In this document: in pieces, positions 1 to 64,000 of the stretch
How positions within the stretch are numbered: position 1 is the stretch's first letter
How the letters are laid out: each line of letters begins with the position of its first letter
Source: Bacteroidales bacterium
GTDB lineage: Bacteria > Bacteroidota > Bacteroidia > Bacteroidales > VadinHA17
Assembly: GCA_034003345.1 (NCBI GenBank)
Contig: JAVEYS010000002.1
Location: forward strand, 9,415 to 73,414
DNA length: 64,000 nt
Direction of reading: 5' to 3'
Notes under the pieces: model-generated
Databases searched by the model: none
Told to the model about the DNA's origin: nothing
The model's input: the letters and a program-made list of their open reading frames with translations, nothing else
Position numbers and translations under genes: made by a program

Positions 1-555
1 CACTTTCGGGGTTGCAGTGGCAGTAAGGGCAATTATGGGTGCCCGTCTTATGGTATCAATAATAGGGCGTATACGGCGGTACTCCGGCCTGAAGTCATGC
101 CCCCACTCTGAGATGCAGTGTGCCTCGTCAACCGCATAGAAAGAGACCTTGATGCTCTTCAGGAACTCAATATTCTCCTCTTTGGTCAGTGACTCGGGAG
201 CCACGTAGAGAAGCTTGGTGTTGCCGTGCATCACATCCTGTCTTACCCGGGCAATAGCCGTTTTTGTAAGCGATGAGTTGAGAAAATGTGCAACATCATC
301 ATTGGTGTTGAAGTTGCGCATGGCGTCAACCTGGTTCTTCATCAGAGCTATCAGCGGAGAGATAACCACCGCGGTGCCCTCCATCATCACTGCCGGCAGC
401 TGGTAGCAGAGCGACTTGCCACCGCCGGTGGGCATCAACACAAAGGTGTCGTTACCATCCAGCACACTCCTGATAATACCCTCCTGAGTGCCCTTAAAAT
501 TATCAAACCCGAAATAACGCTTCAGATAATCATTTATGGAAGCATTAGTATACAT
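1..555 (-). CDS. recQ: ATP-dependent DNA helicase RecQ, N-terminal fragment (185 codons; gene continues beyond window start)
   Basis: Absent from the ORF track because it runs off the edge. My own reverse-strand translation from ATG (555..553) reads MYTNASINDYLKRYFGFDNFKGTQEGIIRSVLDGNDTFVLMPTGGGKSLCYQLPAVMMEGTAVVISPLIALMKNQVDAM...FYAVDEAHCISEWGHDFRPEYRRI...IALTATATPKV. It has a Walker A (TGGGKS) and a DEAH box in the RecQ-typical arrangement. It supersedes + strand ORFs 215..406 and 286..705. Confidence 0.85.
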   Translation of the reverse strand, partial: MYTNASINDYLKRYFGFDNFKGTQEGIIRSVLDGNDTFVLMPTGGGKSLCYQLPAVMMEGTAVVISPLIALMKNQVDAMRNFNTNDDVAHFLNSSLTKTAIARVRQDVMHGNTKLLYVAPESLTKEENIEFLKSIKVSFYAVDEAHCISEWGHDFRPEYRRIRPIIDTIRRAPIIALTATATPKV

Positions 556-781
556 ATTAGTTTCCCCTCTCCCCGAAATGTTAATTTTTTAAATCATACA
601 AACAAGTTACGTATTCTCAACGCATTTTATTACCCTTATTTCAAATTTAACTTAAAATTAATCATATTTCAAATCTTTTTATCAATCATACAACAAATGC
701 AATAGGGCCTGCGGGGGGGGTGAGGTATTGTTTTGAAACATAAGATTTAGCATCTTTGCATGCTTTAGATTGGTATTCCTG

Positions 782-1648
782 ATGGCTGGCAACGAGAAAA
801 AAAAGGAGAAAACTTCAGACGGTGAGATGACCTTCCTCCAACATCTTGAAGAGCTGAGATGGCATATAATAAGGTCTCTTGTTGCAGTAGTTGCCGGCGC
901 CATAATAGCTTTCATTTTCAAGAATATCATATTTGATCAGATTATTCTTGCCCCCAACACTCCTCATTTCATCACCAACCGTCTGCTCTGCCAGCTGGCT
1001 GAACTTGTTCATGTTCCGGCACTGTGCATTAACCAGGATCCGGTTGAGCTGATAAGTATCAAGATGTCGGGGCAGTTCACTACGCATATCAACATATCTC
1101 TGGTAGCCGGATTGATCATTGCTTTTCCGTATATATTCTGGGAGTTCTGGTCATTCTTCCAGCCAGCTCTTTATGATAAGGAGAGGAAATATGCCCGTGG
1201 AGCAGTTACTACAGCTTCACTCCTATTCCTGACCGGAGTCCTTTTCGGTTATTTCATAATTTCTCCCCTCTCAATAAATTTTCTTGGTTCATACAGAGTC
1301 AGTAACCTGGTAACCAACCAGATAAATATAACCTCTTACATCGGTTCTGTGACCTCCGTAGCGCTTTCTGCAGGGATAACGTTTGAACTTCCCATAGTGG
1401 TATTCTTCCTTGCCCGGATTGGCGTTATCACCCCTGCATTCATGCGCAAGTACCGGCGGCATGCCATTGTGTTGGTTCTGGTTATGGCTGCAGTGATCAC
1501 CCCTCCTGATATCTTTAGTCTTATACTTGTCACCATTCCGCTTATACTGTTGTATGAAGTGAGTATCTTTATAGCAGCAAGGGTCGTCAGGAAGCGTGCC
1601 GAGAATGATGCAGCAGAAGCCGCGGCAGAAGCGGGTGAAAATAAATAA
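782..1648 (+). CDS. tatC: Tat protein translocase subunit TatC
   Basis: ORF 770..1648. The N-terminal motif [16 protein letters not shown] is followed by about six hydrophobic segments, as in TatC. The track start 770 is TTG. I used the first in-frame ATG at 782 (MAGNEKKK...), but the start is uncertain. Confidence 0.85.
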
Positions 1649-1655
1649 TGAGGAT

Positions 1656-2381
1656 ATGAAGCTCTATACAACCAACCTGGTGAAACGTTACAAGACCCGG
1701 ACCGTCGTCAACTCGGTCTCGGTAGAGGTTGAACAGGGAGAGATCGTCGGACTGCTTGGTCCTAACGGTGCAGGCAAGACCACTACTTTTTACATGATCG
1801 TCGGACTGATAAGACCCAACGGCGGAAGTATATGTCTTGACAATACCGAGATCACAGGTTTTCCGATGTATCGTCGGTCACGTTTGGGTATTGGGTATCT
1901 GGCCCAGGAAGCATCAGTCTTCCGCAAGCTGACTGTAGAGGACAACCTGATGGCTGTGATGGAGCTCTCAGGAATGAGCAGGGATGAACGCAGGGAGCGT
2001 CTTGAGTCTCTCCTTGAGGAGTTTGGTCTCACACGCATACGCAAGAGCCTGGGCACCCAACTGTCAGGGGGCGAACGCCGGCGGACGGAGATAGCGCGGG
2101 CCCTGGCCCTTAAACCCAAGTTTATCCTGCTTGACGAACCCTTTGCCGGTGTTGACCCTATAGCCGTGGAAGATATCCAGATGATAGTCTCTAACCTAAA
2201 GGAGAAGAACATAGGTATACTTATTACTGACCACAACGTACACGAAACATTATCCATCACCGACCGGGCCTATCTGCTCTTCGAGGGTAAAATACTTAAG
2301 CAGGGTACTGCCTCCCAGCTTGCTGATGATGAGCAGGTAAGAAGTGTTTACCTCGGTAAGAACTTCGAACTCAGGAGGTAA
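1656..2381 (+). CDS. lptB: LPS export ABC transporter ATP-binding protein LptB
   Basis: ABC ATPase with Walker [10 protein letters not shown], signature LSGGERRR and Walker [13 protein letters not shown]. The 241-aa stand-alone NBD starting [13 protein letters not shown] is typical of LptB. The track ORF starts at 1596 inside tatC, so I chose the in-frame ATG at 1656. Confidence 0.8.
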
Positions 2382-2418
2382 ATTAAACCCTGGACTTTTG
2401 TAACTTCGTAATATTTAC

Positions 2419-2426
2419 TAATTTTG
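2419..2426 (+). promoter_or_regulatory. Candidate Bacteroidetes -7 promoter element (TAATTTTG) for the tRNA
   Basis: Exact match to the TAnnTTTG -7 consensus of Bacteroides-type promoters, ending 12 nt upstream of the tRNA 5' end. Confidence 0.5.
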
Positions 2427-2437
2427 CGCCACGTTTC

Positions 2438-2519
2438 GCGGATGTGTCGTAATTGGTAGCCGAGCAAGACTTAGGATCTTGTGCCTCAGGGCGTGGGGGT
2501 TCGAGTCCCTTCATCCGCA
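2438..2519 (+). tRNA. tRNA-Leu (anticodon TAG), class II with long variable arm
   Basis: Folded by eye. Acceptor stem is GCGGATG/CATCCGC. Anticodon stem is CAAGA/TCTTG with loop CTTAGGA (anticodon TAG). The variable arm is long (TGCCTCAGGGCGT), the T-loop is GGTTCGAGTCC, and the discriminator is A. No encoded CCA. Confidence 0.85.
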
Positions 2520-2543
2520 CTAATACCAGAGCCGCTCTGACAG

Positions 2544-2576
2544 TCCGCCGGCTGGCGGATGTTTTGGCGGTTTTTT
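2544..2576 (+). terminator. Rho-independent terminator after tRNA-Leu
   Basis: Hairpin TCCGCC-ggct-GGCGGA followed by a T-rich tail (tgttttggcggtttttt). Confidence 0.55.
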
Positions 2577-2600
2577 AAATAGAGAGTAAACTGTTACGAT

Positions 2601-3932
2601 ATGAATGTCACCAGAGAGAACATTGACGCACTGAATGCAACCGTCAGGATTAATATCACCAAAGCCGATTACGAGGAGAAGGTAGAAAAAAAACTGAGGG
2701 AATACAGAAAAACTGCAAACATTAAGGGATTCCGCCCCGGCCATGTGCCTTTTCCCATGATAAAGAAGATGTACGGCACCAGCGTACTTGTCGATGAGGT
2801 TAATAATATAGTCTCAGAGAGCCTCTCCGATTATATCAGAAACGAAAAGATCGACATCCTCGGCGATCCTATTCCAAAGCATGACGAACATACGTTCGAT
2901 CCTGACAAATCCGACGAGTTCAGCTTCTCCTTTGAGCTGGGTCTGGCACCAGAGTTCGAAGTCAATCTCTCCAAAAAGAATAAGCTGACCCGTTACATTA
3001 TTGAGCCTGACACCAAAATGGTGGCAGAGTCTGTTGACAATTACGCACGCCGTAACGGTGAGTTCGTGATAGTGACAAAGTCAGAGGACAAAGACATGCT
3101 TAAAGGCACAATCACATCAGCCGACGGGAGCATATCAAATGATGACGCCTCTCTTTCCGTGGAGATTGTGAAGGATGAGGAGCAGAAGAAAGAGTTCCTT
3201 GGGAGGAGCGCAGGCGAAAGCATCAGCTTTGATATCCGCAAGGCCTTCCCCAACGACTACGAGATAGCAGGTCTTTTAAAGAGACAAAAGGAGGAGGTGA
3301 AGGAGCTCAACGGCATATACACCATTAACGTAAAAGAGGTCTCACGCTTTATGCCCGCAGAAAATGACCAGGCACTATGGGATAAAATATATGGCGAAGG
3401 AATAGTAACCACAGTGGAGGAGTTCGAGGCTAAAGTGACAGATGAGATAAGAGAGTACTTCAGTCGCGAGACCGATTACAAACTGCGTACTGACGCCCGT
3501 GACATGATCCTCGGGAAAACATCTTTCGACCTTCCGGAAGAGTTCTTGAAGAAGTGGCTGGTACGGGTAAATGAGAAGACCACTGCCGAGGATATTGAAA
3601 AGGACTGGGATCATTTCCGTGACGACCTCCGCTGGCAACTGATAAAAAACAAGGTGGCAAAGGATAATGACCTTAAGATCACCAATGAGGAGATACTTGA
3701 AGAAGCAAAGGCGTTCACCAGAGCACAATTCTCTCAGTATGGCCTCTACTATGCAACTGATGAACAGATATCATCATTCGCCGCTGATATGCTTCAGAAG
3801 GAGGAGGAATCGCGTCGCATTGCCGAAAAGGTCCTTGACACCCGTGTGCTCGATATAGTTATAGATGCCATAACGGTGGATGACAAGAAGGTTTCAGCAG
3901 AGGAGTTCAATAAGCTCTTCGAGAAGAAGTGA
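2601..3932 (+). CDS. tig: Trigger factor (ribosome-associated peptidyl-prolyl isomerase/chaperone)
   Basis: 443 aa with the N-terminal ribosome-binding signature GFRPGHVP. It sits in the conserved tig-clpP-clpX gene order. Confidence 0.9.
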   Translation: MNVTRENIDALNATVRINITKADYEEKVEKKLREYRKTANIKGFRPGHVPFPMIKKMYGTSVLVDEVNNIVSESLSDYIRNEKIDILGDPIPKHDEHTFDPDKSDEFSFSFELGLAPEFEVNLSKKNKLTRYIIEPDTKMVAESVDNYARRNGEFVIVTKSEDKDMLKGTITSADGSISNDDASLSVEIVKDEEQKKEFLGRSAGESISFDIRKAFPNDYEIAGLLKRQKEEVKELNGIYTINVKEVSRFMPAENDQALWDKIYGEGIVTTVEEFEAKVTDEIREYFSRETDYKLRTDARDMILGKTSFDLPEEFLKKWLVRVNEKTTAEDIEKDWDHFRDDLRWQLIKNKVAKDNDLKITNEEILEEAKAFTRAQFSQYGLYYATDEQISSFAADMLQKEEESRRIAEKVLDTRVLDIVIDAITVDDKKVSAEEFNKLFEKK

Positions 3933-3954
3933 AACCTTAATGGTGATAATTTCG

Positions 3955-3962
3955 TATATTTG
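3955..3962 (+). promoter_or_regulatory. Candidate -7 promoter element (TATATTTG) upstream of clpP
   Basis: Exact TAnnTTTG match 24 nt upstream of the clpP ATG. Confidence 0.45.
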
Positions 3963-3985
3963 GCATTCAACTAAAGTTTTTTATT

Positions 3986-4663
3986 ATGTCAGAAAATAAT
4001 GATTTTAAAAAATATGCCGCTGACCGCTTTGGGGTCAGCAGCCTCACAATGCAACGATATATCTCGGCGAGTAACGGTTACATCTCACCTACAATCATTG
4101 AGGAACGTCAGATGAATGTAGCGTCAATGGACGTCTTCTCGCGTCTGATGATGGACCGCATCATATTTCTCGGCCTGCCTGTTGATGACTATGTTGCAAA
4201 CATCATCCAGGCACAGTTGCTTTATCTTGATTCAGCCGATCCGGGCAAGGATATTCAGATCTACCTGAACACCCCTGGTGGCGCTGTTCATGCAGGCATG
4301 GGCATATATGACACCATGCAGTATATCTCTGCCGATGTTGCCACAATATGCACCGGCATGGCTGCATCCATGGGCGCCGTCCTGCTGACAGCAGGCACCA
4401 AGGGGAAAAGATCAGCCCTGAAACATTCCCGGGTAATGATCCATCAGCCTATGGGAGGAGCAGAGGGACAGGCATCTGACATAGAGATAGTTGTCAAAGA
4501 GATACTTAAGATCAAAAAGGAATTATACGAGGTAATAGCATTGCATACCGGCCAACCCCTTGAAAAGGTGGAGAAGGATGCTGACCGCGACCACTGGATG
4601 ACCTCCGACGAAGCCAAGGAATACGGAATGATCGACGAAGTCCTTTCAAGAAACAAAGCCTAA
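3986..4663 (+). CDS. clpP: ATP-dependent Clp protease proteolytic subunit ClpP
   Basis: 225 aa with the catalytic-Ser motif [11 protein letters not shown] and the His motif [10 protein letters not shown]. Followed by clpX. Confidence 0.93.
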
Positions 4664-4673
4664 AGCCATCCTG

Positions 4674-5888
4674 ATGGATAAATGCTCATTTTGCGGACGC
4701 ACCAAGAAGGAGGCAAACCTGCTGATAGCAGGTCTTGAAGGACATATATGCGACCAGTGCATTGAGCAGGCCCACAACATTATGGTTGAAGAGCTTGGCG
4801 GCAAGTCAACCTTTAACCTTGACAGTATAAAGCTCAATAAGCCTAAGGAGATCAAAGACTATCTTGATCAGTATGTCATAGGCCAGGACAAAGCCAAGAA
4901 AACACTCTCTGTAGCGGTATACAATCACTACAAGAGGCTTATGCAGAAGTCTGACAGTGATGATATTGAGATAGAGAAGTCAAACATTATTCTTGTTGGA
5001 GAGACTGGTACCGGCAAGACGCTTCTGGCTCGCACCATAGCACGAATGCTTCATGTGCCCTTCACTATTGTTGACGCCACTGTCCTTACCGAAGCAGGTT
5101 ATGTGGGAGAAGATATCGAGAGCCTCCTGACACGCCTGCTCCAGAACGCCGATTATGATGTCAAGGCGGCAGAGAAGGGAATTGTTTTCATCGATGAGCT
5201 TGACAAGATTGCCCGTAAGGGCGATAACCCGTCCATCACCCGTGATGTATCAGGTGAGGGAGTGCAGCAGGGTCTCCTCAAGCTGCTTGAAGGAGCGATA
5301 GTGAACGTTCCTCCGCAAGGTGGCAGGAAACATCCTGAGCAGAAGATGATCCCCGTTGATACGAAAAATATTCTCTTTATATGTGGCGGAGCCTTTGAAG
5401 GTATCGAAAAAAAGATTGCTCACAGGCTAAACACTACTGTTGTTGGTTATACTGCCAGCCGGTCGCGTGACCATTATGACAAGGAAGATCTCCTTAAATA
5501 TATTGCACCACAGGATCTTCGTGCCTACGGTCTCATACCTGAGATCATCGGACGACTGCCGGTGCTGACACACCTCTCCCCGCTTGAACGCATAGCACTG
5601 AGAGCCATTCTCACCGAACCCAAGAATGCCATTACCAAACAATACATTAAGCTCTTTGCCATGGACGGCATAGAACTTACATTTACTCCGGAGACTCTTG
5701 ATTATATTGTTGACAAGGCTGTGGAGTTCAAGCTCGGCGCCAGAGGTCTGCGAGCTATCTGCGAGACAATTATGATGGACGCTATGTTCGAGCTGCCGTC
5801 AGGAGACAAGAAGCAGTTTACTGTAACTCCCGATTATGCCGCCCATAAGCTCGAGAGGGTGGATATGAAAATACTCAAGGCATCATAA
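4674..5888 (+). CDS. clpX: ATP-dependent Clp protease ATP-binding subunit ClpX
   Basis: N-terminal C4 zinc finger (CSFCGR...CDQC), Walker A GETGTGKT and Walker [10 protein letters not shown]. 404 aa. Confidence 0.95.
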
Positions 5889-5926
5889 AAAAAAACCCGG
5901 ACTGGCAAACAGCCCGGGTTTTTTTA
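5887..5926. terminator. Bidirectional rho-independent terminator between convergent clpX and lipoprotein gene
   Basis: An A-run, then stem AACCCGG...CCGGGTT with an inner CTG/CAG extension, then a T-run (aaaaaaaaacccggactggcaaacagcccgggttttttt). Confidence 0.8.
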
Positions 5927-5981
5927 TCAGCACCTGCATAGCCGAAATATGCTTCGGCATCAGTCTATAAGAGCCAATTAC

Positions 5982-6821
5982 CTATAAATACTTCGGATGC
6001 CATAAACGGAGGGTTATCACCCTCGAATCATCTCCTCTTGATAGTGTGGCAGTGGCATCACACTCCCCGTTGCCATAATCAAGCACGAAAGGCTCAACTC
6101 CTTCAATGTCAAATTCTATGGTTCCGCTTACAATGAACCTGCATGCAGCCTGCCACTCCAGAGCGCTGGTGATGGAATGAGTGTATGCCACACCGTTCAG
6201 GTTGGTACCTGTTGCATAGCCGGTTATAAGACATTTGTCATCCCAGGGTGTCCATGTGTCATACCCTTCTGTATACTCTCTCTCCCTGAGGAACGTACGT
6301 GTGATTGTCCTCTCGTCAGAGAAGGTAATCATACCACCGCTGAGTGCAACGGAGAAAACGGTATTTTCGTTACTGTTCAGGCCAATGTTCTCCACAGTAT
6401 AGGTTCCTTCTACCTTTGCACCGTTAACAGTGTAGTTGTCAAAGGAGACGGTGCGTACTGATCCTTCCGTACGCCTGGGAGCAGACATGGCAATTATGAT
6501 CTTGCCGCTGCGCACAACATCATTCAGCCCAGTGCATGACGTACCATAATCTATTGTTACATTACGCGGCCAAAAACCTTCATCCGGATAGGTGAACGTG
6601 ATGATCGGACATGTATCAATAACGGATGCCGATTTCAGGGGGGCTTCAGCAATCACCGTGGCAATCTCCAATGAAGAAAATACGTCGTCATAATAAGCCT
6701 CGGCAACAATGGCATCATCAGCTGCCTCAATACTTGAATCTTCAAGAGGCTCTGTTCTCTGGCACGATGCAAATGTTAAACCTGCTGCAATCAGTGCGAT
6801 AAAAAGTGTCTTAGTTTTCAT
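5982..6821 (-). CDS. Hypothetical lipoprotein
   Basis: ORF 5982..6878. An internal ATG at 6821 gives MKTKTLFIALIAAGLTFASC, a lipoprotein-type signal peptide. I recognised no family motif. Confidence 0.6.
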   Translation of the reverse strand: MKTKTLFIALIAAGLTFASCQRTEPLEDSSIEAADDAIVAEAYYDDVFSSLEIATVIAEAPLKSASVIDTCPIITFTYPDEGFWPRNVTIDYGTSCTGLNDVVRSGKIIIAMSAPRRTEGSVRTVSFDNYTVNGAKVEGTYTVENIGLNSNENTVFSVALSGGMITFSDERTITRTFLREREYTEGYDTWTPWDDKCLITGYATGTNLNGVAYTHSITSALEWQAACRFIVSGTIEFDIEGVEPFVLDYGNGECDATATLSRGDDSRVITLRLWHPKYL

Positions 6822-6908
6822 TTTAGCATTTGTTTTGTATTCCTTTTTTAAGTGTATATCTGAGACTACAGAAAACACAATTGGTTTAACGCTAAAAGGA
6901 AAAAAAAG

Positions 6909-7397
6909 TTACCTACGGCGAAGGTATGTTGTATAGGTAAAGCTGAGCTCTTCCGGATCATCAGGGAAATAATCCTCCTGTTCAGAGATAAACCAGTCAT
7001 CACCATCAATCGTCGGGAAAAAGGTGTCAGCAACAAACTCTTTGTGTATGTGCGTTACCAACAGCCTGTCGGCCAATGGCATGAACTGTCTGTAGACAGA
7101 TCCTCCGCCAATGACAAATGCTTCCCTTCCCGTGTCACATAGCTGCAGTGCCTCGTCAATCGATCTGGCTGTCTCGGCGCAGTCAAAACAATCAAGCTCA
7201 TTGTCAGTCAGAACTATGTTTTTTCTGCCGGGCAGCGGTTTTTTTGGGAGTGACTCCCATGTCTTCTTCCCCATGATCAGGCAGTGCCCCATGGTGATCT
7301 TCCGGAATCGCTGCAGATCGCCCGGCAGATGCGCAAGAAGGTTGTTCATATAACCTATTCCGTTGTTTCGGTCAGTGGCAACAATAATAGTGATCAT
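6909..7397 (-). CDS. folA: Dihydrofolate reductase
   Basis: 162 aa with IVATDRNNGIG, MGKKTWESLP and VIGGGSVY motifs. Lies immediately downstream of thyA (1-nt gap). Confidence 0.9.
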   Translation of the reverse strand: MITIIVATDRNNGIGYMNNLLAHLPGDLQRFRKITMGHCLIMGKKTWESLPKKPLPGRKNIVLTDNELDCFDCAETARSIDEALQLCDTGREAFVIGGGSVYRQFMPLADRLLVTHIHKEFVADTFFPTIDGDDWFISEQEDYFPDDPEELSFTYTTYLRRR

Positions 7398-7398
7398 C

Positions 7399-8193
7399 TC
7401 AGACAGATATTTCGCCTTTTATGGCAGGATAAGGGTCATACTCCGATAGGGTGAAATCTTCATAACTGAATGAAGATATGTCTTTCACTCCACCATTAAG
7501 GGTCATTACAGGAAGGTTGCGGGGCTCACGTGTAAGCTGCAGTCTGACCTGTTCGGTATGATTGAGATAAATATGTGCATCACCGAGGGTATGGATAAAC
7601 TCACCTGGCTTATATCCTGTGACCTGAGCCATCATCATCGTCAGCAGTGCATATGAAGCTATATTGAAGGGCACGCCGAGAAAAATATCAGCACTGCGCT
7701 GGTAGAGCTGGCACGACAGTCTGTCACCGGCCACATAAAACTGGAAGAGGATATGACATGGCGGAAGGGCCATCTTCTCAATCTCGCCCACATTCCATGC
7801 AGAGATTATATGCCGGCGTGAGTCCGGATTATTCCTTAATGAGCTGATCACGGTACTGATCTGGTCAATAGTCTTTCCGTCGGCTGCAGGCCATGAGCGC
7901 CACTGATATCCGTATATCGGGCCGAGGTTACCGTCGGCATCAGCCCACTCATTCCATATCCTGACACCCTTTTCCTGGAGGTAGCGTACATTGGTGCTTC
8001 CGCTGATGAACCAGAGGAGCTCATGGATTATAGATTTCAGATGTAGCTTTTTTGTTGTCATCAGCGGGAAACGTTCAGAGATATCAAACCTCATCTGGTA
8101 CCCGAAAGTACTGATGGTGCCGGTTCCCGTACGGTCTCTCTTTTCAACTCCATGCTCCATCACATGGCTAAGCAGATCAAGATATTGCTTCAT
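7399..8193 (-). CDS. thyA: Thymidylate synthase
   Basis: 264 aa with catalytic-Cys context [13 protein letters not shown] and motif [19 protein letters not shown]. Confidence 0.95.
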
Positions 8194-8354
8194 AAAACGC
8201 TATAGATACTGGCATTGGAACGATTGATGCCGGCCGGTATGTGAATCACCGGCGAGAAGCCATGCTTCTGCACGCTGACTCTCGCTCCCGGGGTATAATC
8301 AATTTGTCCTGCTTCATTAATAATAGTGTAGATTCCCATCCCCAAAAGAAATTA

Positions 8355-8960
8355 TTATCCTTGTTCTTTCCTCCGTGCAATCTCATCCCGGACGGCAGCT
8401 GCCTGTTCATAATCCTCCCGGCTGATGGCATCGGAGAGCTTCTCCTTCAACTCCTCGAGGGAATAATCACTGTATTCGCTTACAAATGTCTTTTTCTTTT
8501 CGCTGAAGACTTCACCCTCCTTCTTCTGCTCCTCTTCCGCGCCGGCACTCATGACAATGCCTGCCTCATTCAATATCTGCGGTTCAATGAATACCGGGCA
8601 TTCAAATCTCAATGCCAGTGCCACAGCATCGGAAGTACGGGAATCAATATGAAATCTTCTCTCTCCATCGGTACAAACGATCTCTGAATAGAAGATCCCT
8701 TCACGAAGCTTGTTGATGAGCACCTGCTCCACGGTGATACCACACGCTTCAGCAAAGCTCTTAAAGAGATCATGTGTCAGCGGTCTGGGCGGCTCAAGAT
8801 TCTCAAGCTTGATGACTATGGCCTGAGCTTCAAACCCTCCGATGATAATGGGTATCCGCCGCTCTCCGTTCTCTTCCGCCAATATAAGTGCATAAGCACC
8901 AGACTGAGTCTGACTGTAAGAAATGCCTATGACTTTCAGACGAATAAGCTTATTCTGCAT
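8355..8960 (-). CDS. Bifunctional nuclease family protein (DUF151-type) with C-terminal UVR-like motif
   Basis: 201 aa. The N-terminal segment LKVIGISYSQTQSGAYALILAEENGERRIPIIIGGFEAQAI resembles the bifunctional DNase/RNase family. The C-terminus EDYEQAAAVRDEIARRK resembles a UVR motif. Confidence 0.7.
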   Translation of the reverse strand: MQNKLIRLKVIGISYSQTQSGAYALILAEENGERRIPIIIGGFEAQAIVIKLENLEPPRPLTHDLFKSFAEACGITVEQVLINKLREGIFYSEIVCTDGERRFHIDSRTSDAVALALRFECPVFIEPQILNEAGIVMSAGAEEEQKKEGEVFSEKKKTFVSEYSDYSLEELKEKLSDAISREDYEQAAAVRDEIARRKEQG

Positions 8961-9080
8961 AATTAACCAGATTTACTGCCCAACAGGCCGATATGACAAA
9001 TATAAAGAATAAGAATCTTTATCATCCCAAGGTTTGATTTTTTTATCGACAGATTGTTGGTGATAAATTAATGATGGCAA

Positions 9081-9110
9081 TTTGTAAATTAGTTAATTTT
9101 TATATCTTTG
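9081..9110 (+). promoter_or_regulatory. Candidate promoter of rplU-rpmA (-33 TTTG at 9081..9084, -7 TATCTTTG at 9103..9110)
   Basis: Both Bacteroides-type promoter elements are present, 18 nt apart. This leaves a leader of about 85 nt before the rplU ATG. Confidence 0.55.
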
Positions 9111-9197
9111 CAGTCCGAAAAACAAAGATTCGTTGGGGCCCGCAGAAGTGTCGTGCACAGAGGAGCATGTCCGCCTCACGGAGTAATATAAGAGAGA

Positions 9198-9767
9198 TTG
9201 AAAATGTATGCAATCGTAGAAATCGCCGGACAGCAGTTCAAGGTGGAAGAAGGTATGAAGATCTTCGTTCACCGTCTTGATGCAGCCGAAGATGATATAG
9301 TAGAGTTTGAAAAAGTTCTCCTGCTTGATAATGACGGAGCAATAACAATAGGAGAGCCTGTCATCGTGAATACGGTGGTTGAAGGTAAAATCCTGGCCCA
9401 CGCAAGAGGTGACAAAGTAATTATCTTCAAGAAGAAGAAAAGAAAAGGGTATCAGAAAAGATCAGGGCACCGTCAGGATTTCACCCAGGTTGAGATACTG
9501 AGGATAGGCCCTGCCGGAGAGCAAAAGAAGAAAGTTGCTCCGAAAGCTGAGAAGAAAGTAACCGAGGCACCTGTTGCCGAAGAGGTGAAAGCAGAAGTAA
9601 AGAAAGCGCCCGCTAAGAAAGCTGTCGCCAAAAAAGAGCCGGCGGAAAAGAAACAAGCCGTAAAAAAGGAACCTGCTAAGAAGGCACCCGTGAAGAAGGC
9701 ACCTGTGAAGAAGACGCCTGCAAAGAAGGCACCTGCAAAAAGCACTAAGAAACCGGCGAAAGAATAA
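9198..9767 (+). CDS. rplU: 50S ribosomal protein L21 with about 85-aa Lys/Ala/Pro-rich C-terminal extension
   Basis: The N-terminus MYAIVEIAGQQFKVEEG is typical of L21, and rpmA follows. At 189 aa it exceeds the roughly 100 aa typical of L21. The excess is a KKAP-type repeat tail. Confidence 0.9.
   Translation: MKMYAIVEIAGQQFKVEEGMKIFVHRLDAAEDDIVEFEKVLLLDNDGAITIGEPVIVNTVVEGKILAHARGDKVIIFKKKKRKGYQKRSGHRQDFTQVEILRIGPAGEQKKKVAPKAEKKVTEAPVAEEVKAEVKKAPAKKAVAKKEPAEKKQAVKKEPAKKAPVKKAPVKKTPAKKAPAKSTKKPAKE
9678..9737 (+). repeat. In-frame 15-bp tandem repeat x4 (KKAPV KKAPV KKTPA KKAPA) in the L21 tail
   Basis: The four consecutive units read aagaaggcacccgtg / aagaaggcacctgtg / aagaagacgcctgca / aagaaggcacctgca. 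Confidence 0.9.
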
Positions 9768-9793
9768 CCGATAATCAGTAAAAATAACAGAAT

Positions 9794-10054
9794 ATGGCAC
9801 ACAAGAAAGGTGTAGGCAGTTCACGCAACGGCCGCGATTCAGAAAGTAAAAGGCTTGGTGTCAAGCTCTTTGGAGGTCAGGCAGTAAAAGCCGGCAGCAT
9901 CATAGTCCGCCAGCGCGGCACCGTACATAATCCCGGTGAAAACGTTGGACTAGGCAGGGATCATACTCTCTTTGCACTCATTGACGGGACTATTGAGTTC
10001 AAAAAGAAAACTGGCAACAAATCTTACGTCTCGGTTAAGCCCGTAGTAGAATAA
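9794..10054 (+). CDS. rpmA: 50S ribosomal protein L27
   Basis: 86 aa beginning [24 protein letters not shown], the canonical L27 N-terminus. Confidence 0.95.
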
Positions 10055-10076
10055 GATACGATCATTGTAAGATAAG

Positions 10077-10125
10077 ACTCCTGAAAATATACGCACAAGC
10101 GCATATTTTCAGGAGTTTTTATTTT
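10077..10125 (+). terminator. Rho-independent terminator after rpmA
   Basis: Perfect 13-bp stem CTCCTGAAAATAT...ATATTTTCAGGAG followed by tttttattttattttt. Confidence 0.85.
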
Positions 10126-10160
10126 ATTTTTACGCCACATATTACAATAATTCTTCCGGT

Positions 10161-11435
10161 ATGCTTACCATAAACCTTATCCGTGAACAGTCATCTTTTG
10201 TGATTGAAAGGCTCAAAGTCAAAAACTTTGACGCCGCCACTATTGTGGAGAATGTTCTAAGCCTGGACCGCCGCAGGCGTGAGCTGCAGACTGAGAGTGA
10301 TGCGATACAGGCTCAGCTTAACACTCTTTCACGTGAGATAGGGTCAATGATGAAGGGTGGCAGGAGAGAGGATGCTGAAGCTGCCAGAGAGGGCATAAGC
10401 ACCATGAAGGAGAAACAGAGACAGCTTGCGGAGACACTTGAAGAGGTGAGCCATGAGATGCAAAACGAACTGATTAAGCTCCCCAACCTGCCCCATGCAC
10501 TCGTTGCACCCGGCAAGGGTGCCGAAGATAACGTCGTTATCCGCAGCGGAGGAGTTATCCCTGAGCTTCATGCAGATGCGGTGCCGCACTGGGAGCTGAT
10601 AAAAAAATATGATATCATCGACTTTGATCTGGGGATAAAGATCACCGGTGCGGGGTTCCCTGTCTATAAAGGCCAGGGCGCCAGACTTCAGAGGGCACTG
10701 ATAAACTTCTTCCTCGATGAGGGAGGCAAAGCAGGATATCGTGAGATTGAACCGCCCATAGTGGTCAACGAGGATTCCGGGTTCGGCACAGGACAGCTCC
10801 CTGACAAAGAGGGGCAGATGTATCACGTTGGCATTGACAATCTATACATGATTCCCACTGCCGAGGTGCCAATTACCAACATCTACCGTGATGTGATCCT
10901 TGATGCAGCTGATCTGCCCATCCGTAACATAGGATATACTCCCTGTTTCCGCCGTGAGGCAGGCTCATGGGGAGCACACGTCAGAGGCCTCAACAGGCTC
11001 CACCAGTTTGACAAGGTAGAGATAGTGCAGATAGCCCATCCTGACAGCTCCTACGTTGTTCTTGAGCAGATGGTGACACATGTAGAGAACCTGCTTGTTA
11101 AGCTTGAGCTGCCATACCGCATCGTGAGACTGTGCGGCGGCGACATGTCATTCACCTCAGCCATGACATACGACTTCGAAGTATGGTCTGCAGCACAGCA
11201 GCGCTGGCTTGAAGTAAGCTCTACATCAAACTTCGAGGCCTTTCAGGCCAACAGGCTCAAATGCCGTTTCCGTGAGAAGGGAGCAAAACAGACAACACTC
11301 TGCCACACACTGAACGGAAGCGCCCTGGCGCTGCCTCGTATAGTGGCAGCCATGCTTGAAAACAATCAGTCGCCCGAAGGAATAAGGATACCAGCTGCCC
11401 TGGTACCATATACGGGATTTGAGATGATAAGCTGA
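10161..11435 (+). CDS. serS: Seryl-tRNA synthetase
   Basis: 424 aa with an N-terminal coiled-coil arm and class II aaRS motifs (YTPCFRREAGS, GSALALPR). Confidence 0.93.
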   Translation: MLTINLIREQSSFVIERLKVKNFDAATIVENVLSLDRRRRELQTESDAIQAQLNTLSREIGSMMKGGRREDAEAAREGISTMKEKQRQLAETLEEVSHEMQNELIKLPNLPHALVAPGKGAEDNVVIRSGGVIPELHADAVPHWELIKKYDIIDFDLGIKITGAGFPVYKGQGARLQRALINFFLDEGGKAGYREIEPPIVVNEDSGFGTGQLPDKEGQMYHVGIDNLYMIPTAEVPITNIYRDVILDAADLPIRNIGYTPCFRREAGSWGAHVRGLNRLHQFDKVEIVQIAHPDSSYVVLEQMVTHVENLLVKLELPYRIVRLCGGDMSFTSAMTYDFEVWSAAQQRWLEVSSTSNFEAFQANRLKCRFREKGAKQTTLCHTLNGSALALPRIVAAMLENNQSPEGIRIPAALVPYTGFEMIS

Positions 11436-11440
11436 GCAGA

Positions 11441-12325
11441 ATGAAAAAGAGCGCACGGGCATATCTTTATGCTGCTCTTTCTGTATTCCTGTGGGGTACA
11501 ATTCCTACCGCCTTCAAGATAGCACTTGCCGGGTTGTCAATAGTGACAATGCTCGGTATCGCTACGCTGGTTTCAACCGCTGTGCTGTTACTTATTGTAG
11601 TCTCCACGCGGAAGCTGACGATGCTCAAGGCAATGACCCGGAAGGAGCTATTATGGTCTGCACTGCTAGGACTGATCAACCCCGTAGGTTATTACCTCAT
11701 CCTGCTTACAGCCTACAACCGTCTGCCTGGCCAGGTGGCACAGCCGATAAACATGATCTGGCCTCTCATCCTGGTATTCTTTTCAATACCGTTATTACAT
11801 CAGCGCATACCCGCCCGAAGCTTCATTGCATTGCTCATAAGCCTTGCCGGTGTATATATAATAGCCTCCCAGGGTGCTCCCCTGAAACCCGGCAGATCAG
11901 ATACCACAGGGGTGCTGCTGGCACTGGTGAGCGGAGTGCTGTGGGCTCTCTATTTCGTGCTTAATGTACGCGACAGACGGGATGAGGCTGTCAAACTGTT
12001 CACCAATTTCCTCTTCGGATCATCATACATGCTGATCCTGATGGCCTTCAGCGGGTCCTTCAGCCAGGAGATAAATCTCAGGAGCGCTGCAGCATCAGTT
12101 TACTGCGGCATCTTTGAGATGGGAATAACCTTCTGGCTCTGGCTGAGGGCCCTGCAACTGGCAGAGACAACAGACAGGGTAAGCAATCTGGTCTACTTCG
12201 CCCCCTTTATTTCAATCATACTCCTGCACCTTATTATACATGAACCCGTTTACTTTACCACGCCAATAGGACTGCTCCTTATCATCGGTAGCGTGATGTT
12301 CCAGAACAGAGGCAGAAAAGGGTAA
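11441..12325 (+). CDS. DMT-superfamily (EamA-like) transporter
   Basis: 294 aa with about 10 hydrophobic segments in two similar halves. Substrate unknown. Confidence 0.7.
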   Translation: MKKSARAYLYAALSVFLWGTIPTAFKIALAGLSIVTMLGIATLVSTAVLLLIVVSTRKLTMLKAMTRKELLWSALLGLINPVGYYLILLTAYNRLPGQVAQPINMIWPLILVFFSIPLLHQRIPARSFIALLISLAGVYIIASQGAPLKPGRSDTTGVLLALVSGVLWALYFVLNVRDRRDEAVKLFTNFLFGSSYMLILMAFSGSFSQEINLRSAAASVYCGIFEMGITFWLWLRALQLAETTDRVSNLVYFAPFISIILLHLIIHEPVYFTTPIGLLLIIGSVMFQNRGRKG

Positions 12326-12375
12326 TTAAAACCCGGCATATTTTTTGCTATTTTTATCCCATAATAAACTGAAAA

Positions 12376-13713
12376 ATGAAAAAGATAATTCTTATAACTC
12401 TCCTTATAATTCCACTTATTTACGGCTGCAAGGAAGATCCTGTTGTACCGGTAGACGAATACACTGATGAGGAAAGTGCCCGCGACGGACTCTATGACCT
12501 CATGGAATATGTGTACCTGTGGTATAATACAATGCCCACTGTTAAGGTCTCCGACTATGACGGACCCCAAAGTCTTCTTGAGGCCGTCAGGTATCAGCCA
12601 ATTGACAGGTGGAGCTTTGTGACCGATTATGACAGTTTCATGGCATCAATGGAGGGAAGCTTCGTCGGCCACGGAATCAGGATGGCTCTTGATGACGATG
12701 ACAACGTGAGAGTGGTCAGTCTCTACAAAAACTCCGACCTGTGGCCCGAGGGCGTCAGGAGAGGATGGATCATCAAGTCGGTTAATAATATACCGTTAGC
12801 TCCTATCTTTATCTCCGGTGATGATGAAGCGTATGATGACCTCATGGGAGCCTCAACTGCAGGACTGGTAAACACATTCACCTTTATCAACCCGGAAGGC
12901 AGTGAGGTTACCATTAATTCCACAAAAGCAAGCTTCACCATTAATTCGGTGACCAATGCCTCTATACTTGATCTCCCAAGTGGCAAGACAGGCTATCTCT
13001 GCTTTGAGACATTCATTGACCCCTCCGAGCAGGAGCTTAATGAAGCATTTGCCAATTTCAAATCCAATAACATCACCGATCTGATAATTGACCTCCGCTA
13101 CAACGGTGGCGGTTATATGGACATTGCTCAGCAGCTGTCAAGCCTGGTGCTGAGCTGGGATGATACTACCAGTGTTTGCTACAAGCTTAACTACAACAGC
13201 CTTGTAGGACCGGAATGGAATGAAAGCTACAACTTCATCAGAACGGAGAGTCCGCTCGGCCTTGACCGCGTAGTGTTCATCACTACCAGAAGCTCTGCCT
13301 CAGCCAGCGAGGTAGTGATTAACAGCCTGAAACCCTACATCGGGGTGACCATTGTAGGTGATACAACCCACGGCAAGCCGGCCGGGATGAACATATGGGG
13401 ATACCCCTTCCCTTCAAATAGCAACCCTGATCCTGACTACAAATATGTTTTTGCGCCTATTACGTTTGAGTATGTCAACGCTTCCGATGAGGGACACTTC
13501 TATGAAGGCATGGTCCCTGATGTCATGGCATCAGATGATATCACTCACGACTTTGGTGATCCTGAAGAAGCTTCACTGAAGGCAGCCATCGGAGTACTGG
13601 AAGGGAAGAAGGCAGCAACGGCAACCACATTCAGGCGCAGGAGTATCTATTCGGAGGGCAATCAGCTACCAACAGAACTCTTCCTTGATCCTCCCCAATC
13701 ATTCAGGAAATGA
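12376..13713 (+). CDS. S41-family peptidase-like lipoprotein
   Basis: Lipoprotein signal (IPLIYGC), then motifs IDLRYNGGGY and TTRSSASASEVVIN typical of S41 (C-terminal processing) peptidases. Confidence 0.7.
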   Translation: MKKIILITLLIIPLIYGCKEDPVVPVDEYTDEESARDGLYDLMEYVYLWYNTMPTVKVSDYDGPQSLLEAVRYQPIDRWSFVTDYDSFMASMEGSFVGHGIRMALDDDDNVRVVSLYKNSDLWPEGVRRGWIIKSVNNIPLAPIFISGDDEAYDDLMGASTAGLVNTFTFINPEGSEVTINSTKASFTINSVTNASILDLPSGKTGYLCFETFIDPSEQELNEAFANFKSNNITDLIIDLRYNGGGYMDIAQQLSSLVLSWDDTTSVCYKLNYNSLVGPEWNESYNFIRTESPLGLDRVVFITTRSSASASEVVINSLKPYIGVTIVGDTTHGKPAGMNIWGYPFPSNSNPDPDYKYVFAPITFEYVNASDEGHFYEGMVPDVMASDDITHDFGDPEEASLKAAIGVLEGKKAATATTFRRRSIYSEGNQLPTELFLDPPQSFRK

Positions 13714-14273
13714 AGAACCGGCAGGGTGAAAAGATCATCCTGGGAATTGACCCGGGGACAACTATCACCGGTTACGGTCTTATAAGCGTTGAGGGAAAGA
13801 CACCGACACTGATCACCCTGGGAATAATTGATCTGCGCAAGAAAGAGGATCATTTTCGAAAGATACGTACTATTTTTGAACAGACACTCTCACTGATAGA
13901 CCAGTATCACCCCGATGAGTTTGCCATTGAAGCTCCCTTCTACGGAAAAAATGTTCAGAGCATGCTCAAGCTGGGCAGGGCACAGGGTGCAGCTATATCT
14001 GCGGCCCTGTACCGTGACCTCCCGGTCTTTGAGTATGCCCCGAGGATGATCAAGATGTCGATCACCGGGCAAGGGCAGGCAAGCAAGGAACAGGTCTGCG
14101 CCATGCTCAAAACTATCCTTTCGTTTGACACAGAGAAGATGGTTCTTGATGCCACCGATGCCCTTGGTGCGGCCCTCTGCCACTTTTACCAGAGCAACAA
14201 GCCTGTCTCATCAAAGGGATACAAAAACTGGGGTGAATACATAAAGAAGAACAGCGACAGGCTCAAAGAGTAA
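13710..14273 (+). CDS. ruvC: Crossover junction endodeoxyribonuclease RuvC
   Basis: 187 aa with the ILGIDPGTTITGYG catalytic motif. The start overlaps the upstream stop by 4 nt (ATGA). Confidence 0.9.
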   Translation: MKNRQGEKIILGIDPGTTITGYGLISVEGKTPTLITLGIIDLRKKEDHFRKIRTIFEQTLSLIDQYHPDEFAIEAPFYGKNVQSMLKLGRAQGAAISAALYRDLPVFEYAPRMIKMSITGQGQASKEQVCAMLKTILSFDTEKMVLDATDALGAALCHFYQSNKPVSSKGYKNWGEYIKKNSDRLKE

Positions 14274-14973
14274 GCTTCTGCGCTGCCGCCAGAGCCACCA
14301 CGCTCACCCTGACATCACCTGCACCGTTAAGGGCGTTTACACATGCCTCCACTGTTGATCCGGTAGTGATGACATCATCAACCAGAAGGATATGCCTTCC
14401 GGCTATTGCTTCAGGTTTCCTGACCGCAAAGAGACCCTCCACATTCTCCCATCTCTCATAACGGCCACGCCTTGTTTGTGAGCCTGACCTTCCTGCACGG
14501 AACAGTATGTCATTCCTGACAGGCAGACGGCTTGCTACTGAGATGCCTGCCGCTATACATTCACTCTGGTTATAGCCCCTCCTTCTCTGTCGCATGATAT
14601 CCAGCGGTACAGGAACGATGAGGTCTATATCCTTCATGAAGCCGCTGTCTGCCAGCATGGAGCCGTATAGCTCTCCCAGCATCCTCCCGATATCTCTCCT
14701 GCCGTCATACTTGAGAGCATGAATGAGACGCCTTATGCGGCTTCCCCGGTTATACACGGAGAAGGCAGCAGCCCTTTCAACCAAGCATCTGCCCCAGAAA
14801 GCCTGTTCAAGAGGGTTGTCACGGCGCAAATGAAAATCAGTCCTGGCCATAGCGAGCAGGCACTCCGTACAGAGCCCCTCCTCTCCTCTCACCAGGGGAA
14901 CCCTGCATGAAAGGCAGAGACGTGGCAGGAACAGACTCAGAAAGTCGTCACCAATATCTTTAACATAAGACAC
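14263..14973 (-). CDS. ComF-family protein (phosphoribosyltransferase domain)
   Basis: N-terminal Cys pairs (CLSC...CTEC) and a C-terminal PRTase motif ILLVDDVITTGST. The 3' end overlaps ruvC convergently by 11 nt. Confidence 0.8.
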   Translation of the reverse strand: MSYVKDIGDDFLSLFLPRLCLSCRVPLVRGEEGLCTECLLAMARTDFHLRRDNPLEQAFWGRCLVERAAAFSVYNRGSRIRRLIHALKYDGRRDIGRMLGELYGSMLADSGFMKDIDLIVPVPLDIMRQRRRGYNQSECIAAGISVASRLPVRNDILFRAGRSGSQTRRGRYERWENVEGLFAVRKPEAIAGRHILLVDDVITTGSTVEACVNALNGAGDVRVSVVALAAAQKLTL

Positions 14974-15083
14974 TTCACAGCGAGAAGTATAAGTAAAGTT
15001 ATGATAATTATAATATTAATATTTCCCCGTGGAAAACTTTCTTATATTTCCGCTGATATTTTTCGAACCAATTAATTACGATT

Positions 15084-15401
15084 ATGAAGAAATGGATGAT
15101 TGGCAGCCTTATACTCATCGCACTGATGGTGTTGGCTGCGGGGGTCTATGCTCAGACTACCGACAAAGTGAAGAAGCACACAAAGAGTGAGTGCACCTTT
15201 GTCGACAAGAACCAGGACGGCAAGTGTGACGTATGCGGCTCTGTTGCAGAAGCATGCAAGAAGGAGGCCACTACTGCCACTAAAGGCAAGGACTGCTCCA
15301 AATGCCCTTCAGCTGCAGAATGCGCTGAGACCAAGGGTGAAGTGGTACCTGCAAAAGAGGGCACCGGCACCGGTTCGCCATGCTGTTCAGGCAAGAAGTA
15401 A
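15084..15401 (+). CDS. Small secreted Cys-rich protein (105 aa), function unknown
   Basis: A signal peptide (MKKWMIGSLILIALMVLAAGVYAQ) is followed by 10 Cys in about 80 residues, including CDVC, CSKC and a CC pair. A strong terminator follows. Confidence 0.55.
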   Translation: MKKWMIGSLILIALMVLAAGVYAQTTDKVKKHTKSECTFVDKNQDGKCDVCGSVAEACKKEATTATKGKDCSKCPSAAECAETKGEVVPAKEGTGTGSPCCSGKK

Positions 15402-15414
15402 AATATGCTGATAA

Positions 15415-15453
15415 CAAAAAAGAGGGTGCCTTGTGAGACACCCTCTTTTTTTT
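15415..15453. terminator. Bidirectional terminator hairpin; copy A of a repeated element
   Basis: aaaaaAGAGGGTGccttgtgagaCACCCTCTtttttttt. It shares an identical 20-mer (CCTTGTGAGACACCCTCTTT, 15429..15448) with 31615..31634. Confidence 0.8.
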
Positions 15454-15671
15454 CTAATTGAATCTCCGAAAGGTTCACCGCAAATTGCTTACATAAATAT
15501 TAGTTTTTATCCTTTTAATATGAAAAGCAACGTCATATTCCCTGTCCGGTTTTCATAGACAAAAAATAAATTACAGTTAATTATACCTGTCTACTTGCGG
15601 ATATCGTCCAATTTTGACAAAAACCTTAACAGTACAGGCATCCGGAACAATTCCGGAATTGGGACAAGCAA

Positions 15672-16685
15672 TTAATACGATTTCGAGGAAACGGAATCCC
15701 TGTAAATAATTTTTGGCTTCAGCAAGACCTGGATGGTTGATCTGGGTTCGTCATTAAGCATTCCAAGCAAAATCCGGATAGCTACCTGACTGATCTCAAG
15801 TAATGGTTGAGCCACACTTGTTATCGGGACGGAAAGTAGTTCCAGGTAGGGTGAATCATCAAAAGTAATTAGGGAAATATCTTCCGGGACTTTTATGGCT
15901 TCTTCCCGCAAAGCCTTCAGACAACCTATGGCAATAGTACTGCTTAGAGTAAAAATAGCTGAAACATGAACCCTGCTCTGAAGGAGTAGTTTTGTTTCCA
16001 GGTATCCGTTTCGCTCATCAAACATCTCTCCCTCGATATATTTTTCCTTGATACCCGCATCATCCAGTGCTTTTACATATCCCTCCACCCGTTTAATATT
16101 GGAAATCGAAAACTTATTTCCCTGAATGCAGGCAATATTTCTGTGCCCCATATCAATCAGATACTTCGTAGCCATGTATCCCCCTATAAAATTATCAGTT
16201 GCCACGTAGGGAATATCCAAATTCTCAAAATACCTGTCGATACACACGATAGACAGGCCACTGTCATGCAACTTCTTTAATTCCTTTGAATCTTTACCAC
16301 AAGGTGCAATTATAAGTCCTTCAATATTTCTCGACCTCAGTCTTTTTAAAGATTCAGCCTCAATATGTTCATCTTCATCACTTTCATTTAAGATCGTCAT
16401 AAATTCAAGTTTCCTCAACTCTCTGTTCAGATCACTGGCAATCTTTGCAAAAAACATATTGCTTACTGTGGGAATAGATAATGCAATAGTATTGCTCTTC
16501 CCTGACCTCAGGTTTGAGGCATATTCATTTGGAATGTAGTTAAGTTTTTTTGCCATTTCTTTTACACGTAACTGCGTTTCCTTTCCAATCCGGTACTGAT
16601 CTGCCTTCCCATTCAGTACCCTTGAAATTGTAGTTACCGAGAGTTTCAACTCTTTTGCTATATCTGAAATCGTCTGTACTGGCAT
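15672..16685 (-). CDS. LacI-family transcriptional regulator (probable PUL regulator)
   Basis: N-terminal HTH ISDIAKELKLSVTTISRVLNG plus a periplasmic-binding-protein-like sugar-binding core. 337 aa, divergent from susC. Confidence 0.88.
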   Translation of the reverse strand: MPVQTISDIAKELKLSVTTISRVLNGKADQYRIGKETQLRVKEMAKKLNYIPNEYASNLRSGKSNTIALSIPTVSNMFFAKIASDLNRELRKLEFMTILNESDEDEHIEAESLKRLRSRNIEGLIIAPCGKDSKELKKLHDSGLSIVCIDRYFENLDIPYVATDNFIGGYMATKYLIDMGHRNIACIQGNKFSISNIKRVEGYVKALDDAGIKEKYIEGEMFDERNGYLETKLLLQSRVHVSAIFTLSSTIAIGCLKALREEAIKVPEDISLITFDDSPYLELLSVPITSVAQPLLEISQVAIRILLGMLNDEPRSTIQVLLKPKIIYRDSVSSKSY

Positions 16686-16718
16686 TTTAAATTTTTTATA
16701 AAATTACAACAATTTTTT

Positions 16719-16736
16719 TGCTCAAACGTTTGCGCA
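16719..16736. promoter_or_regulatory. Candidate LacI-type operator O1 (TGCTCAAAC|GTTTGCGCA)
   Basis: An 18-bp inverted repeat with 8 of 9 arm positions symmetric around a central CG, as in LacI/CcpA-family operators. It lies 34 nt upstream of the regulator ATG. Confidence 0.5.
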
Positions 16737-16816
16737 TATAAAATAATATCATACATTTGGCCTTGAATATTTGTATTTATAGCGATGATTATTAGCGTAT
16801 GAGAAAATTTATTAAA

Positions 16817-16834
16817 TGCGCAAACGTTAATTCT
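16817..16834. promoter_or_regulatory. Candidate LacI-type operator O2 (TGCGCAAAC|GTTAATTCT), half-site identical to O1
   Basis: The left arm TGCGCAAACGTT is identical to the O1 right arm read on the opposite strand. The right arm is weakly symmetric. It lies about 60-80 nt upstream of susC. Confidence 0.4.
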
Positions 16835-16895
16835 AATTGGCTCGAAATAACAAATATACTTTAATATTTTCTAACTCTAAACTAGTCTTAATTCT

Positions 16896-19800
16896 ATGAG
16901 GAGATTAAAAACCGGGGGCTCATTAATGCTTAAAGCACTTCCCCCTCTATTACTGATGTTCCTGTTGTTTTCAGGCCTTCCAAACAAGGCTGACGCACAG
17001 GGAGTACAGGGAAATCTAATCAAGGTTACCGGAAGTGTAATGGACACAGAAGGACAACCAGTAATCTCGGCTACCGTTGTTATCAAAGGGACTAACAGAG
17101 GTACCGTAACAGATGCAAACGGTAAGTTCAATATTGAAGTCGACAGCAGGGATGCTACCCTGGTATTTTCATTTGTCGGTATGACCACCCGGGAAATTAC
17201 CGTTGGAACCCAATCTGATATTCCGGTCATTATGGAATATGACTTTGCAGGACTTGAAGAGGTGGTTGTTATTGGATATGGTACTTCCAAAAAGAGTGAC
17301 CTGACAGGTTCTGTAGCTTCCGTTAAGGGAGAGGAACTTACATCCCTGAGCACTCAGGATGTCCTCAGCAGTATGCAAGGGAAAATGTCGGGTGTGCACA
17401 TTGCCCCGAATTCAGGAGCTCCGGGATCCGGATCAACCGTCAGAATCAGGGGAGTGGGGACCATTAACAACAGTGATCCTATTTATGTAGTAGATGGTTT
17501 TCAGATAAGTGACATTGCCTACTTGTCTGTAAACGATATTGAGTCTATTGAGGTATTGAAGGATGCTTCCGCAACTGCCATCTATGGTTCAAGAGGAGCA
17601 AATGGCGTTATCCTCGTCACAACGAAAAAGGGTGGCACGGGTGGAATAAATGTAACTGCCAACTATAATTATGGCATACAGACCGCCACGAAACAAATTG
17701 ATATGCTTAACGCATGGCAATTTGCAACCCTATACAGGGAAGCCCATGAAAATTCAGGCCTGACACTTTCAACCTACGATCAGGAAGTAACTCAGCTGGT
17801 ATTAGACAATCACTCGGTAGGAACTAACTGGCAGGAACAGATTTTCAGAAAAAACGTTCCCATCCAGAACTTTAACCTGAGTATTACTGGCAAAGAAGGA
17901 AGAAACTCTTATCTGGGTTCGCTCTATTACAATACAAGAGAAGGCCTGGTGAAGAATAATAATTTCTCACAACTGAACCTGCGCCTTCACAATACATATG
18001 CATTGACTGATAAAATAAAATGGGATGCTGATTTAACCTATTCCACCAGCAACCGTCATGATATCAATGGAGGCGCACTTACCTCTTCCCTATATATGGA
18101 CCCGATCTCAACCGCATGGGATGAATCTACAAATAACTACGGCGTCAGGATGTTCAAACAAATTGAGGCCACCAATCCAGCCCTGACCATTGACAATTCC
18201 AAAAATGACAGATTGTCAACGAACAAAAGATTTGTAGTAAATACCTCTCTGACAATTGAAGACCTGTTTACAACTGGGCTCTCCTTCGTCACAAGGTTTG
18301 GTTATGACGAGCAAACGATCGCCGGACAAGGCTACTGGCCAGCATATTTTATTGATGCAACAACGTACAATCTTGAAAGTAGCCTCTACATGAACAACAG
18401 GGTTATGGACTCCAAACTCTGGTCAAGCTATTTCAGTTATGATAAAAGGATTGGACTACATTCTTTCAATGCTATGATTGGAAATGAAATGCAGAGTTTC
18501 CAAAACAACTACGTATCAGGAACGGTATATGATATACCCGATGATCCCAGGCAGATGTATTTCGATCTTGCCAGTAATCTCGAAAGAAAGTCCATTAATG
18601 GAAATTTCACTGAATCAGCTTTGCTCTCATACTTTGCAAGAGTCAACTACAAATATAAAGACAGGTACATGATCACGGGAACAATAAGGGCTGATGGCAG
18701 CTCAAAATTCCTGAAAGAGAATCGGTGGGGTGTTTTCCCATCAGTTGCTGCAGCATGGGATATCAAAAAAGAATCATTCATGGATAATGTAAATTTCATG
18801 AGTGGACTCAAGTTGCGTGCCGGCTGGGGCGTCGTTGGTAACCAGAACTCACTTAGTAATCCGTATGTTTATGCTTCCACAATTACTTCGGAAAGCAACT
18901 CCTATGTGATAGGTGGAACCATTGTGAATGGTTATTATCCGGCCGAACTGGCAAACAAGAAGATAAGATGGGAATCAACCGAAACATTTAATATAGGTGT
19001 TGACATGGGTCTCTTTGATTATAAGATTTCACTTGAGGCCAATATTTTCCAGAACACAACCAGGGACATGATTGCAACACCCCTGGCACCGTTGTATGTC
19101 GGATACAACGCCGTACCCTCAAACATTGGTTCAATGAGAAACAGAGGACTTGAAATTGCTCTGGGACACAAAAATGTGATAGGCAACTTCAGTTACAGTA
19201 TTAACTGGAACATCACAACCATAAACAATAAGGTACTTAGTCTTGGAACATCGACAGCCATAAGATCAGGGATGTTACCCAGGCTGGATCCGACAACTTA
19301 TACAGATGTTGGAACTGAAATTGGAGCATTCTACGGACTTGCAACTAATGGAATTTTCACACAGGCGGACCTTGATGCATTGCACGCTGCACATCCGGAA
19401 TACCAGCCTACTGCCCAACCCGGCGATGTGTGGTTTGTTGATTATGACGGTGATTTTATGATAGATAAGAACAATGACCGTCAATACCTGGGAAGCGCAG
19501 TGCCCGACTTCACTTCAGGTCTCAATATTGAAATGAAGTGGAAGCAGATTGACCTGTCTGCCTATATGCTTGGATCATTCGGAAACGAGATTGTCAGCGG
19601 TCAGTATGTATACATCTTCGGGTCAAATATAAAGAGCAACTGGCATGCAGATATGTGGAACCGTTCCCATGGGGATGTAATTACAGATATCCCAAGATTG
19701 GATATAGCTGACATTAACGGTAACACAAGCACATTCTCCGATCGTTTTGTTGAGGATGGCAGTTTTGTCAGGCTGAAGAACATACAAGTGGGTTACACAC

Positions 19801-19997
19801 TCCCGGCTTCAGTGGGTAATAAATTAATGATTAGTTCTTTGAGGTTTTATGTTTCAGCAGACAACCTCCTGACATTAACCAAATATTCCGGTTGGGATCC
19901 TGAACCCGTATCATTCGGCACACTCAACGGTGGTGTTGATTACGGTACATATCCTTTAGCAAGGACAATTTCACTCGGATTAAGTCTTAACTTTTAA
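16896..19997 (+). CDS. SusC/RagA-family TonB-dependent outer-membrane transporter
   Basis: 1033 aa with a signal peptide, a carboxypeptidase-regulatory-like domain (VTGSVMDTEGQPVISATVVIKGT), a plug/TonB-box region (VVVIGYGTSKKSDLTGSV) and a C-terminal barrel ending ...LGLSLNF. SusD follows. The true start may be M11 at 16926. Confidence 0.92.
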   Translation: MRRLKTGGSLMLKALPPLLLMFLLFSGLPNKADAQGVQGNLIKVTGSVMDTEGQPVISATVVIKGTNRGTVTDANGKFNIEVDSRDATLVFSFVGMTTREITVGTQSDIPVIMEYDFAGLEEVVVIGYGTSKKSDLTGSVASVKGEELTSLSTQDVLSSMQGKMSGVHIAPNSGAPGSGSTVRIRGVGTINNSDPIYVVDGFQISDIAYLSVNDIESIEVLKDASATAIYGSRGANGVILVTTKKGGTGGINVTANYNYGIQTATKQIDMLNAWQFATLYREAHENSGLTLSTYDQEVTQLVLDNHSVGTNWQEQIFRKNVPIQNFNLSITGKEGRNSYLGSLYYNTREGLVKNNNFSQLNLRLHNTYALTDKIKWDADLTYSTSNRHDINGGALTSSLYMDPISTAWDESTNNYGVRMFKQIEATNPALTIDNSKNDRLSTNKRFVVNTSLTIEDLFTTGLSFVTRFGYDEQTIAGQGYWPAYFIDATTYNLESSLYMNNRVMDSKLWSSYFSYDKRIGLHSFNAMIGNEMQSFQNNYVSGTVYDIPDDPRQMYFDLASNLERKSINGNFTESALLSYFARVNYKYKDRYMITGTIRADGSSKFLKENRWGVFPSVAAAWDIKKESFMDNVNFMSGLKLRAGWGVVGNQNSLSNPYVYASTITSESNSYVIGGTIVNGYYPAELANKKIRWESTETFNIGVDMGLFDYKISLEANIFQNTTRDMIATPLAPLYVGYNAVPSNIGSMRNRGLEIALGHKNVIGNFSYSINWNITTINNKVLSLGTSTAIRSGMLPRLDPTTYTDVGTEIGAFYGLATNGIFTQADLDALHAAHPEYQPTAQPGDVWFVDYDGDFMIDKNNDRQYLGSAVPDFTSGLNIEMKWKQIDLSAYMLGSFGNEIVSGQYVYIFGSNIKSNWHADMWNRSHGDVITDIPRLDIADINGNTSTFSDRFVEDGSFVRLKNIQVGYTLPASVGNKLMISSLRFYVSADNLLTLTKYSGWDPEPVSFGTLNGGVDYGTYPLARTISLGLSLNF

Positions 19998-20008
19998 ATC
20001 TTAGAGAA

Positions 20009-21733
20009 ATGAATAAAACAAGATATAGAGGAAAAATACAAAACGTATTTATATTCTTCTGCTTATCACTATTAATTGCCTCCTGTACTGATTTCCTGGA
20101 TGTGGAACCCAGCAGTCTGAGGACAGGTGATAACTTCCTCAACAACGACGAAAATGCCGAGATGGCAATAAACGCTGCTTATAATATTCTTGCCGGACAC
20201 GAACGCTGGCAGGGTGGACTCCTTGAATCTTCCGCATTCTATATCGGTGAGATTCTCGCTGATTATGCTGAAATGGGTGCACATAAAGGCGATTATGATG
20301 ACCTTGAAAGAATGATCGAATGGAGACCCTATACCGATGAAATCATTCTTTTTGGTATTTGGGACAGGTCTTATGAAGGGATATACCGGTGCGACTATGT
20401 ACTGGATGGGCTGCCTGATGCACCCATCACTCCTGCACTCAAAACAAGGATTATGGGAGAAGCTTATTTCCTCAGGGGAATGAATATCCTCCGGCTGGTG
20501 AAGGTTTTTGGAAACGTGCCGATTGAAGATGGGATCATCCTTCCCGATGAATATGGGAAAATCCCTCAGAAAACCATGCATGAAGGATTCGAAATTGCAG
20601 CTGAGTGTTTCAGACAGGGAATGGTCAGGCTACCAAAACAGAGCGAATATGCTGCCAGTGACATGGGCAGGGCTACAAAAGGAGCTGCACAAGCCATGCT
20701 GGCAAGACTATATATGCTGGAGGCGGGAATGGATAAAGATGCTGTCACCAACCCATGGGATTCTGTCTACAAATACACTGATCTGGTTATTAAATCACAA
20801 GAGTATGGTTTGATTGATAACTACGCCAGACTGTTTGAACCCGAAGGTGAAAACAGCTATGAATCGATTTTCGAACTCCAGTTCGGCGTTTCAGCTTCAT
20901 TAAATATCGGTTTGGGTAACAATCGTTCTGCCATCGGAACAACTAACCAGATACGGTGTGGAATCAGGTCCGCTGAAAACGAAGGACTTCCGGGAGGATG
21001 GGGTTATTATCAACCTTCTCAGCTCCTGGTAGACGAATATGAATCAAAGGACCCAAGACTAAGCTGTGCAGTTTACGGACCAAATTTCAATGACGGAATA
21101 GTGTATGGGATCAAGCGTAATTTCAACCTGTCTGATATGATGTCAGAATATTATAACCGCCATCTTGCAATTGATCCGGTTCTGGAAGCTGAGCAGCTAG
21201 CCACCTCTGCTTCTAACAGTTCACGCAATGTCAAAGTGATGAGATATGCCGATGTATTATTAATGCATGCCGAAGCTGCTTATCATCTCGTACGTGAAGG
21301 GGAAGCACTTGCTGATCTAGAGATGATCAGACAAAGAGCAAGGCACAGTACCTATTGTAAGGGTTACAAACTGGGATCTACAGCTTATGATCCGACCGGA
21401 TGGACCGGAAATCTTCCTGTAGTTAATGCTTCAGGACAGGATCTTCTGGAGGCCATATGGCATGAGAGAAGTGTTGAGCTTGCGCTGGAAGATATGCGTT
21501 ACTGGGACCTGGTTCGTACCGGGAGGTACCTTGACAGGCTGGACGTGAAAAAAGCAAATTCCAAAGATCCTATGGCCACTGCACTGAGATTTTCAACTAT
21601 CGACCTGAGAGGTAATTGCCAGGCTCGCTGTATTGAAGGACCAAGAGGTGTCAACGATATTCCAATCTTTCCATTACCTGGCGCAGAAGCCATCAAATGG
21701 AATCTTAAGCAGATTATTGATTTGTATTTGTAA
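20009..21733 (+). CDS. SusD/RagB-family nutrient-binding outer-membrane lipoprotein
   Basis: 574 aa with a lipoprotein signal (LLIASC). Position directly after SusC and the length and composition are typical of the family. Confidence 0.88.
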   Translation: MNKTRYRGKIQNVFIFFCLSLLIASCTDFLDVEPSSLRTGDNFLNNDENAEMAINAAYNILAGHERWQGGLLESSAFYIGEILADYAEMGAHKGDYDDLERMIEWRPYTDEIILFGIWDRSYEGIYRCDYVLDGLPDAPITPALKTRIMGEAYFLRGMNILRLVKVFGNVPIEDGIILPDEYGKIPQKTMHEGFEIAAECFRQGMVRLPKQSEYAASDMGRATKGAAQAMLARLYMLEAGMDKDAVTNPWDSVYKYTDLVIKSQEYGLIDNYARLFEPEGENSYESIFELQFGVSASLNIGLGNNRSAIGTTNQIRCGIRSAENEGLPGGWGYYQPSQLLVDEYESKDPRLSCAVYGPNFNDGIVYGIKRNFNLSDMMSEYYNRHLAIDPVLEAEQLATSASNSSRNVKVMRYADVLLMHAEAAYHLVREGEALADLEMIRQRARHSTYCKGYKLGSTAYDPTGWTGNLPVVNASGQDLLEAIWHERSVELALEDMRYWDLVRTGRYLDRLDVKKANSKDPMATALRFSTIDLRGNCQARCIEGPRGVNDIPIFPLPGAEAIKWNLKQIIDLYL

Positions 21734-21747
21734 CAAACCTATTTGAC

Positions 21748-23307
21748 ATGAGAAAAAGAATATTTTTATTCTTAGCATTAATAGCAATAGCGGGTTTTGC
21801 CTTGCAAAATTGCACCCAGGAACAAGAATGGGGAGAAAACTATGATATCAATTTCCCCGTACCTGTCATTGATTCTATTTCAGCTTCCCGTGTAACAGTT
21901 GGTGACACCCTGCATATATTGGGTGATTTCACAAAAGTAACCAGTGTTACAATCGGAGGTGGATATACTACGATCGCTTCAGTATCAACTGACTCGCTTC
22001 AAATGTCCGTCATAATCACAGAAACATGTGTATCAGGGCCACTTGTTGTAACAAACGTCTACGAAAAAAGAGGACATTATAGAGCCGACATTTTCGTTGA
22101 AGGAAACTATGGTGGACCAGTAATTCCCGATCGTATCCAGATACTTGACTTTTCATCTGGCGGTGCACTGCCGGCATGGACAAAAAACACCTGGTCCGAG
22201 GCCCGTGACCTGGCAGAGAGCGGTTATGATCTTAATGATCTGTCCGTTCCTGCGGGATATGATCACTACTATTCAATGAACGACTTCCTGCTTGCTGATG
22301 ACGCGAACACCGCATACGGTTATTTTAACTCGGATAATAATGGTGCCGGATTCGATATAAGCATGTATGACGATCCATATGTCTCCGTACTTATCAATAC
22401 GGGAAGTCATGCCGCCTATTTAAGCCTCTCAATGGAAGCATACAGTCATAATGATTTTAATCCATCACAATCACCCGGTAGCGTATTTGCAAATGGAGAA
22501 CAACAGGTCTACTTCCAGACTAATGGCAAGTGGCTGTGGTATACCTTCAAGCTGAGTGCTGTTCTGGGTGGTGATGTTCCGGATATTCTGAATTCTCCGG
22601 GTCTGTTCGTCCGTGCCGGATGGGATTACCCGTCAAGTCTAACATATCCGGGTTATGAACTGAATATCGTTGAAATGATTGTTACCGATGGCCCAATGAG
22701 GAACACCGAAGGTATCGGAATATTGAACTTCGCAAATCTGGGACCCCTTCCGACGTGGGAACCCAACACATGGAGTGAGGCTAAAGAACCCGATGAAATG
22801 GGCTTCAATATTAATCCCGCGATTGAACCTCCCACCGGATATGCAAACTATTACGCCATAAATGATAAGGACCTTTTCCCGCCGGATGAACCGGCAGGTC
22901 AGGGAGGAAACATACCTTATGGCAACTATATTTCAGATAATGGAGGTGCCGGTTTTGATATAAGCTCTATTGCCGACCCCTACGTATCTATTCTAATGAA
23001 TACAGGTGATGAGGATATATGCTACCTTAGTTTTGTGATAGACGGTCAGACCAAAGATTTCCAGCCGTCACAGTCACCCGGAGGCACCTTTGCCAACGGC
23101 GAAACCAAGCATTATATGAAAACCGACGGTGAATGGTTATGGTATACATTCTCACTGACAGACATTATGGGGGGAACGGTTCCGTCAACCTTTGTAAGTG
23201 CCGGTCTGTTCTTCCGCAATAGCTGGGACTACGGGGCAGATATTTATCCCGGATTCCAGATTAATATTGTAAGCATGTCAATTACGGAAGGACCCCGACT
23301 TAATTAG
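21748..23307 (+). CDS. PUL-encoded surface lipoprotein: IPT/TIG-like domain plus two tandem homologous domains of about 190 aa (candidate surface glycan-binding protein)
   Basis: Lipoprotein signal (FALQNC). Residues 130-316 and 323-516 align by eye (ILDFSSGGALPAWTKNTWSEA / ILNFANLGPLPTWEPNTWSEA; NGAGFDIS in both; PSQSPG in both; WLWYTF in both). It occupies the SusE/F-like position. Confidence 0.6.
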   Translation: MRKRIFLFLALIAIAGFALQNCTQEQEWGENYDINFPVPVIDSISASRVTVGDTLHILGDFTKVTSVTIGGGYTTIASVSTDSLQMSVIITETCVSGPLVVTNVYEKRGHYRADIFVEGNYGGPVIPDRIQILDFSSGGALPAWTKNTWSEARDLAESGYDLNDLSVPAGYDHYYSMNDFLLADDANTAYGYFNSDNNGAGFDISMYDDPYVSVLINTGSHAAYLSLSMEAYSHNDFNPSQSPGSVFANGEQQVYFQTNGKWLWYTFKLSAVLGGDVPDILNSPGLFVRAGWDYPSSLTYPGYELNIVEMIVTDGPMRNTEGIGILNFANLGPLPTWEPNTWSEAKEPDEMGFNINPAIEPPTGYANYYAINDKDLFPPDEPAGQGGNIPYGNYISDNGGAGFDISSIADPYVSILMNTGDEDICYLSFVIDGQTKDFQPSQSPGGTFANGETKHYMKTDGEWLWYTFSLTDIMGGTVPSTFVSAGLFFRNSWDYGADIYPGFQINIVSMSITEGPRLN

Positions 23308-23344
23308 GGACGAGACCTGTCATTTTATCAATTTTGGGTTTATC

Positions 23345-23384
23345 TCTGGCTTGCAGGTTACACATCGAATACCTGCAAGCCAGA
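23345..23384 (+). other. Perfect 14-bp stem-loop in the intra-PUL intergenic gap
   Basis: TCTGGCTTGCAGGT-tacacatcgaat-ACCTGCAAGCCAGA. There is no T-run after it, so it is not a canonical terminator. Confidence 0.6.
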
Positions 23385-23424
23385 ATAACTAAAAGAAAAA
23401 ATATTTTAAACTAAATAAAGCATA

Positions 23425-24408
23425 ATGAAGATAAAAATAAATCAAATTTTACGGGTGCTGGTATGTTGTATCTTCATTATACCTTGTTCCTGTTCCGGGA
23501 CCGAAAATAGCGGAAATCAAAATGTACCTCCGGATCCGGTGGAAAAAATACCCCAAAAGGTAATTCTTGATACAGACATGTGCCTAGATGTCGATGATGT
23601 TGGAGCACTTGCAACATTAAATGCTCTTGCAGATCAGGACGAAGCGGAAATTCTGGCTGTATGCTTCAACGAGGTACACAAAAGCGGAGCAGCTGCAATA
23701 GATGCTATCAATACCTGGTATCACCGCGGCAACATCCCTGTAGGAATCTATAAGAAGAGCCTTTATGCACCCGATAGTTCTCCCTACCTGAATGCCCTCG
23801 CCGGCTTTCCAAATGACATCCCATCCGACCTTGCTCAGGTTCCTGATGCACACCAGGTTTATATTGATGTTCTGAACGCACAACCAGATTCATCTGTAAA
23901 AATAATTAGTCTGGGATTCCTGAATAACCTGGGTGACCTGCTCGAAAGCCACCCCGAACTTATCGCAAGGAAAGTAAAGCAACTGGTGATCATGGGAGGC
24001 CTGAACAACGATGATTTCAATCTTGTGAGACACGGACTGGTAGAAACTTCCCAGAAAATACTGACTGATTGGCCTACCCCTATTGTTATAAGTCAGCCTG
24101 GCTCAGGAATTCTGACAGGAGAGACGCTGGAAAGCTCACCAGTGAATAATCCCGTAAGAGAGGCTTATTTCAGATGGTTCAACAATTCTTTCCAGGGACG
24201 TCCGAGTTGGGACCAGATAGCTGTTCTTTTTACACTGAAAGGAACTGCATATTTTAACGAAATATCTGTAGGAACTGGCTCCCTCAAAAATGGATTTTCA
24301 TATGATTTGGTACCAGGCTGGAGAACCTATTTTACTACAAAGCTCTCTGATCAAGAGTACGCATATATTATAAATAACCTTATGACTAAAACTCCTAAAT
24401 CGAAATAA
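23425..24408 (+). CDS. Exported nucleoside-hydrolase-fold protein (NH-1)
   Basis: Signal peptide, then KVILDTDMCLDVDDVGAL, which matches the N-terminal DxDxxxDD metal/ribose-binding pattern of inosine-uridine nucleoside hydrolases. By eye it is about 60% identical to the C-terminal domain of ORF 29455..31404. Confidence 0.65.
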   Translation: MKIKINQILRVLVCCIFIIPCSCSGTENSGNQNVPPDPVEKIPQKVILDTDMCLDVDDVGALATLNALADQDEAEILAVCFNEVHKSGAAAIDAINTWYHRGNIPVGIYKKSLYAPDSSPYLNALAGFPNDIPSDLAQVPDAHQVYIDVLNAQPDSSVKIISLGFLNNLGDLLESHPELIARKVKQLVIMGGLNNDDFNLVRHGLVETSQKILTDWPTPIVISQPGSGILTGETLESSPVNNPVREAYFRWFNNSFQGRPSWDQIAVLFTLKGTAYFNEISVGTGSLKNGFSYDLVPGWRTYFTTKLSDQEYAYIINNLMTKTPKSK

Positions 24409-24409
24409 A

Positions 24410-25408
24410 ATGTTCATAGTAAGTAATTACTTTCTGGCTGTCACATTTTGCATAATAACCATGTTATGCTGGGGTTCCTGGGCTAACACCCAGAAACTGG
24501 CAACAAAGAACTGGGGATTCCCTCTTTTCTACTGGGACTACACTCTGGGAGTCATTTTACTCTCCCTTATTTTAGGATTGACCATGGGAAACCACGGGGA
24601 CCAGGGTCAGGGATTTTTTCAAAATCTTTTTAGTGCTTCTCTCACAGCATTTATGTATGCCTTGCTTGCCGGCGTTATTTTCAATATCGCAAACCTGCTG
24701 CTTGTAGCAGCCATCGACCTTGCCGGCATGGCAATCGCATTCCCAATCGGTATAGGAATAGCACTTGTGCTAGGTGTGATCGTTAACTATGTCGCTACAC
24801 CTGTTGGAAACCCCATCCTCCTTTTCTCAGGAGTGGGATTGGTAACTCTTGGGATAATTTTCGATGCACTCGCATACAGAAAAATATCTACCGGGTCTGC
24901 TACTTCCAAAGGGATTCTTATTTCAGTGGCTGCAGGTATCCTGATGGGCTTTTTCTATCGCTTCGTAGCAGCATCAATGTCTGAGGATTTCGTGAATCCA
25001 ACAGCTGGACTCTTTACTCCATATACTGCAGTTTTTGTTTTCTCCATCGGGATTTTCCTGTCAAATTTTATTTTTAACTCCTTCTTCATGTACAAGCCAA
25101 TAAACGGCACCAGAACCACTTATCGCGATTATTTTAAACAGGGAAGTCCAAAGCTCCACCTGATTGGAATAGCCGGCGGAGTTATCTGGTGTATTGGCAT
25201 GCTCTTTAATATGATTGCCTCAGGTGAAGCCGGATTTGCCATCTCTTATGGCCTCGGACAAGGGGCAACCATGGTAGCTGCCATTTGGGGAGTTTTTATC
25301 TGGAAAGAATTTAAAAATGCTCCGAAGAAAATCAATCCACTGATATTTCTGATGTTCTTTTTCTTCATCTCCGGTATCGCATTGATAATTTTAGCTAAAA
25401 CTATTTAA
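24410..25408 (+). CDS. Sugar permease, GRP/RbsU-GlcU-like (DMT superfamily); probable ribose importer
   Basis: 332 aa with about 10 hydrophobic helices and no ATPase partner. It sits directly upstream of the ribokinase. The family assignment comes from memory of RbsU-type proteins plus context. Confidence 0.5.
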   Translation: MFIVSNYFLAVTFCIITMLCWGSWANTQKLATKNWGFPLFYWDYTLGVILLSLILGLTMGNHGDQGQGFFQNLFSASLTAFMYALLAGVIFNIANLLLVAAIDLAGMAIAFPIGIGIALVLGVIVNYVATPVGNPILLFSGVGLVTLGIIFDALAYRKISTGSATSKGILISVAAGILMGFFYRFVAASMSEDFVNPTAGLFTPYTAVFVFSIGIFLSNFIFNSFFMYKPINGTRTTYRDYFKQGSPKLHLIGIAGGVIWCIGMLFNMIASGEAGFAISYGLGQGATMVAAIWGVFIWKEFKNAPKKINPLIFLMFFFFISGIALIILAKTI

Positions 25409-25413
25409 AGAAT

Positions 25414-26337
25414 ATGGGAAATATTGTTGTTGTTGGAAGCAGTAATACCGACCTTGTCGTAACCACACTCCATTTGCCGCAACCCGGAGAGACACTGCTG
25501 GGTAACGAGATCAACATCCATCCCGGAGGTAAAGGAGCTAACCAGGTCGTCGCCACTGCAAGGGCCAACGCAAAAGCTACATTTATTGCCAAAGTTGGCA
25601 AAGACGACTTCGGACAAAAAGCCATTGAAGGATATAAATCAGATAATATCAACGTTGACCACATAATCATTGACCCTCAGCATCCTTCAGGTATTGCAGT
25701 GATTCTTGTGGAAGAGTCAACCGGACAAAACTCTATCGTGGTAGTTGGCGGAGCAAACAATTTTCTTTCTGTCGGAGATATTAAGAATACCGAATCCGTC
25801 ATTGCTGCTGCAGATACTTTGCTGCTCCAGCTGGAAATACCTGTTGATGTTGTGGAATTTACCCTCAGAATTGCTAAGAATAACAGGGTTAAGACCATCC
25901 TCAATCCGGCTCCCGCCAAAGAGCTCCCGGATAAACTGCTTCGAATGGTTGACATCATCACTCCTAATGAATCTGAAACCAAATTCCTGACAGGGATTGA
26001 ACCGGACTCGGAGGAAAACATACAAAAAGCTGCTTGTCTGTTACTTAAGAAAGTGAATGAGGCAGTAATTATTACTCTGGGTGACCGCGGGGCCTATTTC
26101 TGTGAAGTGAACGGTGACATGGGCTTTATTCCTTCTACCAAAGTAGAGGCTGTCGACTCCACTGCTGCAGGAGATGTCTTTAACGGTTACCTTGCCGCTC
26201 TGCTCGCAGGAGGATCTGACCTTAGAAACGCCATTTCACTTGCCAACAAAGCAGCGGCAATATCAGTAACAAGGAAAGGGGCCCAGCCTTCTATTCCAAA
26301 ATTGAGCGAGATATTGACTAATTTTGAAGTATGCTAA
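25414..26337 (+). CDS. rbsK: Ribokinase (PfkB family)
   Basis: 307 aa with VVGSSNTDLV, GGKGANQ and DSTAAGDVFNGYLAALL motifs characteristic of ribokinase. No signal peptide. Confidence 0.88.
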   Translation: MGNIVVVGSSNTDLVVTTLHLPQPGETLLGNEINIHPGGKGANQVVATARANAKATFIAKVGKDDFGQKAIEGYKSDNINVDHIIIDPQHPSGIAVILVEESTGQNSIVVVGGANNFLSVGDIKNTESVIAAADTLLLQLEIPVDVVEFTLRIAKNNRVKTILNPAPAKELPDKLLRMVDIITPNESETKFLTGIEPDSEENIQKAACLLLKKVNEAVIITLGDRGAYFCEVNGDMGFIPSTKVEAVDSTAAGDVFNGYLAALLAGGSDLRNAISLANKAAAISVTRKGAQPSIPKLSEILTNFEVC

Positions 26338-26360
26338 TTTTCATCCAATAAAATAATATC

Positions 26361-28097
26361 GTGAAAATTCATAGATTCATCTTATCAGTACTGATCCCCT
26401 TTCTGCTGTTGAGCTGCAGCTCCAAAAATGAGGTTAGAAAAATAACTCTTGAAGAATTCCGCAGTAAAATGACTGCAGGATGGTTAGGACAAATGGCAGG
26501 TGTGGGTTGGGGGGCTCCGACTGAATTCAAATACAGCGGCATGATCATCCCCCGGGAAGATGTACCAGTCTGGGATTCATCAATGATAAACCAACAAAAC
26601 CAGGATGATATATATGTTGAAATGACCTTCCTTAAGACATTGGAGGACCATGGTTTTGATGTATCAATCCGTCAGGCAGGTATAGACTTTGCAAATAGTA
26701 AATACCAACTTTGGCACGCAAACTATTACGGACGGGAAAACCTTCGTTCAGGAATAGCCCCACCATTTTCCGGGCACCCTGATTATAATGCTCACGCAGA
26801 TGATATTGATTACCAGATAGAAGCCGATTATTCCGGGTTGATCTCCCCTGGCATGCCACAGATGGTTATCGACCTGGGAAACAAATTCGGCAGAATGATG
26901 AATTATGGTGATGGACTCTATGGAGGACAATTTGTGGGAGCCATGTATGCCGAAGCTTTCTTTGAAACAGATATTCACAAGATCATCAGTTCCGGACTTG
27001 CATGCATACCCGAAGATAGCCAGTATGCTGAAGCCATAAGGGACGTACTGAAATGGTATGAGGAGAATCCCTCTGATTGGACAAAAACATGGCAGCTCAT
27101 CGAGAATAAATATAATCTTAACCATGATTATAGAAAATTCAGCTGCTCAGGTGCTGATTCGAAATTTAATATCGATGCTAAAATCAACGGAGCATATATC
27201 GTCATGGGACTGCTTTATGGCAAGGGAGATATGGATGAGACTATAATTATATCCATGCGGTGTGGTCAGGATTCAGACTGCAATCCTTCAAACGCTGCAG
27301 GCATTCTGGCTACTTCACTCGGCCTTGAGAATCTCCCTGAAAAATATAAAATCGGCATAGACGACACTACGCACTTCTCATACACTGCATACGATTTCCC
27401 ATCCCTGATAAACGTATGCGAACAGCTTGCCCTGAAAGCCATTAAAAGGGCCGGTGGTTCTGTCGATAAAGATGAGGCAGGAAAAGACCTGCTTGTGATC
27501 CCCGTTAAAAATCCCGTCAGGAACAATCTTGAACAGTGCTGGAATCCTTCTGAACCTGAAAGTGATATCCACTTCTCGAAAGAAGAAATGGATCAGATCA
27601 CGGTGAAAGTCAGAAATGCCGAAGATTTTATCAAAAACTGGGAAGTGGCAGGTCCCTACTCAAGACAAGATGCAGAAGTGAATGATCTGTTTGATATTGA
27701 ATTCGCACCGGAATTAAAAAACCAACAGATTGAATGGAAGGTATTGCCGGTAGATGAAGGTGAATATGATAAGCGTATAATAAATCTGGAGAATATATTT
27801 GGAACCGAGCAATGCGTTGCATACTTAAGAACAACATTAATCTCACCTGTTAGTCAGACGGTTATTTTTGAAATAGGTTCCGATGATGGCATCAAGATAT
27901 GGTTGAATGGTCAGCTTGCCCACCAGCACAATATTGTCAGAGGGTACAGCCAGGGTGACGATGTTTGCAAAGTGACACTCATGGAAGGGAATAATGATGT
28001 TCTGATGAAAATTACACAGGGCATTGGCGGATGGGCCGCATCCCTGGTAGTCACAGACATCGACGGGCAGCCTCTGAGATTGACCTCTATAAACTAG
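26361..28097 (+). CDS. Exported ADP-ribosylglycohydrolase-family lipoprotein with C-terminal beta-sandwich-like domain
   Basis: GTG start and lipoprotein signal (FLLLSCSS). The region of about 350 aa carries DDIYVEMTF and CGQDSDCNPSNAAGIL, a GxDxD-type metal motif as in DraG/ARH enzymes. The C-terminal region of about 160 aa (WEVAGPY...GSDDGIKIWLNG...) looks like a lectin/PA14-like jelly-roll, but that assignment is uncertain. Confidence 0.65.
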   Translation: MKIHRFILSVLIPFLLLSCSSKNEVRKITLEEFRSKMTAGWLGQMAGVGWGAPTEFKYSGMIIPREDVPVWDSSMINQQNQDDIYVEMTFLKTLEDHGFDVSIRQAGIDFANSKYQLWHANYYGRENLRSGIAPPFSGHPDYNAHADDIDYQIEADYSGLISPGMPQMVIDLGNKFGRMMNYGDGLYGGQFVGAMYAEAFFETDIHKIISSGLACIPEDSQYAEAIRDVLKWYEENPSDWTKTWQLIENKYNLNHDYRKFSCSGADSKFNIDAKINGAYIVMGLLYGKGDMDETIIISMRCGQDSDCNPSNAAGILATSLGLENLPEKYKIGIDDTTHFSYTAYDFPSLINVCEQLALKAIKRAGGSVDKDEAGKDLLVIPVKNPVRNNLEQCWNPSEPESDIHFSKEEMDQITVKVRNAEDFIKNWEVAGPYSRQDAEVNDLFDIEFAPELKNQQIEWKVLPVDEGEYDKRIINLENIFGTEQCVAYLRTTLISPVSQTVIFEIGSDDGIKIWLNGQLAHQHNIVRGYSQGDDVCKVTLMEGNNDVLMKITQGIGGWAASLVVTDIDGQPLRLTSIN

Positions 28098-28410
28098 ACC
28101 TATTGGGAAAGGTGTGATGAAGATTGCTTCAACATACACGTCGTTATCTGTTGCTGCAATTATTGCATCTCACACCAATTTCAGCAGGCCTGAACCGCGG
28201 ACGCTCACCGGATTATCAACTTACCTGTTCTGACGCAGTGAATAATATCAAAACATCCCTCTTCGGGTGCGGAATAGTATTTCTAATGAGAACCCTGGCA
28301 ATCAAACCATACCCAAAACAATAAAAAACAATATCTTAATCCGTAATATATTTCTGGCGTTGTTAAAACGAATTTGAAGTAAATATCTATCTATTAAACT
28401 CTTACTACTC

Positions 28411-29424
28411 ATGATCATCAATACTAAAAACATCTTCCCAGCTCTCGCGGTAATTTGCCTGCTGGTATATTCATGTACCGGGAAGAATCAGGCAAACAGT
28501 AAGCAGGATCACAGGATCCCTGTAATCCTTGATACTGATGCAAATAATGAACTTGATGATCAACATGCCATTGCCTACATGTTGTTCAGCGGACAAACAT
28601 TTGACGTGAAAGGAATCACAGTAAACAGAACATATAATGGCGGTACAATAGATGATCAGTTTGCTGAGGCTGAACGGATTGTGAAGTTATGCAACTGCGT
28701 TTCAAAAATCAGGATATATAAAGGGGCAAGTAATACTTATGATGAGATCGCCGATCATATCGCAGAATCTGATTTCGATGGCGCCGAAGCAGTTAATTTT
28801 ATTATTGATTGTGCCAATTCAACGGAAAATCAAAAATTAGTGTTGCTGCCGATCGGCAAATTAACCAATATTTCACTCGCGCTGAAGAAAGATCCCTCAA
28901 TTGCTTCAAAGATAAGGATCGTATGGCTTGGCACGAATTATCCGGAACCGGGGGAATATAATTTTATCAATGATACAACAGCCTTAAAACCCATTCTCGA
29001 ATCAAACGTGGAATTTGAAATAGTGATGGTCAGGTATGGCAAATCAAGTGGAACCGATGCGGTTAAAGCCTATCTGAAAGATTTTCAGGTAAAAATGCCA
29101 GGGAAAGGACCAAAAATCAGTGAACCGGTAACCGGCCGGCACGGAGATTCGTTCAACTGTTTCGGAGACTATTCAGTCAATCTGTTTGAAAATTTCCGTG
29201 GAAATCCTCAAACCAGACCGCTCTTCGATATGGCTGCAGTTGCCATTGTTAAAAATCCGGAATGGGCTGACAAAGTTATTATAGGTGCACCTCTCTATGA
29301 AAATGGGAAATGGATCAATCAGCCTGATAATCAAAGAAAAATCGCTATCTGGGAAAACTTTGTTACTGATTCCATCATGAAGGACTTCTATTATACAATG
29401 GAGAACTACAAATTAGCTGAATAA
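28411..29424 (+). CDS. Inosine-uridine-preferring-type nucleoside hydrolase lipoprotein (NH-2)
   Basis: Lipoprotein signal (LLVYSC), then the canonical IUNH N-terminal motif PVILDTDANNELDDQHAIAYML. 337 aa. Confidence 0.75.
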   Translation: MIINTKNIFPALAVICLLVYSCTGKNQANSKQDHRIPVILDTDANNELDDQHAIAYMLFSGQTFDVKGITVNRTYNGGTIDDQFAEAERIVKLCNCVSKIRIYKGASNTYDEIADHIAESDFDGAEAVNFIIDCANSTENQKLVLLPIGKLTNISLALKKDPSIASKIRIVWLGTNYPEPGEYNFINDTTALKPILESNVEFEIVMVRYGKSSGTDAVKAYLKDFQVKMPGKGPKISEPVTGRHGDSFNCFGDYSVNLFENFRGNPQTRPLFDMAAVAIVKNPEWADKVIIGAPLYENGKWINQPDNQRKIAIWENFVTDSIMKDFYYTMENYKLAE

Positions 29425-29454
29425 TAAACCCGATTAATCAATCCACTGGAAGAG

Positions 29455-31404
29455 ATGTTTAAGTCCACACATATAGTTACCGGTTTACTTCTTGTGTTTA
29501 CCGCCATCTGCTTACAAGGTTGCTATCAAACAGTCATTGAAAGCGGTAGCCGTGAAAAAGTGAAAATCTGGATGGAAGCAGAAAGCGGCCAGATTGAAGA
29601 TCCTATGGAGGTTCATTCTAAAGAAGATGCGTCAGCAGGACAATTTATTGAAGTTGAGCCAGGAAACAACAGTATCGAAACTGCTCCGGGAGACGGCTTT
29701 ATTACCTACAGGTTCAAAATACGGGATAGTGGCAGATACAAAATCTGGGGGCGAGTGATTGTATGCATGGATGATGAAGATGCTTTCTGGGTGAAAATGG
29801 ATGAAGGGGAGTGGGTCAAATGGAAGGATATACAAGTGGGATGCGACTGGCATTGGGATGAAATACATGATAATGACAATAATAACCGCGTTATGATTTA
29901 TGATCTTGAAAAGGGGATACACACTCTTAAGATCACTTACGGTATGGACCAGACCAGATTGGATAAAATAGTCCTTACAAATGACCTCAAATTTGTCCCT
30001 GAACAGACAGGCCCTGGAATAACAGCACGGTACAACTTTAATCCACCAACACCAATCTTGAATGAAGAAGTAATATTTGATGCATCTGCATCATCCAGTT
30101 CGGAAGGTTCAATAAAGAGTTACAAATGGGATCTTGGAGACGGGAATGTCTCTACAGGGCCCAGATCTCTTCATAAATATGATAGCGCAGGCGTTTATAC
30201 AGTCTGCCTGACAACAGAAGATAATGCCGGACTAACAGGCATTGTGGAAAAAGAGTTGACAGTATATGCCGATAAGCCTGTAGCTGATTTTGTTTTCTCG
30301 CCTGACAGGGCTCATTCGGATGAAAACATTGCTTTCAACGCAGCTTCCTCTTTTGATCCGAATGGGAATATTGTTTCATATTCCTGGGATTTTGGAGATG
30401 GGAACAATGGAGATGATGAACATCCTGTTCACTCTTACAGGAATGTGGGAGAATATACAGTAAAGCTAACCGTCACTGACAATGAAGGTCATGAGGCTGT
30501 TAATCTCCAACTGGTGACAATAATACCAGATAATCCCAAAAAGGTGATATTCGAGACAGATATGTGTCTTGATGTGGATGACGTGGGCGCACTAGCAATG
30601 CTTCACGCGATGGCAAACCAGGGAGAAGCAGAAATCCTGGCAGTTTGCTATAATGAGGTACATCCAGATGCTGCTGCTGCCATTGACGCCATCAATACTT
30701 GGTATGGCAGGGGAGATATCCCGATAGGTGTATACAAGAAACCGTTGGCCCAGCCTGATGCATCAGCCTACCTGAAAAGTCTGTCTCAGTTCCCTAATGA
30801 CATCAACAATAGCAGCATCCCGGATGCAGTTAGCGTTTACCGTGCAGTGCTTTCTAAACAACCCGACAACTCTGTTACAATCATAAGTGTCGGATTTCTT
30901 AATAATCTCTCCGATTTATTAATTGAATCACCTGACCTCGTTGCCAAAAAAGTAAAGGAAATTGTAATTATGGGAGGAATTAACAATGATGGCTTCAACC
31001 TGTCCCGTCACGAATTTGTTTCCGCTGCTGAAAATGTTTTAGCCAATTGGCCTTCACCCCTCGTCATAAGCCAGCCCGGGTACCAGATACTAACCGGTAA
31101 AAACTTGATAAACTCATCTGATAATAATCCTGTCAGGACAGCATATTATTCGTTTTTCTACTCCAATTTCTGTAACCGCCCCAGCTGGGACCAGATAGCA
31201 GTACTTTACGGTGTGAGAGGTTGCTCTGACTACTTTTTAAATGCTTCTGACGGAAAAGGCAGGTTAATAAACGGATATACATGGGAGATGAAAGAGGGAT
31301 ACCGGACTTATATTAAAACAATTTACCCGGCAGAAACTTATGCAAAAACCATCGAAAAGCTCATGCTTGCTACTCCGCTTGATAAACCTGCGCTTAGCAA
31401 GTAA
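29455..31404 (+). CDS. Multidomain lipoprotein: CBM-like domain, 2 x PKD domain, C-terminal nucleoside-hydrolase-fold domain (NH-3)
   Basis: Lipoprotein signal (ICLQGC). Residues 35-177 look like a galactose-binding-like/CBM module (WMEAESG...ASAGQFIEV...YKIWGRV...LDKIVLTND). Two PKD signatures follow (YKWDLGDGNVSTG...YTVCLTTEDNAG; YSWDFGDGNNGDD...YTVKLTVTDNEGH). Residues 362-649 (VIFETDMCLDVDDVGAL...) are paralogous to NH-1. Confidence 0.7.
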   Translation: MFKSTHIVTGLLLVFTAICLQGCYQTVIESGSREKVKIWMEAESGQIEDPMEVHSKEDASAGQFIEVEPGNNSIETAPGDGFITYRFKIRDSGRYKIWGRVIVCMDDEDAFWVKMDEGEWVKWKDIQVGCDWHWDEIHDNDNNNRVMIYDLEKGIHTLKITYGMDQTRLDKIVLTNDLKFVPEQTGPGITARYNFNPPTPILNEEVIFDASASSSSEGSIKSYKWDLGDGNVSTGPRSLHKYDSAGVYTVCLTTEDNAGLTGIVEKELTVYADKPVADFVFSPDRAHSDENIAFNAASSFDPNGNIVSYSWDFGDGNNGDDEHPVHSYRNVGEYTVKLTVTDNEGHEAVNLQLVTIIPDNPKKVIFETDMCLDVDDVGALAMLHAMANQGEAEILAVCYNEVHPDAAAAIDAINTWYGRGDIPIGVYKKPLAQPDASAYLKSLSQFPNDINNSSIPDAVSVYRAVLSKQPDNSVTIISVGFLNNLSDLLIESPDLVAKKVKEIVIMGGINNDGFNLSRHEFVSAAENVLANWPSPLVISQPGYQILTGKNLINSSDNNPVRTAYYSFFYSNFCNRPSWDQIAVLYGVRGCSDYFLNASDGKGRLINGYTWEMKEGYRTYIKTIYPAETYAKTIEKLMLATPLDKPALSK

Positions 31405-31605
31405 TAATATGGTGGACAATAAATAGTATAAGTCGTAATTTACCAGATTGTAAGTTTCCGGGCAGATTCGTTAAAAAAGGTGCGCAATATGGCAGGTAAA
31501 CCCGATAAGAATTCTTAATTATAACTCTTCCGTATTCCCCCGGTAATTGTGAAATATATTAACCATATGCTAATCGATTGGGGTCAGAAAATGTACTGGA
31601 ATTAA

Positions 31606-31637
31606 GAAGGGTGACCTTGTGAGACACCCTCTTTCTT
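31606..31637. terminator. Terminator-like hairpin; copy B of the repeated element
   Basis: gaAGGGTGaccttgtgagaCACCCTctttctt, 13 nt beyond the HIT stop codon. The identical 20-mer CCTTGTGAGACACCCTCTTT lies at 31615..31634. Confidence 0.6.
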
Positions 31638-31649
31638 ATATTTCTGTGA

Positions 31650-32048
31650 TCATAGTATCACGTGCTCACCTATCTCCCGGGCGAGCCTCTCATTCTCTTC
31701 GGGTGAAACCGCTGCCCTCGGGTTCGTGAAGAGAAGGTCACTCTCCCTGGTCAGTGGTACAAGGTGCATGTGCGCGTGAGGCACTTCCAGTCCGATCACT
31801 GCAACACCTATCCTCTTACAGTCTATAACCTCCTTCATTGCCCTGGCTACTTTCTGAGCGAAGAGCATCATGCCGGCAAGGGTCTCCTCATCAAGATCAA
31901 AGATATAGTCCACCTCCTGTTTGGGAACAACAAGTGTATGACCAGGCTTCAGCGGCCTGACATCCAGAAAAGCCATGTAGTGATCATCCTCGGCAACCTT
32001 GTAACAGGGTATCTCGCCATTGATGATCCTGGTAAAGATTGATGCCAT
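31650..32048 (-). CDS. HIT-family (histidine triad) nucleotide hydrolase/transferase
   Basis: 132 aa with the histidine triad HAHMHLVP. Confidence 0.88.
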   Translation of the reverse strand: MASIFTRIINGEIPCYKVAEDDHYMAFLDVRPLKPGHTLVVPKQEVDYIFDLDEETLAGMMLFAQKVARAMKEVIDCKRIGVAVIGLEVPHAHMHLVPLTRESDLLFTNPRAAVSPEENERLAREIGEHVIL

Positions 32049-32060
32049 GATATAAGGATT

Positions 32061-32531
32061 TCAGATTGATATTTCAATTATCTCAAAAGGAATGACACCG
32101 GCAGGTACCTTTACCTGTACCACGTCACCCACTCCCTTTCCCATAATTCCCTGGGCTATAGGCGAGGTAGCAGCTATCTTACCCTCCTTGAGGTTAGCTT
32201 CACCTTCAGGCACAAGCTGATACTCCATTATAATGCCGTTAGCCTTATTGCGGATCCTGACCCTGTTCAGTATCTGTACCGATGTGGTGTTGATCCTTGA
32301 GCCGTCGATGATACGTGATCTTGCCACCTGATCATCCAGGCGTGCTATCTTCATCTCAAGCATCCCCTGTGCCTCCTTGGCGGCAGAATATTCAGCGTTC
32401 TCGCTAAGGTCACCCTTATCGCGCGCTTCAGCAATCATTCTCGCAATAGCCGGCCTTTCATTACGGAGCAGATCAAGCTCCTCCTTCATCTTCTGGAGGC
32501 CTTCTTCTGTTACATAGACAAATTCCGACAT
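32061..32531 (-). CDS. greA: Transcription elongation factor GreA
   Basis: 156 aa with an N-terminal coiled-coil (LSENAEYSAAKE) and a C-terminal FKBP-like domain, a typical GreA layout. Confidence 0.9.
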   Translation of the reverse strand: MSEFVYVTEEGLQKMKEELDLLRNERPAIARMIAEARDKGDLSENAEYSAAKEAQGMLEMKIARLDDQVARSRIIDGSRINTTSVQILNRVRIRNKANGIIMEYQLVPEGEANLKEGKIAATSPIAQGIMGKGVGDVVQVKVPAGVIPFEIIEISI

Positions 32532-32593
32532 AATTCTTCTGTACTAGTTAAAAAATAAGAAGAATCCCGGCATTACCGGAACTCTTCAAAGAA

Positions 32594-32601
32594 CAAATAT
32601 A
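32594..32601 (-). promoter_or_regulatory. Candidate -7 promoter element (TATATTTG on minus strand) for greA
   Basis: Exact TAnnTTTG match about 60 nt upstream of the greA ATG. Confidence 0.4.
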
Positions 32602-32653
32602 TATAATCTTTATTTAAAAAACAAATCCTGCCTCTTTTGTAATGATCAGGTTA

Positions 32654-33244
32654 TCAGTAGGTGTACTCTTTTCTGTTTAATAATACTGAATAGATAACGG
32701 CTTTCCTGAGGTTAAATCCTTCGGAAAGTATTTCACTGCCCGGCATAATGTTGTAATCATATGCAGGAGCATCGCCTATCTCGCTGTCTGATATCTCGTT
32801 ATGGACAAATTCCTTTATGCTGGAATCAAAGAATGCTGATGACCCTTCGGCAGAAAATACGCTTGCCATGCTCCCGGAAACGGATCCCTCGTCTGAAAAG
32901 GCTTCAGCCATTGAATTAATGATTGATCCCTCGTCACTGAAAGCATCAGCTAATGGATTAGCAACTGAGCCCTCACTGCTGAAAGCCTCAGTTGCAGGAT
33001 TCTCATACCTGCCTTCCATTGACGTGTCGGGGAACAAATATTGTGGCCTCTGCTGTTCGGGTTTCACCATCGGAGATGGCGAAGGAACGGGTTGTGCCGT
33101 CTCCCTGGTCACTGTCGGGTCAGGCTTACGCTGAATCACATTCTTCGGCACTGTACCCTTCTTTTTGTTCTTTCCCTGCACTGAACCAACAATAGCAAGG
33201 ATGCCAAGAAGAACATAAAATATCAGACTGCCAATATCTTCCAT
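32654..33244 (-). CDS. Membrane-anchored hypothetical protein with four AFSxEGS repeats
   Basis: N-terminal TM helix (IGSLIFYVLLGILAIVGSV), a Pro-rich linker, then EAFSSEGSVANPLADAFSDEGSIINSMAEAFSDEGSVSGSMASVFSAEGS. No family recognised. Confidence 0.5.
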   Translation of the reverse strand: MEDIGSLIFYVLLGILAIVGSVQGKNKKKGTVPKNVIQRKPDPTVTRETAQPVPSPSPMVKPEQQRPQYLFPDTSMEGRYENPATEAFSSEGSVANPLADAFSDEGSIINSMAEAFSDEGSVSGSMASVFSAEGSSAFFDSSIKEFVHNEISDSEIGDAPAYDYNIMPGSEILSEGFNLRKAVIYSVLLNRKEYTY

Positions 33245-33249
33245 AATCG

Positions 33250-33795
33250 TTAATATTTTTTGATCTTATGTTGTTTAAGCTTTGGTTGTTTCTTAGGATC
33301 TTTCATCTTTGACTTAGCCTTATCCTTCTTCTGTTTTATCTTTGGCTGCTTACCCGGATCCTTTGTTTTCGTTTTTGTCTGGGCTTTCAACGGTTTAGGC
33401 TGTTTCGGCTTCTTCAACTCCGGCTTAACCTGTTCCTTTCGCTGCTTCTGTTTTTTTACCTTATACTTTGCCGCAGTATTTTTAGTGTTATTACCCATCC
33501 GCAACCTGGTATCTTCGCTCTGCATCTCAACGTGTTGCTTCCTTAACTGCTTGATCTGCTTCTCGTCCTCCCTGTCGCGCCTGGCTTCTTTCTTCTTCTG
33601 CTCCTTTATGGCCTTCGCTGCCTTACCGTGATCCTTGCCCTCATCAAAGACTTTACTCTTGCGCGACTTGCCGAACGTCTCCTTTTCAAATTTGCGCGTC
33701 GCATTTCGCTGAGCAGTGCACTCGCTGACAGGCATCGCAAAAAGCAGCGTTAACATGATGATGAGGAGCCTCATAAATACTACCTGCTTCTTCAT
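33250..33795 (-). CDS. Secreted, extremely Lys-rich low-complexity protein
   Basis: A signal peptide (LLIIMLTLLFAMPVSECTA) is followed by about 150 aa dominated by K/Q/P/E, with C-terminal repeats (KDPGKQPKIKQKK / KDPKKQPKLKQHK). The antisense ORF 33260..33631 is a shadow of the low-complexity region. Confidence 0.5.
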   Translation of the reverse strand: MKKQVVFMRLLIIMLTLLFAMPVSECTAQRNATRKFEKETFGKSRKSKVFDEGKDHGKAAKAIKEQKKKEARRDREDEKQIKQLRKQHVEMQSEDTRLRMGNNTKNTAAKYKVKKQKQRKEQVKPELKKPKQPKPLKAQTKTKTKDPGKQPKIKQKKDKAKSKMKDPKKQPKLKQHKIKKY

Positions 33796-33832
33796 TTCGT
33801 TATTAAGATATTCCTATGAGGTCGGAATTGGT

Positions 33833-33840
33833 TACCTTTG
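33833..33840 (+). promoter_or_regulatory. Candidate -7 promoter element (TACCTTTG)
   Basis: Exact TAnnTTTG match 20 nt upstream of ATG 33860. It supports the shorter start for the following lipoprotein gene. Confidence 0.45.
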
Positions 33841-33859
33841 TATAAACTCAGATATACGT

Positions 33860-34348
33860 ATGTCAGTATCAAATATAAGGCTTTTTTTCATCATCTTCCC
33901 GGTTTTGCTGCTTTCATCCAGCTGCAACAGGGAGAATAATGAAGTGATACCAGATATAACGGTTGATTTTACAATGTATTCTTCTGATCCCTCGTTCTTC
34001 GAACTCTTTTCTACCATTGGTTCAAGTGTAGTGCTTTCATCGGCTTACAGTTATCTGGGGTACGGCACAGGGGGATATGACGGAAATGGAATAATCATAT
34101 ATAATACAGGTGATCCTTACCTGACCTTCTACGCATATGACCGGACATGTCCGCACTGTTGGGATAACGAAGGCCTAAGTATAGCTGTCAACGTTGACGG
34201 GATCTATGCCATCTGTCCGCATTGCAATACCAATTATGCCCTTCCGGGTTCAGGTCAGCCTACATCTTCAGGACCGGGACAGTATTATCTGAAGAATTAC
34301 CGCACTGCCAGCTCAGGCAGCTCATTAAGAGTCTGGAACAAGAAATAA
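33860..34348 (+). CDS. Hypothetical lipoprotein with paired CPHC motifs (Rieske-like or zinc-ribbon-like)
   Basis: Track ORF 33716..34348. The internal ATG at 33860 gives MSVSNIRLFFIIFPVLLLSSSC, a lipoprotein signal. The C-terminal half contains CPHC-x19-CPHC. Confidence 0.55.
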   Translation: MSVSNIRLFFIIFPVLLLSSSCNRENNEVIPDITVDFTMYSSDPSFFELFSTIGSSVVLSSAYSYLGYGTGGYDGNGIIIYNTGDPYLTFYAYDRTCPHCWDNEGLSIAVNVDGIYAICPHCNTNYALPGSGQPTSSGPGQYYLKNYRTASSGSSLRVWNKK

Positions 34349-34355
34349 GAATTCT

Positions 34356-35771
34356 TTAATACCTGTAATGATCAGGCTTGTAGGGACCCGCCTGTGGGAC
34401 GCCTATGTAGTCAGCCTGCGCCTTTGTCATCTGTGTAAGAGTGACTCCGAGCTGCGCCAGATGAAGCCGTGCCACCTCTTCATCGAGATGTTTCGGTAGT
34501 CTGTAGACCCCTGTCTCATAACCTTTAGTCCATAGCTCGATCTGAGCCAGTGTCTGGTTACTGAATGAGGTGCTCATGACAAAGGAAGGATGCCCTGTGG
34601 CACATCCCAGGTTGACAAGTCGTCCTTCGGCAAGAATGAAGATTGAATGCCCGTCAGGGAATATATATTTATCTACCTGTGGTTTTATGTTAACCTTCGT
34701 TATTCCCTTGTACTCATTGAGTGCATCAACCTGTATCTCATTGTCAAAATGGCCAATGTTGCAGACTATGGCCTGATCTTTCATCTTTTCCATGTGACTG
34801 GTGGTGATGATGTCACGGTTACCCGTGGCTGTGACAAAAATGTTTCCTTCAGGTAGGGCATCTTCAATCGTTTTGACTTCGAATCCCTCCATCGATGCCT
34901 GCAATGCACAGATAGGATCTATCTCGGTCACTATCACCCTGGCACCGTAAGATCTCATTGAGCGGGCTGACCCCTTGCCAACATCTCCGTAACCGCAGAC
35001 AACCACTACCTTGCCCGCTATCATAACGTCAGTAGCTCTCTTAATACCGTCAGCAAGCGATTCGCGGCAGCCGTACAGGTTGTCAAACTTACTCTTGGTC
35101 ACAGAGTCATTAACGTTGATGGCAGGGACAAGCAGCTCGCCTGCCTCCATCATCTGGTAGAGACGATGCACTCCGGTGGTTGTCTCCTCAGAGATACCCT
35201 TCATCTCCTTAACAGTCCTGTGCCACTTCTCAGGATCCTCTGCCAGTATCTTCCTGAGTGTGTCAAGCACTATTTTCTCTTCTCTGCTTGAGGGAGTTGC
35301 ATCAAGAAGTGAATGGTCATTTTCAGCTTTATAGCCCATATGCACCATCAGCGAGGCATCGCCTCCGTCGTCAACAATGAGGTGTGGGCCCTTGCCGCCA
35401 GGAAACGAGAGCGCCTGTGCGGTACACCACCAGTACTCTTCCAGCGTCTCACCCTTCCATGCAAAGAGAGGTATGCCTGCGGCTGCAATTGCTGCAGCAG
35501 CATGATCCTGTGTGGAAAAGATATTACAGCTTGCCCATCGTACATCAGCGCCAAGCTCCCGCAGAGTCTCTATAAGAACGGCTGTCTGAATGGTCATATG
35601 CAGTGAACCGGTTATCCTGGCGCCCCTGAGAGGCTTTGATTCTGAATATTTATTCCTGATAGAGAGCAGGCCGGGCATCTCCTTCTCCGCAATTTCAATC
35701 TCCTTGCGGCCGAAATCAGCAAGTCCTTTATCTCTTACCTTGTATGCAAGATTATTGTCAATGAATGTCAT
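34356..35771 (-). CDS. ahcY: Adenosylhomocysteinase
   Basis: 471 aa beginning [26 protein letters not shown], with NAD-binding motif GYGDVGKG and C-terminus YRY. Typical of AhcY. Confidence 0.95.
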
Positions 35772-35795
35772 AATATGATTTTTTTTTTAGGTCTG

Positions 35796-35803
35796 CAAAG
35801 ATA
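35796..35803 (-). promoter_or_regulatory. Candidate -7 promoter element (TATCTTTG on minus strand) for ahcY
   Basis: Exact TAnnTTTG match ending 25 nt upstream of the ahcY ATG. Confidence 0.5.
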
Positions 35804-35824
35804 ACCAAAAATACGGTCTATTGT

Positions 35825-36763
35825 TCATTCCCCCAGGAGGTCTGTTGTCCTTTTGCGGTCTTGTGCCAGCTGGTCAGCCAGCGCATTCACACTCTCAAAC
35901 TTCATTTCGTCACGCAACCGTTCGCAGAAACTTACGGTAATCACCTTGCCGTAAAGATCTGCATCGAAATTGATCAGATGGGCCTCAATTGTGCTTCTCC
36001 CGTCATTCTCTTTTATTGTAGGCCTATGACCTATGTTAAGCATGGCTGTATGCCGGGTATGGTCTCCTTCAATGACCGCCACAACAGCATATACGCCGGA
36101 GCGGGGTATAAGTTTATATGGAAACAGAGGCGCAATATTGGCTGTAGGGAAACCCATATCCCTGCCGATCTTCTTGCCGGAAATCACTTTTCCTCTCAGG
36201 AAGTAATCATAACCAAGCATACTCTTTGCCTTTCTGATATTTCCCATTTCGAGTGCTTTTCTTATGACTGACGAGCTGACCGCCTCTCCCTCTATACGGA
36301 AAGCATCTTCGCGCGTGACCCTGAAATCCATCCTGGCTGAGCAATTGATGATGGTGTTGCTGTCGCCCTCGTGACGTCTTCCGAAGTGATGATTGAAGCC
36401 TGTGATGAGATGACGGAGACCCAGGTGATGGCACAGTATCTCATCAACAAACTCCTGGGCAGACATACGACTGAGCTCAGGAGTGAACGGGATGATGACA
36501 AGGTGGTCAATACCTGTCTGCTGAAGCAGCCCTATACGCTCTTCAATATCACTAAGGAAACGGAGATGTGTGGGATCACCCGTAAGCACAATGCGCGGAT
36601 GCGGATCAAAGGTGACAGCCACAGCGTCAGACCCGCTCTTGCGGGCCTCCTCCACAACACGCGCCAGGAGCATGCGATGACCAAGGTGAACACCGTCAAA
36701 AACACCCATGGTGATAACCGGATCACTGAATTCAAGCCCTGTATAACTGTAGTGTACTTTCAT
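35825..36763 (-). CDS. ribF: Bifunctional riboflavin kinase / FMN adenylyltransferase
   Basis: 312 aa with nucleotidyltransferase motif GVFDGVHLGH and a C-terminal riboflavin-kinase region (GFPTANI). Confidence 0.92.
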   Translation of the reverse strand: MKVHYSYTGLEFSDPVITMGVFDGVHLGHRMLLARVVEEARKSGSDAVAVTFDPHPRIVLTGDPTHLRFLSDIEERIGLLQQTGIDHLVIIPFTPELSRMSAQEFVDEILCHHLGLRHLITGFNHHFGRRHEGDSNTIINCSARMDFRVTREDAFRIEGEAVSSSVIRKALEMGNIRKAKSMLGYDYFLRGKVISGKKIGRDMGFPTANIAPLFPYKLIPRSGVYAVVAVIEGDHTRHTAMLNIGHRPTIKENDGRSTIEAHLINFDADLYGKVITVSFCERLRDEMKFESVNALADQLAQDRKRTTDLLGE

Positions 36764-37083
36764 AAATTAATTGGGAATTCAAAAATAAGAAAGATACCTA
36801 CGCTATCGCTATTATCAGGTCAGATAATTACTGTGATCATACAGCAAAGGCTGTCATTATATATTAATTTTACACCAAATGACTTCCCAAAAGTATTTGA
36901 CAATAAACGATGACGTAAGCCTGGACCAGCCAAACCTGATTAGCACATGGCCATCACTGTCAGCCTGACCCTTTTCAGAGATGATACCGTTTCATGCTTC
37001 GTAAGCAAAAGAATTGACTTCAAAAGGAAATAAATTAGCTGCTTAGTGCCCACCTTTTTGTATCTTGGAGAAAGATTCCGGTT

Positions 37084-39102
37084 TTGAAAAAGAGATTCTA
37101 CGATATTGATCCATGGCTTGATCCTTTCAGGAGTACTATTGAGGCACGGCTGACCTATTTAGAGGAGAGGGAAAAGCTTATTACCAACGGCCGCAAGCTG
37201 TCAGACTTTGCCAACGGGCATCATTGGTACGGTCTGCACCATACTGAAAAAGGATGGGTCTTCAGGGAACATGCCCCCAACGCCACAGGTATAACCCTCA
37301 CCGGGACTTTTTGTGAATGGAAGGAAGATGACCGTTACATACTTCACAGAACAGGTGATGGCGACTGGATTGGTGAGTTTGGTGAAGAGATGATGTCACA
37401 TGGTGACCTGTATAAGATGCATGTCAGGTGGAACGGTGGCAGCGGTGAACGAATACCTGCCTATGCCACACGTGCTGTCCAGGATGACGTAACAAAGATT
37501 TTTTCTGCACAGGTATGGCACCCTTCAGAGGGCTACGTCATGAACGAACCCTCACCGCCTCCGCCGGCATCACTCCTCGTTTATGAGGCCCACGTTGGTA
37601 TGGCTACGGAGGAAGAGAGGACAGGCACCTACCGTGAGTTCACCACAGATATCCTTCCCCGAATTAAGAACCTGGGATACAACACTATACAGTTGATGGC
37701 CATACAAGAGCATCCCTACTACGGCTCTTTCGGTTATCATGTATCAAGCCTCTTTGCTCCATCATCAAGGTTCGGCACAGCTGACGAGCTGAAAGAACTG
37801 ATTGACACTGCTCACGCTATGGGCCTCAGGATCATAATGGACCTCATCCACTCTCATGCCGTGGCCAACACCCTTGAAGGGCTGGGCCTTCTTGACGGTG
37901 ACCCGGGGCTCTATTTTCATTCGGGGGCAAGACGTAAACATGTGGCATGGGACTCGCTCTGTTATGACTACGGCAAGCCCGAGGTAAACCATTTCCTTCT
38001 CTCCAACTGCAAATACTGGCTTGAGGAGTTCCATTTTGACGGGTTCCGGTTCGACGGAATAACAAGCATGCTCTATTATGACCACGGCCTGGGAGCTGAC
38101 TTCGTCTCGTACAAACAGTATTATGACGGCAATCAGGATTCCGATGCCATCGTCTACCTCTCCATGGCCAACAAGCTCATCCATGAATTCAATCCCGGAG
38201 CCACTACCATTGCCGAGGAGATGAGTGGTATGCCCGGTCTGGCCGCACCTGTTGACACCGGCGGGATAGGATTTGATTTCAGGCTGGCTATGGGCGTGCC
38301 TGACATATGGATCAAGATGGTAAAGGAGATACCCGATGAGAACTGGGATCTGGGCTACCTGCTTCATGAGCTCACCCAGCACCGCCCTGAGGAACATGTG
38401 GTATCTTATTGTGAGTCACACGACCAGGCCCTTGTAGGCGACAAGACGCTCCTCTTCAGGCTGGCAGACAAAGAGATGTACACCTCAATGAGCATACAGA
38501 CGCCAAGCCTGATCATTGACCGCGCCTTGGCTCTGCATAAAATGATTAGACTCTTCACCTTCATGGCTGCCGGTGGCGGCTACCTGACTTTCATGGGTAA
38601 TGAGTTCGGCCATCCTGAGTGGATAGACTTCCCCAGAGAGGGTAACGGCTGGAGCTATAAGTATGCCCGGAGACAGTGGAGCCTGTCTGACAATAAGCTT
38701 CTCAGGTACCGCTATCTGAATGAGTTTGACAGGGCTATGTTAGAGACTGGCAGACGTCATGGTATTCCGCAGCTGCAGATGACAGAGGCGCTGACTGTCA
38801 ACAATGCAGACAAGATTATTGCTTTCCGCCGTGGTGATCTGCTTACGGTGATGAACTTCAATACTTCCGTATCATTTACCGATTACGGGATACCCGTTAA
38901 AGGTAAGTTCCGGATAGTCCTCAGCTCAGACGACCCGCTCTTTGGCGGACAGGGACGCATTGACACTAACCAGCCCTATTTCTCATTGCCAGACCAGGGT
39001 CACTACGGCGTTACAGCACCGCATCACCTCAAACTGTACCTCCCCGCAAGAACTGCAATAGTAATGTGGCAGGAGAAGATCAAGACCATAATGGACCTTT
39101 AG
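37084..39102 (+). CDS. glgB: 1,4-alpha-glucan branching enzyme (GH13, eukaryote-like subgroup)
   Basis: 672 aa with GH13 conserved regions IMDLIHSHA, FDGFRFDGITSM, IAEEMSG and CESHDQA, plus GNEFGHPEWIDFPREGN typical of branching enzymes. TTG start per the track. Confidence 0.88.
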   Translation: MKKRFYDIDPWLDPFRSTIEARLTYLEEREKLITNGRKLSDFANGHHWYGLHHTEKGWVFREHAPNATGITLTGTFCEWKEDDRYILHRTGDGDWIGEFGEEMMSHGDLYKMHVRWNGGSGERIPAYATRAVQDDVTKIFSAQVWHPSEGYVMNEPSPPPPASLLVYEAHVGMATEEERTGTYREFTTDILPRIKNLGYNTIQLMAIQEHPYYGSFGYHVSSLFAPSSRFGTADELKELIDTAHAMGLRIIMDLIHSHAVANTLEGLGLLDGDPGLYFHSGARRKHVAWDSLCYDYGKPEVNHFLLSNCKYWLEEFHFDGFRFDGITSMLYYDHGLGADFVSYKQYYDGNQDSDAIVYLSMANKLIHEFNPGATTIAEEMSGMPGLAAPVDTGGIGFDFRLAMGVPDIWIKMVKEIPDENWDLGYLLHELTQHRPEEHVVSYCESHDQALVGDKTLLFRLADKEMYTSMSIQTPSLIIDRALALHKMIRLFTFMAAGGGYLTFMGNEFGHPEWIDFPREGNGWSYKYARRQWSLSDNKLLRYRYLNEFDRAMLETGRRHGIPQLQMTEALTVNNADKIIAFRRGDLLTVMNFNTSVSFTDYGIPVKGKFRIVLSSDDPLFGGQGRIDTNQPYFSLPDQGHYGVTAPHHLKLYLPARTAIVMWQEKIKTIMDL

Positions 39103-39103
39103 A

Positions 39104-42100
39104 TCAGTCCACCCACCTCAAAAGACAGAAGTCCTGCCTGTGAGGAAGCTCACTGTGCCTGGCATAGATACGTATGCCGTAGAAGAATGTGCCGGCCATC
39201 TCAGGCTGTAATTCAACACTGTAGATCACTCTCCCCTTCTTCTGGCTCACATACCTGAACTCACTGCTCGTGTAGAAGACATGTTCACCGTTCTTCATCT
39301 GCCTTGTGACCACCATCTCCACCCCCACATTCTCATGTGGTATATCCTTTATGTCAAGTACTATCTGGGTAGTGTAACTATGACCGGAACGATAGACATT
39401 CTTTGCTGCCTCTTTCATGTCAAACCGGACAATCGTGATCTCGTCCCATACTTTGGTAATATGACTCTTCCACACTGTAAGCTCACGGGCCAGGGCATAG
39501 TTATCAGCTGTCATCCGCTTGCTTCTCTCCCACAGTTTTCTGTAATACTTCTCCATATAGTCATTGAGCATGCGCCGGGAGGTGAACTCCGGGGCTACTT
39601 TGACCATCGTGTTTTTGATGTAACTGGTCCATTCACGTGGGATCCCCTCCTCGTCTCTTGAATAGTATGCCGGAATTATTTCAAATTCAAGCATATTATA
39701 TATTGTCTCGGCATCAACATCATCCTGCAGATCCTGGATAGCATAGGTACGCTTCCGGGGTATTGCCCATCCTGCAAAGGCATGATACCCTTCAACCCAC
39801 CATCCGTCAAGCACACTAAAGTGTAGCGTTCCGTTCATCACGGCCTTCTCTCCACTTGTTCCCGATGCCTCCAGTGGCCGTGTAGGTGTGTTCATCCATA
39901 TATCAACACCACGCACAAGAAAACGTGCCAGATCCATATCATAATTCTCCAGGAAGAGGACCTTTCCTGCAAACTGAGGCATCTGTGATACTTCGTTTAT
40001 CCTTTTTATCAGTTCCTGGCCGCCGCCGTCATTCGGATGGGCTTTCCCGGCAAAGATGAACTGCACCGGTCTCTCCGGGTTATTGACGATCTTTGACAGC
40101 CGGTCAAGATCGCGGAATAAAAGAGTGGCTCTCTTGTAGGTGGCAAACCTCCTGGCAAAGCCTATGGTGAGGGCCTTCTCATTGAGGTGAGAGCTGATAT
40201 TCATCAGTGTACGGGGACTGACGTGCCGTTCGAGCATGTCAGACTGAAGACGCTTGCGGATATTATCAAAGAGACGTTTTTTAAGCTTCATCTTTGTCTC
40301 AAACACCTTGCTGTCATCAAGCTGATATATCTTGGCCCACTGTTCACGGTCGCACTGGTCAAAGTGCTTCTGGCCCGTCAGCTTTTCAAACTGTTGTTCC
40401 CATTCAGGTGCTACCCATGTAGAATAGTGTACTCCGTTTGTAACATACCCTATGTAAAGCTCATCGCGGAGATAGCCTGGCCACAGCTTAGCGAAGAGAC
40501 CCCGGGAGACACGGCCGTGCAGCTGGCTCACACCGTTCATCTCCTGCGACAGCCTTGTTGCAAGATAACTCATATTGAACTTGCGGTCATGATCATCACT
40601 GCAGCGTCCCAATCCCATCAGCTGATCCCATGTAATATTGAATCTGGCATGATAGTGCGATATGTATTTCCTCAGCAGATCCTCTTCAAAGGCATCATGC
40701 CCGGCAGGAACAGGAGTATGGGTAGTGAACAGGGTGGATGCCCTTATTATCTCCATGGACTCTTCAAAGGTGAGGTGTTCATCTTCAATAAGGTGACGCA
40801 TTCTTTCAAAGCCAATGAATGCCGAGTGGCCCTCATTACTATGGTAGACATCCGGCTTTATGCCCAGGGCAATAAGGGCACGCATGCCCCCGATGCCCAG
40901 GATCAGTTCCTGCTTGAGCCTGTTCTCAGAGTCACCCCCGTAAAGGTAATGAGTGATAGCCCTGTCTTCAACAGTGTTCTCCTCAAAATCAGTATCAAGG
41001 AGGTATAATTTAACCTTGCCTACCGGCGCCAGCCATATGTGCGCCTTGACAGTACGCCCGGGCCATGTTAACTGTATTGTAAGCGGGTTGCCATTGTCGT
41101 CTTTTATCAATTCAACAGGCAACTGCGAGAAATCCTCCGCCTCATATATTGCCTGCTGCTCACCCTTCGGCCCTAGTTTCTGCCTGAAATAGCCATACCG
41201 GTAAAGCAAACCAAAGGCAGAAATATTAACGTTTGAGTCACTGGCCTCCTTGAGATAGTCACCCGCCAGCACACCAAGACCTCCCGAATAGATCTTAAGG
41301 CTCGGGTGGATCCCAAACTCCATGCTGAAATAGGCAATGGAAGGTGTTTCTGTATTTTCAGGCCTGGCCAGATAGTCGGTAAACTCCTTATAAATCCTGT
41401 CTGCGTCTCCCAGGAAGGTCTCATCGTCTGACAGCACCACCAGGCGCTTGTAATCAATCGATTCAAGCAGCCTTTTCGGGTTGTGACCAACCTCTTCCCA
41501 TAATGTGGGATCCATGCGGCGGAAGAGGAACTCCGCATCGCTGTTCCATGACCACCACAAATTGGAGGAGAGCTCCTTCAGGTAACCAATGCGCTCAGGC
41601 AGCTCCGACTGCACGTATATATCCTTCCAGACAGGTGTCTGGAACGGTTTCCTTACCTGAACCTCTGTAGCCTCAAGAATACGTGCATACTCCCTTGGCT
41701 GATCAACTCTCTCCTCACTGTTCTCCAGAGCGTACTGATAAGCCTCCGAATAATAGCGGAAGAGAGTGTTCCAGTTGGCAATCCTCGATATCTCCCAGGC
41801 CTTCTTCCTGGCAGCTGTAGCTTCTTCCTGACTAAGGTGGATGAACCTTCGGATGAACTCTTCCATCCCGGCTATGACCTCCTTCTCATTGTCATCAGTG
41901 CGGTTCAGCACCATGCATCCGTTCCCGGGCTCTTTAAAATAGCTGTCAACCCACATGCCAAACCCGGCCAGGTTTGTGGTGACCGTCGGTACGTGAAACA
42001 TGAGGCTCTCCAGCGGGGTGTATCCCCAGGGTTCATAGTATGAAGGGTAGAGTGTAAGGTCAAATCCTATGAGCAGGTCATAGTATGCCATGTTGAAGAC

Positions 42101-43333
42101 GCCGTCATTACCATTGAGATATGAAGGCACGAATATCACTTTAACCTTCTCGTTTACCGAGTTACCTATCCCCTCGCTCACCAGCTGTTTCATCACCGGG
42201 TCATCATTGACATAGTGCAGCCCGTGTGTCAGGTATCTGTCACCTTCAGTCACGAATGTGCCGTTACTGAGGGCAGTGGTAAGATCCTGCCTGGGTCCTT
42301 TGTGATAGGCCGGGACGAGGATGAATGCCACGCATTGTCTCTCCTGGTCAGTATTCCTGTTTATTGCCCCCAGCGAAGAGAGGAACAGGTCGATACCCTT
42401 GTTTCTGTATTCATACCTGCCGCTTGTTGAAACCAGGAGAGTGTCGGATGGAAGCTCATATCCGAGCAGGGCACCTGCAACTGAGAGTAGTTTATCTCTT
42501 GCTGCCTGCCGTGCTTTCTCAAAGTCCTCCTCTGCCGGGACAAAAGAGTCCTCGAACCCGTTTGGAGTAATCACGTTGGGCTTCTTACCCAGAAAAGCTT
42601 CACATTCGCGACCGGTGATCTCACTGACGGTGGTGAAGACATCTGCAACAGAGGCGGTGATCTTCTCAAGAGACTGTTTGGAAGTCACATTGAACTCATG
42701 AGCTATCTGCACCGCGTTGAAATCCTTCAGGCGACTGTAGAGATGTCTGTTATTCCCGGCTATGCTGCGGCCAAGCACCGTTGCATGCGTTGTGAAGGCT
42801 GTGGTGATCCACGGCGCCTGCTTTTCAAGGTACAGTACGCCCATACCGGTCATCCATTCATGAAACTGTGCTATGACCCTGGGGTATTCCCGATAGAAAT
42901 TTGTAAAGCTTTCTATGACTTTGGCAGCAGCAAAACCGAAAAGTGCCGGCTCAACATAATCCCATTGTCCTGATATGCTGTCAAGCTTGTAGGTCTCCCA
43001 GAAGCGGGCAAATATCTCATTCTGCTGACCAAAATAAGGGGTGAAATCGACAAGCATCACACGGGGATTACCCTTTATATTCCATCGCCCTGTCTTTACG
43101 ATCATCCCCTCCTGTGAGGCAACCGCCTTCCATGACGCGAACATTGTGTCATCAGGGGTGAACTCCGGGTTCGACTTGTCATCACGCCACACATCGGGGC
43201 CTATAAGAACATAGTTATCGCCGAACTCCTTTGTAACATTCAGCGCCTTGGTTGAAATCACTGTATAAATACCACCTACCTTATTGCATACTTCCCAGCT
43301 TGTCTCAAACAAAAAATCAGCTTTCTTCTCCAT
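39104..43333 (-). CDS. Fusion protein: GT3-type glycogen synthase (N-terminal about 560 aa) plus GT35 alpha-glucan phosphorylase (C-terminal about 840 aa)
   Basis: A single uninterrupted ORF of 1414 codons. The N-terminus FETSWEVCNKVGGIYTVISTKA matches the eukaryote-type (GT3) glycogen synthase signature. From about residue 580, LPERIGYLKELSSNLWWSWN...AYFSMEFGIH...GGLGVLAGDYLKEASD...EASGTSGEKAVMNG (PLP-Lys context) matches alpha-glucan phosphorylases. The track start 43348 is TTG, so I used ATG 43333 (MEKKADFLFE). Confidence 0.8.
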   Translation of the reverse strand: MEKKADFLFETSWEVCNKVGGIYTVISTKALNVTKEFGDNYVLIGPDVWRDDKSNPEFTPDDTMFASWKAVASQEGMIVKTGRWNIKGNPRVMLVDFTPYFGQQNEIFARFWETYKLDSISGQWDYVEPALFGFAAAKVIESFTNFYREYPRVIAQFHEWMTGMGVLYLEKQAPWITTAFTTHATVLGRSIAGNNRHLYSRLKDFNAVQIAHEFNVTSKQSLEKITASVADVFTTVSEITGRECEAFLGKKPNVITPNGFEDSFVPAEEDFEKARQAARDKLLSVAGALLGYELPSDTLLVSTSGRYEYRNKGIDLFLSSLGAINRNTDQERQCVAFILVPAYHKGPRQDLTTALSNGTFVTEGDRYLTHGLHYVNDDPVMKQLVSEGIGNSVNEKVKVIFVPSYLNGNDGVFNMAYYDLLIGFDLTLYPSYYEPWGYTPLESLMFHVPTVTTNLAGFGMWVDSYFKEPGNGCMVLNRTDDNEKEVIAGMEEFIRRFIHLSQEEATAARKKAWEISRIANWNTLFRYYSEAYQYALENSEERVDQPREYARILEATEVQVRKPFQTPVWKDIYVQSELPERIGYLKELSSNLWWSWNSDAEFLFRRMDPTLWEEVGHNPKRLLESIDYKRLVVLSDDETFLGDADRIYKEFTDYLARPENTETPSIAYFSMEFGIHPSLKIYSGGLGVLAGDYLKEASDSNVNISAFGLLYRYGYFRQKLGPKGEQQAIYEAEDFSQLPVELIKDDNGNPLTIQLTWPGRTVKAHIWLAPVGKVKLYLLDTDFEENTVEDRAITHYLYGGDSENRLKQELILGIGGMRALIALGIKPDVYHSNEGHSAFIGFERMRHLIEDEHLTFEESMEIIRASTLFTTHTPVPAGHDAFEEDLLRKYISHYHARFNITWDQLMGLGRCSDDHDRKFNMSYLATRLSQEMNGVSQLHGRVSRGLFAKLWPGYLRDELYIGYVTNGVHYSTWVAPEWEQQFEKLTGQKHFDQCDREQWAKIYQLDDSKVFETKMKLKKRLFDNIRKRLQSDMLERHVSPRTLMNISSHLNEKALTIGFARRFATYKRATLLFRDLDRLSKIVNNPERPVQFIFAGKAHPNDGGGQELIKRINEVSQMPQFAGKVLFLENYDMDLARFLVRGVDIWMNTPTRPLEASGTSGEKAVMNGTLHFSVLDGWWVEGYHAFAGWAIPRKRTYAIQDLQDDVDAETIYNMLEFEIIPAYYSRDEEGIPREWTSYIKNTMVKVAPEFTSRRMLNDYMEKYYRKLWERSKRMTADNYALARELTVWKSHITKVWDEITIVRFDMKEAAKNVYRSGHSYTTQIVLDIKDIPHENVGVEMVVTRQMKNGEHVFYTSSEFRYVSQKKGRVIYSVELQPEMAGTFFYGIRIYARHSELPHRQDFCLLRWVD

Positions 43334-43398
43334 ATATCTAATAATCAATTAATACGCCTTAACGCATGAAAGTTAAACAATCATTTGACCCTCAACAA

Positions 43399-44988
43399 TT
43401 ATTTGTTGCCGGCCTTTTTCCTCACTGCTGTTGCTTTTGAGGCACTCTTCTTTATTGCAGGTTTTTTTGCCGCAGGTTTCTTTGCCGCAGGTTTCTTTGC
43501 CGCAGGTTTTTTTGTTACAGGTATTTTATCTGTGAATTCCTTTGCCGTAGTCTGCTCCAAAGCAGCCTTTTTGGTTGTGCTCTTCCTTGAGATGGTTTTT
43601 ACCGGTGCGGCTTTGTTAGTGGTGGCCTTTGTTGCCCCGGCCTTTCCCCGTCCGACACTCTTCTTCCCGGATTTCACTGTTTTCTTCTCATACTTAGTAA
43701 GCTTTTCCTGCAGTTCCCGTATGAGATGGTCCTTCGTATCTATTGATGCTGACAGGCGGTTAACCTCCTCATCATGATCACTAACGGGGCATAATTTTGT
43801 AAGCCTGATCTCGAAATCACTCAGCACGTTCATGTAGTTCATGAAGGCCTGGTACGGATTCTCATATGGATTAAAATAGGCATGCACGGCCCCATCAGAG
43901 AAGAATTTCGTTGACATATAATAAAAATGATCACTCGACTGAAGGTATACCCAGTCACGCATCAGCTGCTCGGAATTGCATTTACCTATCCTGTCAGCCA
44001 TGCTGTAGAGCTTTGTCACGGCAGCAGTCTGGAGTTCGTTACCCATCCATGCTGTCAGGTCTCTCTCCTCATCAGCCCATGAGATGGGAGAAGGAACGTG
44101 CAGCAGGGATACAGGCTGATAGTTATCGGCAACCTCCGAAACGGTCATGAAGTTGAAAGGTGACTTCCTGATGATAACATCGGGAAAGGCTTTAAGGAAA
44201 TTGAAAATGCCTGTATCCTTACTATGGTGTTCACCAAATGTCTCATAATCCATGAAAATGTTCACTATCTCTGAGGCAGGGGCCAGTCCTTTTATCCATG
44301 AGGCATACTTCTCTGCCGTGAGCGGATAACTTGGCCACTCTTTGTTGGAGAACCGGAACGCTATATCATCACTCAGGGTGTAGTTGCGCAAGAGCACCTT
44401 CAGTCTGGGGTTGATGGCATTGCAGTACAGGTAGTTGGGCGACTTCCATCCGAGGATATGTTTTGCTCCTTCCGTAACAGCGGCCTTGTATCCCATATCG
44501 GCCATCCAGCTGCCTATCTCGTCGGAATAGATAAGCTCGGTATTCCTTATCGATGTCGGGGTGTAGCCAATGTGCTCGATCATCTTTTCACGGTGAACCT
44601 TAACCTGCATCTCATATCTCTCTCTGCTCATCAGTGAGGCCAGGGAATGCGAATTGGTCTCGGCAAGAAACTCAACACAGCCTGTCTCTGCCAGCTCCCT
44701 GAATGAGTCAAGCACCTCCGGGGCATAGAGCCTGAACTGATCAATGACAATACCTGACAGTGAGAATGTGACTTTGAACTTGCCTTTGTGCTTGTTAATG
44801 AGATCAAGGATGATCCTGTTTGCCGGCAGATAGCAGTTAGATGCTATCTTACGCAGGATCGACTCATTCATGAAATCGTCATAGTAATAGTGTTCATGGC
44901 CCATCTCAAAAAACCTGTAGCGTCTGAGTCTGAAGGGCTGATGAACCTGAAAATAGAGGCAGATAGCCTTTTTCTGTGGTGTACTCAT
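43399..44988 (-). CDS. GH57-family alpha-glucan-active enzyme with coiled-coil and histone-H1-like Lys/Ala/Pro tail
   Basis: The sequence from M24 (MSTPQKKAICLYFQVHQPFRLRRYRFFE...) is typical of GH57. The ATG at 44988 overlaps the upstream stop (ATGA). The last 95 or so aa are K/A/T/P-rich and include KKPAAKKPAAKKPAAKKPAIKK. Confidence 0.8.
   Translation of the reverse strand: MSTPQKKAICLYFQVHQPFRLRRYRFFEMGHEHYYYDDFMNESILRKIASNCYLPANRIILDLINKHKGKFKVTFSLSGIVIDQFRLYAPEVLDSFRELAETGCVEFLAETNSHSLASLMSRERYEMQVKVHREKMIEHIGYTPTSIRNTELIYSDEIGSWMADMGYKAAVTEGAKHILGWKSPNYLYCNAINPRLKVLLRNYTLSDDIAFRFSNKEWPSYPLTAEKYASWIKGLAPASEIVNIFMDYETFGEHHSKDTGIFNFLKAFPDVIIRKSPFNFMTVSEVADNYQPVSLLHVPSPISWADEERDLTAWMGNELQTAAVTKLYSMADRIGKCNSEQLMRDWVYLQSSDHFYYMSTKFFSDGAVHAYFNPYENPYQAFMNYMNVLSDFEIRLTKLCPVSDHDEEVNRLSASIDTKDHLIRELQEKLTKYEKKTVKSGKKSVGRGKAGATKATTNKAAPVKTISRKSTTKKAALEQTTAKEFTDKIPVTKKPAAKKPAAKKPAAKKPAIKKSASKATAVRKKAGNK
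43457..43516 (-). repeat. In-frame 15-bp tandem repeat x4 encoding (KKPAA)n in the GH57 tail
   Basis: On the plus strand the units read gcaggtttttttgcc / gcaggtttctttgcc / gcaggtttctttgcc / gcaggtttttttgtt. The reverse complement encodes KKPAAKKPAAKKPAAKKPA. Confidence 0.9.
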
Positions 44989-46289
44989 AATTCTTTGCTT
45001 GTCTGTTTCAAAACCCCGCAATAAATATCTTTCACATGGCTGGCCGCCTTCTCCCATTTCAGCTTGTCAACCTCCTCCTTGCCGTTCATAATGAACATCC
45101 TTGAGAGTGCCGGATATGTCAGTATCCCGTAGATGGCATCAGCCATGGCCTCTATATCCCAGAAGTCTACCTTGACAGCATGGGTTAGCAGCTCAGCCAC
45201 ACCGCTCTGTTTGCTAATGATAACAGGGACGTTCGACTGCATGGCCTCCAGGGGTGATATGCCGAATGGTTCTGATACTGAGGGCATAACATAGACGTCA
45301 CTCATTCTGAGCATGGTAAAGACATCATTACCGCGGAGGAAGCCCGTGAAGTGGAACCTGTCAGTGATCCTGAGGGCAGCTGCATGGCGTATCATGCGTT
45401 CCATCATGTCTCCGGAGCCTGCCATGACAAACCTGACATTGGGCATTCGTGAAAGAACCATCCTGGCAGCTTCAATAAAGTATTCGGGACCTTTCTGCAA
45501 AGTGATACGGCCAAGGAAGGTCACTATCTTATCATCATAGCCCCTCTCGGGTATGTCAAGCTCTGTATGGTGAGATGGCTCAACGGCATTGTATACCGTC
45601 ACCACCTTGTCGGGATTGATGTTATATTTGCTTATTACAATCTCGCGTGTGAGATTGCTCACTGTTATTATCATGTCTGCAGCGTCCATCCCCTCCTTTT
45701 CCATATTATAGACAACAGGATTGACATTTCCGCCGCTGCGGTCGAAGTCAGTAGCATGAACATGTATCACCAGGGGCTTGCCTGACACAGCCTTGGCAGC
45801 TATACCTGCAGGATAAGCGAGCCAGTCATGGGCATGGATAATATCAAACTCCTGCTCCGAAGCAATAACCTGAGCTACAATAGAATACTTACGTATCTCA
45901 TCCATAAGCGTAGCCCCGTAATTACCGGTGAAATCTACCTTCCCCTGATCATTGGTATTTACCAGGACATCAGTATCAGCCAGCTCCCCTCGGGTCATCT
46001 TCCAGAAATCCTCCGGATCAGTATAGGGTACCAGTTTCGAGAATACTTCAATCTTTTCAATTGGTTTAAGAAAATACTTGTACTTGACCTTCTTAAAGGC
46101 GACCTGGATAGTGTTGGCCCCTATCAGTCTGACAATGCTCTGATCTTCATCACCATATGCTCTGGGCACGACAAAGGTTACCTGGACGTCCTCCTGGGCT
46201 GCAAGACCGCGGGTAAGACCGTAACTGGCCGTTCCGAGTCCTCCTGCAATATGGGGAGGAAACTCCCAACCAAACATCAGAACACGCAT
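44985..46289 (-). CDS. GT4-family (group 1) glycosyltransferase in glycogen cluster
   Basis: 434 aa beginning MRVLMFGWEFPPHIAGGLGTA, with a C-terminal GT-B EX7E region (SEPFGISPLEAMQ). The donor and acceptor are unknown. Confidence 0.75.
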   Translation of the reverse strand: MRVLMFGWEFPPHIAGGLGTASYGLTRGLAAQEDVQVTFVVPRAYGDEDQSIVRLIGANTIQVAFKKVKYKYFLKPIEKIEVFSKLVPYTDPEDFWKMTRGELADTDVLVNTNDQGKVDFTGNYGATLMDEIRKYSIVAQVIASEQEFDIIHAHDWLAYPAGIAAKAVSGKPLVIHVHATDFDRSGGNVNPVVYNMEKEGMDAADMIITVSNLTREIVISKYNINPDKVVTVYNAVEPSHHTELDIPERGYDDKIVTFLGRITLQKGPEYFIEAARMVLSRMPNVRFVMAGSGDMMERMIRHAAALRITDRFHFTGFLRGNDVFTMLRMSDVYVMPSVSEPFGISPLEAMQSNVPVIISKQSGVAELLTHAVKVDFWDIEAMADAIYGILTYPALSRMFIMNGKEEVDKLKWEKAASHVKDIYCGVLKQTSKEL

Positions 46290-46290
46290 A

Positions 46291-48243
46291 TCATATATTG
46301 TTTTCTTTATACTCCTTGTTTAGCAATGTGTAAATACGAAGCACCTCGCTCACGCTCCATGCCTGTGATATAGCTCCCCTGGGTGAATGTGGAGGGTCAC
46401 CGTCATATATCTCAGAAATTGTTGTGATACCTGCTTCGGTGAGTGTCTCCTCAAAGCCCATTATCAGCTTTCTTACACGAGACACACCTCCCTCACCATA
46501 AACCCTGAGCCAGCCTTCACAGAAGGGGCCCACAAGCCAGGGCCAGACAGTCCCCTGATGATAAGCCTTGTCCCTCTCATCCTGATTGCCGCAGTATATA
46601 CCACAATAGCCATCTTCTGAGGGCGAAAGGGTACGCAGACCCCTTGGGGTGACCAGAATGCGGTTGGCGATGTCAAGTACCTTCTTCATCTGATCCAGGT
46701 TAATCATTCTGTAGGGTAGTGATGTGGCAATGACCATGTTAGGTCTTACCTGCATGTTCCTCATCTCTTTGTCACTGACATAGTCAGCCAGGTAGCCGTG
46801 TTCCTCATCCCAGAATGTATCAATGAACGATCTGCTTATCAGATCCGGAAGGCTCTCCCACTCCTTCACGAATGCCCTGTCTTTTGCTCCCCTGGCACAG
46901 TCGAGTGAATAACATACAGCATTATACCACAGCGCATTGATCTCCACCGCATAGCCGTTACGGGGAGTGACAGGCACACCGTTTACTACTGCATCCATCC
47001 ACGTCAGTGCCTTGCCGGGAGCTTCTGCATAGATAAGACCATTCTCCCTCATATGTATGCCGAATGAAGTACCATTGCGATAAGCATGAAGTACATCCTT
47101 CATTGCCATGCCGTAACGCTTCCATGTCTCTTTGGCCTCAAGCCCGTAACTAAATATAGCCTGGAAGAACCATAACGGAGCATCCACGCTGTTGAAGGCC
47201 GGATTATCATCATTACCCATGTTGGGGAACAGGCCTCCCTTCATGCGCCGTACCTGCGTGTCAAGCACTGAAGCATACAGGTCTTCAGAAGTGCGGGCAA
47301 GAGCCAGTCCCGGGAGTGAGATAAATGTGTCACGCCCCCATGACCCGAACCAGGGATACCCGGCAACAATATTCGTGCTGTTGCCGCGCTTCTCGATAAA
47401 CTGTTGTGCAGCATTGTGCAAACAGTTCTCGAAATCGCTGCGCGGTATTTTTGACGTAACGGTTTTGGTAAACTTCGACTTGAAACCTGCAAGCCTCTCC
47501 TCCTTGGTTGAGACGGAAAAGACGATCACATCACCTTTACCGGCAACTACTTCGAAAAAGCCGGGTGTAAAAAGATCTTCCGAGTAGTCATACCCGCGTT
47601 TCTGCTCCTCAGTATACTCAACACCAAGGTACCAGTCGGGCACCGGCACAAACTCCGCCTTGCACGAGAGCTGCATATGGAGCCACGGGAACCCCTCATA
47701 CATGCGTATCTTTACACCACCGTTTACCGGCTCAGTACGGGTGTTTGCCCACATGTTGGCATGTGTCAGATGATGTATATTCCTGAATGCCAGTAAAGGC
47801 TTCATCTGAAGCTTAACCGGCTCATCGGTATCAATGATAGTGAACCTTATCAGCAGCTGCTCTTCATAATGAACCAGAAGACGCTCCTGCTTCATGATAA
47901 CATTACCCACCCTGTAGGTCATCCCGGGAATATCCTGAATATCAAAATCTTCCACATACTTATGACCTTTGGGACTGTAATAGTCGCCTTGATACTTACG
48001 TATGCCGGTGTTAAAACCCTGACCGTTGCTGACCACAGTGGTGTCAAGAGCTGATAGCAGTACATGCTTTTCTCCGCCGAGGGCGTCAACAGGACAAACC
48101 AGCAATCCATGATACTTGCGGGTATTGCAGCCTACTATGGTTGTTGAAGAGTAACTTCCCGCCCTGTTAGTACGCAATATCTCACGACTCAATGAATATT
48201 CGAGGTTAACCACCTGGGCTTTATCAAATTTAATATATCCCAT
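46291..48243 (-). CDS. Glycogen debranching enzyme-like protein (N-terminal debranching domain plus amylo-alpha-1,6-glucosidase, GH133)
   Basis: 650 aa with GYPWFGSWGRDTFISLPGL and QGTVWPWLVGPF motifs typical of amylo-1,6-glucosidase domains. First gene of the minus-strand glycogen operon. Confidence 0.8.
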   Translation of the reverse strand: MGYIKFDKAQVVNLEYSLSREILRTNRAGSYSSTTIVGCNTRKYHGLLVCPVDALGGEKHVLLSALDTTVVSNGQGFNTGIRKYQGDYYSPKGHKYVEDFDIQDIPGMTYRVGNVIMKQERLLVHYEEQLLIRFTIIDTDEPVKLQMKPLLAFRNIHHLTHANMWANTRTEPVNGGVKIRMYEGFPWLHMQLSCKAEFVPVPDWYLGVEYTEEQKRGYDYSEDLFTPGFFEVVAGKGDVIVFSVSTKEERLAGFKSKFTKTVTSKIPRSDFENCLHNAAQQFIEKRGNSTNIVAGYPWFGSWGRDTFISLPGLALARTSEDLYASVLDTQVRRMKGGLFPNMGNDDNPAFNSVDAPLWFFQAIFSYGLEAKETWKRYGMAMKDVLHAYRNGTSFGIHMRENGLIYAEAPGKALTWMDAVVNGVPVTPRNGYAVEINALWYNAVCYSLDCARGAKDRAFVKEWESLPDLISRSFIDTFWDEEHGYLADYVSDKEMRNMQVRPNMVIATSLPYRMINLDQMKKVLDIANRILVTPRGLRTLSPSEDGYCGIYCGNQDERDKAYHQGTVWPWLVGPFCEGWLRVYGEGGVSRVRKLIMGFEETLTEAGITTISEIYDGDPPHSPRGAISQAWSVSEVLRIYTLLNKEYKENNI

Positions 48244-48402
48244 GATTCAAGGAGTTCTGTTTAAATACTAAACAAAAACAACATAATTTAAGTCTATGTA
48301 ATTTAATTATAAATAATTTCGAATGCAAAGTAAATCAAAAAAATCAGATTCATTATCAGCCCTCACCAGACATATTCGCCCCTGAAGGCTCTGAAAAATA
48401 GA

Positions 48403-48410
48403 TATCTTTG
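48403..48410 (+). promoter_or_regulatory. Candidate -7 promoter element (TATCTTTG)
   Basis: Exact TAnnTTTG match. It overlaps the TTG that the ORF track uses as the start (48408), which argues that the true start is downstream. Confidence 0.5.
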
Positions 48411-48455
48411 CAATACAATAAGACAACCATTGAGCATTTAAAAAGTTCGGCCAAA

Positions 48456-49685
48456 ATGAGAGGTTTTAATAGAATAAAGAATTTAAGAAGACATTATCTG
48501 ATATCTGGCTTTCAGAAGGGAATGCTTATCCTATTTTTAACCGGATTGCTATCATGTTTAACCGGTTGCCATTCTGACAGCTTCACTGTCAGAGGTACTA
48601 TTGACGATACACAAGCTGACGAGTATCTGTTGCTTCGTGAGGTCAAGCCGGGCCTTCTTGAACCGATTGATTCAATGATCCCAAACCGTAATGGGAGTTT
48701 CAGCTTCAGAGCATCTACAGAGTATCCTGCATTTTACATGCTGAGTTTGAGTAATAATGATTTTCTGACCCTTCTTGCCTCTCCGGGAGAGAAGATAGAG
48801 GTGAAGTTGGTACGGAACGCTATGGCTACTCCCGAATATGTAAAGGGTTCTGAAGAAAGCGCCCTCATGATCAGCTTCAGGAAAGAACACCAGGGAGTGG
48901 TTGATGAGCTTCAGAGACTGACGGACGTATACAATGATAACCTCGATAGCCCTGAACTGCCGTTACTGATGGACAGCCTTGACAGAAAGGCTGCAGATAT
49001 CGTCACTGCCTTCCGTGAAAGGGCGCTCATGCTCCTTGATGAGAACCTCTCATCCATGGTATCGGTCTATCTGCTGAATCAGCAGATAGTGCCAGGGTTA
49101 CAGCTTTTTGACGCAGCCAAAAACCCAGAGGTATTCTGTAGTGTCGATTCAGCATTATATACGCTTTATCCTGAGTCCGATCTGGTGCTTGACCTGCATA
49201 CATTCGTGGCAAAGCTGAAGAGGTCGGTCACGGTAGCCGGCAAACCCGGCACTAAACCGGTACCAGGCGACATAATGCCCGAGATAGCTCTCCCTAACCC
49301 CAGCGGGGACACACTGAGGCTATCATCAACAAGAGGCAAGGTGGTCCTTATCGACTTCTGGGCAGCGTGGTGCCCGCCCTGCCGCGAAGAAAACGAAACC
49401 CTTGTAGAGATGTACGATATGTGGCATCGGCAAGGATTTGAAATATTTCAGGTCTCTCTTGACCTGCGTAAGGAGGAGTGGACAGAAGCGATAAGAAACG
49501 ACAGACTTGGGCAATGGATACATGTCAGCGATCTGAAGTATCGTGACTCGGAGGTGGTGAAGAGACTTGGCTTAACGGAGATACCCGCAAACTTCCTCAT
49601 TGACGGTGAAGGAAGGGTACTGGCTGTCAATCTCAGGGGAGAGGATCTGAGGAAAAAACTAGGGGAACTTCTGGGAAGGCAATAG
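48456..49685 (+). CDS. TlpA/AhpC-TSA-like thiol:disulfide oxidoreductase lipoprotein with N-terminal extension of about 200 aa
   Basis: The C-terminal thioredoxin fold has an intact active site (LIDFWAAWCPPCREE). The lipobox is LSCLTGC. I moved the start to ATG 48456 because of the promoter position; ATG 48522 is also possible. Confidence 0.8.
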   Translation: MRGFNRIKNLRRHYLISGFQKGMLILFLTGLLSCLTGCHSDSFTVRGTIDDTQADEYLLLREVKPGLLEPIDSMIPNRNGSFSFRASTEYPAFYMLSLSNNDFLTLLASPGEKIEVKLVRNAMATPEYVKGSEESALMISFRKEHQGVVDELQRLTDVYNDNLDSPELPLLMDSLDRKAADIVTAFRERALMLLDENLSSMVSVYLLNQQIVPGLQLFDAAKNPEVFCSVDSALYTLYPESDLVLDLHTFVAKLKRSVTVAGKPGTKPVPGDIMPEIALPNPSGDTLRLSSTRGKVVLIDFWAAWCPPCREENETLVEMYDMWHRQGFEIFQVSLDLRKEEWTEAIRNDRLGQWIHVSDLKYRDSEVVKRLGLTEIPANFLIDGEGRVLAVNLRGEDLRKKLGELLGRQ

Positions 49686-49798
49686 GTAATCTCTATTTTT
49701 AGTTTATTTGCACATGAAACACTGATGTTTTCAAAAACTCAGCCGGGCTTGCGAGCTCAGCGAAGCCAAACACAAGGGAAATAAAATCAACAGCAAGA

Positions 49799-50956
49799 AT
49801 GAAGAGGTATACATTAATAGTTTTGATAGCAGCACTGCTTGCCGGCTGCAACAGTAAAAACAGGGTCACCATTAAAGGCACCTTCGGTGAAACGAAAGAA
49901 GGGGTTGTCTATCTTGATCAGTCAGAGGTTGACCGCAGTAAACTGGCTGACTCTGCTGAGATCAGAGGAGGACGTTTTAAGTTTACAGCAGAAATCACCG
50001 GCCCGGAGTTTTACCAGGTACGTTTTAAGAACGGCGAATTCATTGACCTGCTTGTAATGCCGGGTGAAAATATCACTCTCGACCTCGCAAAAAAGCCACT
50101 GGCATTGAACTATACAGTTTCAGGATCACCCGGATCGGAAGATTTAAAATTTCTCGATCAGCAACTACTGAAAACTAAATCAGAGCTTGACTCCATCCGG
50201 AAGGTGTACAACACGCTCAGTAACGAGGAGCTGGACACACGGGGCCCGGAGCTTGAAAAGGCATTCGTTGGTATAGTTGATGCCCAACGTATGTTCAACA
50301 TCAAATTCATCGTGGAAAATATCGGTTCCATGGCTTCGATACAGGCACTCTACCAGAGGATAGATGAAACCACATATGTTCTCTACCAGCCACGTGATCT
50401 CCAGTACCTGAAGATTGTATCTGACTCGCTGTCAGTAAAGTACCCGGTCTCCAGACACGTGCGTGCCCTTAAAGAGAATGTAACCACCGAGCTCAACCGG
50501 ATGTATATTGACCGAATGGCAAGTCTTGCATCCCAGCTTCCTGCGACCAACATTACCCCGGAACTTCCGGATACCAAGGGTAAAATGGTCAGTGTATCAT
50601 CACTAAAGGGGCAGTATGTACTTGTATCATTCTGGAGCACCACTTCACAGGATTGTCTGAACGAATTGCCTCTGCTGAAATCAATCTATCAGGCCTATCA
50701 CAGGAGAGGTCTGGAGATCTATCAGGTCAGCCTGGATACGGATCTGGAGAGATGGCTGAACATCATTCGCTTCGAAGAGATACCCTGGATCAGTGTCAGG
50801 GAAAAAGATCCCGAAAATCCAGCCTATGCAAGGCTGATGAATATTACCACACTGCCTTCCAACCTGCTTTATGACCCGGAGGGCAAAATCATCAACACCA
50901 ACCTCTCGGGGCGCAACCTTGAGATAAGGATGGATCAGCTGTTCAACAAACAATAA
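49799..50956 (+). CDS. TlpA-like paralogue with degenerate active site (SQDC instead of CPPC)
   Basis: Same architecture as the upstream gene (lipobox LLAGC, long N-terminal domain, thioredoxin fold), but the motif reads LVSFWSTTSQDCLNE. Confidence 0.75.
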   Translation: MKRYTLIVLIAALLAGCNSKNRVTIKGTFGETKEGVVYLDQSEVDRSKLADSAEIRGGRFKFTAEITGPEFYQVRFKNGEFIDLLVMPGENITLDLAKKPLALNYTVSGSPGSEDLKFLDQQLLKTKSELDSIRKVYNTLSNEELDTRGPELEKAFVGIVDAQRMFNIKFIVENIGSMASIQALYQRIDETTYVLYQPRDLQYLKIVSDSLSVKYPVSRHVRALKENVTTELNRMYIDRMASLASQLPATNITPELPDTKGKMVSVSSLKGQYVLVSFWSTTSQDCLNELPLLKSIYQAYHRRGLEIYQVSLDTDLERWLNIIRFEEIPWISVREKDPENPAYARLMNITTLPSNLLYDPEGKIINTNLSGRNLEIRMDQLFNKQ

Positions 50957-50961
50957 ATACC

Positions 50962-51717
50962 TTGCCAGGTCATAAGATATACTTCGCCTCAGACTTTCAC
51001 CTGGGACTCGCGGCAGGAACTGATCCGCATGAGCGGGAACAGAGGGTGGTGTCATGGCTTGACACATCATCGCAAAACGCCCGGTCATTCTATCTCCTGG
51101 GCGATATCTTCGATTTCTGGTGGGAGTACAAGGAGGTTATACCAAAAGGATTTACAAGGTTCCTGGGCATGCTGGCCTCAATCACTGACCGTGGCATTGA
51201 TGTCCATGTTTTTACCGGCAATCATGACATGTGGATGAAAAGTTATCTGACCGAGGAGTGCGGGGTCACCATCCATCATGAACCGCTGGTGACGGAGATA
51301 GACGGTAATATTTTCTACCTCGCTCACGGTGAAGGGTTAGGAAGCAGGAGTATCGGATCAAGGTTGCTGTTCGCCTTTTTCCATAATAAGGTTGCCAGGG
51401 TACTCTATTCGGCTATCCATCCCCGCTACGGCATGGCATTTGGACATGCCTGGTCGAGAAGCAGCCGGCTGGCAAAGCATATTTCACTCCCCTACTTAGG
51501 CGATGAGAAAGAGGATCTGATACGTCATACAAGGAGCATGGCTGCCGGGGGATGCGGTGCACGCTATTATATCTACGGCCACAGGCATCTGCCCCTGACG
51601 TTCGACGAAGAGGGAAGGAGAATGATAATTCTTGGTGACTGGTTCAGCTGCCGTACCAGCTATGCAGTATATGACGGAACAGATCTTACCCTTGTCAGTG
51701 AAGTTTTAGTCCCTTAG
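50962..51717 (+). CDS. lpxH: UDP-2,3-diacylglucosamine diphosphatase
   Basis: Calcineurin-like phosphoesterase motifs SDFHLG, GDIFDFWWEY, GNHDMW and GHRH in the LpxH arrangement. 251 aa. TTG start per the track. Confidence 0.85.
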   Translation: MPGHKIYFASDFHLGLAAGTDPHEREQRVVSWLDTSSQNARSFYLLGDIFDFWWEYKEVIPKGFTRFLGMLASITDRGIDVHVFTGNHDMWMKSYLTEECGVTIHHEPLVTEIDGNIFYLAHGEGLGSRSIGSRLLFAFFHNKVARVLYSAIHPRYGMAFGHAWSRSSRLAKHISLPYLGDEKEDLIRHTRSMAAGGCGARYYIYGHRHLPLTFDEEGRRMIILGDWFSCRTSYAVYDGTDLTLVSEVLVP

Positions 51718-52822
51718 CCCTGACCCTGACGGTAATCCTGTAATAGGAATACTCATCGTTGACCTCATCGAACTTGTAGAAGAGCCTGCCTCCCGAGCGG
51801 CGGGCCATCTCAAGCAGACCCATATACCCGGTTGATACCTTCGACATATCCTGACCCATGAGAGCAACCTTGAGCAGTTTCTTCAGACCCTCCTCATCAT
51901 AGCGGTTGACCATATCAAGCTTCTGGATGAGGTGATCGATGTCACTCTTCCTGATGAGATTCCCTGAGGTGATAATGAATGATGCGGGTGTCCTTCTGAT
52001 CATTGCCAGCGGAATGCCGTATTTCTGTTCAGCTTCGGATCCCGGACTATGCTGGGAAACGTTCTGGAGCAGTTCGATAAGGGTGGCGAAGACACGCTTG
52101 TGCAGGTTCTGCTCCAGCTCTGCCTCACGCATAGCTGTCTCACTGAAATTAAGCAGCTCCTTGCTGATGGCATGTGTCATCGGCCCGGCCCAGATAAAGA
52201 AGATGTTGTTTGACTTCATCATACGTTCAAGCTGGGCAATCTTTTTTGTGTCATAGGAAACCAGTGTGTCTCCCGGGTCAGTTACGCCCTTTCCTCCGGC
52301 ATCAACCGTCTTGCTGAGGATGAAATATGAATATTTGTCATCAATGGGAAGAAAATCATAATCAAGTTTGTTGCCGGTCTTTCTGGCCATCTCCATAAGA
52401 CCCAGACCTGCACCCCCTTTATTCCCTATGCTGGAGTCCTGGAGCATGGTCCTGTAAACATCCCTGATCTTGTCAGGATCGAGATTGTTGATTTTATCAA
52501 GATTGCTCCTGAGAGATTTCACCTCACTATTTTTAAGGGCGTTACCGGTGCTGACCGTATAACCGTCGGCAGTCTTGTTATAGACTACGAGAGATGTGAT
52601 CTCTTCACTATTTGATACGCCGTGTCTGGTGATGTTCTGCAGGTTCTCCAGAACGAACATGAATAATCGTTTACGGCCCAGGAGACTGAAATCGGAGAAC
52701 TCCATCTCTTTCTCCAGCAGTGTCAGAAGACCTACAGAGTTATCACCTGTCACCTCACCACGGTAGGCAAACATCAAATGCTCATCCGACAGCTTCTGCT
52801 TTAATTTTTTTATAAGTTCCAT
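51695..52822 (-). CDS. Tandem GHKL-ATPase-like (RsbW/SiaB-like kinase) domain protein
   Basis: Two homologous halves of about 180 aa, each with an N-box-like ExxxNxxxH(G/S) (VLENLQNITRHG; LIELLQNVSQHS). Only the first half keeps the Gly-rich lid GGAGLGLMEMARKTG; the second reads STGYMGLLEMARRSG. Start set at ATG 52822 (MELIKKL). The 3' end overlaps lpxH convergently by 23 nt. Confidence 0.45.
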   Translation of the reverse strand: MELIKKLKQKLSDEHLMFAYRGEVTGDNSVGLLTLLEKEMEFSDFSLLGRKRLFMFVLENLQNITRHGVSNSEEITSLVVYNKTADGYTVSTGNALKNSEVKSLRSNLDKINNLDPDKIRDVYRTMLQDSSIGNKGGAGLGLMEMARKTGNKLDYDFLPIDDKYSYFILSKTVDAGGKGVTDPGDTLVSYDTKKIAQLERMMKSNNIFFIWAGPMTHAISKELLNFSETAMREAELEQNLHKRVFATLIELLQNVSQHSPGSEAEQKYGIPLAMIRRTPASFIITSGNLIRKSDIDHLIQKLDMVNRYDEEGLKKLLKVALMGQDMSKVSTGYMGLLEMARRSGGRLFYKFDEVNDEYSYYRITVRVRAKGLKLH

Positions 52823-52906
52823 ACTTTCCGAAAAAACAAGAAGTAATACCTTTCCCTGACACAAATAAAGCAAAAATTATTTGTTAAGTCATCATTACAT
52901 TTATTT

Positions 52907-54445
52907 TCATCCGGCCCAGCCCTCACGGTCAAGGTTACGGTAGTTTATTGCTTCGGAGAGGTGGTCCGGACGGATCTCTTCAGAATCGTCAAGATCGGCT
53001 ATTGTTCTTGCTACCTTTAATATTCTGTCATAGGCTCTGGCTGAGAGGCCGCGCATCTCCATAGCTGCCTTCAGGAGTCTCCCTCCGGTATCGTCCGGAT
53101 GACAATGACGCCGTATCATTGCAGATGTCATCTGTGCATTGCAGTAAATGCCTTCGCTTGCGGCAAAACGAGCCGACTGTATCTCGCGTGCTCTCACAAC
53201 CCTCTTGCGAATGTCGTCAGATGATTCTGCAGGAGCGTTACCTGCCATCTTCTCATACTCTACGGGCACCACTTCAATGTGAATATCAATACGGTCGAGA
53301 AGCGGTCCGGAGATGCGGTTGAGGTATCTCTGCACCATTCCCGGGGCGCAGGTGCACTCTCTGGAGGGATGGTTATAGAATCCGCACGGGCATGGGTTCA
53401 TGGAGGTTATGAGCATGAATGAGGCGGGGAAATTGCAGCTCATCCTGGCCCGTGAGATGGTAATGATCCTGTCTTCCAGCGGCTGTCGCAGCACCTCCAG
53501 CACGCTCCGTTTGAACTCCGGCAGCTCATCAAGGAAGAGCACGCCGTTGTGTGCCAGGCTGATCTCCCCGGGCTGCGGCACGCTGCCGCCACCAACCATT
53601 GCGATGTCTGAGCTTGTATGATGCGGGCTGCGGAAGGGACGGCGGGTCATCAGTGAGATATGGTTGTCAATCTTACCCGCCACCGAGTGTATCTTTGTTG
53701 TCTCAAGCGCCTCCTCGAGAGTGAGGGGAGGCAGTATAGAGGGGAGACGGCGGGCAAGCATGGTCTTGCCTGAACCCGGAGGGCCTATCATTATGGCATT
53801 ATGCGAGCCTGCCACAGCCACCTCCAGGGCCCTCTTGACATTCTCCTGCCCCCTGACATCGGCGAAGTCATAATCATAGATGTTCCCCTCGTGGCTGAAG
53901 AGGGTCTTCATGTCAACTTTCAGCGGCTGTGGATCTGACTCACCGTTCATATAGCTGATCACCTCCTCAAGGCTGGTGACACCGTAGACATCGATGCCAT
54001 TAACGACAGCTGCCTCAGGGGCGTTCTCTGCCGGCACTATCATGCCTCTGAACCCCTCTGCACGTGCCCGGAGGGTCATAGGCAGGACACCTCTGACCGG
54101 CTTAACAGTGCCATCGAGTGACAACTCACCGGTGAGGAGCATCCCGTCAAGCCTGCTGCCGCTGATCATCCCCGCGGCTGCAAGAACACCAACTGCCAGC
54201 GGCAGATCGTATGAAGATCCCTCCTTGCGAATGTCTGCCGGTGCCATGTTTATGACCACCTGCCGGCCCGGCCAATGCAGTCCCACAGCACGAAAAGCCG
54301 ACTCAATCCTCTGCTGGCTCTCCTTCACAGCAGCATCAGGGAGACCTACAAGCATATAACGAACACCACGGGTGACGTCAACCTCTATGGTAACCGGGAC
54401 TGCCTCAATGCCAAAAACGGCAGCGCTGAAGGTCTTGACCAGCAT
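52907..54445 (-). CDS. comM: YifB/ComM-family Mg-chelatase-like AAA+ ATPase
   Basis: 512 aa with an N-terminal Lon-like domain, Walker A GPPGSGKT, Walker B VLFLDELPEF and a C-terminal ChlI-like region. Confidence 0.88.
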   Translation of the reverse strand: MLVKTFSAAVFGIEAVPVTIEVDVTRGVRYMLVGLPDAAVKESQQRIESAFRAVGLHWPGRQVVINMAPADIRKEGSSYDLPLAVGVLAAAGMISGSRLDGMLLTGELSLDGTVKPVRGVLPMTLRARAEGFRGMIVPAENAPEAAVVNGIDVYGVTSLEEVISYMNGESDPQPLKVDMKTLFSHEGNIYDYDFADVRGQENVKRALEVAVAGSHNAIMIGPPGSGKTMLARRLPSILPPLTLEEALETTKIHSVAGKIDNHISLMTRRPFRSPHHTSSDIAMVGGGSVPQPGEISLAHNGVLFLDELPEFKRSVLEVLRQPLEDRIITISRARMSCNFPASFMLITSMNPCPCGFYNHPSRECTCAPGMVQRYLNRISGPLLDRIDIHIEVVPVEYEKMAGNAPAESSDDIRKRVVRAREIQSARFAASEGIYCNAQMTSAMIRRHCHPDDTGGRLLKAAMEMRGLSARAYDRILKVARTIADLDDSEEIRPDHLSEAINYRNLDREGWAG

Positions 54446-54779
54446 GACTCAGAATTTATGTTGAACAATAAAGGAGGAAATGCACTATAAATTTAATGAT
54501 TGCCGGTGAAAAGTGCAAGAGAAACGGCAGGAAAAGCCTTGCGGTGATCACCTGCCAACAGAGGAGGTTGGCAGCCTGAGATCCTGATACTCGAATGATT
54601 GAAGGGGAGACACCCCTGAGAGACCTCACATCGGTCGCTCACTTTCGAAAATGAAGATCTCCTCAGCAGGCACCCCAAAGACGACAGCTATAGCGTGCGT
54701 TAGCTTAAATGAGTGACTATGCTTGCTGCAAATGTGTGCCATGCGGCTCAAAAACCATATTGTGCAGTCAGTCTCATTT

Positions 54780-55142
54780 TCAAAGGCCGGCTTCCGGTTT
54801 TGCACCGCCTTTGTGGAGCCTGATCTCCACAGGACTGACAGTAACCAGACAGCCCTTTGGCAGAGCGGAGAGGTCTGCCTCTATCATTTCATAAAATGAT
54901 TCAATCTTCTCACGTAGGTCTATAAGTTCTATGACAACGGGCAGCTTCTCTGTCAGCTCCCAGAACCGCGAGGAGTGGATATGACTGCTCAGTCCGTAGC
55001 CCATCATCCCCCGGTAGACCGTAGCACCTGAGATGCCCGCCTCCCTTGCCTTATAAACGATAGCCTCATAGAGAAGCTGTGAGCCGAGCCTGTCGGTGGA
55101 GCTGGCATATACCTTCAGGACTGCATGTGCATTCTTTTCCAT
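54780..55142 (-). CDS. DUF190-family (PII-like) protein, co-transcribed with crcB
   Basis: The sequence LKVYASSTDRLGSQLLYEAIVYKAREAGISGATVYRGMMGYG resembles DUF190 proteins that commonly accompany crcB. The track start 55148 is TTG, so I used ATG 55142. Confidence 0.65.
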   Translation of the reverse strand: MEKNAHAVLKVYASSTDRLGSQLLYEAIVYKAREAGISGATVYRGMMGYGLSSHIHSSRFWELTEKLPVVIELIDLREKIESFYEMIEADLSALPKGCLVTVSPVEIRLHKGGAKPEAGL

Positions 55143-55144
55143 GA

Positions 55145-55522
55145 TCAAAGTAAATTAGTTAAAACATAGCCAAGGTAAACGGCCAGGAAGCCAAGGAATA
55201 TGCTTAATCCGGTATAGATAAGCACGGCAGGGAGCTGCCCGTTATGCAGGAGCATCAGGTTCTCGCTGGCAAATGTCGAGAATGTTGTAAATCCGCCGCA
55301 GAGACCGACCATCAGGAAAAGTCTCCACTCCGGTGTAAGGATCATGCTCTTATTGGCAATACCGGTAAGCAATCCTATCAGGAAGCTGCCTGTTATGTTT
55401 ACCAGCAGTGTACCTACAGGGACTGAGTGAAAGCTGATGGTAAGGTTCAGCTGTGACACAAGATAACGTGCCACGCTGCCGATGAACCCTCCCGAGCCGA
55501 TTATAAGCAGGTTCTTAATCAT
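55145..55522 (-). CDS. crcB: Fluoride channel CrcB/FluC
   Basis: 125 aa with four TM helices and the conserved GGFTTFSTF motif. Confidence 0.9.
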   Translation of the reverse strand: MIKNLLIIGSGGFIGSVARYLVSQLNLTISFHSVPVGTLLVNITGSFLIGLLTGIANKSMILTPEWRLFLMVGLCGGFTTFSTFASENLMLLHNGQLPAVLIYTGLSIFLGFLAVYLGYVLTNLL

Positions 55523-55580
55523 CAGGTAAATATCTGCCGCAAATTTACATCTTTCTCATGAAGATTCAGTGCCGGGAAGG

Positions 55581-56459
55581 TTAATCATCCAGATGTCCGA
55601 ATTTACCGTTTTCCACATCCTCAAAAGCCTGATATATCTCTGTTCTGGTATTCATCACGAAGGGTCCGTGGGCAGCGATAGGCTCGCTTATAGGCTCACC
55701 GCTCAGTATGAGTGCTACAGAGTCTTCGATAGCTTCTATGGTAAACTTCTCACCGTCATTTCTGAATAGAACAAAGTGATCGGCGGGAGCCGTATCCGAT
55801 CCGTTAATAAGCACGCTGCCTTCAATGACGAGCAGCGCAGTATTATATCCTGCAGAGAATTCAAAATCAGCCACTGCTCCGGCCTTCATGCGGGCGTTCA
55901 TCAGTGCCATGGGAGTGAATGTGGAGGCCGGCCCTTTCACATCCCTGTATGACCCGGCGATGACCTCAATGATGCCGTTGTTGCCCGGAAGCTGAAACCT
56001 GCCCATCTGATCGTTCGTGACGGGCTGGTATTTGGGAGGTGACATCTTGTGTTCTGCCGGCAGATTGACCCATAGCTGCACCATTTGGAGATCGCCTCCC
56101 CTGAGGGCAAACTCCTTCTCATGATACTCCTTGTGCAGGAGGCCTGACGCTGCCGTCATCCATTGCACATCTCCCTCTCCTATCACGCCGCTGTTTCCAA
56201 AACTGTCGTGATGTGCTATCTTTCCCCTGTAAGCTATGGTAACCGTCTCGAAACCCCGGTGAGGATGTACCCCTACACCCCTGGGACTGTCAGTAGACGG
56301 AAAAAAGTATTTCGAATTATAATCGAGCAAAAGGAACGGATCCATCCTCTCCATGGTAAGCTGATCAACACCCGGGATGAAGTTGTGCACCCTGAACCCG
56401 TCACCCACAAAATGTACCGGTGGCGGAGATATAACCTGTTCTGCGGACCTTGTTTTCAT
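55581..56459 (-). CDS. Pirin-family (bicupin) protein
   Basis: The GVHPHRGFETVTIAYRG motif and two cupin halves. Start probably at M11 (ATG 56459). Confidence 0.85.
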   Translation of the reverse strand: MKTRSAEQVISPPPVHFVGDGFRVHNFIPGVDQLTMERMDPFLLLDYNSKYFFPSTDSPRGVGVHPHRGFETVTIAYRGKIAHHDSFGNSGVIGEGDVQWMTAASGLLHKEYHEKEFALRGGDLQMVQLWVNLPAEHKMSPPKYQPVTNDQMGRFQLPGNNGIIEVIAGSYRDVKGPASTFTPMALMNARMKAGAVADFEFSAGYNTALLVIEGSVLINGSDTAPADHFVLFRNDGEKFTIEAIEDSVALILSGEPISEPIAAHGPFVMNTRTEIYQAFEDVENGKFGHLDD

Positions 56460-56635
56460 GTTCTGAATCTTTACAGGGAAACAATACAATCTGCTATTTG
56501 TTTAACGCAATAAACAGGAATAAATAATCTTAACCCCGGGACTTCAGCCCAATAATCCGCAGCAATCTGCCGGGAATTTGCCAAAGTGATAATTAAAAAA
56601 TAAACCGGACTCTTGCTGTTTTGCAATTCTGTAAT

Positions 56636-56643
56636 TATCTTTG
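56636..56643 (+). promoter_or_regulatory. Candidate -7 promoter element (TATCTTTG) of the efflux operon
   Basis: Exact TAnnTTTG match 45 nt upstream of the TetR ATG. Confidence 0.5.
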
Positions 56644-56687
56644 ACCCGTTGGTTAAATGTTATGGTTAAACCTAATAGTTAAACTAA

Positions 56688-57323
56688 ATGTCTAAATCAG
56701 GTCCGACTGACGGTCATACTCAGGAAAAGATATTCCTGGCAGCAACGGAAATCTTTGAGGAAAAGGGCTATACCGGAGCAAGGATGCAGGAGATAGCAGA
56801 CAGGGCCGGGATTAACAAGGCACTGCTCCACTACTACTTCAGGACGAAAGACCAGCTATTCATGGCTGTGTTCCATGTGCTGCTCAAAAAGATGTTTGAA
56901 AAGATCTTCTCTATCTTTCAGGAAGATATATCGTTCAAGGAGAAGATAAGGCGCTATCTGGACGAACATATTGAATTCATGATCAAGAATCCCAAACTGC
57001 CAATTTTCCTGCTGAATGAGCTGTCACGCAATGATTCTCTTGCTGAGAGCCTTAAAGAGATGATCATTTATCAACAGGTGCGTGAAATGATCTACACCAA
57101 ACATGCTAAAGAGCTCAAGGCTTATGGAATTAAGAAGAATGACATGCCTCAGCTGATGGTCACACTGGTATCATTCTCCATCTTCCCCTTTGCGGCAAGG
57201 GATATGCTTAAAATAGTAATACCGGAATTAGCTGACAACAAGAAGTTCAATGCTTATATGAGGGAGAGAAAGGAATTTGCTGCTGACTTTCTGTTCACAG
57301 CATTAAAACACCGTAAGAAATGA
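56688..57323 (+). CDS. TetR/AcrR-family transcriptional regulator
   Basis: N-terminal HTH (TGARMQEIADRAGINKALLHYYF). 211 aa. First gene of the efflux operon. Confidence 0.88.
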   Translation: MSKSGPTDGHTQEKIFLAATEIFEEKGYTGARMQEIADRAGINKALLHYYFRTKDQLFMAVFHVLLKKMFEKIFSIFQEDISFKEKIRRYLDEHIEFMIKNPKLPIFLLNELSRNDSLAESLKEMIIYQQVREMIYTKHAKELKAYGIKKNDMPQLMVTLVSFSIFPFAARDMLKIVIPELADNKKFNAYMRERKEFAADFLFTALKHRKK

Positions 57324-58603
57324 AAAGAACAGTTTTTACCATCTTATTGATTGCATCAGCGGCGGCAGCCTGGGCACAGAATAGCGTTACACTGTGGCAG
57401 TGTTATGACTCCGCCGCTATTGTAACACCATTGTCAGGAGAGAGGGATATATATTCCAGGATAAGCCAGCTACGCGATCAGAACCTCGCCTCGGCATGGC
57501 TGCCGTCACTTGACCTTAATGGCACCTTCTCATACCAGTCAGATGTTGTCGATCTTTCAGACATGCTGGGATCCCTACCCATCTCCACCGGCTCACTGCC
57601 AACAGTCCCGCATGAGCAGTACAGGGCGACATTTGATGTCAGCCAGGTACTGTGGGACGGTGGTGTAACCCGCAGTGCACGGGAGGTGGAGAAGGTGGTT
57701 AATGAGTTAAATCTCAGGCAGAATGAAGCTGATATCTACCGCCTCAGGGAACAGGTAAATAACTATTTCTTTCCTTTACTGCTGACGAAGAGCCAGATAG
57801 AGGTGACGCAGCTGCTGCTGTCAGAGCTTGACACACGCATCGGGGAACTCTCTTCAGCCATTGAGAATGGTGTTGTCACACCCATGACCCTTGACGTGCT
57901 CAGGGCTGAGATGATCAGGGTTGAACAGACTCTCAATGAGCTTGTCAGGCGTCATGAGGCCTTTACGGCGGCTCTGGAGCAGATCACAGGGATACAGGGC
58001 CTTAAGGATGCTATCCTGTTGCTGCCGGAAACCATCATCACCGGCGAGGAGTCCATTGACAATCCTGACCTGCGCCTGTTTGACATACGCAGCCACCAGC
58101 TTGAGTTATCAAAAAACCTTCTTAAGAGTCAGCGTATGCCCAGGGCATTTGGATATGCCCAGGCAGGTTACGGCAACCCTCCCGGCAACAACTTTCTTTC
58201 AGATAAGGCCGACTTTTATTATTCACTGGGGGCAGGCATAAAGTGGAATATCTTCGACTGGAATAAGAACAGTAATGAGAGGAGGTCACTGGCCATGCAG
58301 CAGCAGCTGCTTGACATAAAGAAAATGTCTGTGGAGGAGTCGCTTCAGCGTCTGCTGACAGTCAGGATGGCTGAGATAACATCATTACTGGAAGCTTCCG
58401 GCCGCGATGAGGAGCTGATCGGTATACGCAAAAAGATAACTGCAGCAGCCGCGTCTCAGCTAAAGAATGGGACGATAACGGCTTCGCAATACCTTACCGA
58501 GCTTAACAATGAGAAGCAGGCGGTCATCGCAGCCGCTGCAAGAATGATAAGTATCTCAAGGGCTGAGATTGACTATCTGTACATTACCGGATACAATAAA
58601 TAA
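57320..58603 (+). CDS. TolC-family outer-membrane efflux protein
   Basis: 427 aa with a signal peptide and two-repeat coiled-coil-rich composition. Overlaps the TetR stop by 4 nt. Confidence 0.8.
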   Translation: MKRTVFTILLIASAAAAWAQNSVTLWQCYDSAAIVTPLSGERDIYSRISQLRDQNLASAWLPSLDLNGTFSYQSDVVDLSDMLGSLPISTGSLPTVPHEQYRATFDVSQVLWDGGVTRSAREVEKVVNELNLRQNEADIYRLREQVNNYFFPLLLTKSQIEVTQLLLSELDTRIGELSSAIENGVVTPMTLDVLRAEMIRVEQTLNELVRRHEAFTAALEQITGIQGLKDAILLLPETIITGEESIDNPDLRLFDIRSHQLELSKNLLKSQRMPRAFGYAQAGYGNPPGNNFLSDKADFYYSLGAGIKWNIFDWNKNSNERRSLAMQQQLLDIKKMSVEESLQRLLTVRMAEITSLLEASGRDEELIGIRKKITAAAASQLKNGTITASQYLTELNNEKQAVIAAAARMISISRAEIDYLYITGYNK

Positions 58604-58701
58604 CAGGTTTTAAGACCCACATGTTTCCAGACACAAACACAAATAGATTTTACCTGCAATCATTCGTGGTTGCTCTATACCGTTCAAATTAAAATGATAC
58701 T

Positions 58702-59583
58702 ATGATGAAAAAGTTACTTATACCCGTTATTCTGATCCTCATTGCCGGCTGTGGCCGTGGCGGCAGTGACGCTGATGCCTGGGGCACCTTTGAGGCTGAC
58801 GAGGTCATCATCTCTTCAGAGACGACGGGCAGGATCGTTCTTATGGATGTCACTGAAGGCACTCTTGTGGCGGGCGGTGCCGTCATCGCCGTCACCGACA
58901 CGACGATGGCTGTTCTGCAGCGTGCCGAGCTGGATGCGGTGACGGCGCAGGCGCAGGCGCGCCTGGCGGGCATAGCGGCGCAGGACGCCGTCATACACCA
59001 GCAGATGGATAACCTCAGCGTCAACGTAGAGCGTACGCGCCGCATGCTCGCTGACGGCGCCGCCACCGGGAAGCAGCTCGACGACCTCACCGGACAGATG
59101 GAGGTGCTCCGCCGGCAGTCGGAAGCCAACAACACCCAGCGCCGTGCCGTGGCTGCCGAGCAACAGGGGGTGGCTGCCAAACGCGCCCTCCTCAACGAAC
59201 AGATAGCACGCAGCACCGTCCGCGCCCCCTATGAAGCCACCGTCATACAGAAATACGCCTCAGCCTGGGAGATCACTGCCGCCGGCAAGCCGCTAGTTAA
59301 GCTTGCCGACATGAAGACCATGAAGCTGAAGGTGTGGGTCAGCGGAGCACAGCTGGCCGAGGTGAACACGGGAGCCAAATGCACTGTCCGTACAGATGAT
59401 GGAGTAAAGGGCTTCAGGGAGCTAACCGGCACAATAACTCATGTCTCGGAGAAGGCTGAATTCACCCCAAAGATCATACAGACAAAAGAAGAACGCGTGA
59501 CACTGGTATATGCCGTGACCATAGAAGTGGTGAATGACGGCTCAATAAAATCAGGTATGCCCGGCGAAGCAATCTTCAACTGA
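58702..59583 (+). CDS. HlyD-family membrane-fusion (periplasmic adaptor) protein
   Basis: 293 aa with an N-terminal anchor (LILIAGC), a long Ala/Gln/Arg coiled-coil hairpin and a C-terminal beta-barrel (VRAPYEATV...GMPGEAIF). YbhG-like. Confidence 0.85.
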   Translation: MMKKLLIPVILILIAGCGRGGSDADAWGTFEADEVIISSETTGRIVLMDVTEGTLVAGGAVIAVTDTTMAVLQRAELDAVTAQAQARLAGIAAQDAVIHQQMDNLSVNVERTRRMLADGAATGKQLDDLTGQMEVLRRQSEANNTQRRAVAAEQQGVAAKRALLNEQIARSTVRAPYEATVIQKYASAWEITAAGKPLVKLADMKTMKLKVWVSGAQLAEVNTGAKCTVRTDDGVKGFRELTGTITHVSEKAEFTPKIIQTKEERVTLVYAVTIEVVNDGSIKSGMPGEAIFN

Positions 59584-59584
59584 T

Positions 59585-60496
59585 ATGGCTGCCATTGAGG
59601 CTTATAATATAACCCACAGGTACGGCAGCGTCACTGCCGTTGACGACATCTCCTTTACCGTTGATGAGGGTGAGCTGTTCGGATTCATCGGCCCTGACGG
59701 TGCAGGCAAGACCACCCTCTTCCGTATCGCTGCAACCCTTATCATACCTGCCGGAGGCAGGATGACGCTGTTAGGCCTCAACACCGTCAGCCGCTACAGG
59801 GAGCTGCGTAACCACATAGGGTACATGCCGGGGCGCTTCAGCCTCTACCAGGATCTCACCGTGGAGGAGAATCTGAACTTCTATGCAACCATCTTCGGCA
59901 CCACGGTCAGGGAGAATTACCATCTCATTGAGCCTATTTACAAGCAGATAGAACCATTTAAGAAACGGCAGGCCGGACGTCTCTCGGGAGGGATGAAACA
60001 GAAGCTGGCTCTCTCCTGCGCTCTCATACACAAACCAAAGATCCTGATCCTTGATGAGCCTACTACCGGCGTGGATGCCGTCTCGAGAACAGAGTTCTGG
60101 GAGATGCTGTCGCGATTGAAGAATGAAGGCATAACAATTATCGTTTCAACACCCTATATGGATGAAGCCCTGCGCTGTGACCGCATCGCCCTCATACAGA
60201 ACGGAAAGACCATGGGTATCGATACGCCTGACAGTATAAGGAATTCATACGGCAGGAAACTCTATTCCGTCAGTCATGCCGACAAATACCGGTTGTTGCA
60301 GTCTCTGCAAACTGTTCCCGGCACACTGAGCAGTGAGCCCTTTGGCGATGCGATGCATGTCACATTGCAGCCGGGCACAGGAACGGAAGACCTAAAAAAA
60401 GCACTGGCATCGGCAGGACTGCCTGATGCTGCAATCAGGGAAATCATCCCGGGTATTGAAGATGTATTTCTCGATCTCATGAAGAAAGAAGGGTAA
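59585..60496 (+). CDS. ABC transporter ATP-binding protein (first NBD)
   Basis: Walker A GPDGAGKTT, signature LSGGMKQK, Walker B ILILDEPTTGVD. Confidence 0.9.
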   Translation: MAAIEAYNITHRYGSVTAVDDISFTVDEGELFGFIGPDGAGKTTLFRIAATLIIPAGGRMTLLGLNTVSRYRELRNHIGYMPGRFSLYQDLTVEENLNFYATIFGTTVRENYHLIEPIYKQIEPFKKRQAGRLSGGMKQKLALSCALIHKPKILILDEPTTGVDAVSRTEFWEMLSRLKNEGITIIVSTPYMDEALRCDRIALIQNGKTMGIDTPDSIRNSYGRKLYSVSHADKYRLLQSLQTVPGTLSSEPFGDAMHVTLQPGTGTEDLKKALASAGLPDAAIREIIPGIEDVFLDLMKKEG

Positions 60497-61239
60497 TGGA
60501 AAGGGATAAAGTAATAGAGGTACATGATCTTGTAAAAAAGTTCGGGACGTTTATTGCTAACGATCACCTCTCCTTTGACGTCTTCAAGGGAGAGATCTTC
60601 GGATTCCTTGGTGCCAACGGAGCAGGAAAAACGACCGCCATACGTATTCTCTGCGGCCTCTCAAAGCCGACATCAGGCAAGGTACTGGTGGCAGGGATAG
60701 ATGCCGGCCGTCAGCCTGAGGAGATCAAGAAACGGATAGGCTATATGTCGCAGCGTTTTTCCCTCTACGAAGATCTGACGGTGAATGAGAATATCGAGCT
60801 CTACGGTGGCATCTACGGCATGACCATGAAGGAGATCCGCCCACGCAGGGAGGAGCTGCTCTCAAGGCTCAGCTTCACAAAGTATGGTTCCACGCTGATA
60901 GGATCCCTGCCCCTGGGGCTGAAGCAGAAGCTTGCCTTCGCGGTGGCAGTCTTTCATGAACCTGAAATAGTGTTCCTCGACGAACCCACCAGCGGTGTCG
61001 ATCCCATCACAAGACGGCAGTTCTGGGAGATGATCTACGAAACAGCATCACGAGGAATAACGGTCTTCGTAACAACACACTATATGGACGAGGCCGAATA
61101 CTGTGACCGTGTTACCATCATGAGTGAGGGCAGGATAGTCGCACTTGACACACCCTCTTCCCTCCGTACAGAATCCGGCACAGCATCTATTGAAGAGCTG
61201 TTCATAAAGATAGCAAGGCCAAAAACAGAATCATTATGA
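60496..61239 (+). CDS. ABC transporter ATP-binding protein (second NBD)
   Basis: Walker A GANGAGKTT, degenerate signature LPLGLKQK, Walker B VFLDEPTSGVD. Confidence 0.9.
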   Translation: MERDKVIEVHDLVKKFGTFIANDHLSFDVFKGEIFGFLGANGAGKTTAIRILCGLSKPTSGKVLVAGIDAGRQPEEIKKRIGYMSQRFSLYEDLTVNENIELYGGIYGMTMKEIRPRREELLSRLSFTKYGSTLIGSLPLGLKQKLAFAVAVFHEPEIVFLDEPTSGVDPITRRQFWEMIYETASRGITVFVTTHYMDEAEYCDRVTIMSEGRIVALDTPSSLRTESGTASIEELFIKIARPKTESL

Positions 61240-62357
61240 AGAGGTTCATGGCATTTGTAAAGAAGGAGTTTCTCCATATCTTCCGCGACTACCGGACACT
61301 GATAATACTGTTCGGGATACCGGCAGCGCAGATCCTTATCTTCGGTTATGCCGTACGCACTGATCTGAAGAATGCAAACATAGCCGTGCTTGACAACGCC
61401 CATGACGAGGTGTCGCAGGCGCTGACACTGAAGCTGGAAGCCTCGGAATTCTTCACCGTCAGTAACCGCCTCAGTTCATATGATGAGGTAAATGCCACCT
61501 TTAAGAAGGGGAAGATTAAGGCGGTGATCATCTTTCCGGAGAATATGGCTGAAAAGCTGACCCGTGAAGGCAATGCCACGGTAAGTATCATCGCCGACGG
61601 ATCCGAGCCAAACACTGCCAGTCTTGTCACAGGATACACCACAGGTATACTGAGCGACTACTCCTCGTCGCTGACGAAAGAGCTCACTGCTGCCCTTCCG
61701 GTGATAAACCCTGAGGTCCGTATGTTTTTCAACCCCAATCTCAAGAGTCACTTTATGTTCGTTCCGGGGGTTATAACCCTCATCCTCCTTCTTATCAGTG
61801 CCCTGATGACCTCGGTCACCATCGTCCGCGAGAAGGAGTTCGGCACCATGGAGGTACTACTGGTCTCACCCCTTAAACCCTGGCAGATAATCGTCGGCAA
61901 GGTGGCCCCCTATTTCTTTCTCTCACTGGTGAACGTGATAGTGATCCTCCTGATGGCATGGTTCGTCTTCGACCTTCCGGTACGCGGAAGCATTGCTCTG
62001 CTGATCGCTGAATGCATGCTCTATATTCTTCTCGGACTGGCCATAGGCATCCTCGTCTCGGCATCGGTGGACAAGATGGAAAATGCCATCTTCATATCCT
62101 TTATGGCGCTGATGCTTCCCACCATCCTGCTGTCCGGATTTATTTTTCCTATTGAGAATATGCCCAAGGTTTATGACTATGTGAGCATGTTGCTTCCCCC
62201 GAGATGGTTCATCGAAATAATACGTTCAATAATGATCAAGGGGGCGGGATTTGGATATGTCTGGAAAGAGACACTGGTGCTTGTTGTCATGGCAGTCTTT
62301 TTCATGGTTCTCAGTGCCAGGAAATTCAAAGTAAGACTCGGGGAGGGCGGAAAATGA
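61236..62357 (+). CDS. ABC-2-type transporter permease
   Basis: 373 aa with one N-terminal TM helix, a large periplasmic loop and a C-terminal TM bundle (YbhS/YbhR-like). Overlaps its neighbours by 4 nt. Confidence 0.85.
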   Translation: MKRFMAFVKKEFLHIFRDYRTLIILFGIPAAQILIFGYAVRTDLKNANIAVLDNAHDEVSQALTLKLEASEFFTVSNRLSSYDEVNATFKKGKIKAVIIFPENMAEKLTREGNATVSIIADGSEPNTASLVTGYTTGILSDYSSSLTKELTAALPVINPEVRMFFNPNLKSHFMFVPGVITLILLLISALMTSVTIVREKEFGTMEVLLVSPLKPWQIIVGKVAPYFFLSLVNVIVILLMAWFVFDLPVRGSIALLIAECMLYILLGLAIGILVSASVDKMENAIFISFMALMLPTILLSGFIFPIENMPKVYDYVSMLLPPRWFIEIIRSIMIKGAGFGYVWKETLVLVVMAVFFMVLSARKFKVRLGEGGK

Positions 62358-63496
62358 AGAGACTGATGTTCCTGTTAAGGAAGGAGTTCCGCCAGATAGT
62401 GCGCAATCCGTTCATGATCAGGGCTATTATTGCCGTGCCGATAGTCCAGATGCTCATCCTCGTCCCTGCCGTTACCTTCGAGATTAAACGAATAGATCTT
62501 GCTGTCATTGACAACGACCGGTCGCCCTCGTCACGTGAGCTTCTCTCGCGGCTGACAGGGTCATCATTCTTTGTCATCACGGCCATCCCGGGCAATACCC
62601 GGGAAGCGGAGTCGATGCTCTTCGCCGGCACCGCAGATATGGCACTGGTGATTCCGCACGATTTCTCAGAAGGTCTCGCCGGTATGACAACACCCAGGCT
62701 AATGGTGCTTACCGATGCCGTCAATGCCACCACCGCTCAGCTCTCGTGGAACTATTTCACCTCGGTGGTACGCGATTTCAACCGTGATATCATCATAAAC
62801 AGCGGAAGAGCAGGCGCGTCACTCACAGCCTCACAGGGAACAGCAGCAGCAATACCCGGAATAGGGGTATCACAACGATACTGGTATAACCCGACACTTA
62901 ACTATAAATATTTCATGCTTCCAGGTATCCTTGTCATCCTCATCACTGCCATTGGACTCCTGATGACAGGCCTGAACCTTGTCAGAGAGAAAGAGGCCGG
63001 GACAATAGAACAGATCAACGTCACTCCCGTAAAAAAATGGGAGCTTATAGCCTCGAAGGTAATCCCGTTCTTCATCATCGGGCTGCTTGATCTGGCACTG
63101 GGACTCGGCATCGGGTGGATAGCATTCGATATACCCTTCGAGGGAAGCCTGATGCTCTTCTTTGGCTGTGCATCAATATTCCTGGTGGCAGTGCTTGGAC
63201 TGGCGCTTTTCTTCTCCACGATGGCGTCAACGCAGCAACAGTTCCTCTTCGTGGCCTTCTTCTTCGTGATGATATTCATACTGATGAGCGGCATCTTCAC
63301 ACCCGTAGAGAGTATGCCGCTGTGGGCTCAGCAGTTCAACTGGGTTAACCCGGTGGCTTATCTCATGCGCATTAACCGCATGGTGATGCTGAAAGGGTCA
63401 GGGTTCAATGATATTGCACGTGATATGGGTATGCTCTCACTGCTGGCCATAGCCTTCATCATCATGGCTATACGGGCATACCGCAAGAGGGCCTGA
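62354..63496 (+). CDS. ABC-2-type transporter permease (paralogue)
   Basis: The track ORF begins at 62204 inside the preceding gene. The ATG at 62354 (MKRLMFLLRKEFRQI) parallels the MKRFMAFVKKEFLHI start of the paralogue and forms an ATGA overlap. Confidence 0.85.
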   Translation: MKRLMFLLRKEFRQIVRNPFMIRAIIAVPIVQMLILVPAVTFEIKRIDLAVIDNDRSPSSRELLSRLTGSSFFVITAIPGNTREAESMLFAGTADMALVIPHDFSEGLAGMTTPRLMVLTDAVNATTAQLSWNYFTSVVRDFNRDIIINSGRAGASLTASQGTAAAIPGIGVSQRYWYNPTLNYKYFMLPGILVILITAIGLLMTGLNLVREKEAGTIEQINVTPVKKWELIASKVIPFFIIGLLDLALGLGIGWIAFDIPFEGSLMLFFGCASIFLVAVLGLALFFSTMASTQQQFLFVAFFFVMIFILMSGIFTPVESMPLWAQQFNWVNPVAYLMRINRMVMLKGSGFNDIARDMGMLSLLAIAFIIMAIRAYRKRA

Positions 63497-63693
63497 GACA
63501 TCTTCAGGAGTGTAGAGGGGCTATAGCGGCGGAAAATTTCAGCAGAGCAAATATTTTCTTCCCGGATAATCTATCTGAAACAGGTCCGGATACGGCATAT
63601 AGTGCTATCTCTCCGTAGAATAGGGCTACTGTTTTATGGAATTTCCTATCTTTTTGCATCATTATCCATAGTACACACTAAAACTATTGAGAA

Positions 63694-64000
63694 ATGAAAA
63701 AGATTGCCATTTTCAAAATCCTGACTATCTGTTTTCTGCTGGCAGCATCAGAGTTTTTACTGAAAGGCGTGCAGACAAAACCAGACGATCAGTTCAGCCG
63801 GAAAGAACTGCAGACAAAGTCAGACGATCAGTCCAGCCGAAAAGAGCTGCAGACAGATTTCCTACAGTTCAGACAGCTCCTTGAAGAGAACCATTGCTGC
63901 CTTTATGAATACTCATCCAGGGAAAAGATGGACAGTCTCTTCGGCCTCAGCTATAATCGCATTAATGATTCGATGAAGCTGGAGGAATTTTTCCGCCTGC
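63694..64000 (+). CDS. Secreted S41-peptidase-like protein, N-terminal fragment (continues past window end)
   Basis: My own translation from ATG 63694 reads MKKIAIFKILTICFLLAASEFLLKGVQTKPDDQFSRKELQTKSDDQSSRKELQTDFLQFRQLLEENHCCLYEYSSREKMDSLF... It has a signal peptide, and the LxxDFxxFRxxLEExHxxLYxY pattern is common at the N-terminus of Bacteroidetes S41-type proteins (from memory). It replaces track ORF 63687..63884, which is in another frame. Confidence 0.5.
   Translation, partial: MKKIAIFKILTICFLLAASEFLLKGVQTKPDDQFSRKELQTKSDDQSSRKELQTDFLQFRQLLEENHCCLYEYSSREKMDSLFGLSYNRINDSMKLEEFFRL
63772..63849 (+). repeat. Imperfect 39-bp tandem duplication (QTKPDDQFSRKEL / QTKSDDQSSRKEL)
   Basis: cagacaaaaccagacgatcagttcagccggaaagaactg is followed directly by cagacaaagtcagacgatcagtccagccgaaaagagctg. 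A third unit starts (cagaca) and then diverges. Confidence 0.85.

Follow-up and report, generated by a model that had tools for sequence, protein, structure and literature searches.

What does an ADP-ribosylglycohydrolase (ARH)-family protein do outside the cytoplasm, encoded directly beside a ribokinase? The question is raised by a complete open reading frame (26361-28097, plus strand; GTG start, 578 aa in the ORF listing) in the window, the whole 64,000-nucleotide stretch of DNA analyzed here. The reading frame is present as an earlier note had described it, and the strings quoted there all lie where they were placed: FLLLSCSS (Cys19), DDIYVEMTF (D82-D83) and CGQDSDCNPSNAAGIL (C301-L316), followed by the C-terminal WEVAGPYSRQD, FEIGSDDGIKIWLNGQ and GGWAASLVVTD. 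In our best reading, to which we give a probability of roughly 0.5, the product is a predicted metal-dependent ribosyl hydrolase releasing free ribose, the ribose probably coming from ribosylated compounds that lie outside the cytoplasm. The protein combines a lipoprotein signal, an ARH-fold catalytic domain and a PA14-like C-terminal domain, laid out as follows:

26361-26417, plus strand: signal peptide with lipobox L-L-S-C, residues 1-19 (from the translation; Cys19 at 26415-26417)
26478-27341, plus strand: ADP_ribosyl_GH (PF03747) domain, residues 40-327 (Pfam E 6.3e-30)
26523-26525, plus strand: E55, within G47-x3-G51-x3-E55-F, counterpart of ARH3 Glu41 by motif spacing
26601-26609, plus strand: Q81-D82-D83, predicted first metal-binding motif, counterpart of ARH3 T76-D77-D78 (QDD/TDD in hhalign)
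27270-27284, plus strand: D304-S305-D306-C307-N308, predicted second metal-binding motif, counterpart of ARH3 D314-T315-D316-T317
27621-28094, plus strand: PA14-like beta-sandwich, residues ~421-578 (AF2 model of the domain alone, with Foldseek)

In public data one protein cluster is 100% identical to the product and full-length homologues number in the thousands, the best 120 of them sharing 58-85% identity, and the AF2 model of the whole protein reaches a pLDDT of 87.9 and a pTM of 0.83. No NCBIfam model covered the protein, and a promoter and terminator scan, a type of scan uninformative for Bacteroidota, stayed at background level. Rule-based inspection of the N-terminus found the features of an SPII signal, MKIHRFILSVLIPFLLLS-C19, with a positive n-region, a hydrophobic h-region and a lipobox Cys that at least 90% of homologues share (n = 42); judged by rule, the proposed export signal thus stands. 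In homologues the signal peptides align and the Cys falls in one column, which supports both the GTG start and lipoprotein status; given this shared N-terminus, we rejected a misplaced start codon and an artefact of annotation. The product is therefore a predicted lipid-anchored, exported lipoprotein. Surface-exposed lipoproteins of Bacteroidota carry a LES motif, an acidic run at +2 to +5 past the lipidated Cys. The corresponding residues here, SSKNEVRK, contain a single acidic residue, at +6 (in homologues the stretch is C-S-S-K-x-(D/E)-F-R-K), so that the sequence, set directly against this motif rather than run through a predictor, offers no clear LES surface-export motif; the location of the protein, periplasmic or surface, is something we infer.

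Export also appears to characterize the relatives of this protein, which belongs to a very large, predicted exported clade found in at least 544 species genomes. An N-terminal hydrophobic segment was detected by a crude test in 107 of 122 clade representatives, and the closest genome matches, at 67-68%, are to MAGs bearing the titles ‘Bacteroides sp. SM23_62’ and ‘uncultured Bacteroidales’. A homologue is also carried by a strain of Labilibaculum, a relative that can be cultivated. The statement in the earlier note that ARH enzymes are normally cytoplasmic thus holds for characterized members only and does not extend to the clade of this gene.

Assignment of the catalytic domain to the ARH family is strong, as had been proposed: the Pfam ADP_ribosyl_GH model is matched over positions 2-286 of its 287 at 105.3 bits (E 6.3e-30), where the cut-off is 26.2, PF03747 is also matched by all 42 and all 51 aligned relatives, and the conserved catalytic region runs on to about residue 400 (27560). 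The AF2 model and its Foldseek matches bear out an ARH/DraG-like fold, the matches comprising ARH3 (6hgz, E 1.5e-6), DraG (2woc/3g9d), a Thermus thermophilus structure (2cwc) and ARH1 (3hfw), all with a probability of 1.0 and a target-normalized TM of 0.52-0.68. Identity to these characterized ARH structures is only 10-14%, so substrate cannot be transferred by homology. Direct PDB sequence searches, with the protein and with a 42-sequence profile, found no ARH structure because the family is too diverged, and the comparison with ARH3 was therefore bridged by hhalign and hmmsearch, using a human ARH3 sequence corrected against PDB 6d36.

In the hhalign comparison with ARH3, reliable alignment is limited to the xDD and DxDx motifs, and confidence is near zero mid-domain. 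At the second motif GQDSDC is aligned to ARH3 GGDTDT by both hhalign and hmmsearch (E 8e-9). The register of E55 comes from manual alignment to ARH3 G33-x3-G37-x3-E41, and hhalign places this segment three residues off, at low confidence; this dependence on motif spacing counts against our best explanation. Conservation across 126 diverse catalytic domains, down to ~38% identity, is at least 97% at five acidic positions (E55, 123/126; D82, 125/126; D83, 124/126; D304, 126/126; D306, 125/126), with Q81 kept in 87, C307 in 120 and N308 in 122 of the 126. Among genome-locus homologues, QDD[ILM][YF] is present in 79 of 82 and CGxDSDCN in 77 of 82. Both Thr ligands of ARH3 are substituted, T76 by Q81 and T317 by the near-invariant C307, so the metal site predicted from these alignments is not canonical; of the metal ligands expected from the family, the five acidic residues are conserved and the two Thr are replaced.

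The C-terminal module had been likened to carbohydrate-binding folds, and its high-confidence model (pLDDT 90.8 for the domain modeled alone with AF2) agrees with this. Its top Foldseek match is a PA14 sugar-binding domain (6m8m, E 2.6e-5, TM 0.43, 95 columns), followed by GH3 PA14 inserts, a GH2 N-terminal domain and yeast adhesins, with the GH2 N-terminal sugar-binding domains scoring close to 6m8m. An invariant core, G506-x-D508-D509-G510...W514, is shared in the form ‘sDDG.k.W.nG’ with PA14 carbohydrate-binding domains (those of the M. primoryensis RTX adhesin, GH3 inserts and yeast Flo/Cea adhesins), likewise beta-sandwiches, and is the segment matching the Pfam PA14 model. In PA14 lectins a DD pair binds Ca2+, which in turn ligates sugar diols. 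Unlike the PA14 adhesins, the domain scores below the Pfam gathering threshold (PF07691, 18.2 bits vs 24, E 0.002, model positions 48-85 only; sub-threshold matches also in 15 of 42 homologues) and aligns to adhesin domains over only ~95-100 columns at a TM of 0.43-0.55; the sub-threshold score and the top-match TM of only 0.43 count against the PA14 part of our explanation. A homologue search with this domain alone returned 8 short fragments only. ‘PA14-like’ is the cautious label on the modeled fold, and the beta-sandwich probably binds sugars.

The genes surrounding the reading frame are the following:

15672-16685, minus strand: LacI-family regulator (Pfam LacI and Peripla_BP_3; nearest RbsR models, below their cut-offs)
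16896-21733, plus strand: SusC/SusD pair (TIGR04056, 880 bits; SusD_RagB, SusD-like_3)
21748-23307, plus strand: 519-aa lipoprotein-like protein, directly 3' of SusD (N-terminus ...ALQNC)
23425-24408, plus strand: nucleoside-hydrolase-like lipoprotein NH1 (IU_nuc_hydro, E 6e-12; N-terminus ...IIPCSC)
24410-25408, plus strand: RbsU/GlcU-type sugar permease (PF06800, PF07168; TIGR00776 weak)
25414-26337, plus strand: ribokinase (TIGR02152, 352.9 bits vs a cut-off of 299.65)
28411-29424, plus strand: nucleoside-hydrolase-like lipoprotein NH2 (IU_nuc_hydro, E 2e-24; lipobox-like VYSC)
29455-31404, plus strand: PKD-PKD-NH3 nucleoside-hydrolase-like lipoprotein (IU_nuc_hydro, E 4e-11; PKD_4, E 4e-41; lipobox-like LQGC)

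With SusC and SusD 6-9 kb upstream on the same strand, the location in a PUL is confirmed, and the stop of the ribokinase gene lies 23 nt upstream of the ARH start. The regulator scores 229 bits on the NCBIfam RbsR model NF047341, vs a cut-off of 382. No Pfam or NCBIfam family was matched by the 519-aa protein, which has a 76% identical counterpart at the equivalent position in L002, one of the clade loci compared below. Ribose-utilisation (rus) PULs were described by Glowacki et al., in work reportedly published since in Cell Host & Microbe. By the criteria of the preprint (bioRxiv 10.1101/574913), the window contains the SusC/SusD pair, ribokinase, PF06800-type permease and LacI/RbsR-like regulator of such a system, and from its gene content the cluster is classified as a rus-type PUL. 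ADP-ribosylglycohydrolases are recurrent enzymes of rus PULs, which are induced by ribose and have LacI as their second most common regulator (10.1101/574913); the PUL association is thus not new. A role called not well described by the earlier note is so for its biochemistry only, its gene-content side being already published (10.1101/574913). As in the published PULs, a PF03747 gene sits in a SusC/SusD cluster together with a ribokinase, a sugar permease, nucleoside hydrolases and a LacI-type regulator. The published ADP-ribosylglycohydrolase genes, which include one of B. xylanisolvens XB1A, are listed by annotation only, in an account from which export, the C-terminal domain and the altered metal motif are absent, and the organism there is a gut isolate whereas the window comes from an uncultured sediment-type Bacteroidota. 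What the present data appear to add, on the strength of sequence comparison, is the large exported clade, CAZyme-type fusions and a permease/ribokinase linkage in at least six phyla.

An extracytoplasmic ribosyl-bond substrate, already suspected, is supported by this context, since the gene's neighbors include three nucleoside hydrolases as well as a ribokinase and an RbsU-like permease. In the mechanism that we propose, SusC/SusD would take up ribosylated material; the ARH domain of the lipoprotein, which may be anchored in the outer membrane, would bind the cis-diol of ribose in a two-metal site built from E55, D82, D83, D304, D306 and C307 and would hydrolyze the bond at ribose C1 to yield free ribose; the cluster's three nucleoside hydrolases would act alongside on beta-N-ribosides; and the ribose would be imported through the RbsU-like permease and phosphorylated by the ribokinase encoded immediately upstream. 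Catalysis and the ribose product, together with anomeric and aglycone specificity and the identity of the metals, are here what we infer.

Comparison of clade loci bears directly on the nature of the product. Of 83 loci, 12 have both a permease and a ribokinase within 8 kb of the ARH gene; they come from Bacteroidota, KSB1, Calditrichota, Caldisericaceae, Planctomycetota and Acidobacteriota. An arrangement of LacI, nucleoside hydrolase, ARH, permease and ribokinase is seen in L086, L084, L003 and L010. Two loci, L046 and L077, have the ARH directly beside permease and kinase, with no nucleoside-hydrolase match within ~8 kb; from these minimal modules we would expect an ARH product that a permease can carry and a kinase can phosphorylate, hence free ribose and not ADP-ribose.

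This observation matters for the main rival reading, that the protein works outside the cytoplasm as a classical hydrolase of ADP-ribosyl, poly(ADP-ribose) or O-acetyl-ADP-ribose substrates, which we regard as unlikely. Such an enzyme would strip ADP-ribose from ADP-ribosylated proteins, PAR and NAD-derived compounds of lysed cells, and pyrophosphatases or phosphatases encoded elsewhere would turn it into ribose for the rus pathway. Strong PF03747 membership, the ARH3/DraG-like fold and the conserved acidic metal-site residues are all consistent with it. ARH3 (ADPRS), an ADP-ribosylserine/poly(ADP-ribose) hydrolase, is intracellular and releases ADP-ribose; it shares with our protein the all-alpha ARH fold (best Foldseek matches 6hgz and 6g1q) and the motifs GxxxGxxxE, xDD and DxDx, the last running into a small-residue helix. 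DraG (dinitrogenase reductase-activating glycohydrolase) and ARH1, of the same fold (2woc, 3g9d, 3hfw), are cytoplasmic regulators acting on Arg-ADP-ribose, whose alpha-ribosyl bond they cleave at C1'' with a binuclear metal site. That characterized ARH enzymes give ADP-ribose rather than ribose counts against a ribose-releasing enzyme. Furthermore, ADP-ribose and poly-ADP-ribose have been proposed as rus substrates, and ADP-ribose use by B. thetaiotaomicron is rus-dependent (10.1101/574913). Against a classical activity, however, the PUL of the window holds no Nudix, pyrophosphatase or phosphatase gene that we could find, and the L046 and L077 modules likewise pair ARH, permease and ribokinase without an enzyme converting ADP-ribose to ribose. 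The sequence is as little as 10-14% identical to ADP-ribose-binding ARHs (12-14% for ARH3), with both Thr ligands replaced, and, unlike ARH3, the protein is exported and lipidated, extends ~70 residues past the Pfam domain before its PA14-like domain and is encoded in a catabolic operon; DraG and ARH1 in turn have no signal peptide, CBM-like module or link to ribose catabolism. Fusions of the catalytic domain in the clade, with PKD (25/51), Laminin_G_3, F5_F8_type_C, T9SS tails, GH43, GH92, GH106, GH5 and CBM96, resemble the architecture of secreted glycosidases and are unexpected for a protein de-ADP-ribosylase.

The same fusions, to GH43, GH92, GH106 and GH5, would suit a glycosidase whose target sugar is not ribose (another cis-diol furanoside, for example, or a deoxyhexoside), with the clade a glycoside hydrolase-like family of multiple specificities and the rus location reflecting a mixed glycan substrate. 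A ribokinase is missing near the ARH gene in 71 of 83 clade loci; fucose isomerase, FGGY kinase and alpha-L-fucosidase genes are neighbors in L001, another fucosidase in L046 and GH140-like apiosidase family proteins in L001 and L084, and in other loci the ARH gene stands beside housekeeping genes. Linkage to ribokinase in only 12 of 83 loci, with fucose or housekeeping neighbors elsewhere, also counts against the release of ribose. We nevertheless consider a non-ribose glycosidase improbable, more so than the classical hydrolase: the ARH gene begins 23 nt past the ribokinase stop in a cluster whose enzymes are all ribose-related, the gene order of the window is retained around a close orthologue in L002 (rus synteny), and the near-invariant motif set across the clade argues for one conserved -1 subsite. 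A non-hydrolytic role, as a degenerate ARH-fold binding protein (compare ARH2 and jellyfish crystallins) or as an ARH-type immunity protein against ADP-ribosylating toxins, would accord with the loss of two canonical Thr ligands and with known ARH-fold immunity proteins (8za7, a Foldseek match), but is very improbable given at least 97% conservation of every acidic site residue over a deep clade, a gene placed within a catabolic operon, enzyme-like modular fusions and no toxin gene found nearby, the missing toxin context leading us to reject the immunity reading.

Beyond the ribose-releasing hydrolase favored for this locus, we put forward a bolder and more doubtful proposal, that the ‘QDD...DSDCN’ clade may be an unrecognized, ARH-fold family of glycoside hydrolase type: a secreted, modular (alpha-)ribofuranosidase with a Cys-containing two-metal site that would act on glycans or conjugates containing ribose and liberate the sugar in free form. 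Such a family would be widespread, occurring in Bacteroidota, Planctomycetota, KSB1 and further sediment and marine phyla. No relevant report of an exported or CAZy-classified ARH, or of a ‘ribofuranosidase’, turned up in our literature searches.

The protein bears on two questions raised by Glowacki et al., namely which ribose-containing nutrients are targeted by rus PULs and what their ADP-ribosylglycohydrolases do, and within its very large clade it is a clean representative that lends itself to assay. If it proved to be a classical ADP-ribosyl hydrolase, bacteria would be shown to forage ADP-ribosylated material. If ribose is released directly, the ARH fold would gain a glycosidase-like role in nutrient scavenging besides the reversal of ADP-ribosylation, and the gene would become a marker for extracellular ribose turnover in sediments and gut and a candidate for a new glycoside hydrolase family with an unusual metal-site Cys. 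Should the (alpha-)ribofuranosidase reading be true, the activity of the enzyme would reveal which substrates the enzyme-diversified rus PULs serve in nature.

Within the window, the ORF at 26361-28097 (+) encodes a protein of 578 aa from a GTG start, and its translation contains, in place, every sequence string quoted in the earlier note, which had proposed from sequence alone an exported, PUL-embedded enzyme of the ADP-ribosylglycohydrolase (ARH) family. The family assignment is borne out by a full-length Pfam match to PF03747 (ADP_ribosyl_GH; E 6.3e-30, 105.3 bits where the gathering score is 26.2), in which residues 40-327 cover model positions 2-286 of 287; no NCBIfam model represents the protein. 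Searching the PDB directly by sequence brought up no ARH structure, which places the gene on a diverged branch of the ARH family. At least 7988 matches (E<1e-5) came from a search of 5.8 billion proteins; among the best 120, nearly all measure 530-610 aa, the architecture is shared and identity is 58-85%, and the named ones among them are "ADP-ribosylglycohydrolase family protein" entries from Marinimicrobia, Labilibaculum or KSB1. Across a 42-sequence alignment of homologues the signal-peptide N-termini align and Cys19 is kept in at least 90%, which speaks for the GTG start as well as for a lipoprotein. Bacteroidota lipoproteins are known to use an acidic motif for surface export; the residues following the lipidated Cys here, SSKNEVRK, do not form it.

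The ARH gene belongs to a co-oriented cluster that we identify as a PUL of the ribose-utilisation (rus) type in the sense of Glowacki et al. (bioRxiv 10.1101/574913):

15672-16685 (-), LacI/RbsR-like regulator
16896-19997 (+), SusC
20009-21733 (+), SusD
21748-23307 (+), 519-aa lipoprotein, no known family
23425-24408 (+), NH1, nucleoside-hydrolase-like lipoprotein
24410-25408 (+), RbsU/GlcU-type permease
25414-26337 (+), ribokinase (TIGR02152, 352.9 bits vs 299.65)
26361-28097 (+), ARH gene, beginning 23 nt past the ribokinase stop
28411-29424 (+), NH2, nucleoside-hydrolase-like lipoprotein, after a 313-nt gap
29455-31404 (+), NH3, PKD-PKD-nucleoside-hydrolase lipoprotein

In that study, which describes 70 rus configurations across Bacteroidetes, LacI is the second most frequent regulator and ADP-ribosylglycohydrolases (ADP-RGHs) are explicitly listed among the variable enzymes; the B. 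xylanisolvens XB1A ADP-RGH served as a search query, and no ADP-RGH was assayed (bioRxiv 10.1101/574913). The 519-aa lipoprotein directly after SusD matches no Pfam or NCBIfam family and has a counterpart at the same position (76% conserved) in L002, a locus from another genome that repeats the window gene order from SusC through ARH and a nucleoside hydrolase. In position, size and SPII signal the 519-aa protein resembles RusGH of B. thetaiotaomicron (BT2807, 539 aa), a surface lipoprotein with no GH family assigned whose activity is highest on pNP-ribose (bioRxiv 10.1101/574913). The N-termini of all three NH proteins are of lipoprotein type; in NH1 and NH3 the IU_nuc_hydro match is confined to the first half of the model, and NH3 carries, besides its two PKD domains, an N-terminal region of ~190 aa with a weak GH115_C-like match. 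Elsewhere in the window, 37084-48243 holds an unrelated glycogen-metabolism cluster (GH13/CBM48 enzyme, GH57, GT4, debranching enzyme) that includes, at 39104-43348 (-), a 1414-aa protein in which glycogen synthase domains are fused to glucan phosphorylase domains.

An alignment-based AlphaFold2 model of the ARH protein (mean pLDDT 87.9, pTM 0.83) is all-alpha over residues ~30-400, and Foldseek against the PDB matched it to the characterised enzymes ARH3 (6hgz, E 1.5e-6), DraG (2woc, 3g9d) and ARH1 (3hfw), as well as to the T. thermophilus ARH-related protein 2cwc, at 10-14% identity and target-normalised TM scores of 0.52-0.68, confirming an ARH-like fold. Metal-site residues were mapped onto the human ARH3 sequence, itself checked against PDB 6d36. 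G302-Q-D304-S-D306-C307 aligned to ARH3 G-G-D314-T-D316-T317 (hhalign, hmmsearch) and Q81-D82-D83 to T76-D77-D78, while E55 corresponds to Glu41 by motif spacing in a manual register (G47-x3-G51-x3-E55 vs G33-x3-G37-x3-E41) from which hhalign, at very low confidence, differs by 3 residues. Among 126 catalytic domains from 50%-identity cluster representatives, reaching down to ~38% identity, conservation was near complete: E55 123, D82 125, D83 124, D304 126, D306 125, C307 120 and N308 122; furthermore, CGxDSDCN recurs in 77 of 82 species-genome homologues. From these alignments and counts, the acidic core of the predicted binuclear site is intact, and both ARH3 Thr ligands are replaced, one by Gln and one by a near-invariant Cys, so that the Asp/Thr metal-ligand pattern named as a check in the earlier note is only partly kept, in its acidic residues and not in its threonines. 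The proposed site residues presumably cluster in three dimensions, and one may speculate that the Thr-to-Cys change brings a softer metal or different chemistry. Such deep conservation, together with the catabolic context, makes a non-catalytic binder or toxin immunity protein very improbable.

Modelled alone, the C-terminal ~160 residues form a beta-sandwich (pLDDT 90.8) for which the leading PDB match is an RTX adhesin's PA14 sugar-binding domain (6m8m, E 2.6e-5, TM 0.43), followed by GH3 PA14 inserts, a GH2 N-terminal sugar-binding domain and yeast Flo and Cea adhesins. The Pfam PA14 model scores 18 bits, below its threshold of 24 and only around the core G506-S-D-D-G-I-K-I-W-L-N-G, with a comparably weak match in 15 of 42 homologues; structural matches and sub-threshold score together justify the label "PA14-like". 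In PA14 lectins sugar diols are bound by a Ca2+ ion that is held in place by a DD pair, and we take the DD here to be the equivalent of that pair.

Relatives occur in at least 544 genomes (one genome per species scanned), full-length with the PA14-like domain in Bacteroidota, KSB1, Calditrichota, Lentisphaeria, Caldisericaceae and Marinimicrobia, and matching only residues ~1-430 in Planctomycetota, Verrucomicrobiota and Acidobacteriota MAGs. When 1.84 billion representatives were searched exhaustively with HMMER, 2932 clusters matched at E<=1e-3 and 445 at E<=1e-30, their lengths being ~220-2390 aa. PF03747 is present in every one of 51 sampled proteins, most of them long and multidomain, and is fused to PKD in 25 of these; other partners were Laminin_G_3, F5_F8_type_C, T9SS sorting tails, fn3, esterases, GH43, GH92, GH106, GH5, GH84 and CBM96. 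Since, in addition, 107 of 122 representatives carry an N-terminal signal-like segment by a crude hydrophobicity test, the clade is predicted to be exported and modular, like secreted carbohydrate-active enzymes. Second ARH-family paralogues adjoin the orthologue at L001:11780-13243 (+) and L011:4488-6974 (+); their position, and the site variant (TDD...GWDADN) of the L001 copy, also a lipoprotein (487 aa), suggest several distinct exported subclades.

Of 83 loci compared by tblastn, 12, spanning at least six phyla, have a permease and a ribokinase no more than 8 kb from the ARH homologue. The order LacI-NH-ARH-permease-ribokinase, or one close to it, is seen in L086, L084, L003 and L010. In L046 (Planctomycetota) and L077 (Acidobacteriota) permease and kinase directly adjoin ARH, with no nucleoside-hydrolase match within ~8 kb. 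Most Planctomycetota loci have a conserved housekeeping neighbourhood and no ribokinase. An unexplained conserved partner is a ~325-aa twin-arginine-signal protein matching no Pfam family, found near the ARH-clade gene in 19 loci, nearly all Planctomycetota (among L021-L075, e.g. L067:7376-8350 (+)), usually directly downstream and in 1-3 tandem copies; the FtsH, BamD-like and DsbD-like genes upstream there resemble conserved housekeeping synteny. On three unrelated contigs a PF06439 (3-keto-disaccharide hydrolase/DUF1080) protein of ~220-230 aa adjoins or lies near the homologue (L003:8147-8839; L084:10892-11551; L085:7241-7927).

In characterised ARHs such as ARH3 and DraG, the distal ribose is bound to two metals through its 2'' and 3'' hydroxyls, and the C1'' bond is cleaved. 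We propose, at a probability of roughly 50%, that the window protein is a metal-dependent ribosyl hydrolase of the periplasm or surface that would complement the PUL's three beta-N-riboside hydrolases, a reading favoured because the metal core is kept, similarity elsewhere is lost and CBM-like modules are gained. Its -1 sugar would be an unsubstituted ribofuranose, and its product would be imported by the RbsU-type permease and then phosphorylated by ribokinase; as minimal ARH-permease-ribokinase modules exist, we expect free ribose as this product rather than ADP-ribose. A classical extracytoplasmic ADP-ribosyl or PAR hydrolase passing ADP-ribose to enzymes encoded elsewhere is rather unlikely, as both the PUL and the minimal modules are devoid of pyrophosphatase and phosphatase. 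Less likely still is a glycosidase for another sugar, against which the purely ribose-related window context speaks; in its favour, the majority of loci carry no ribokinase, the catalytic domain is fused to GH modules and fucose genes are neighbours in some loci. Alpha-L-fucosidase genes sit beside ARH-clade genes in two unrelated genomes (L001:13283-14869 (-); L046:3961-5454 (+)), the former with fucose isomerase and FGGY kinase, a hint that other sugars or mixed glycans may be the targets of some clade members.

Among known systems, the annotated but uncharacterised ADP-RGH genes found in rus PULs come closest; our literature search found no paper assaying one. The ARH-PUL association is itself already published (Glowacki et al., bioRxiv 10.1101/574913). 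With ARH3, DraG and ARH1, the closest characterised proteins, the window protein has only fold and core motifs in common. Not found in the searchable literature were the lipoprotein-ARH-PA14-like architecture, the QDD/DSDCN site, the clade's size, export and CAZyme-like modularity, and the cross-phylum ARH-permease-ribokinase module. The feature is real and the earlier interpretation, an exported ARH-fold enzyme embedded in a PUL, is supported; more tentatively, the clade may constitute a new, ribose-releasing family of glycosidase type built on the ARH fold.
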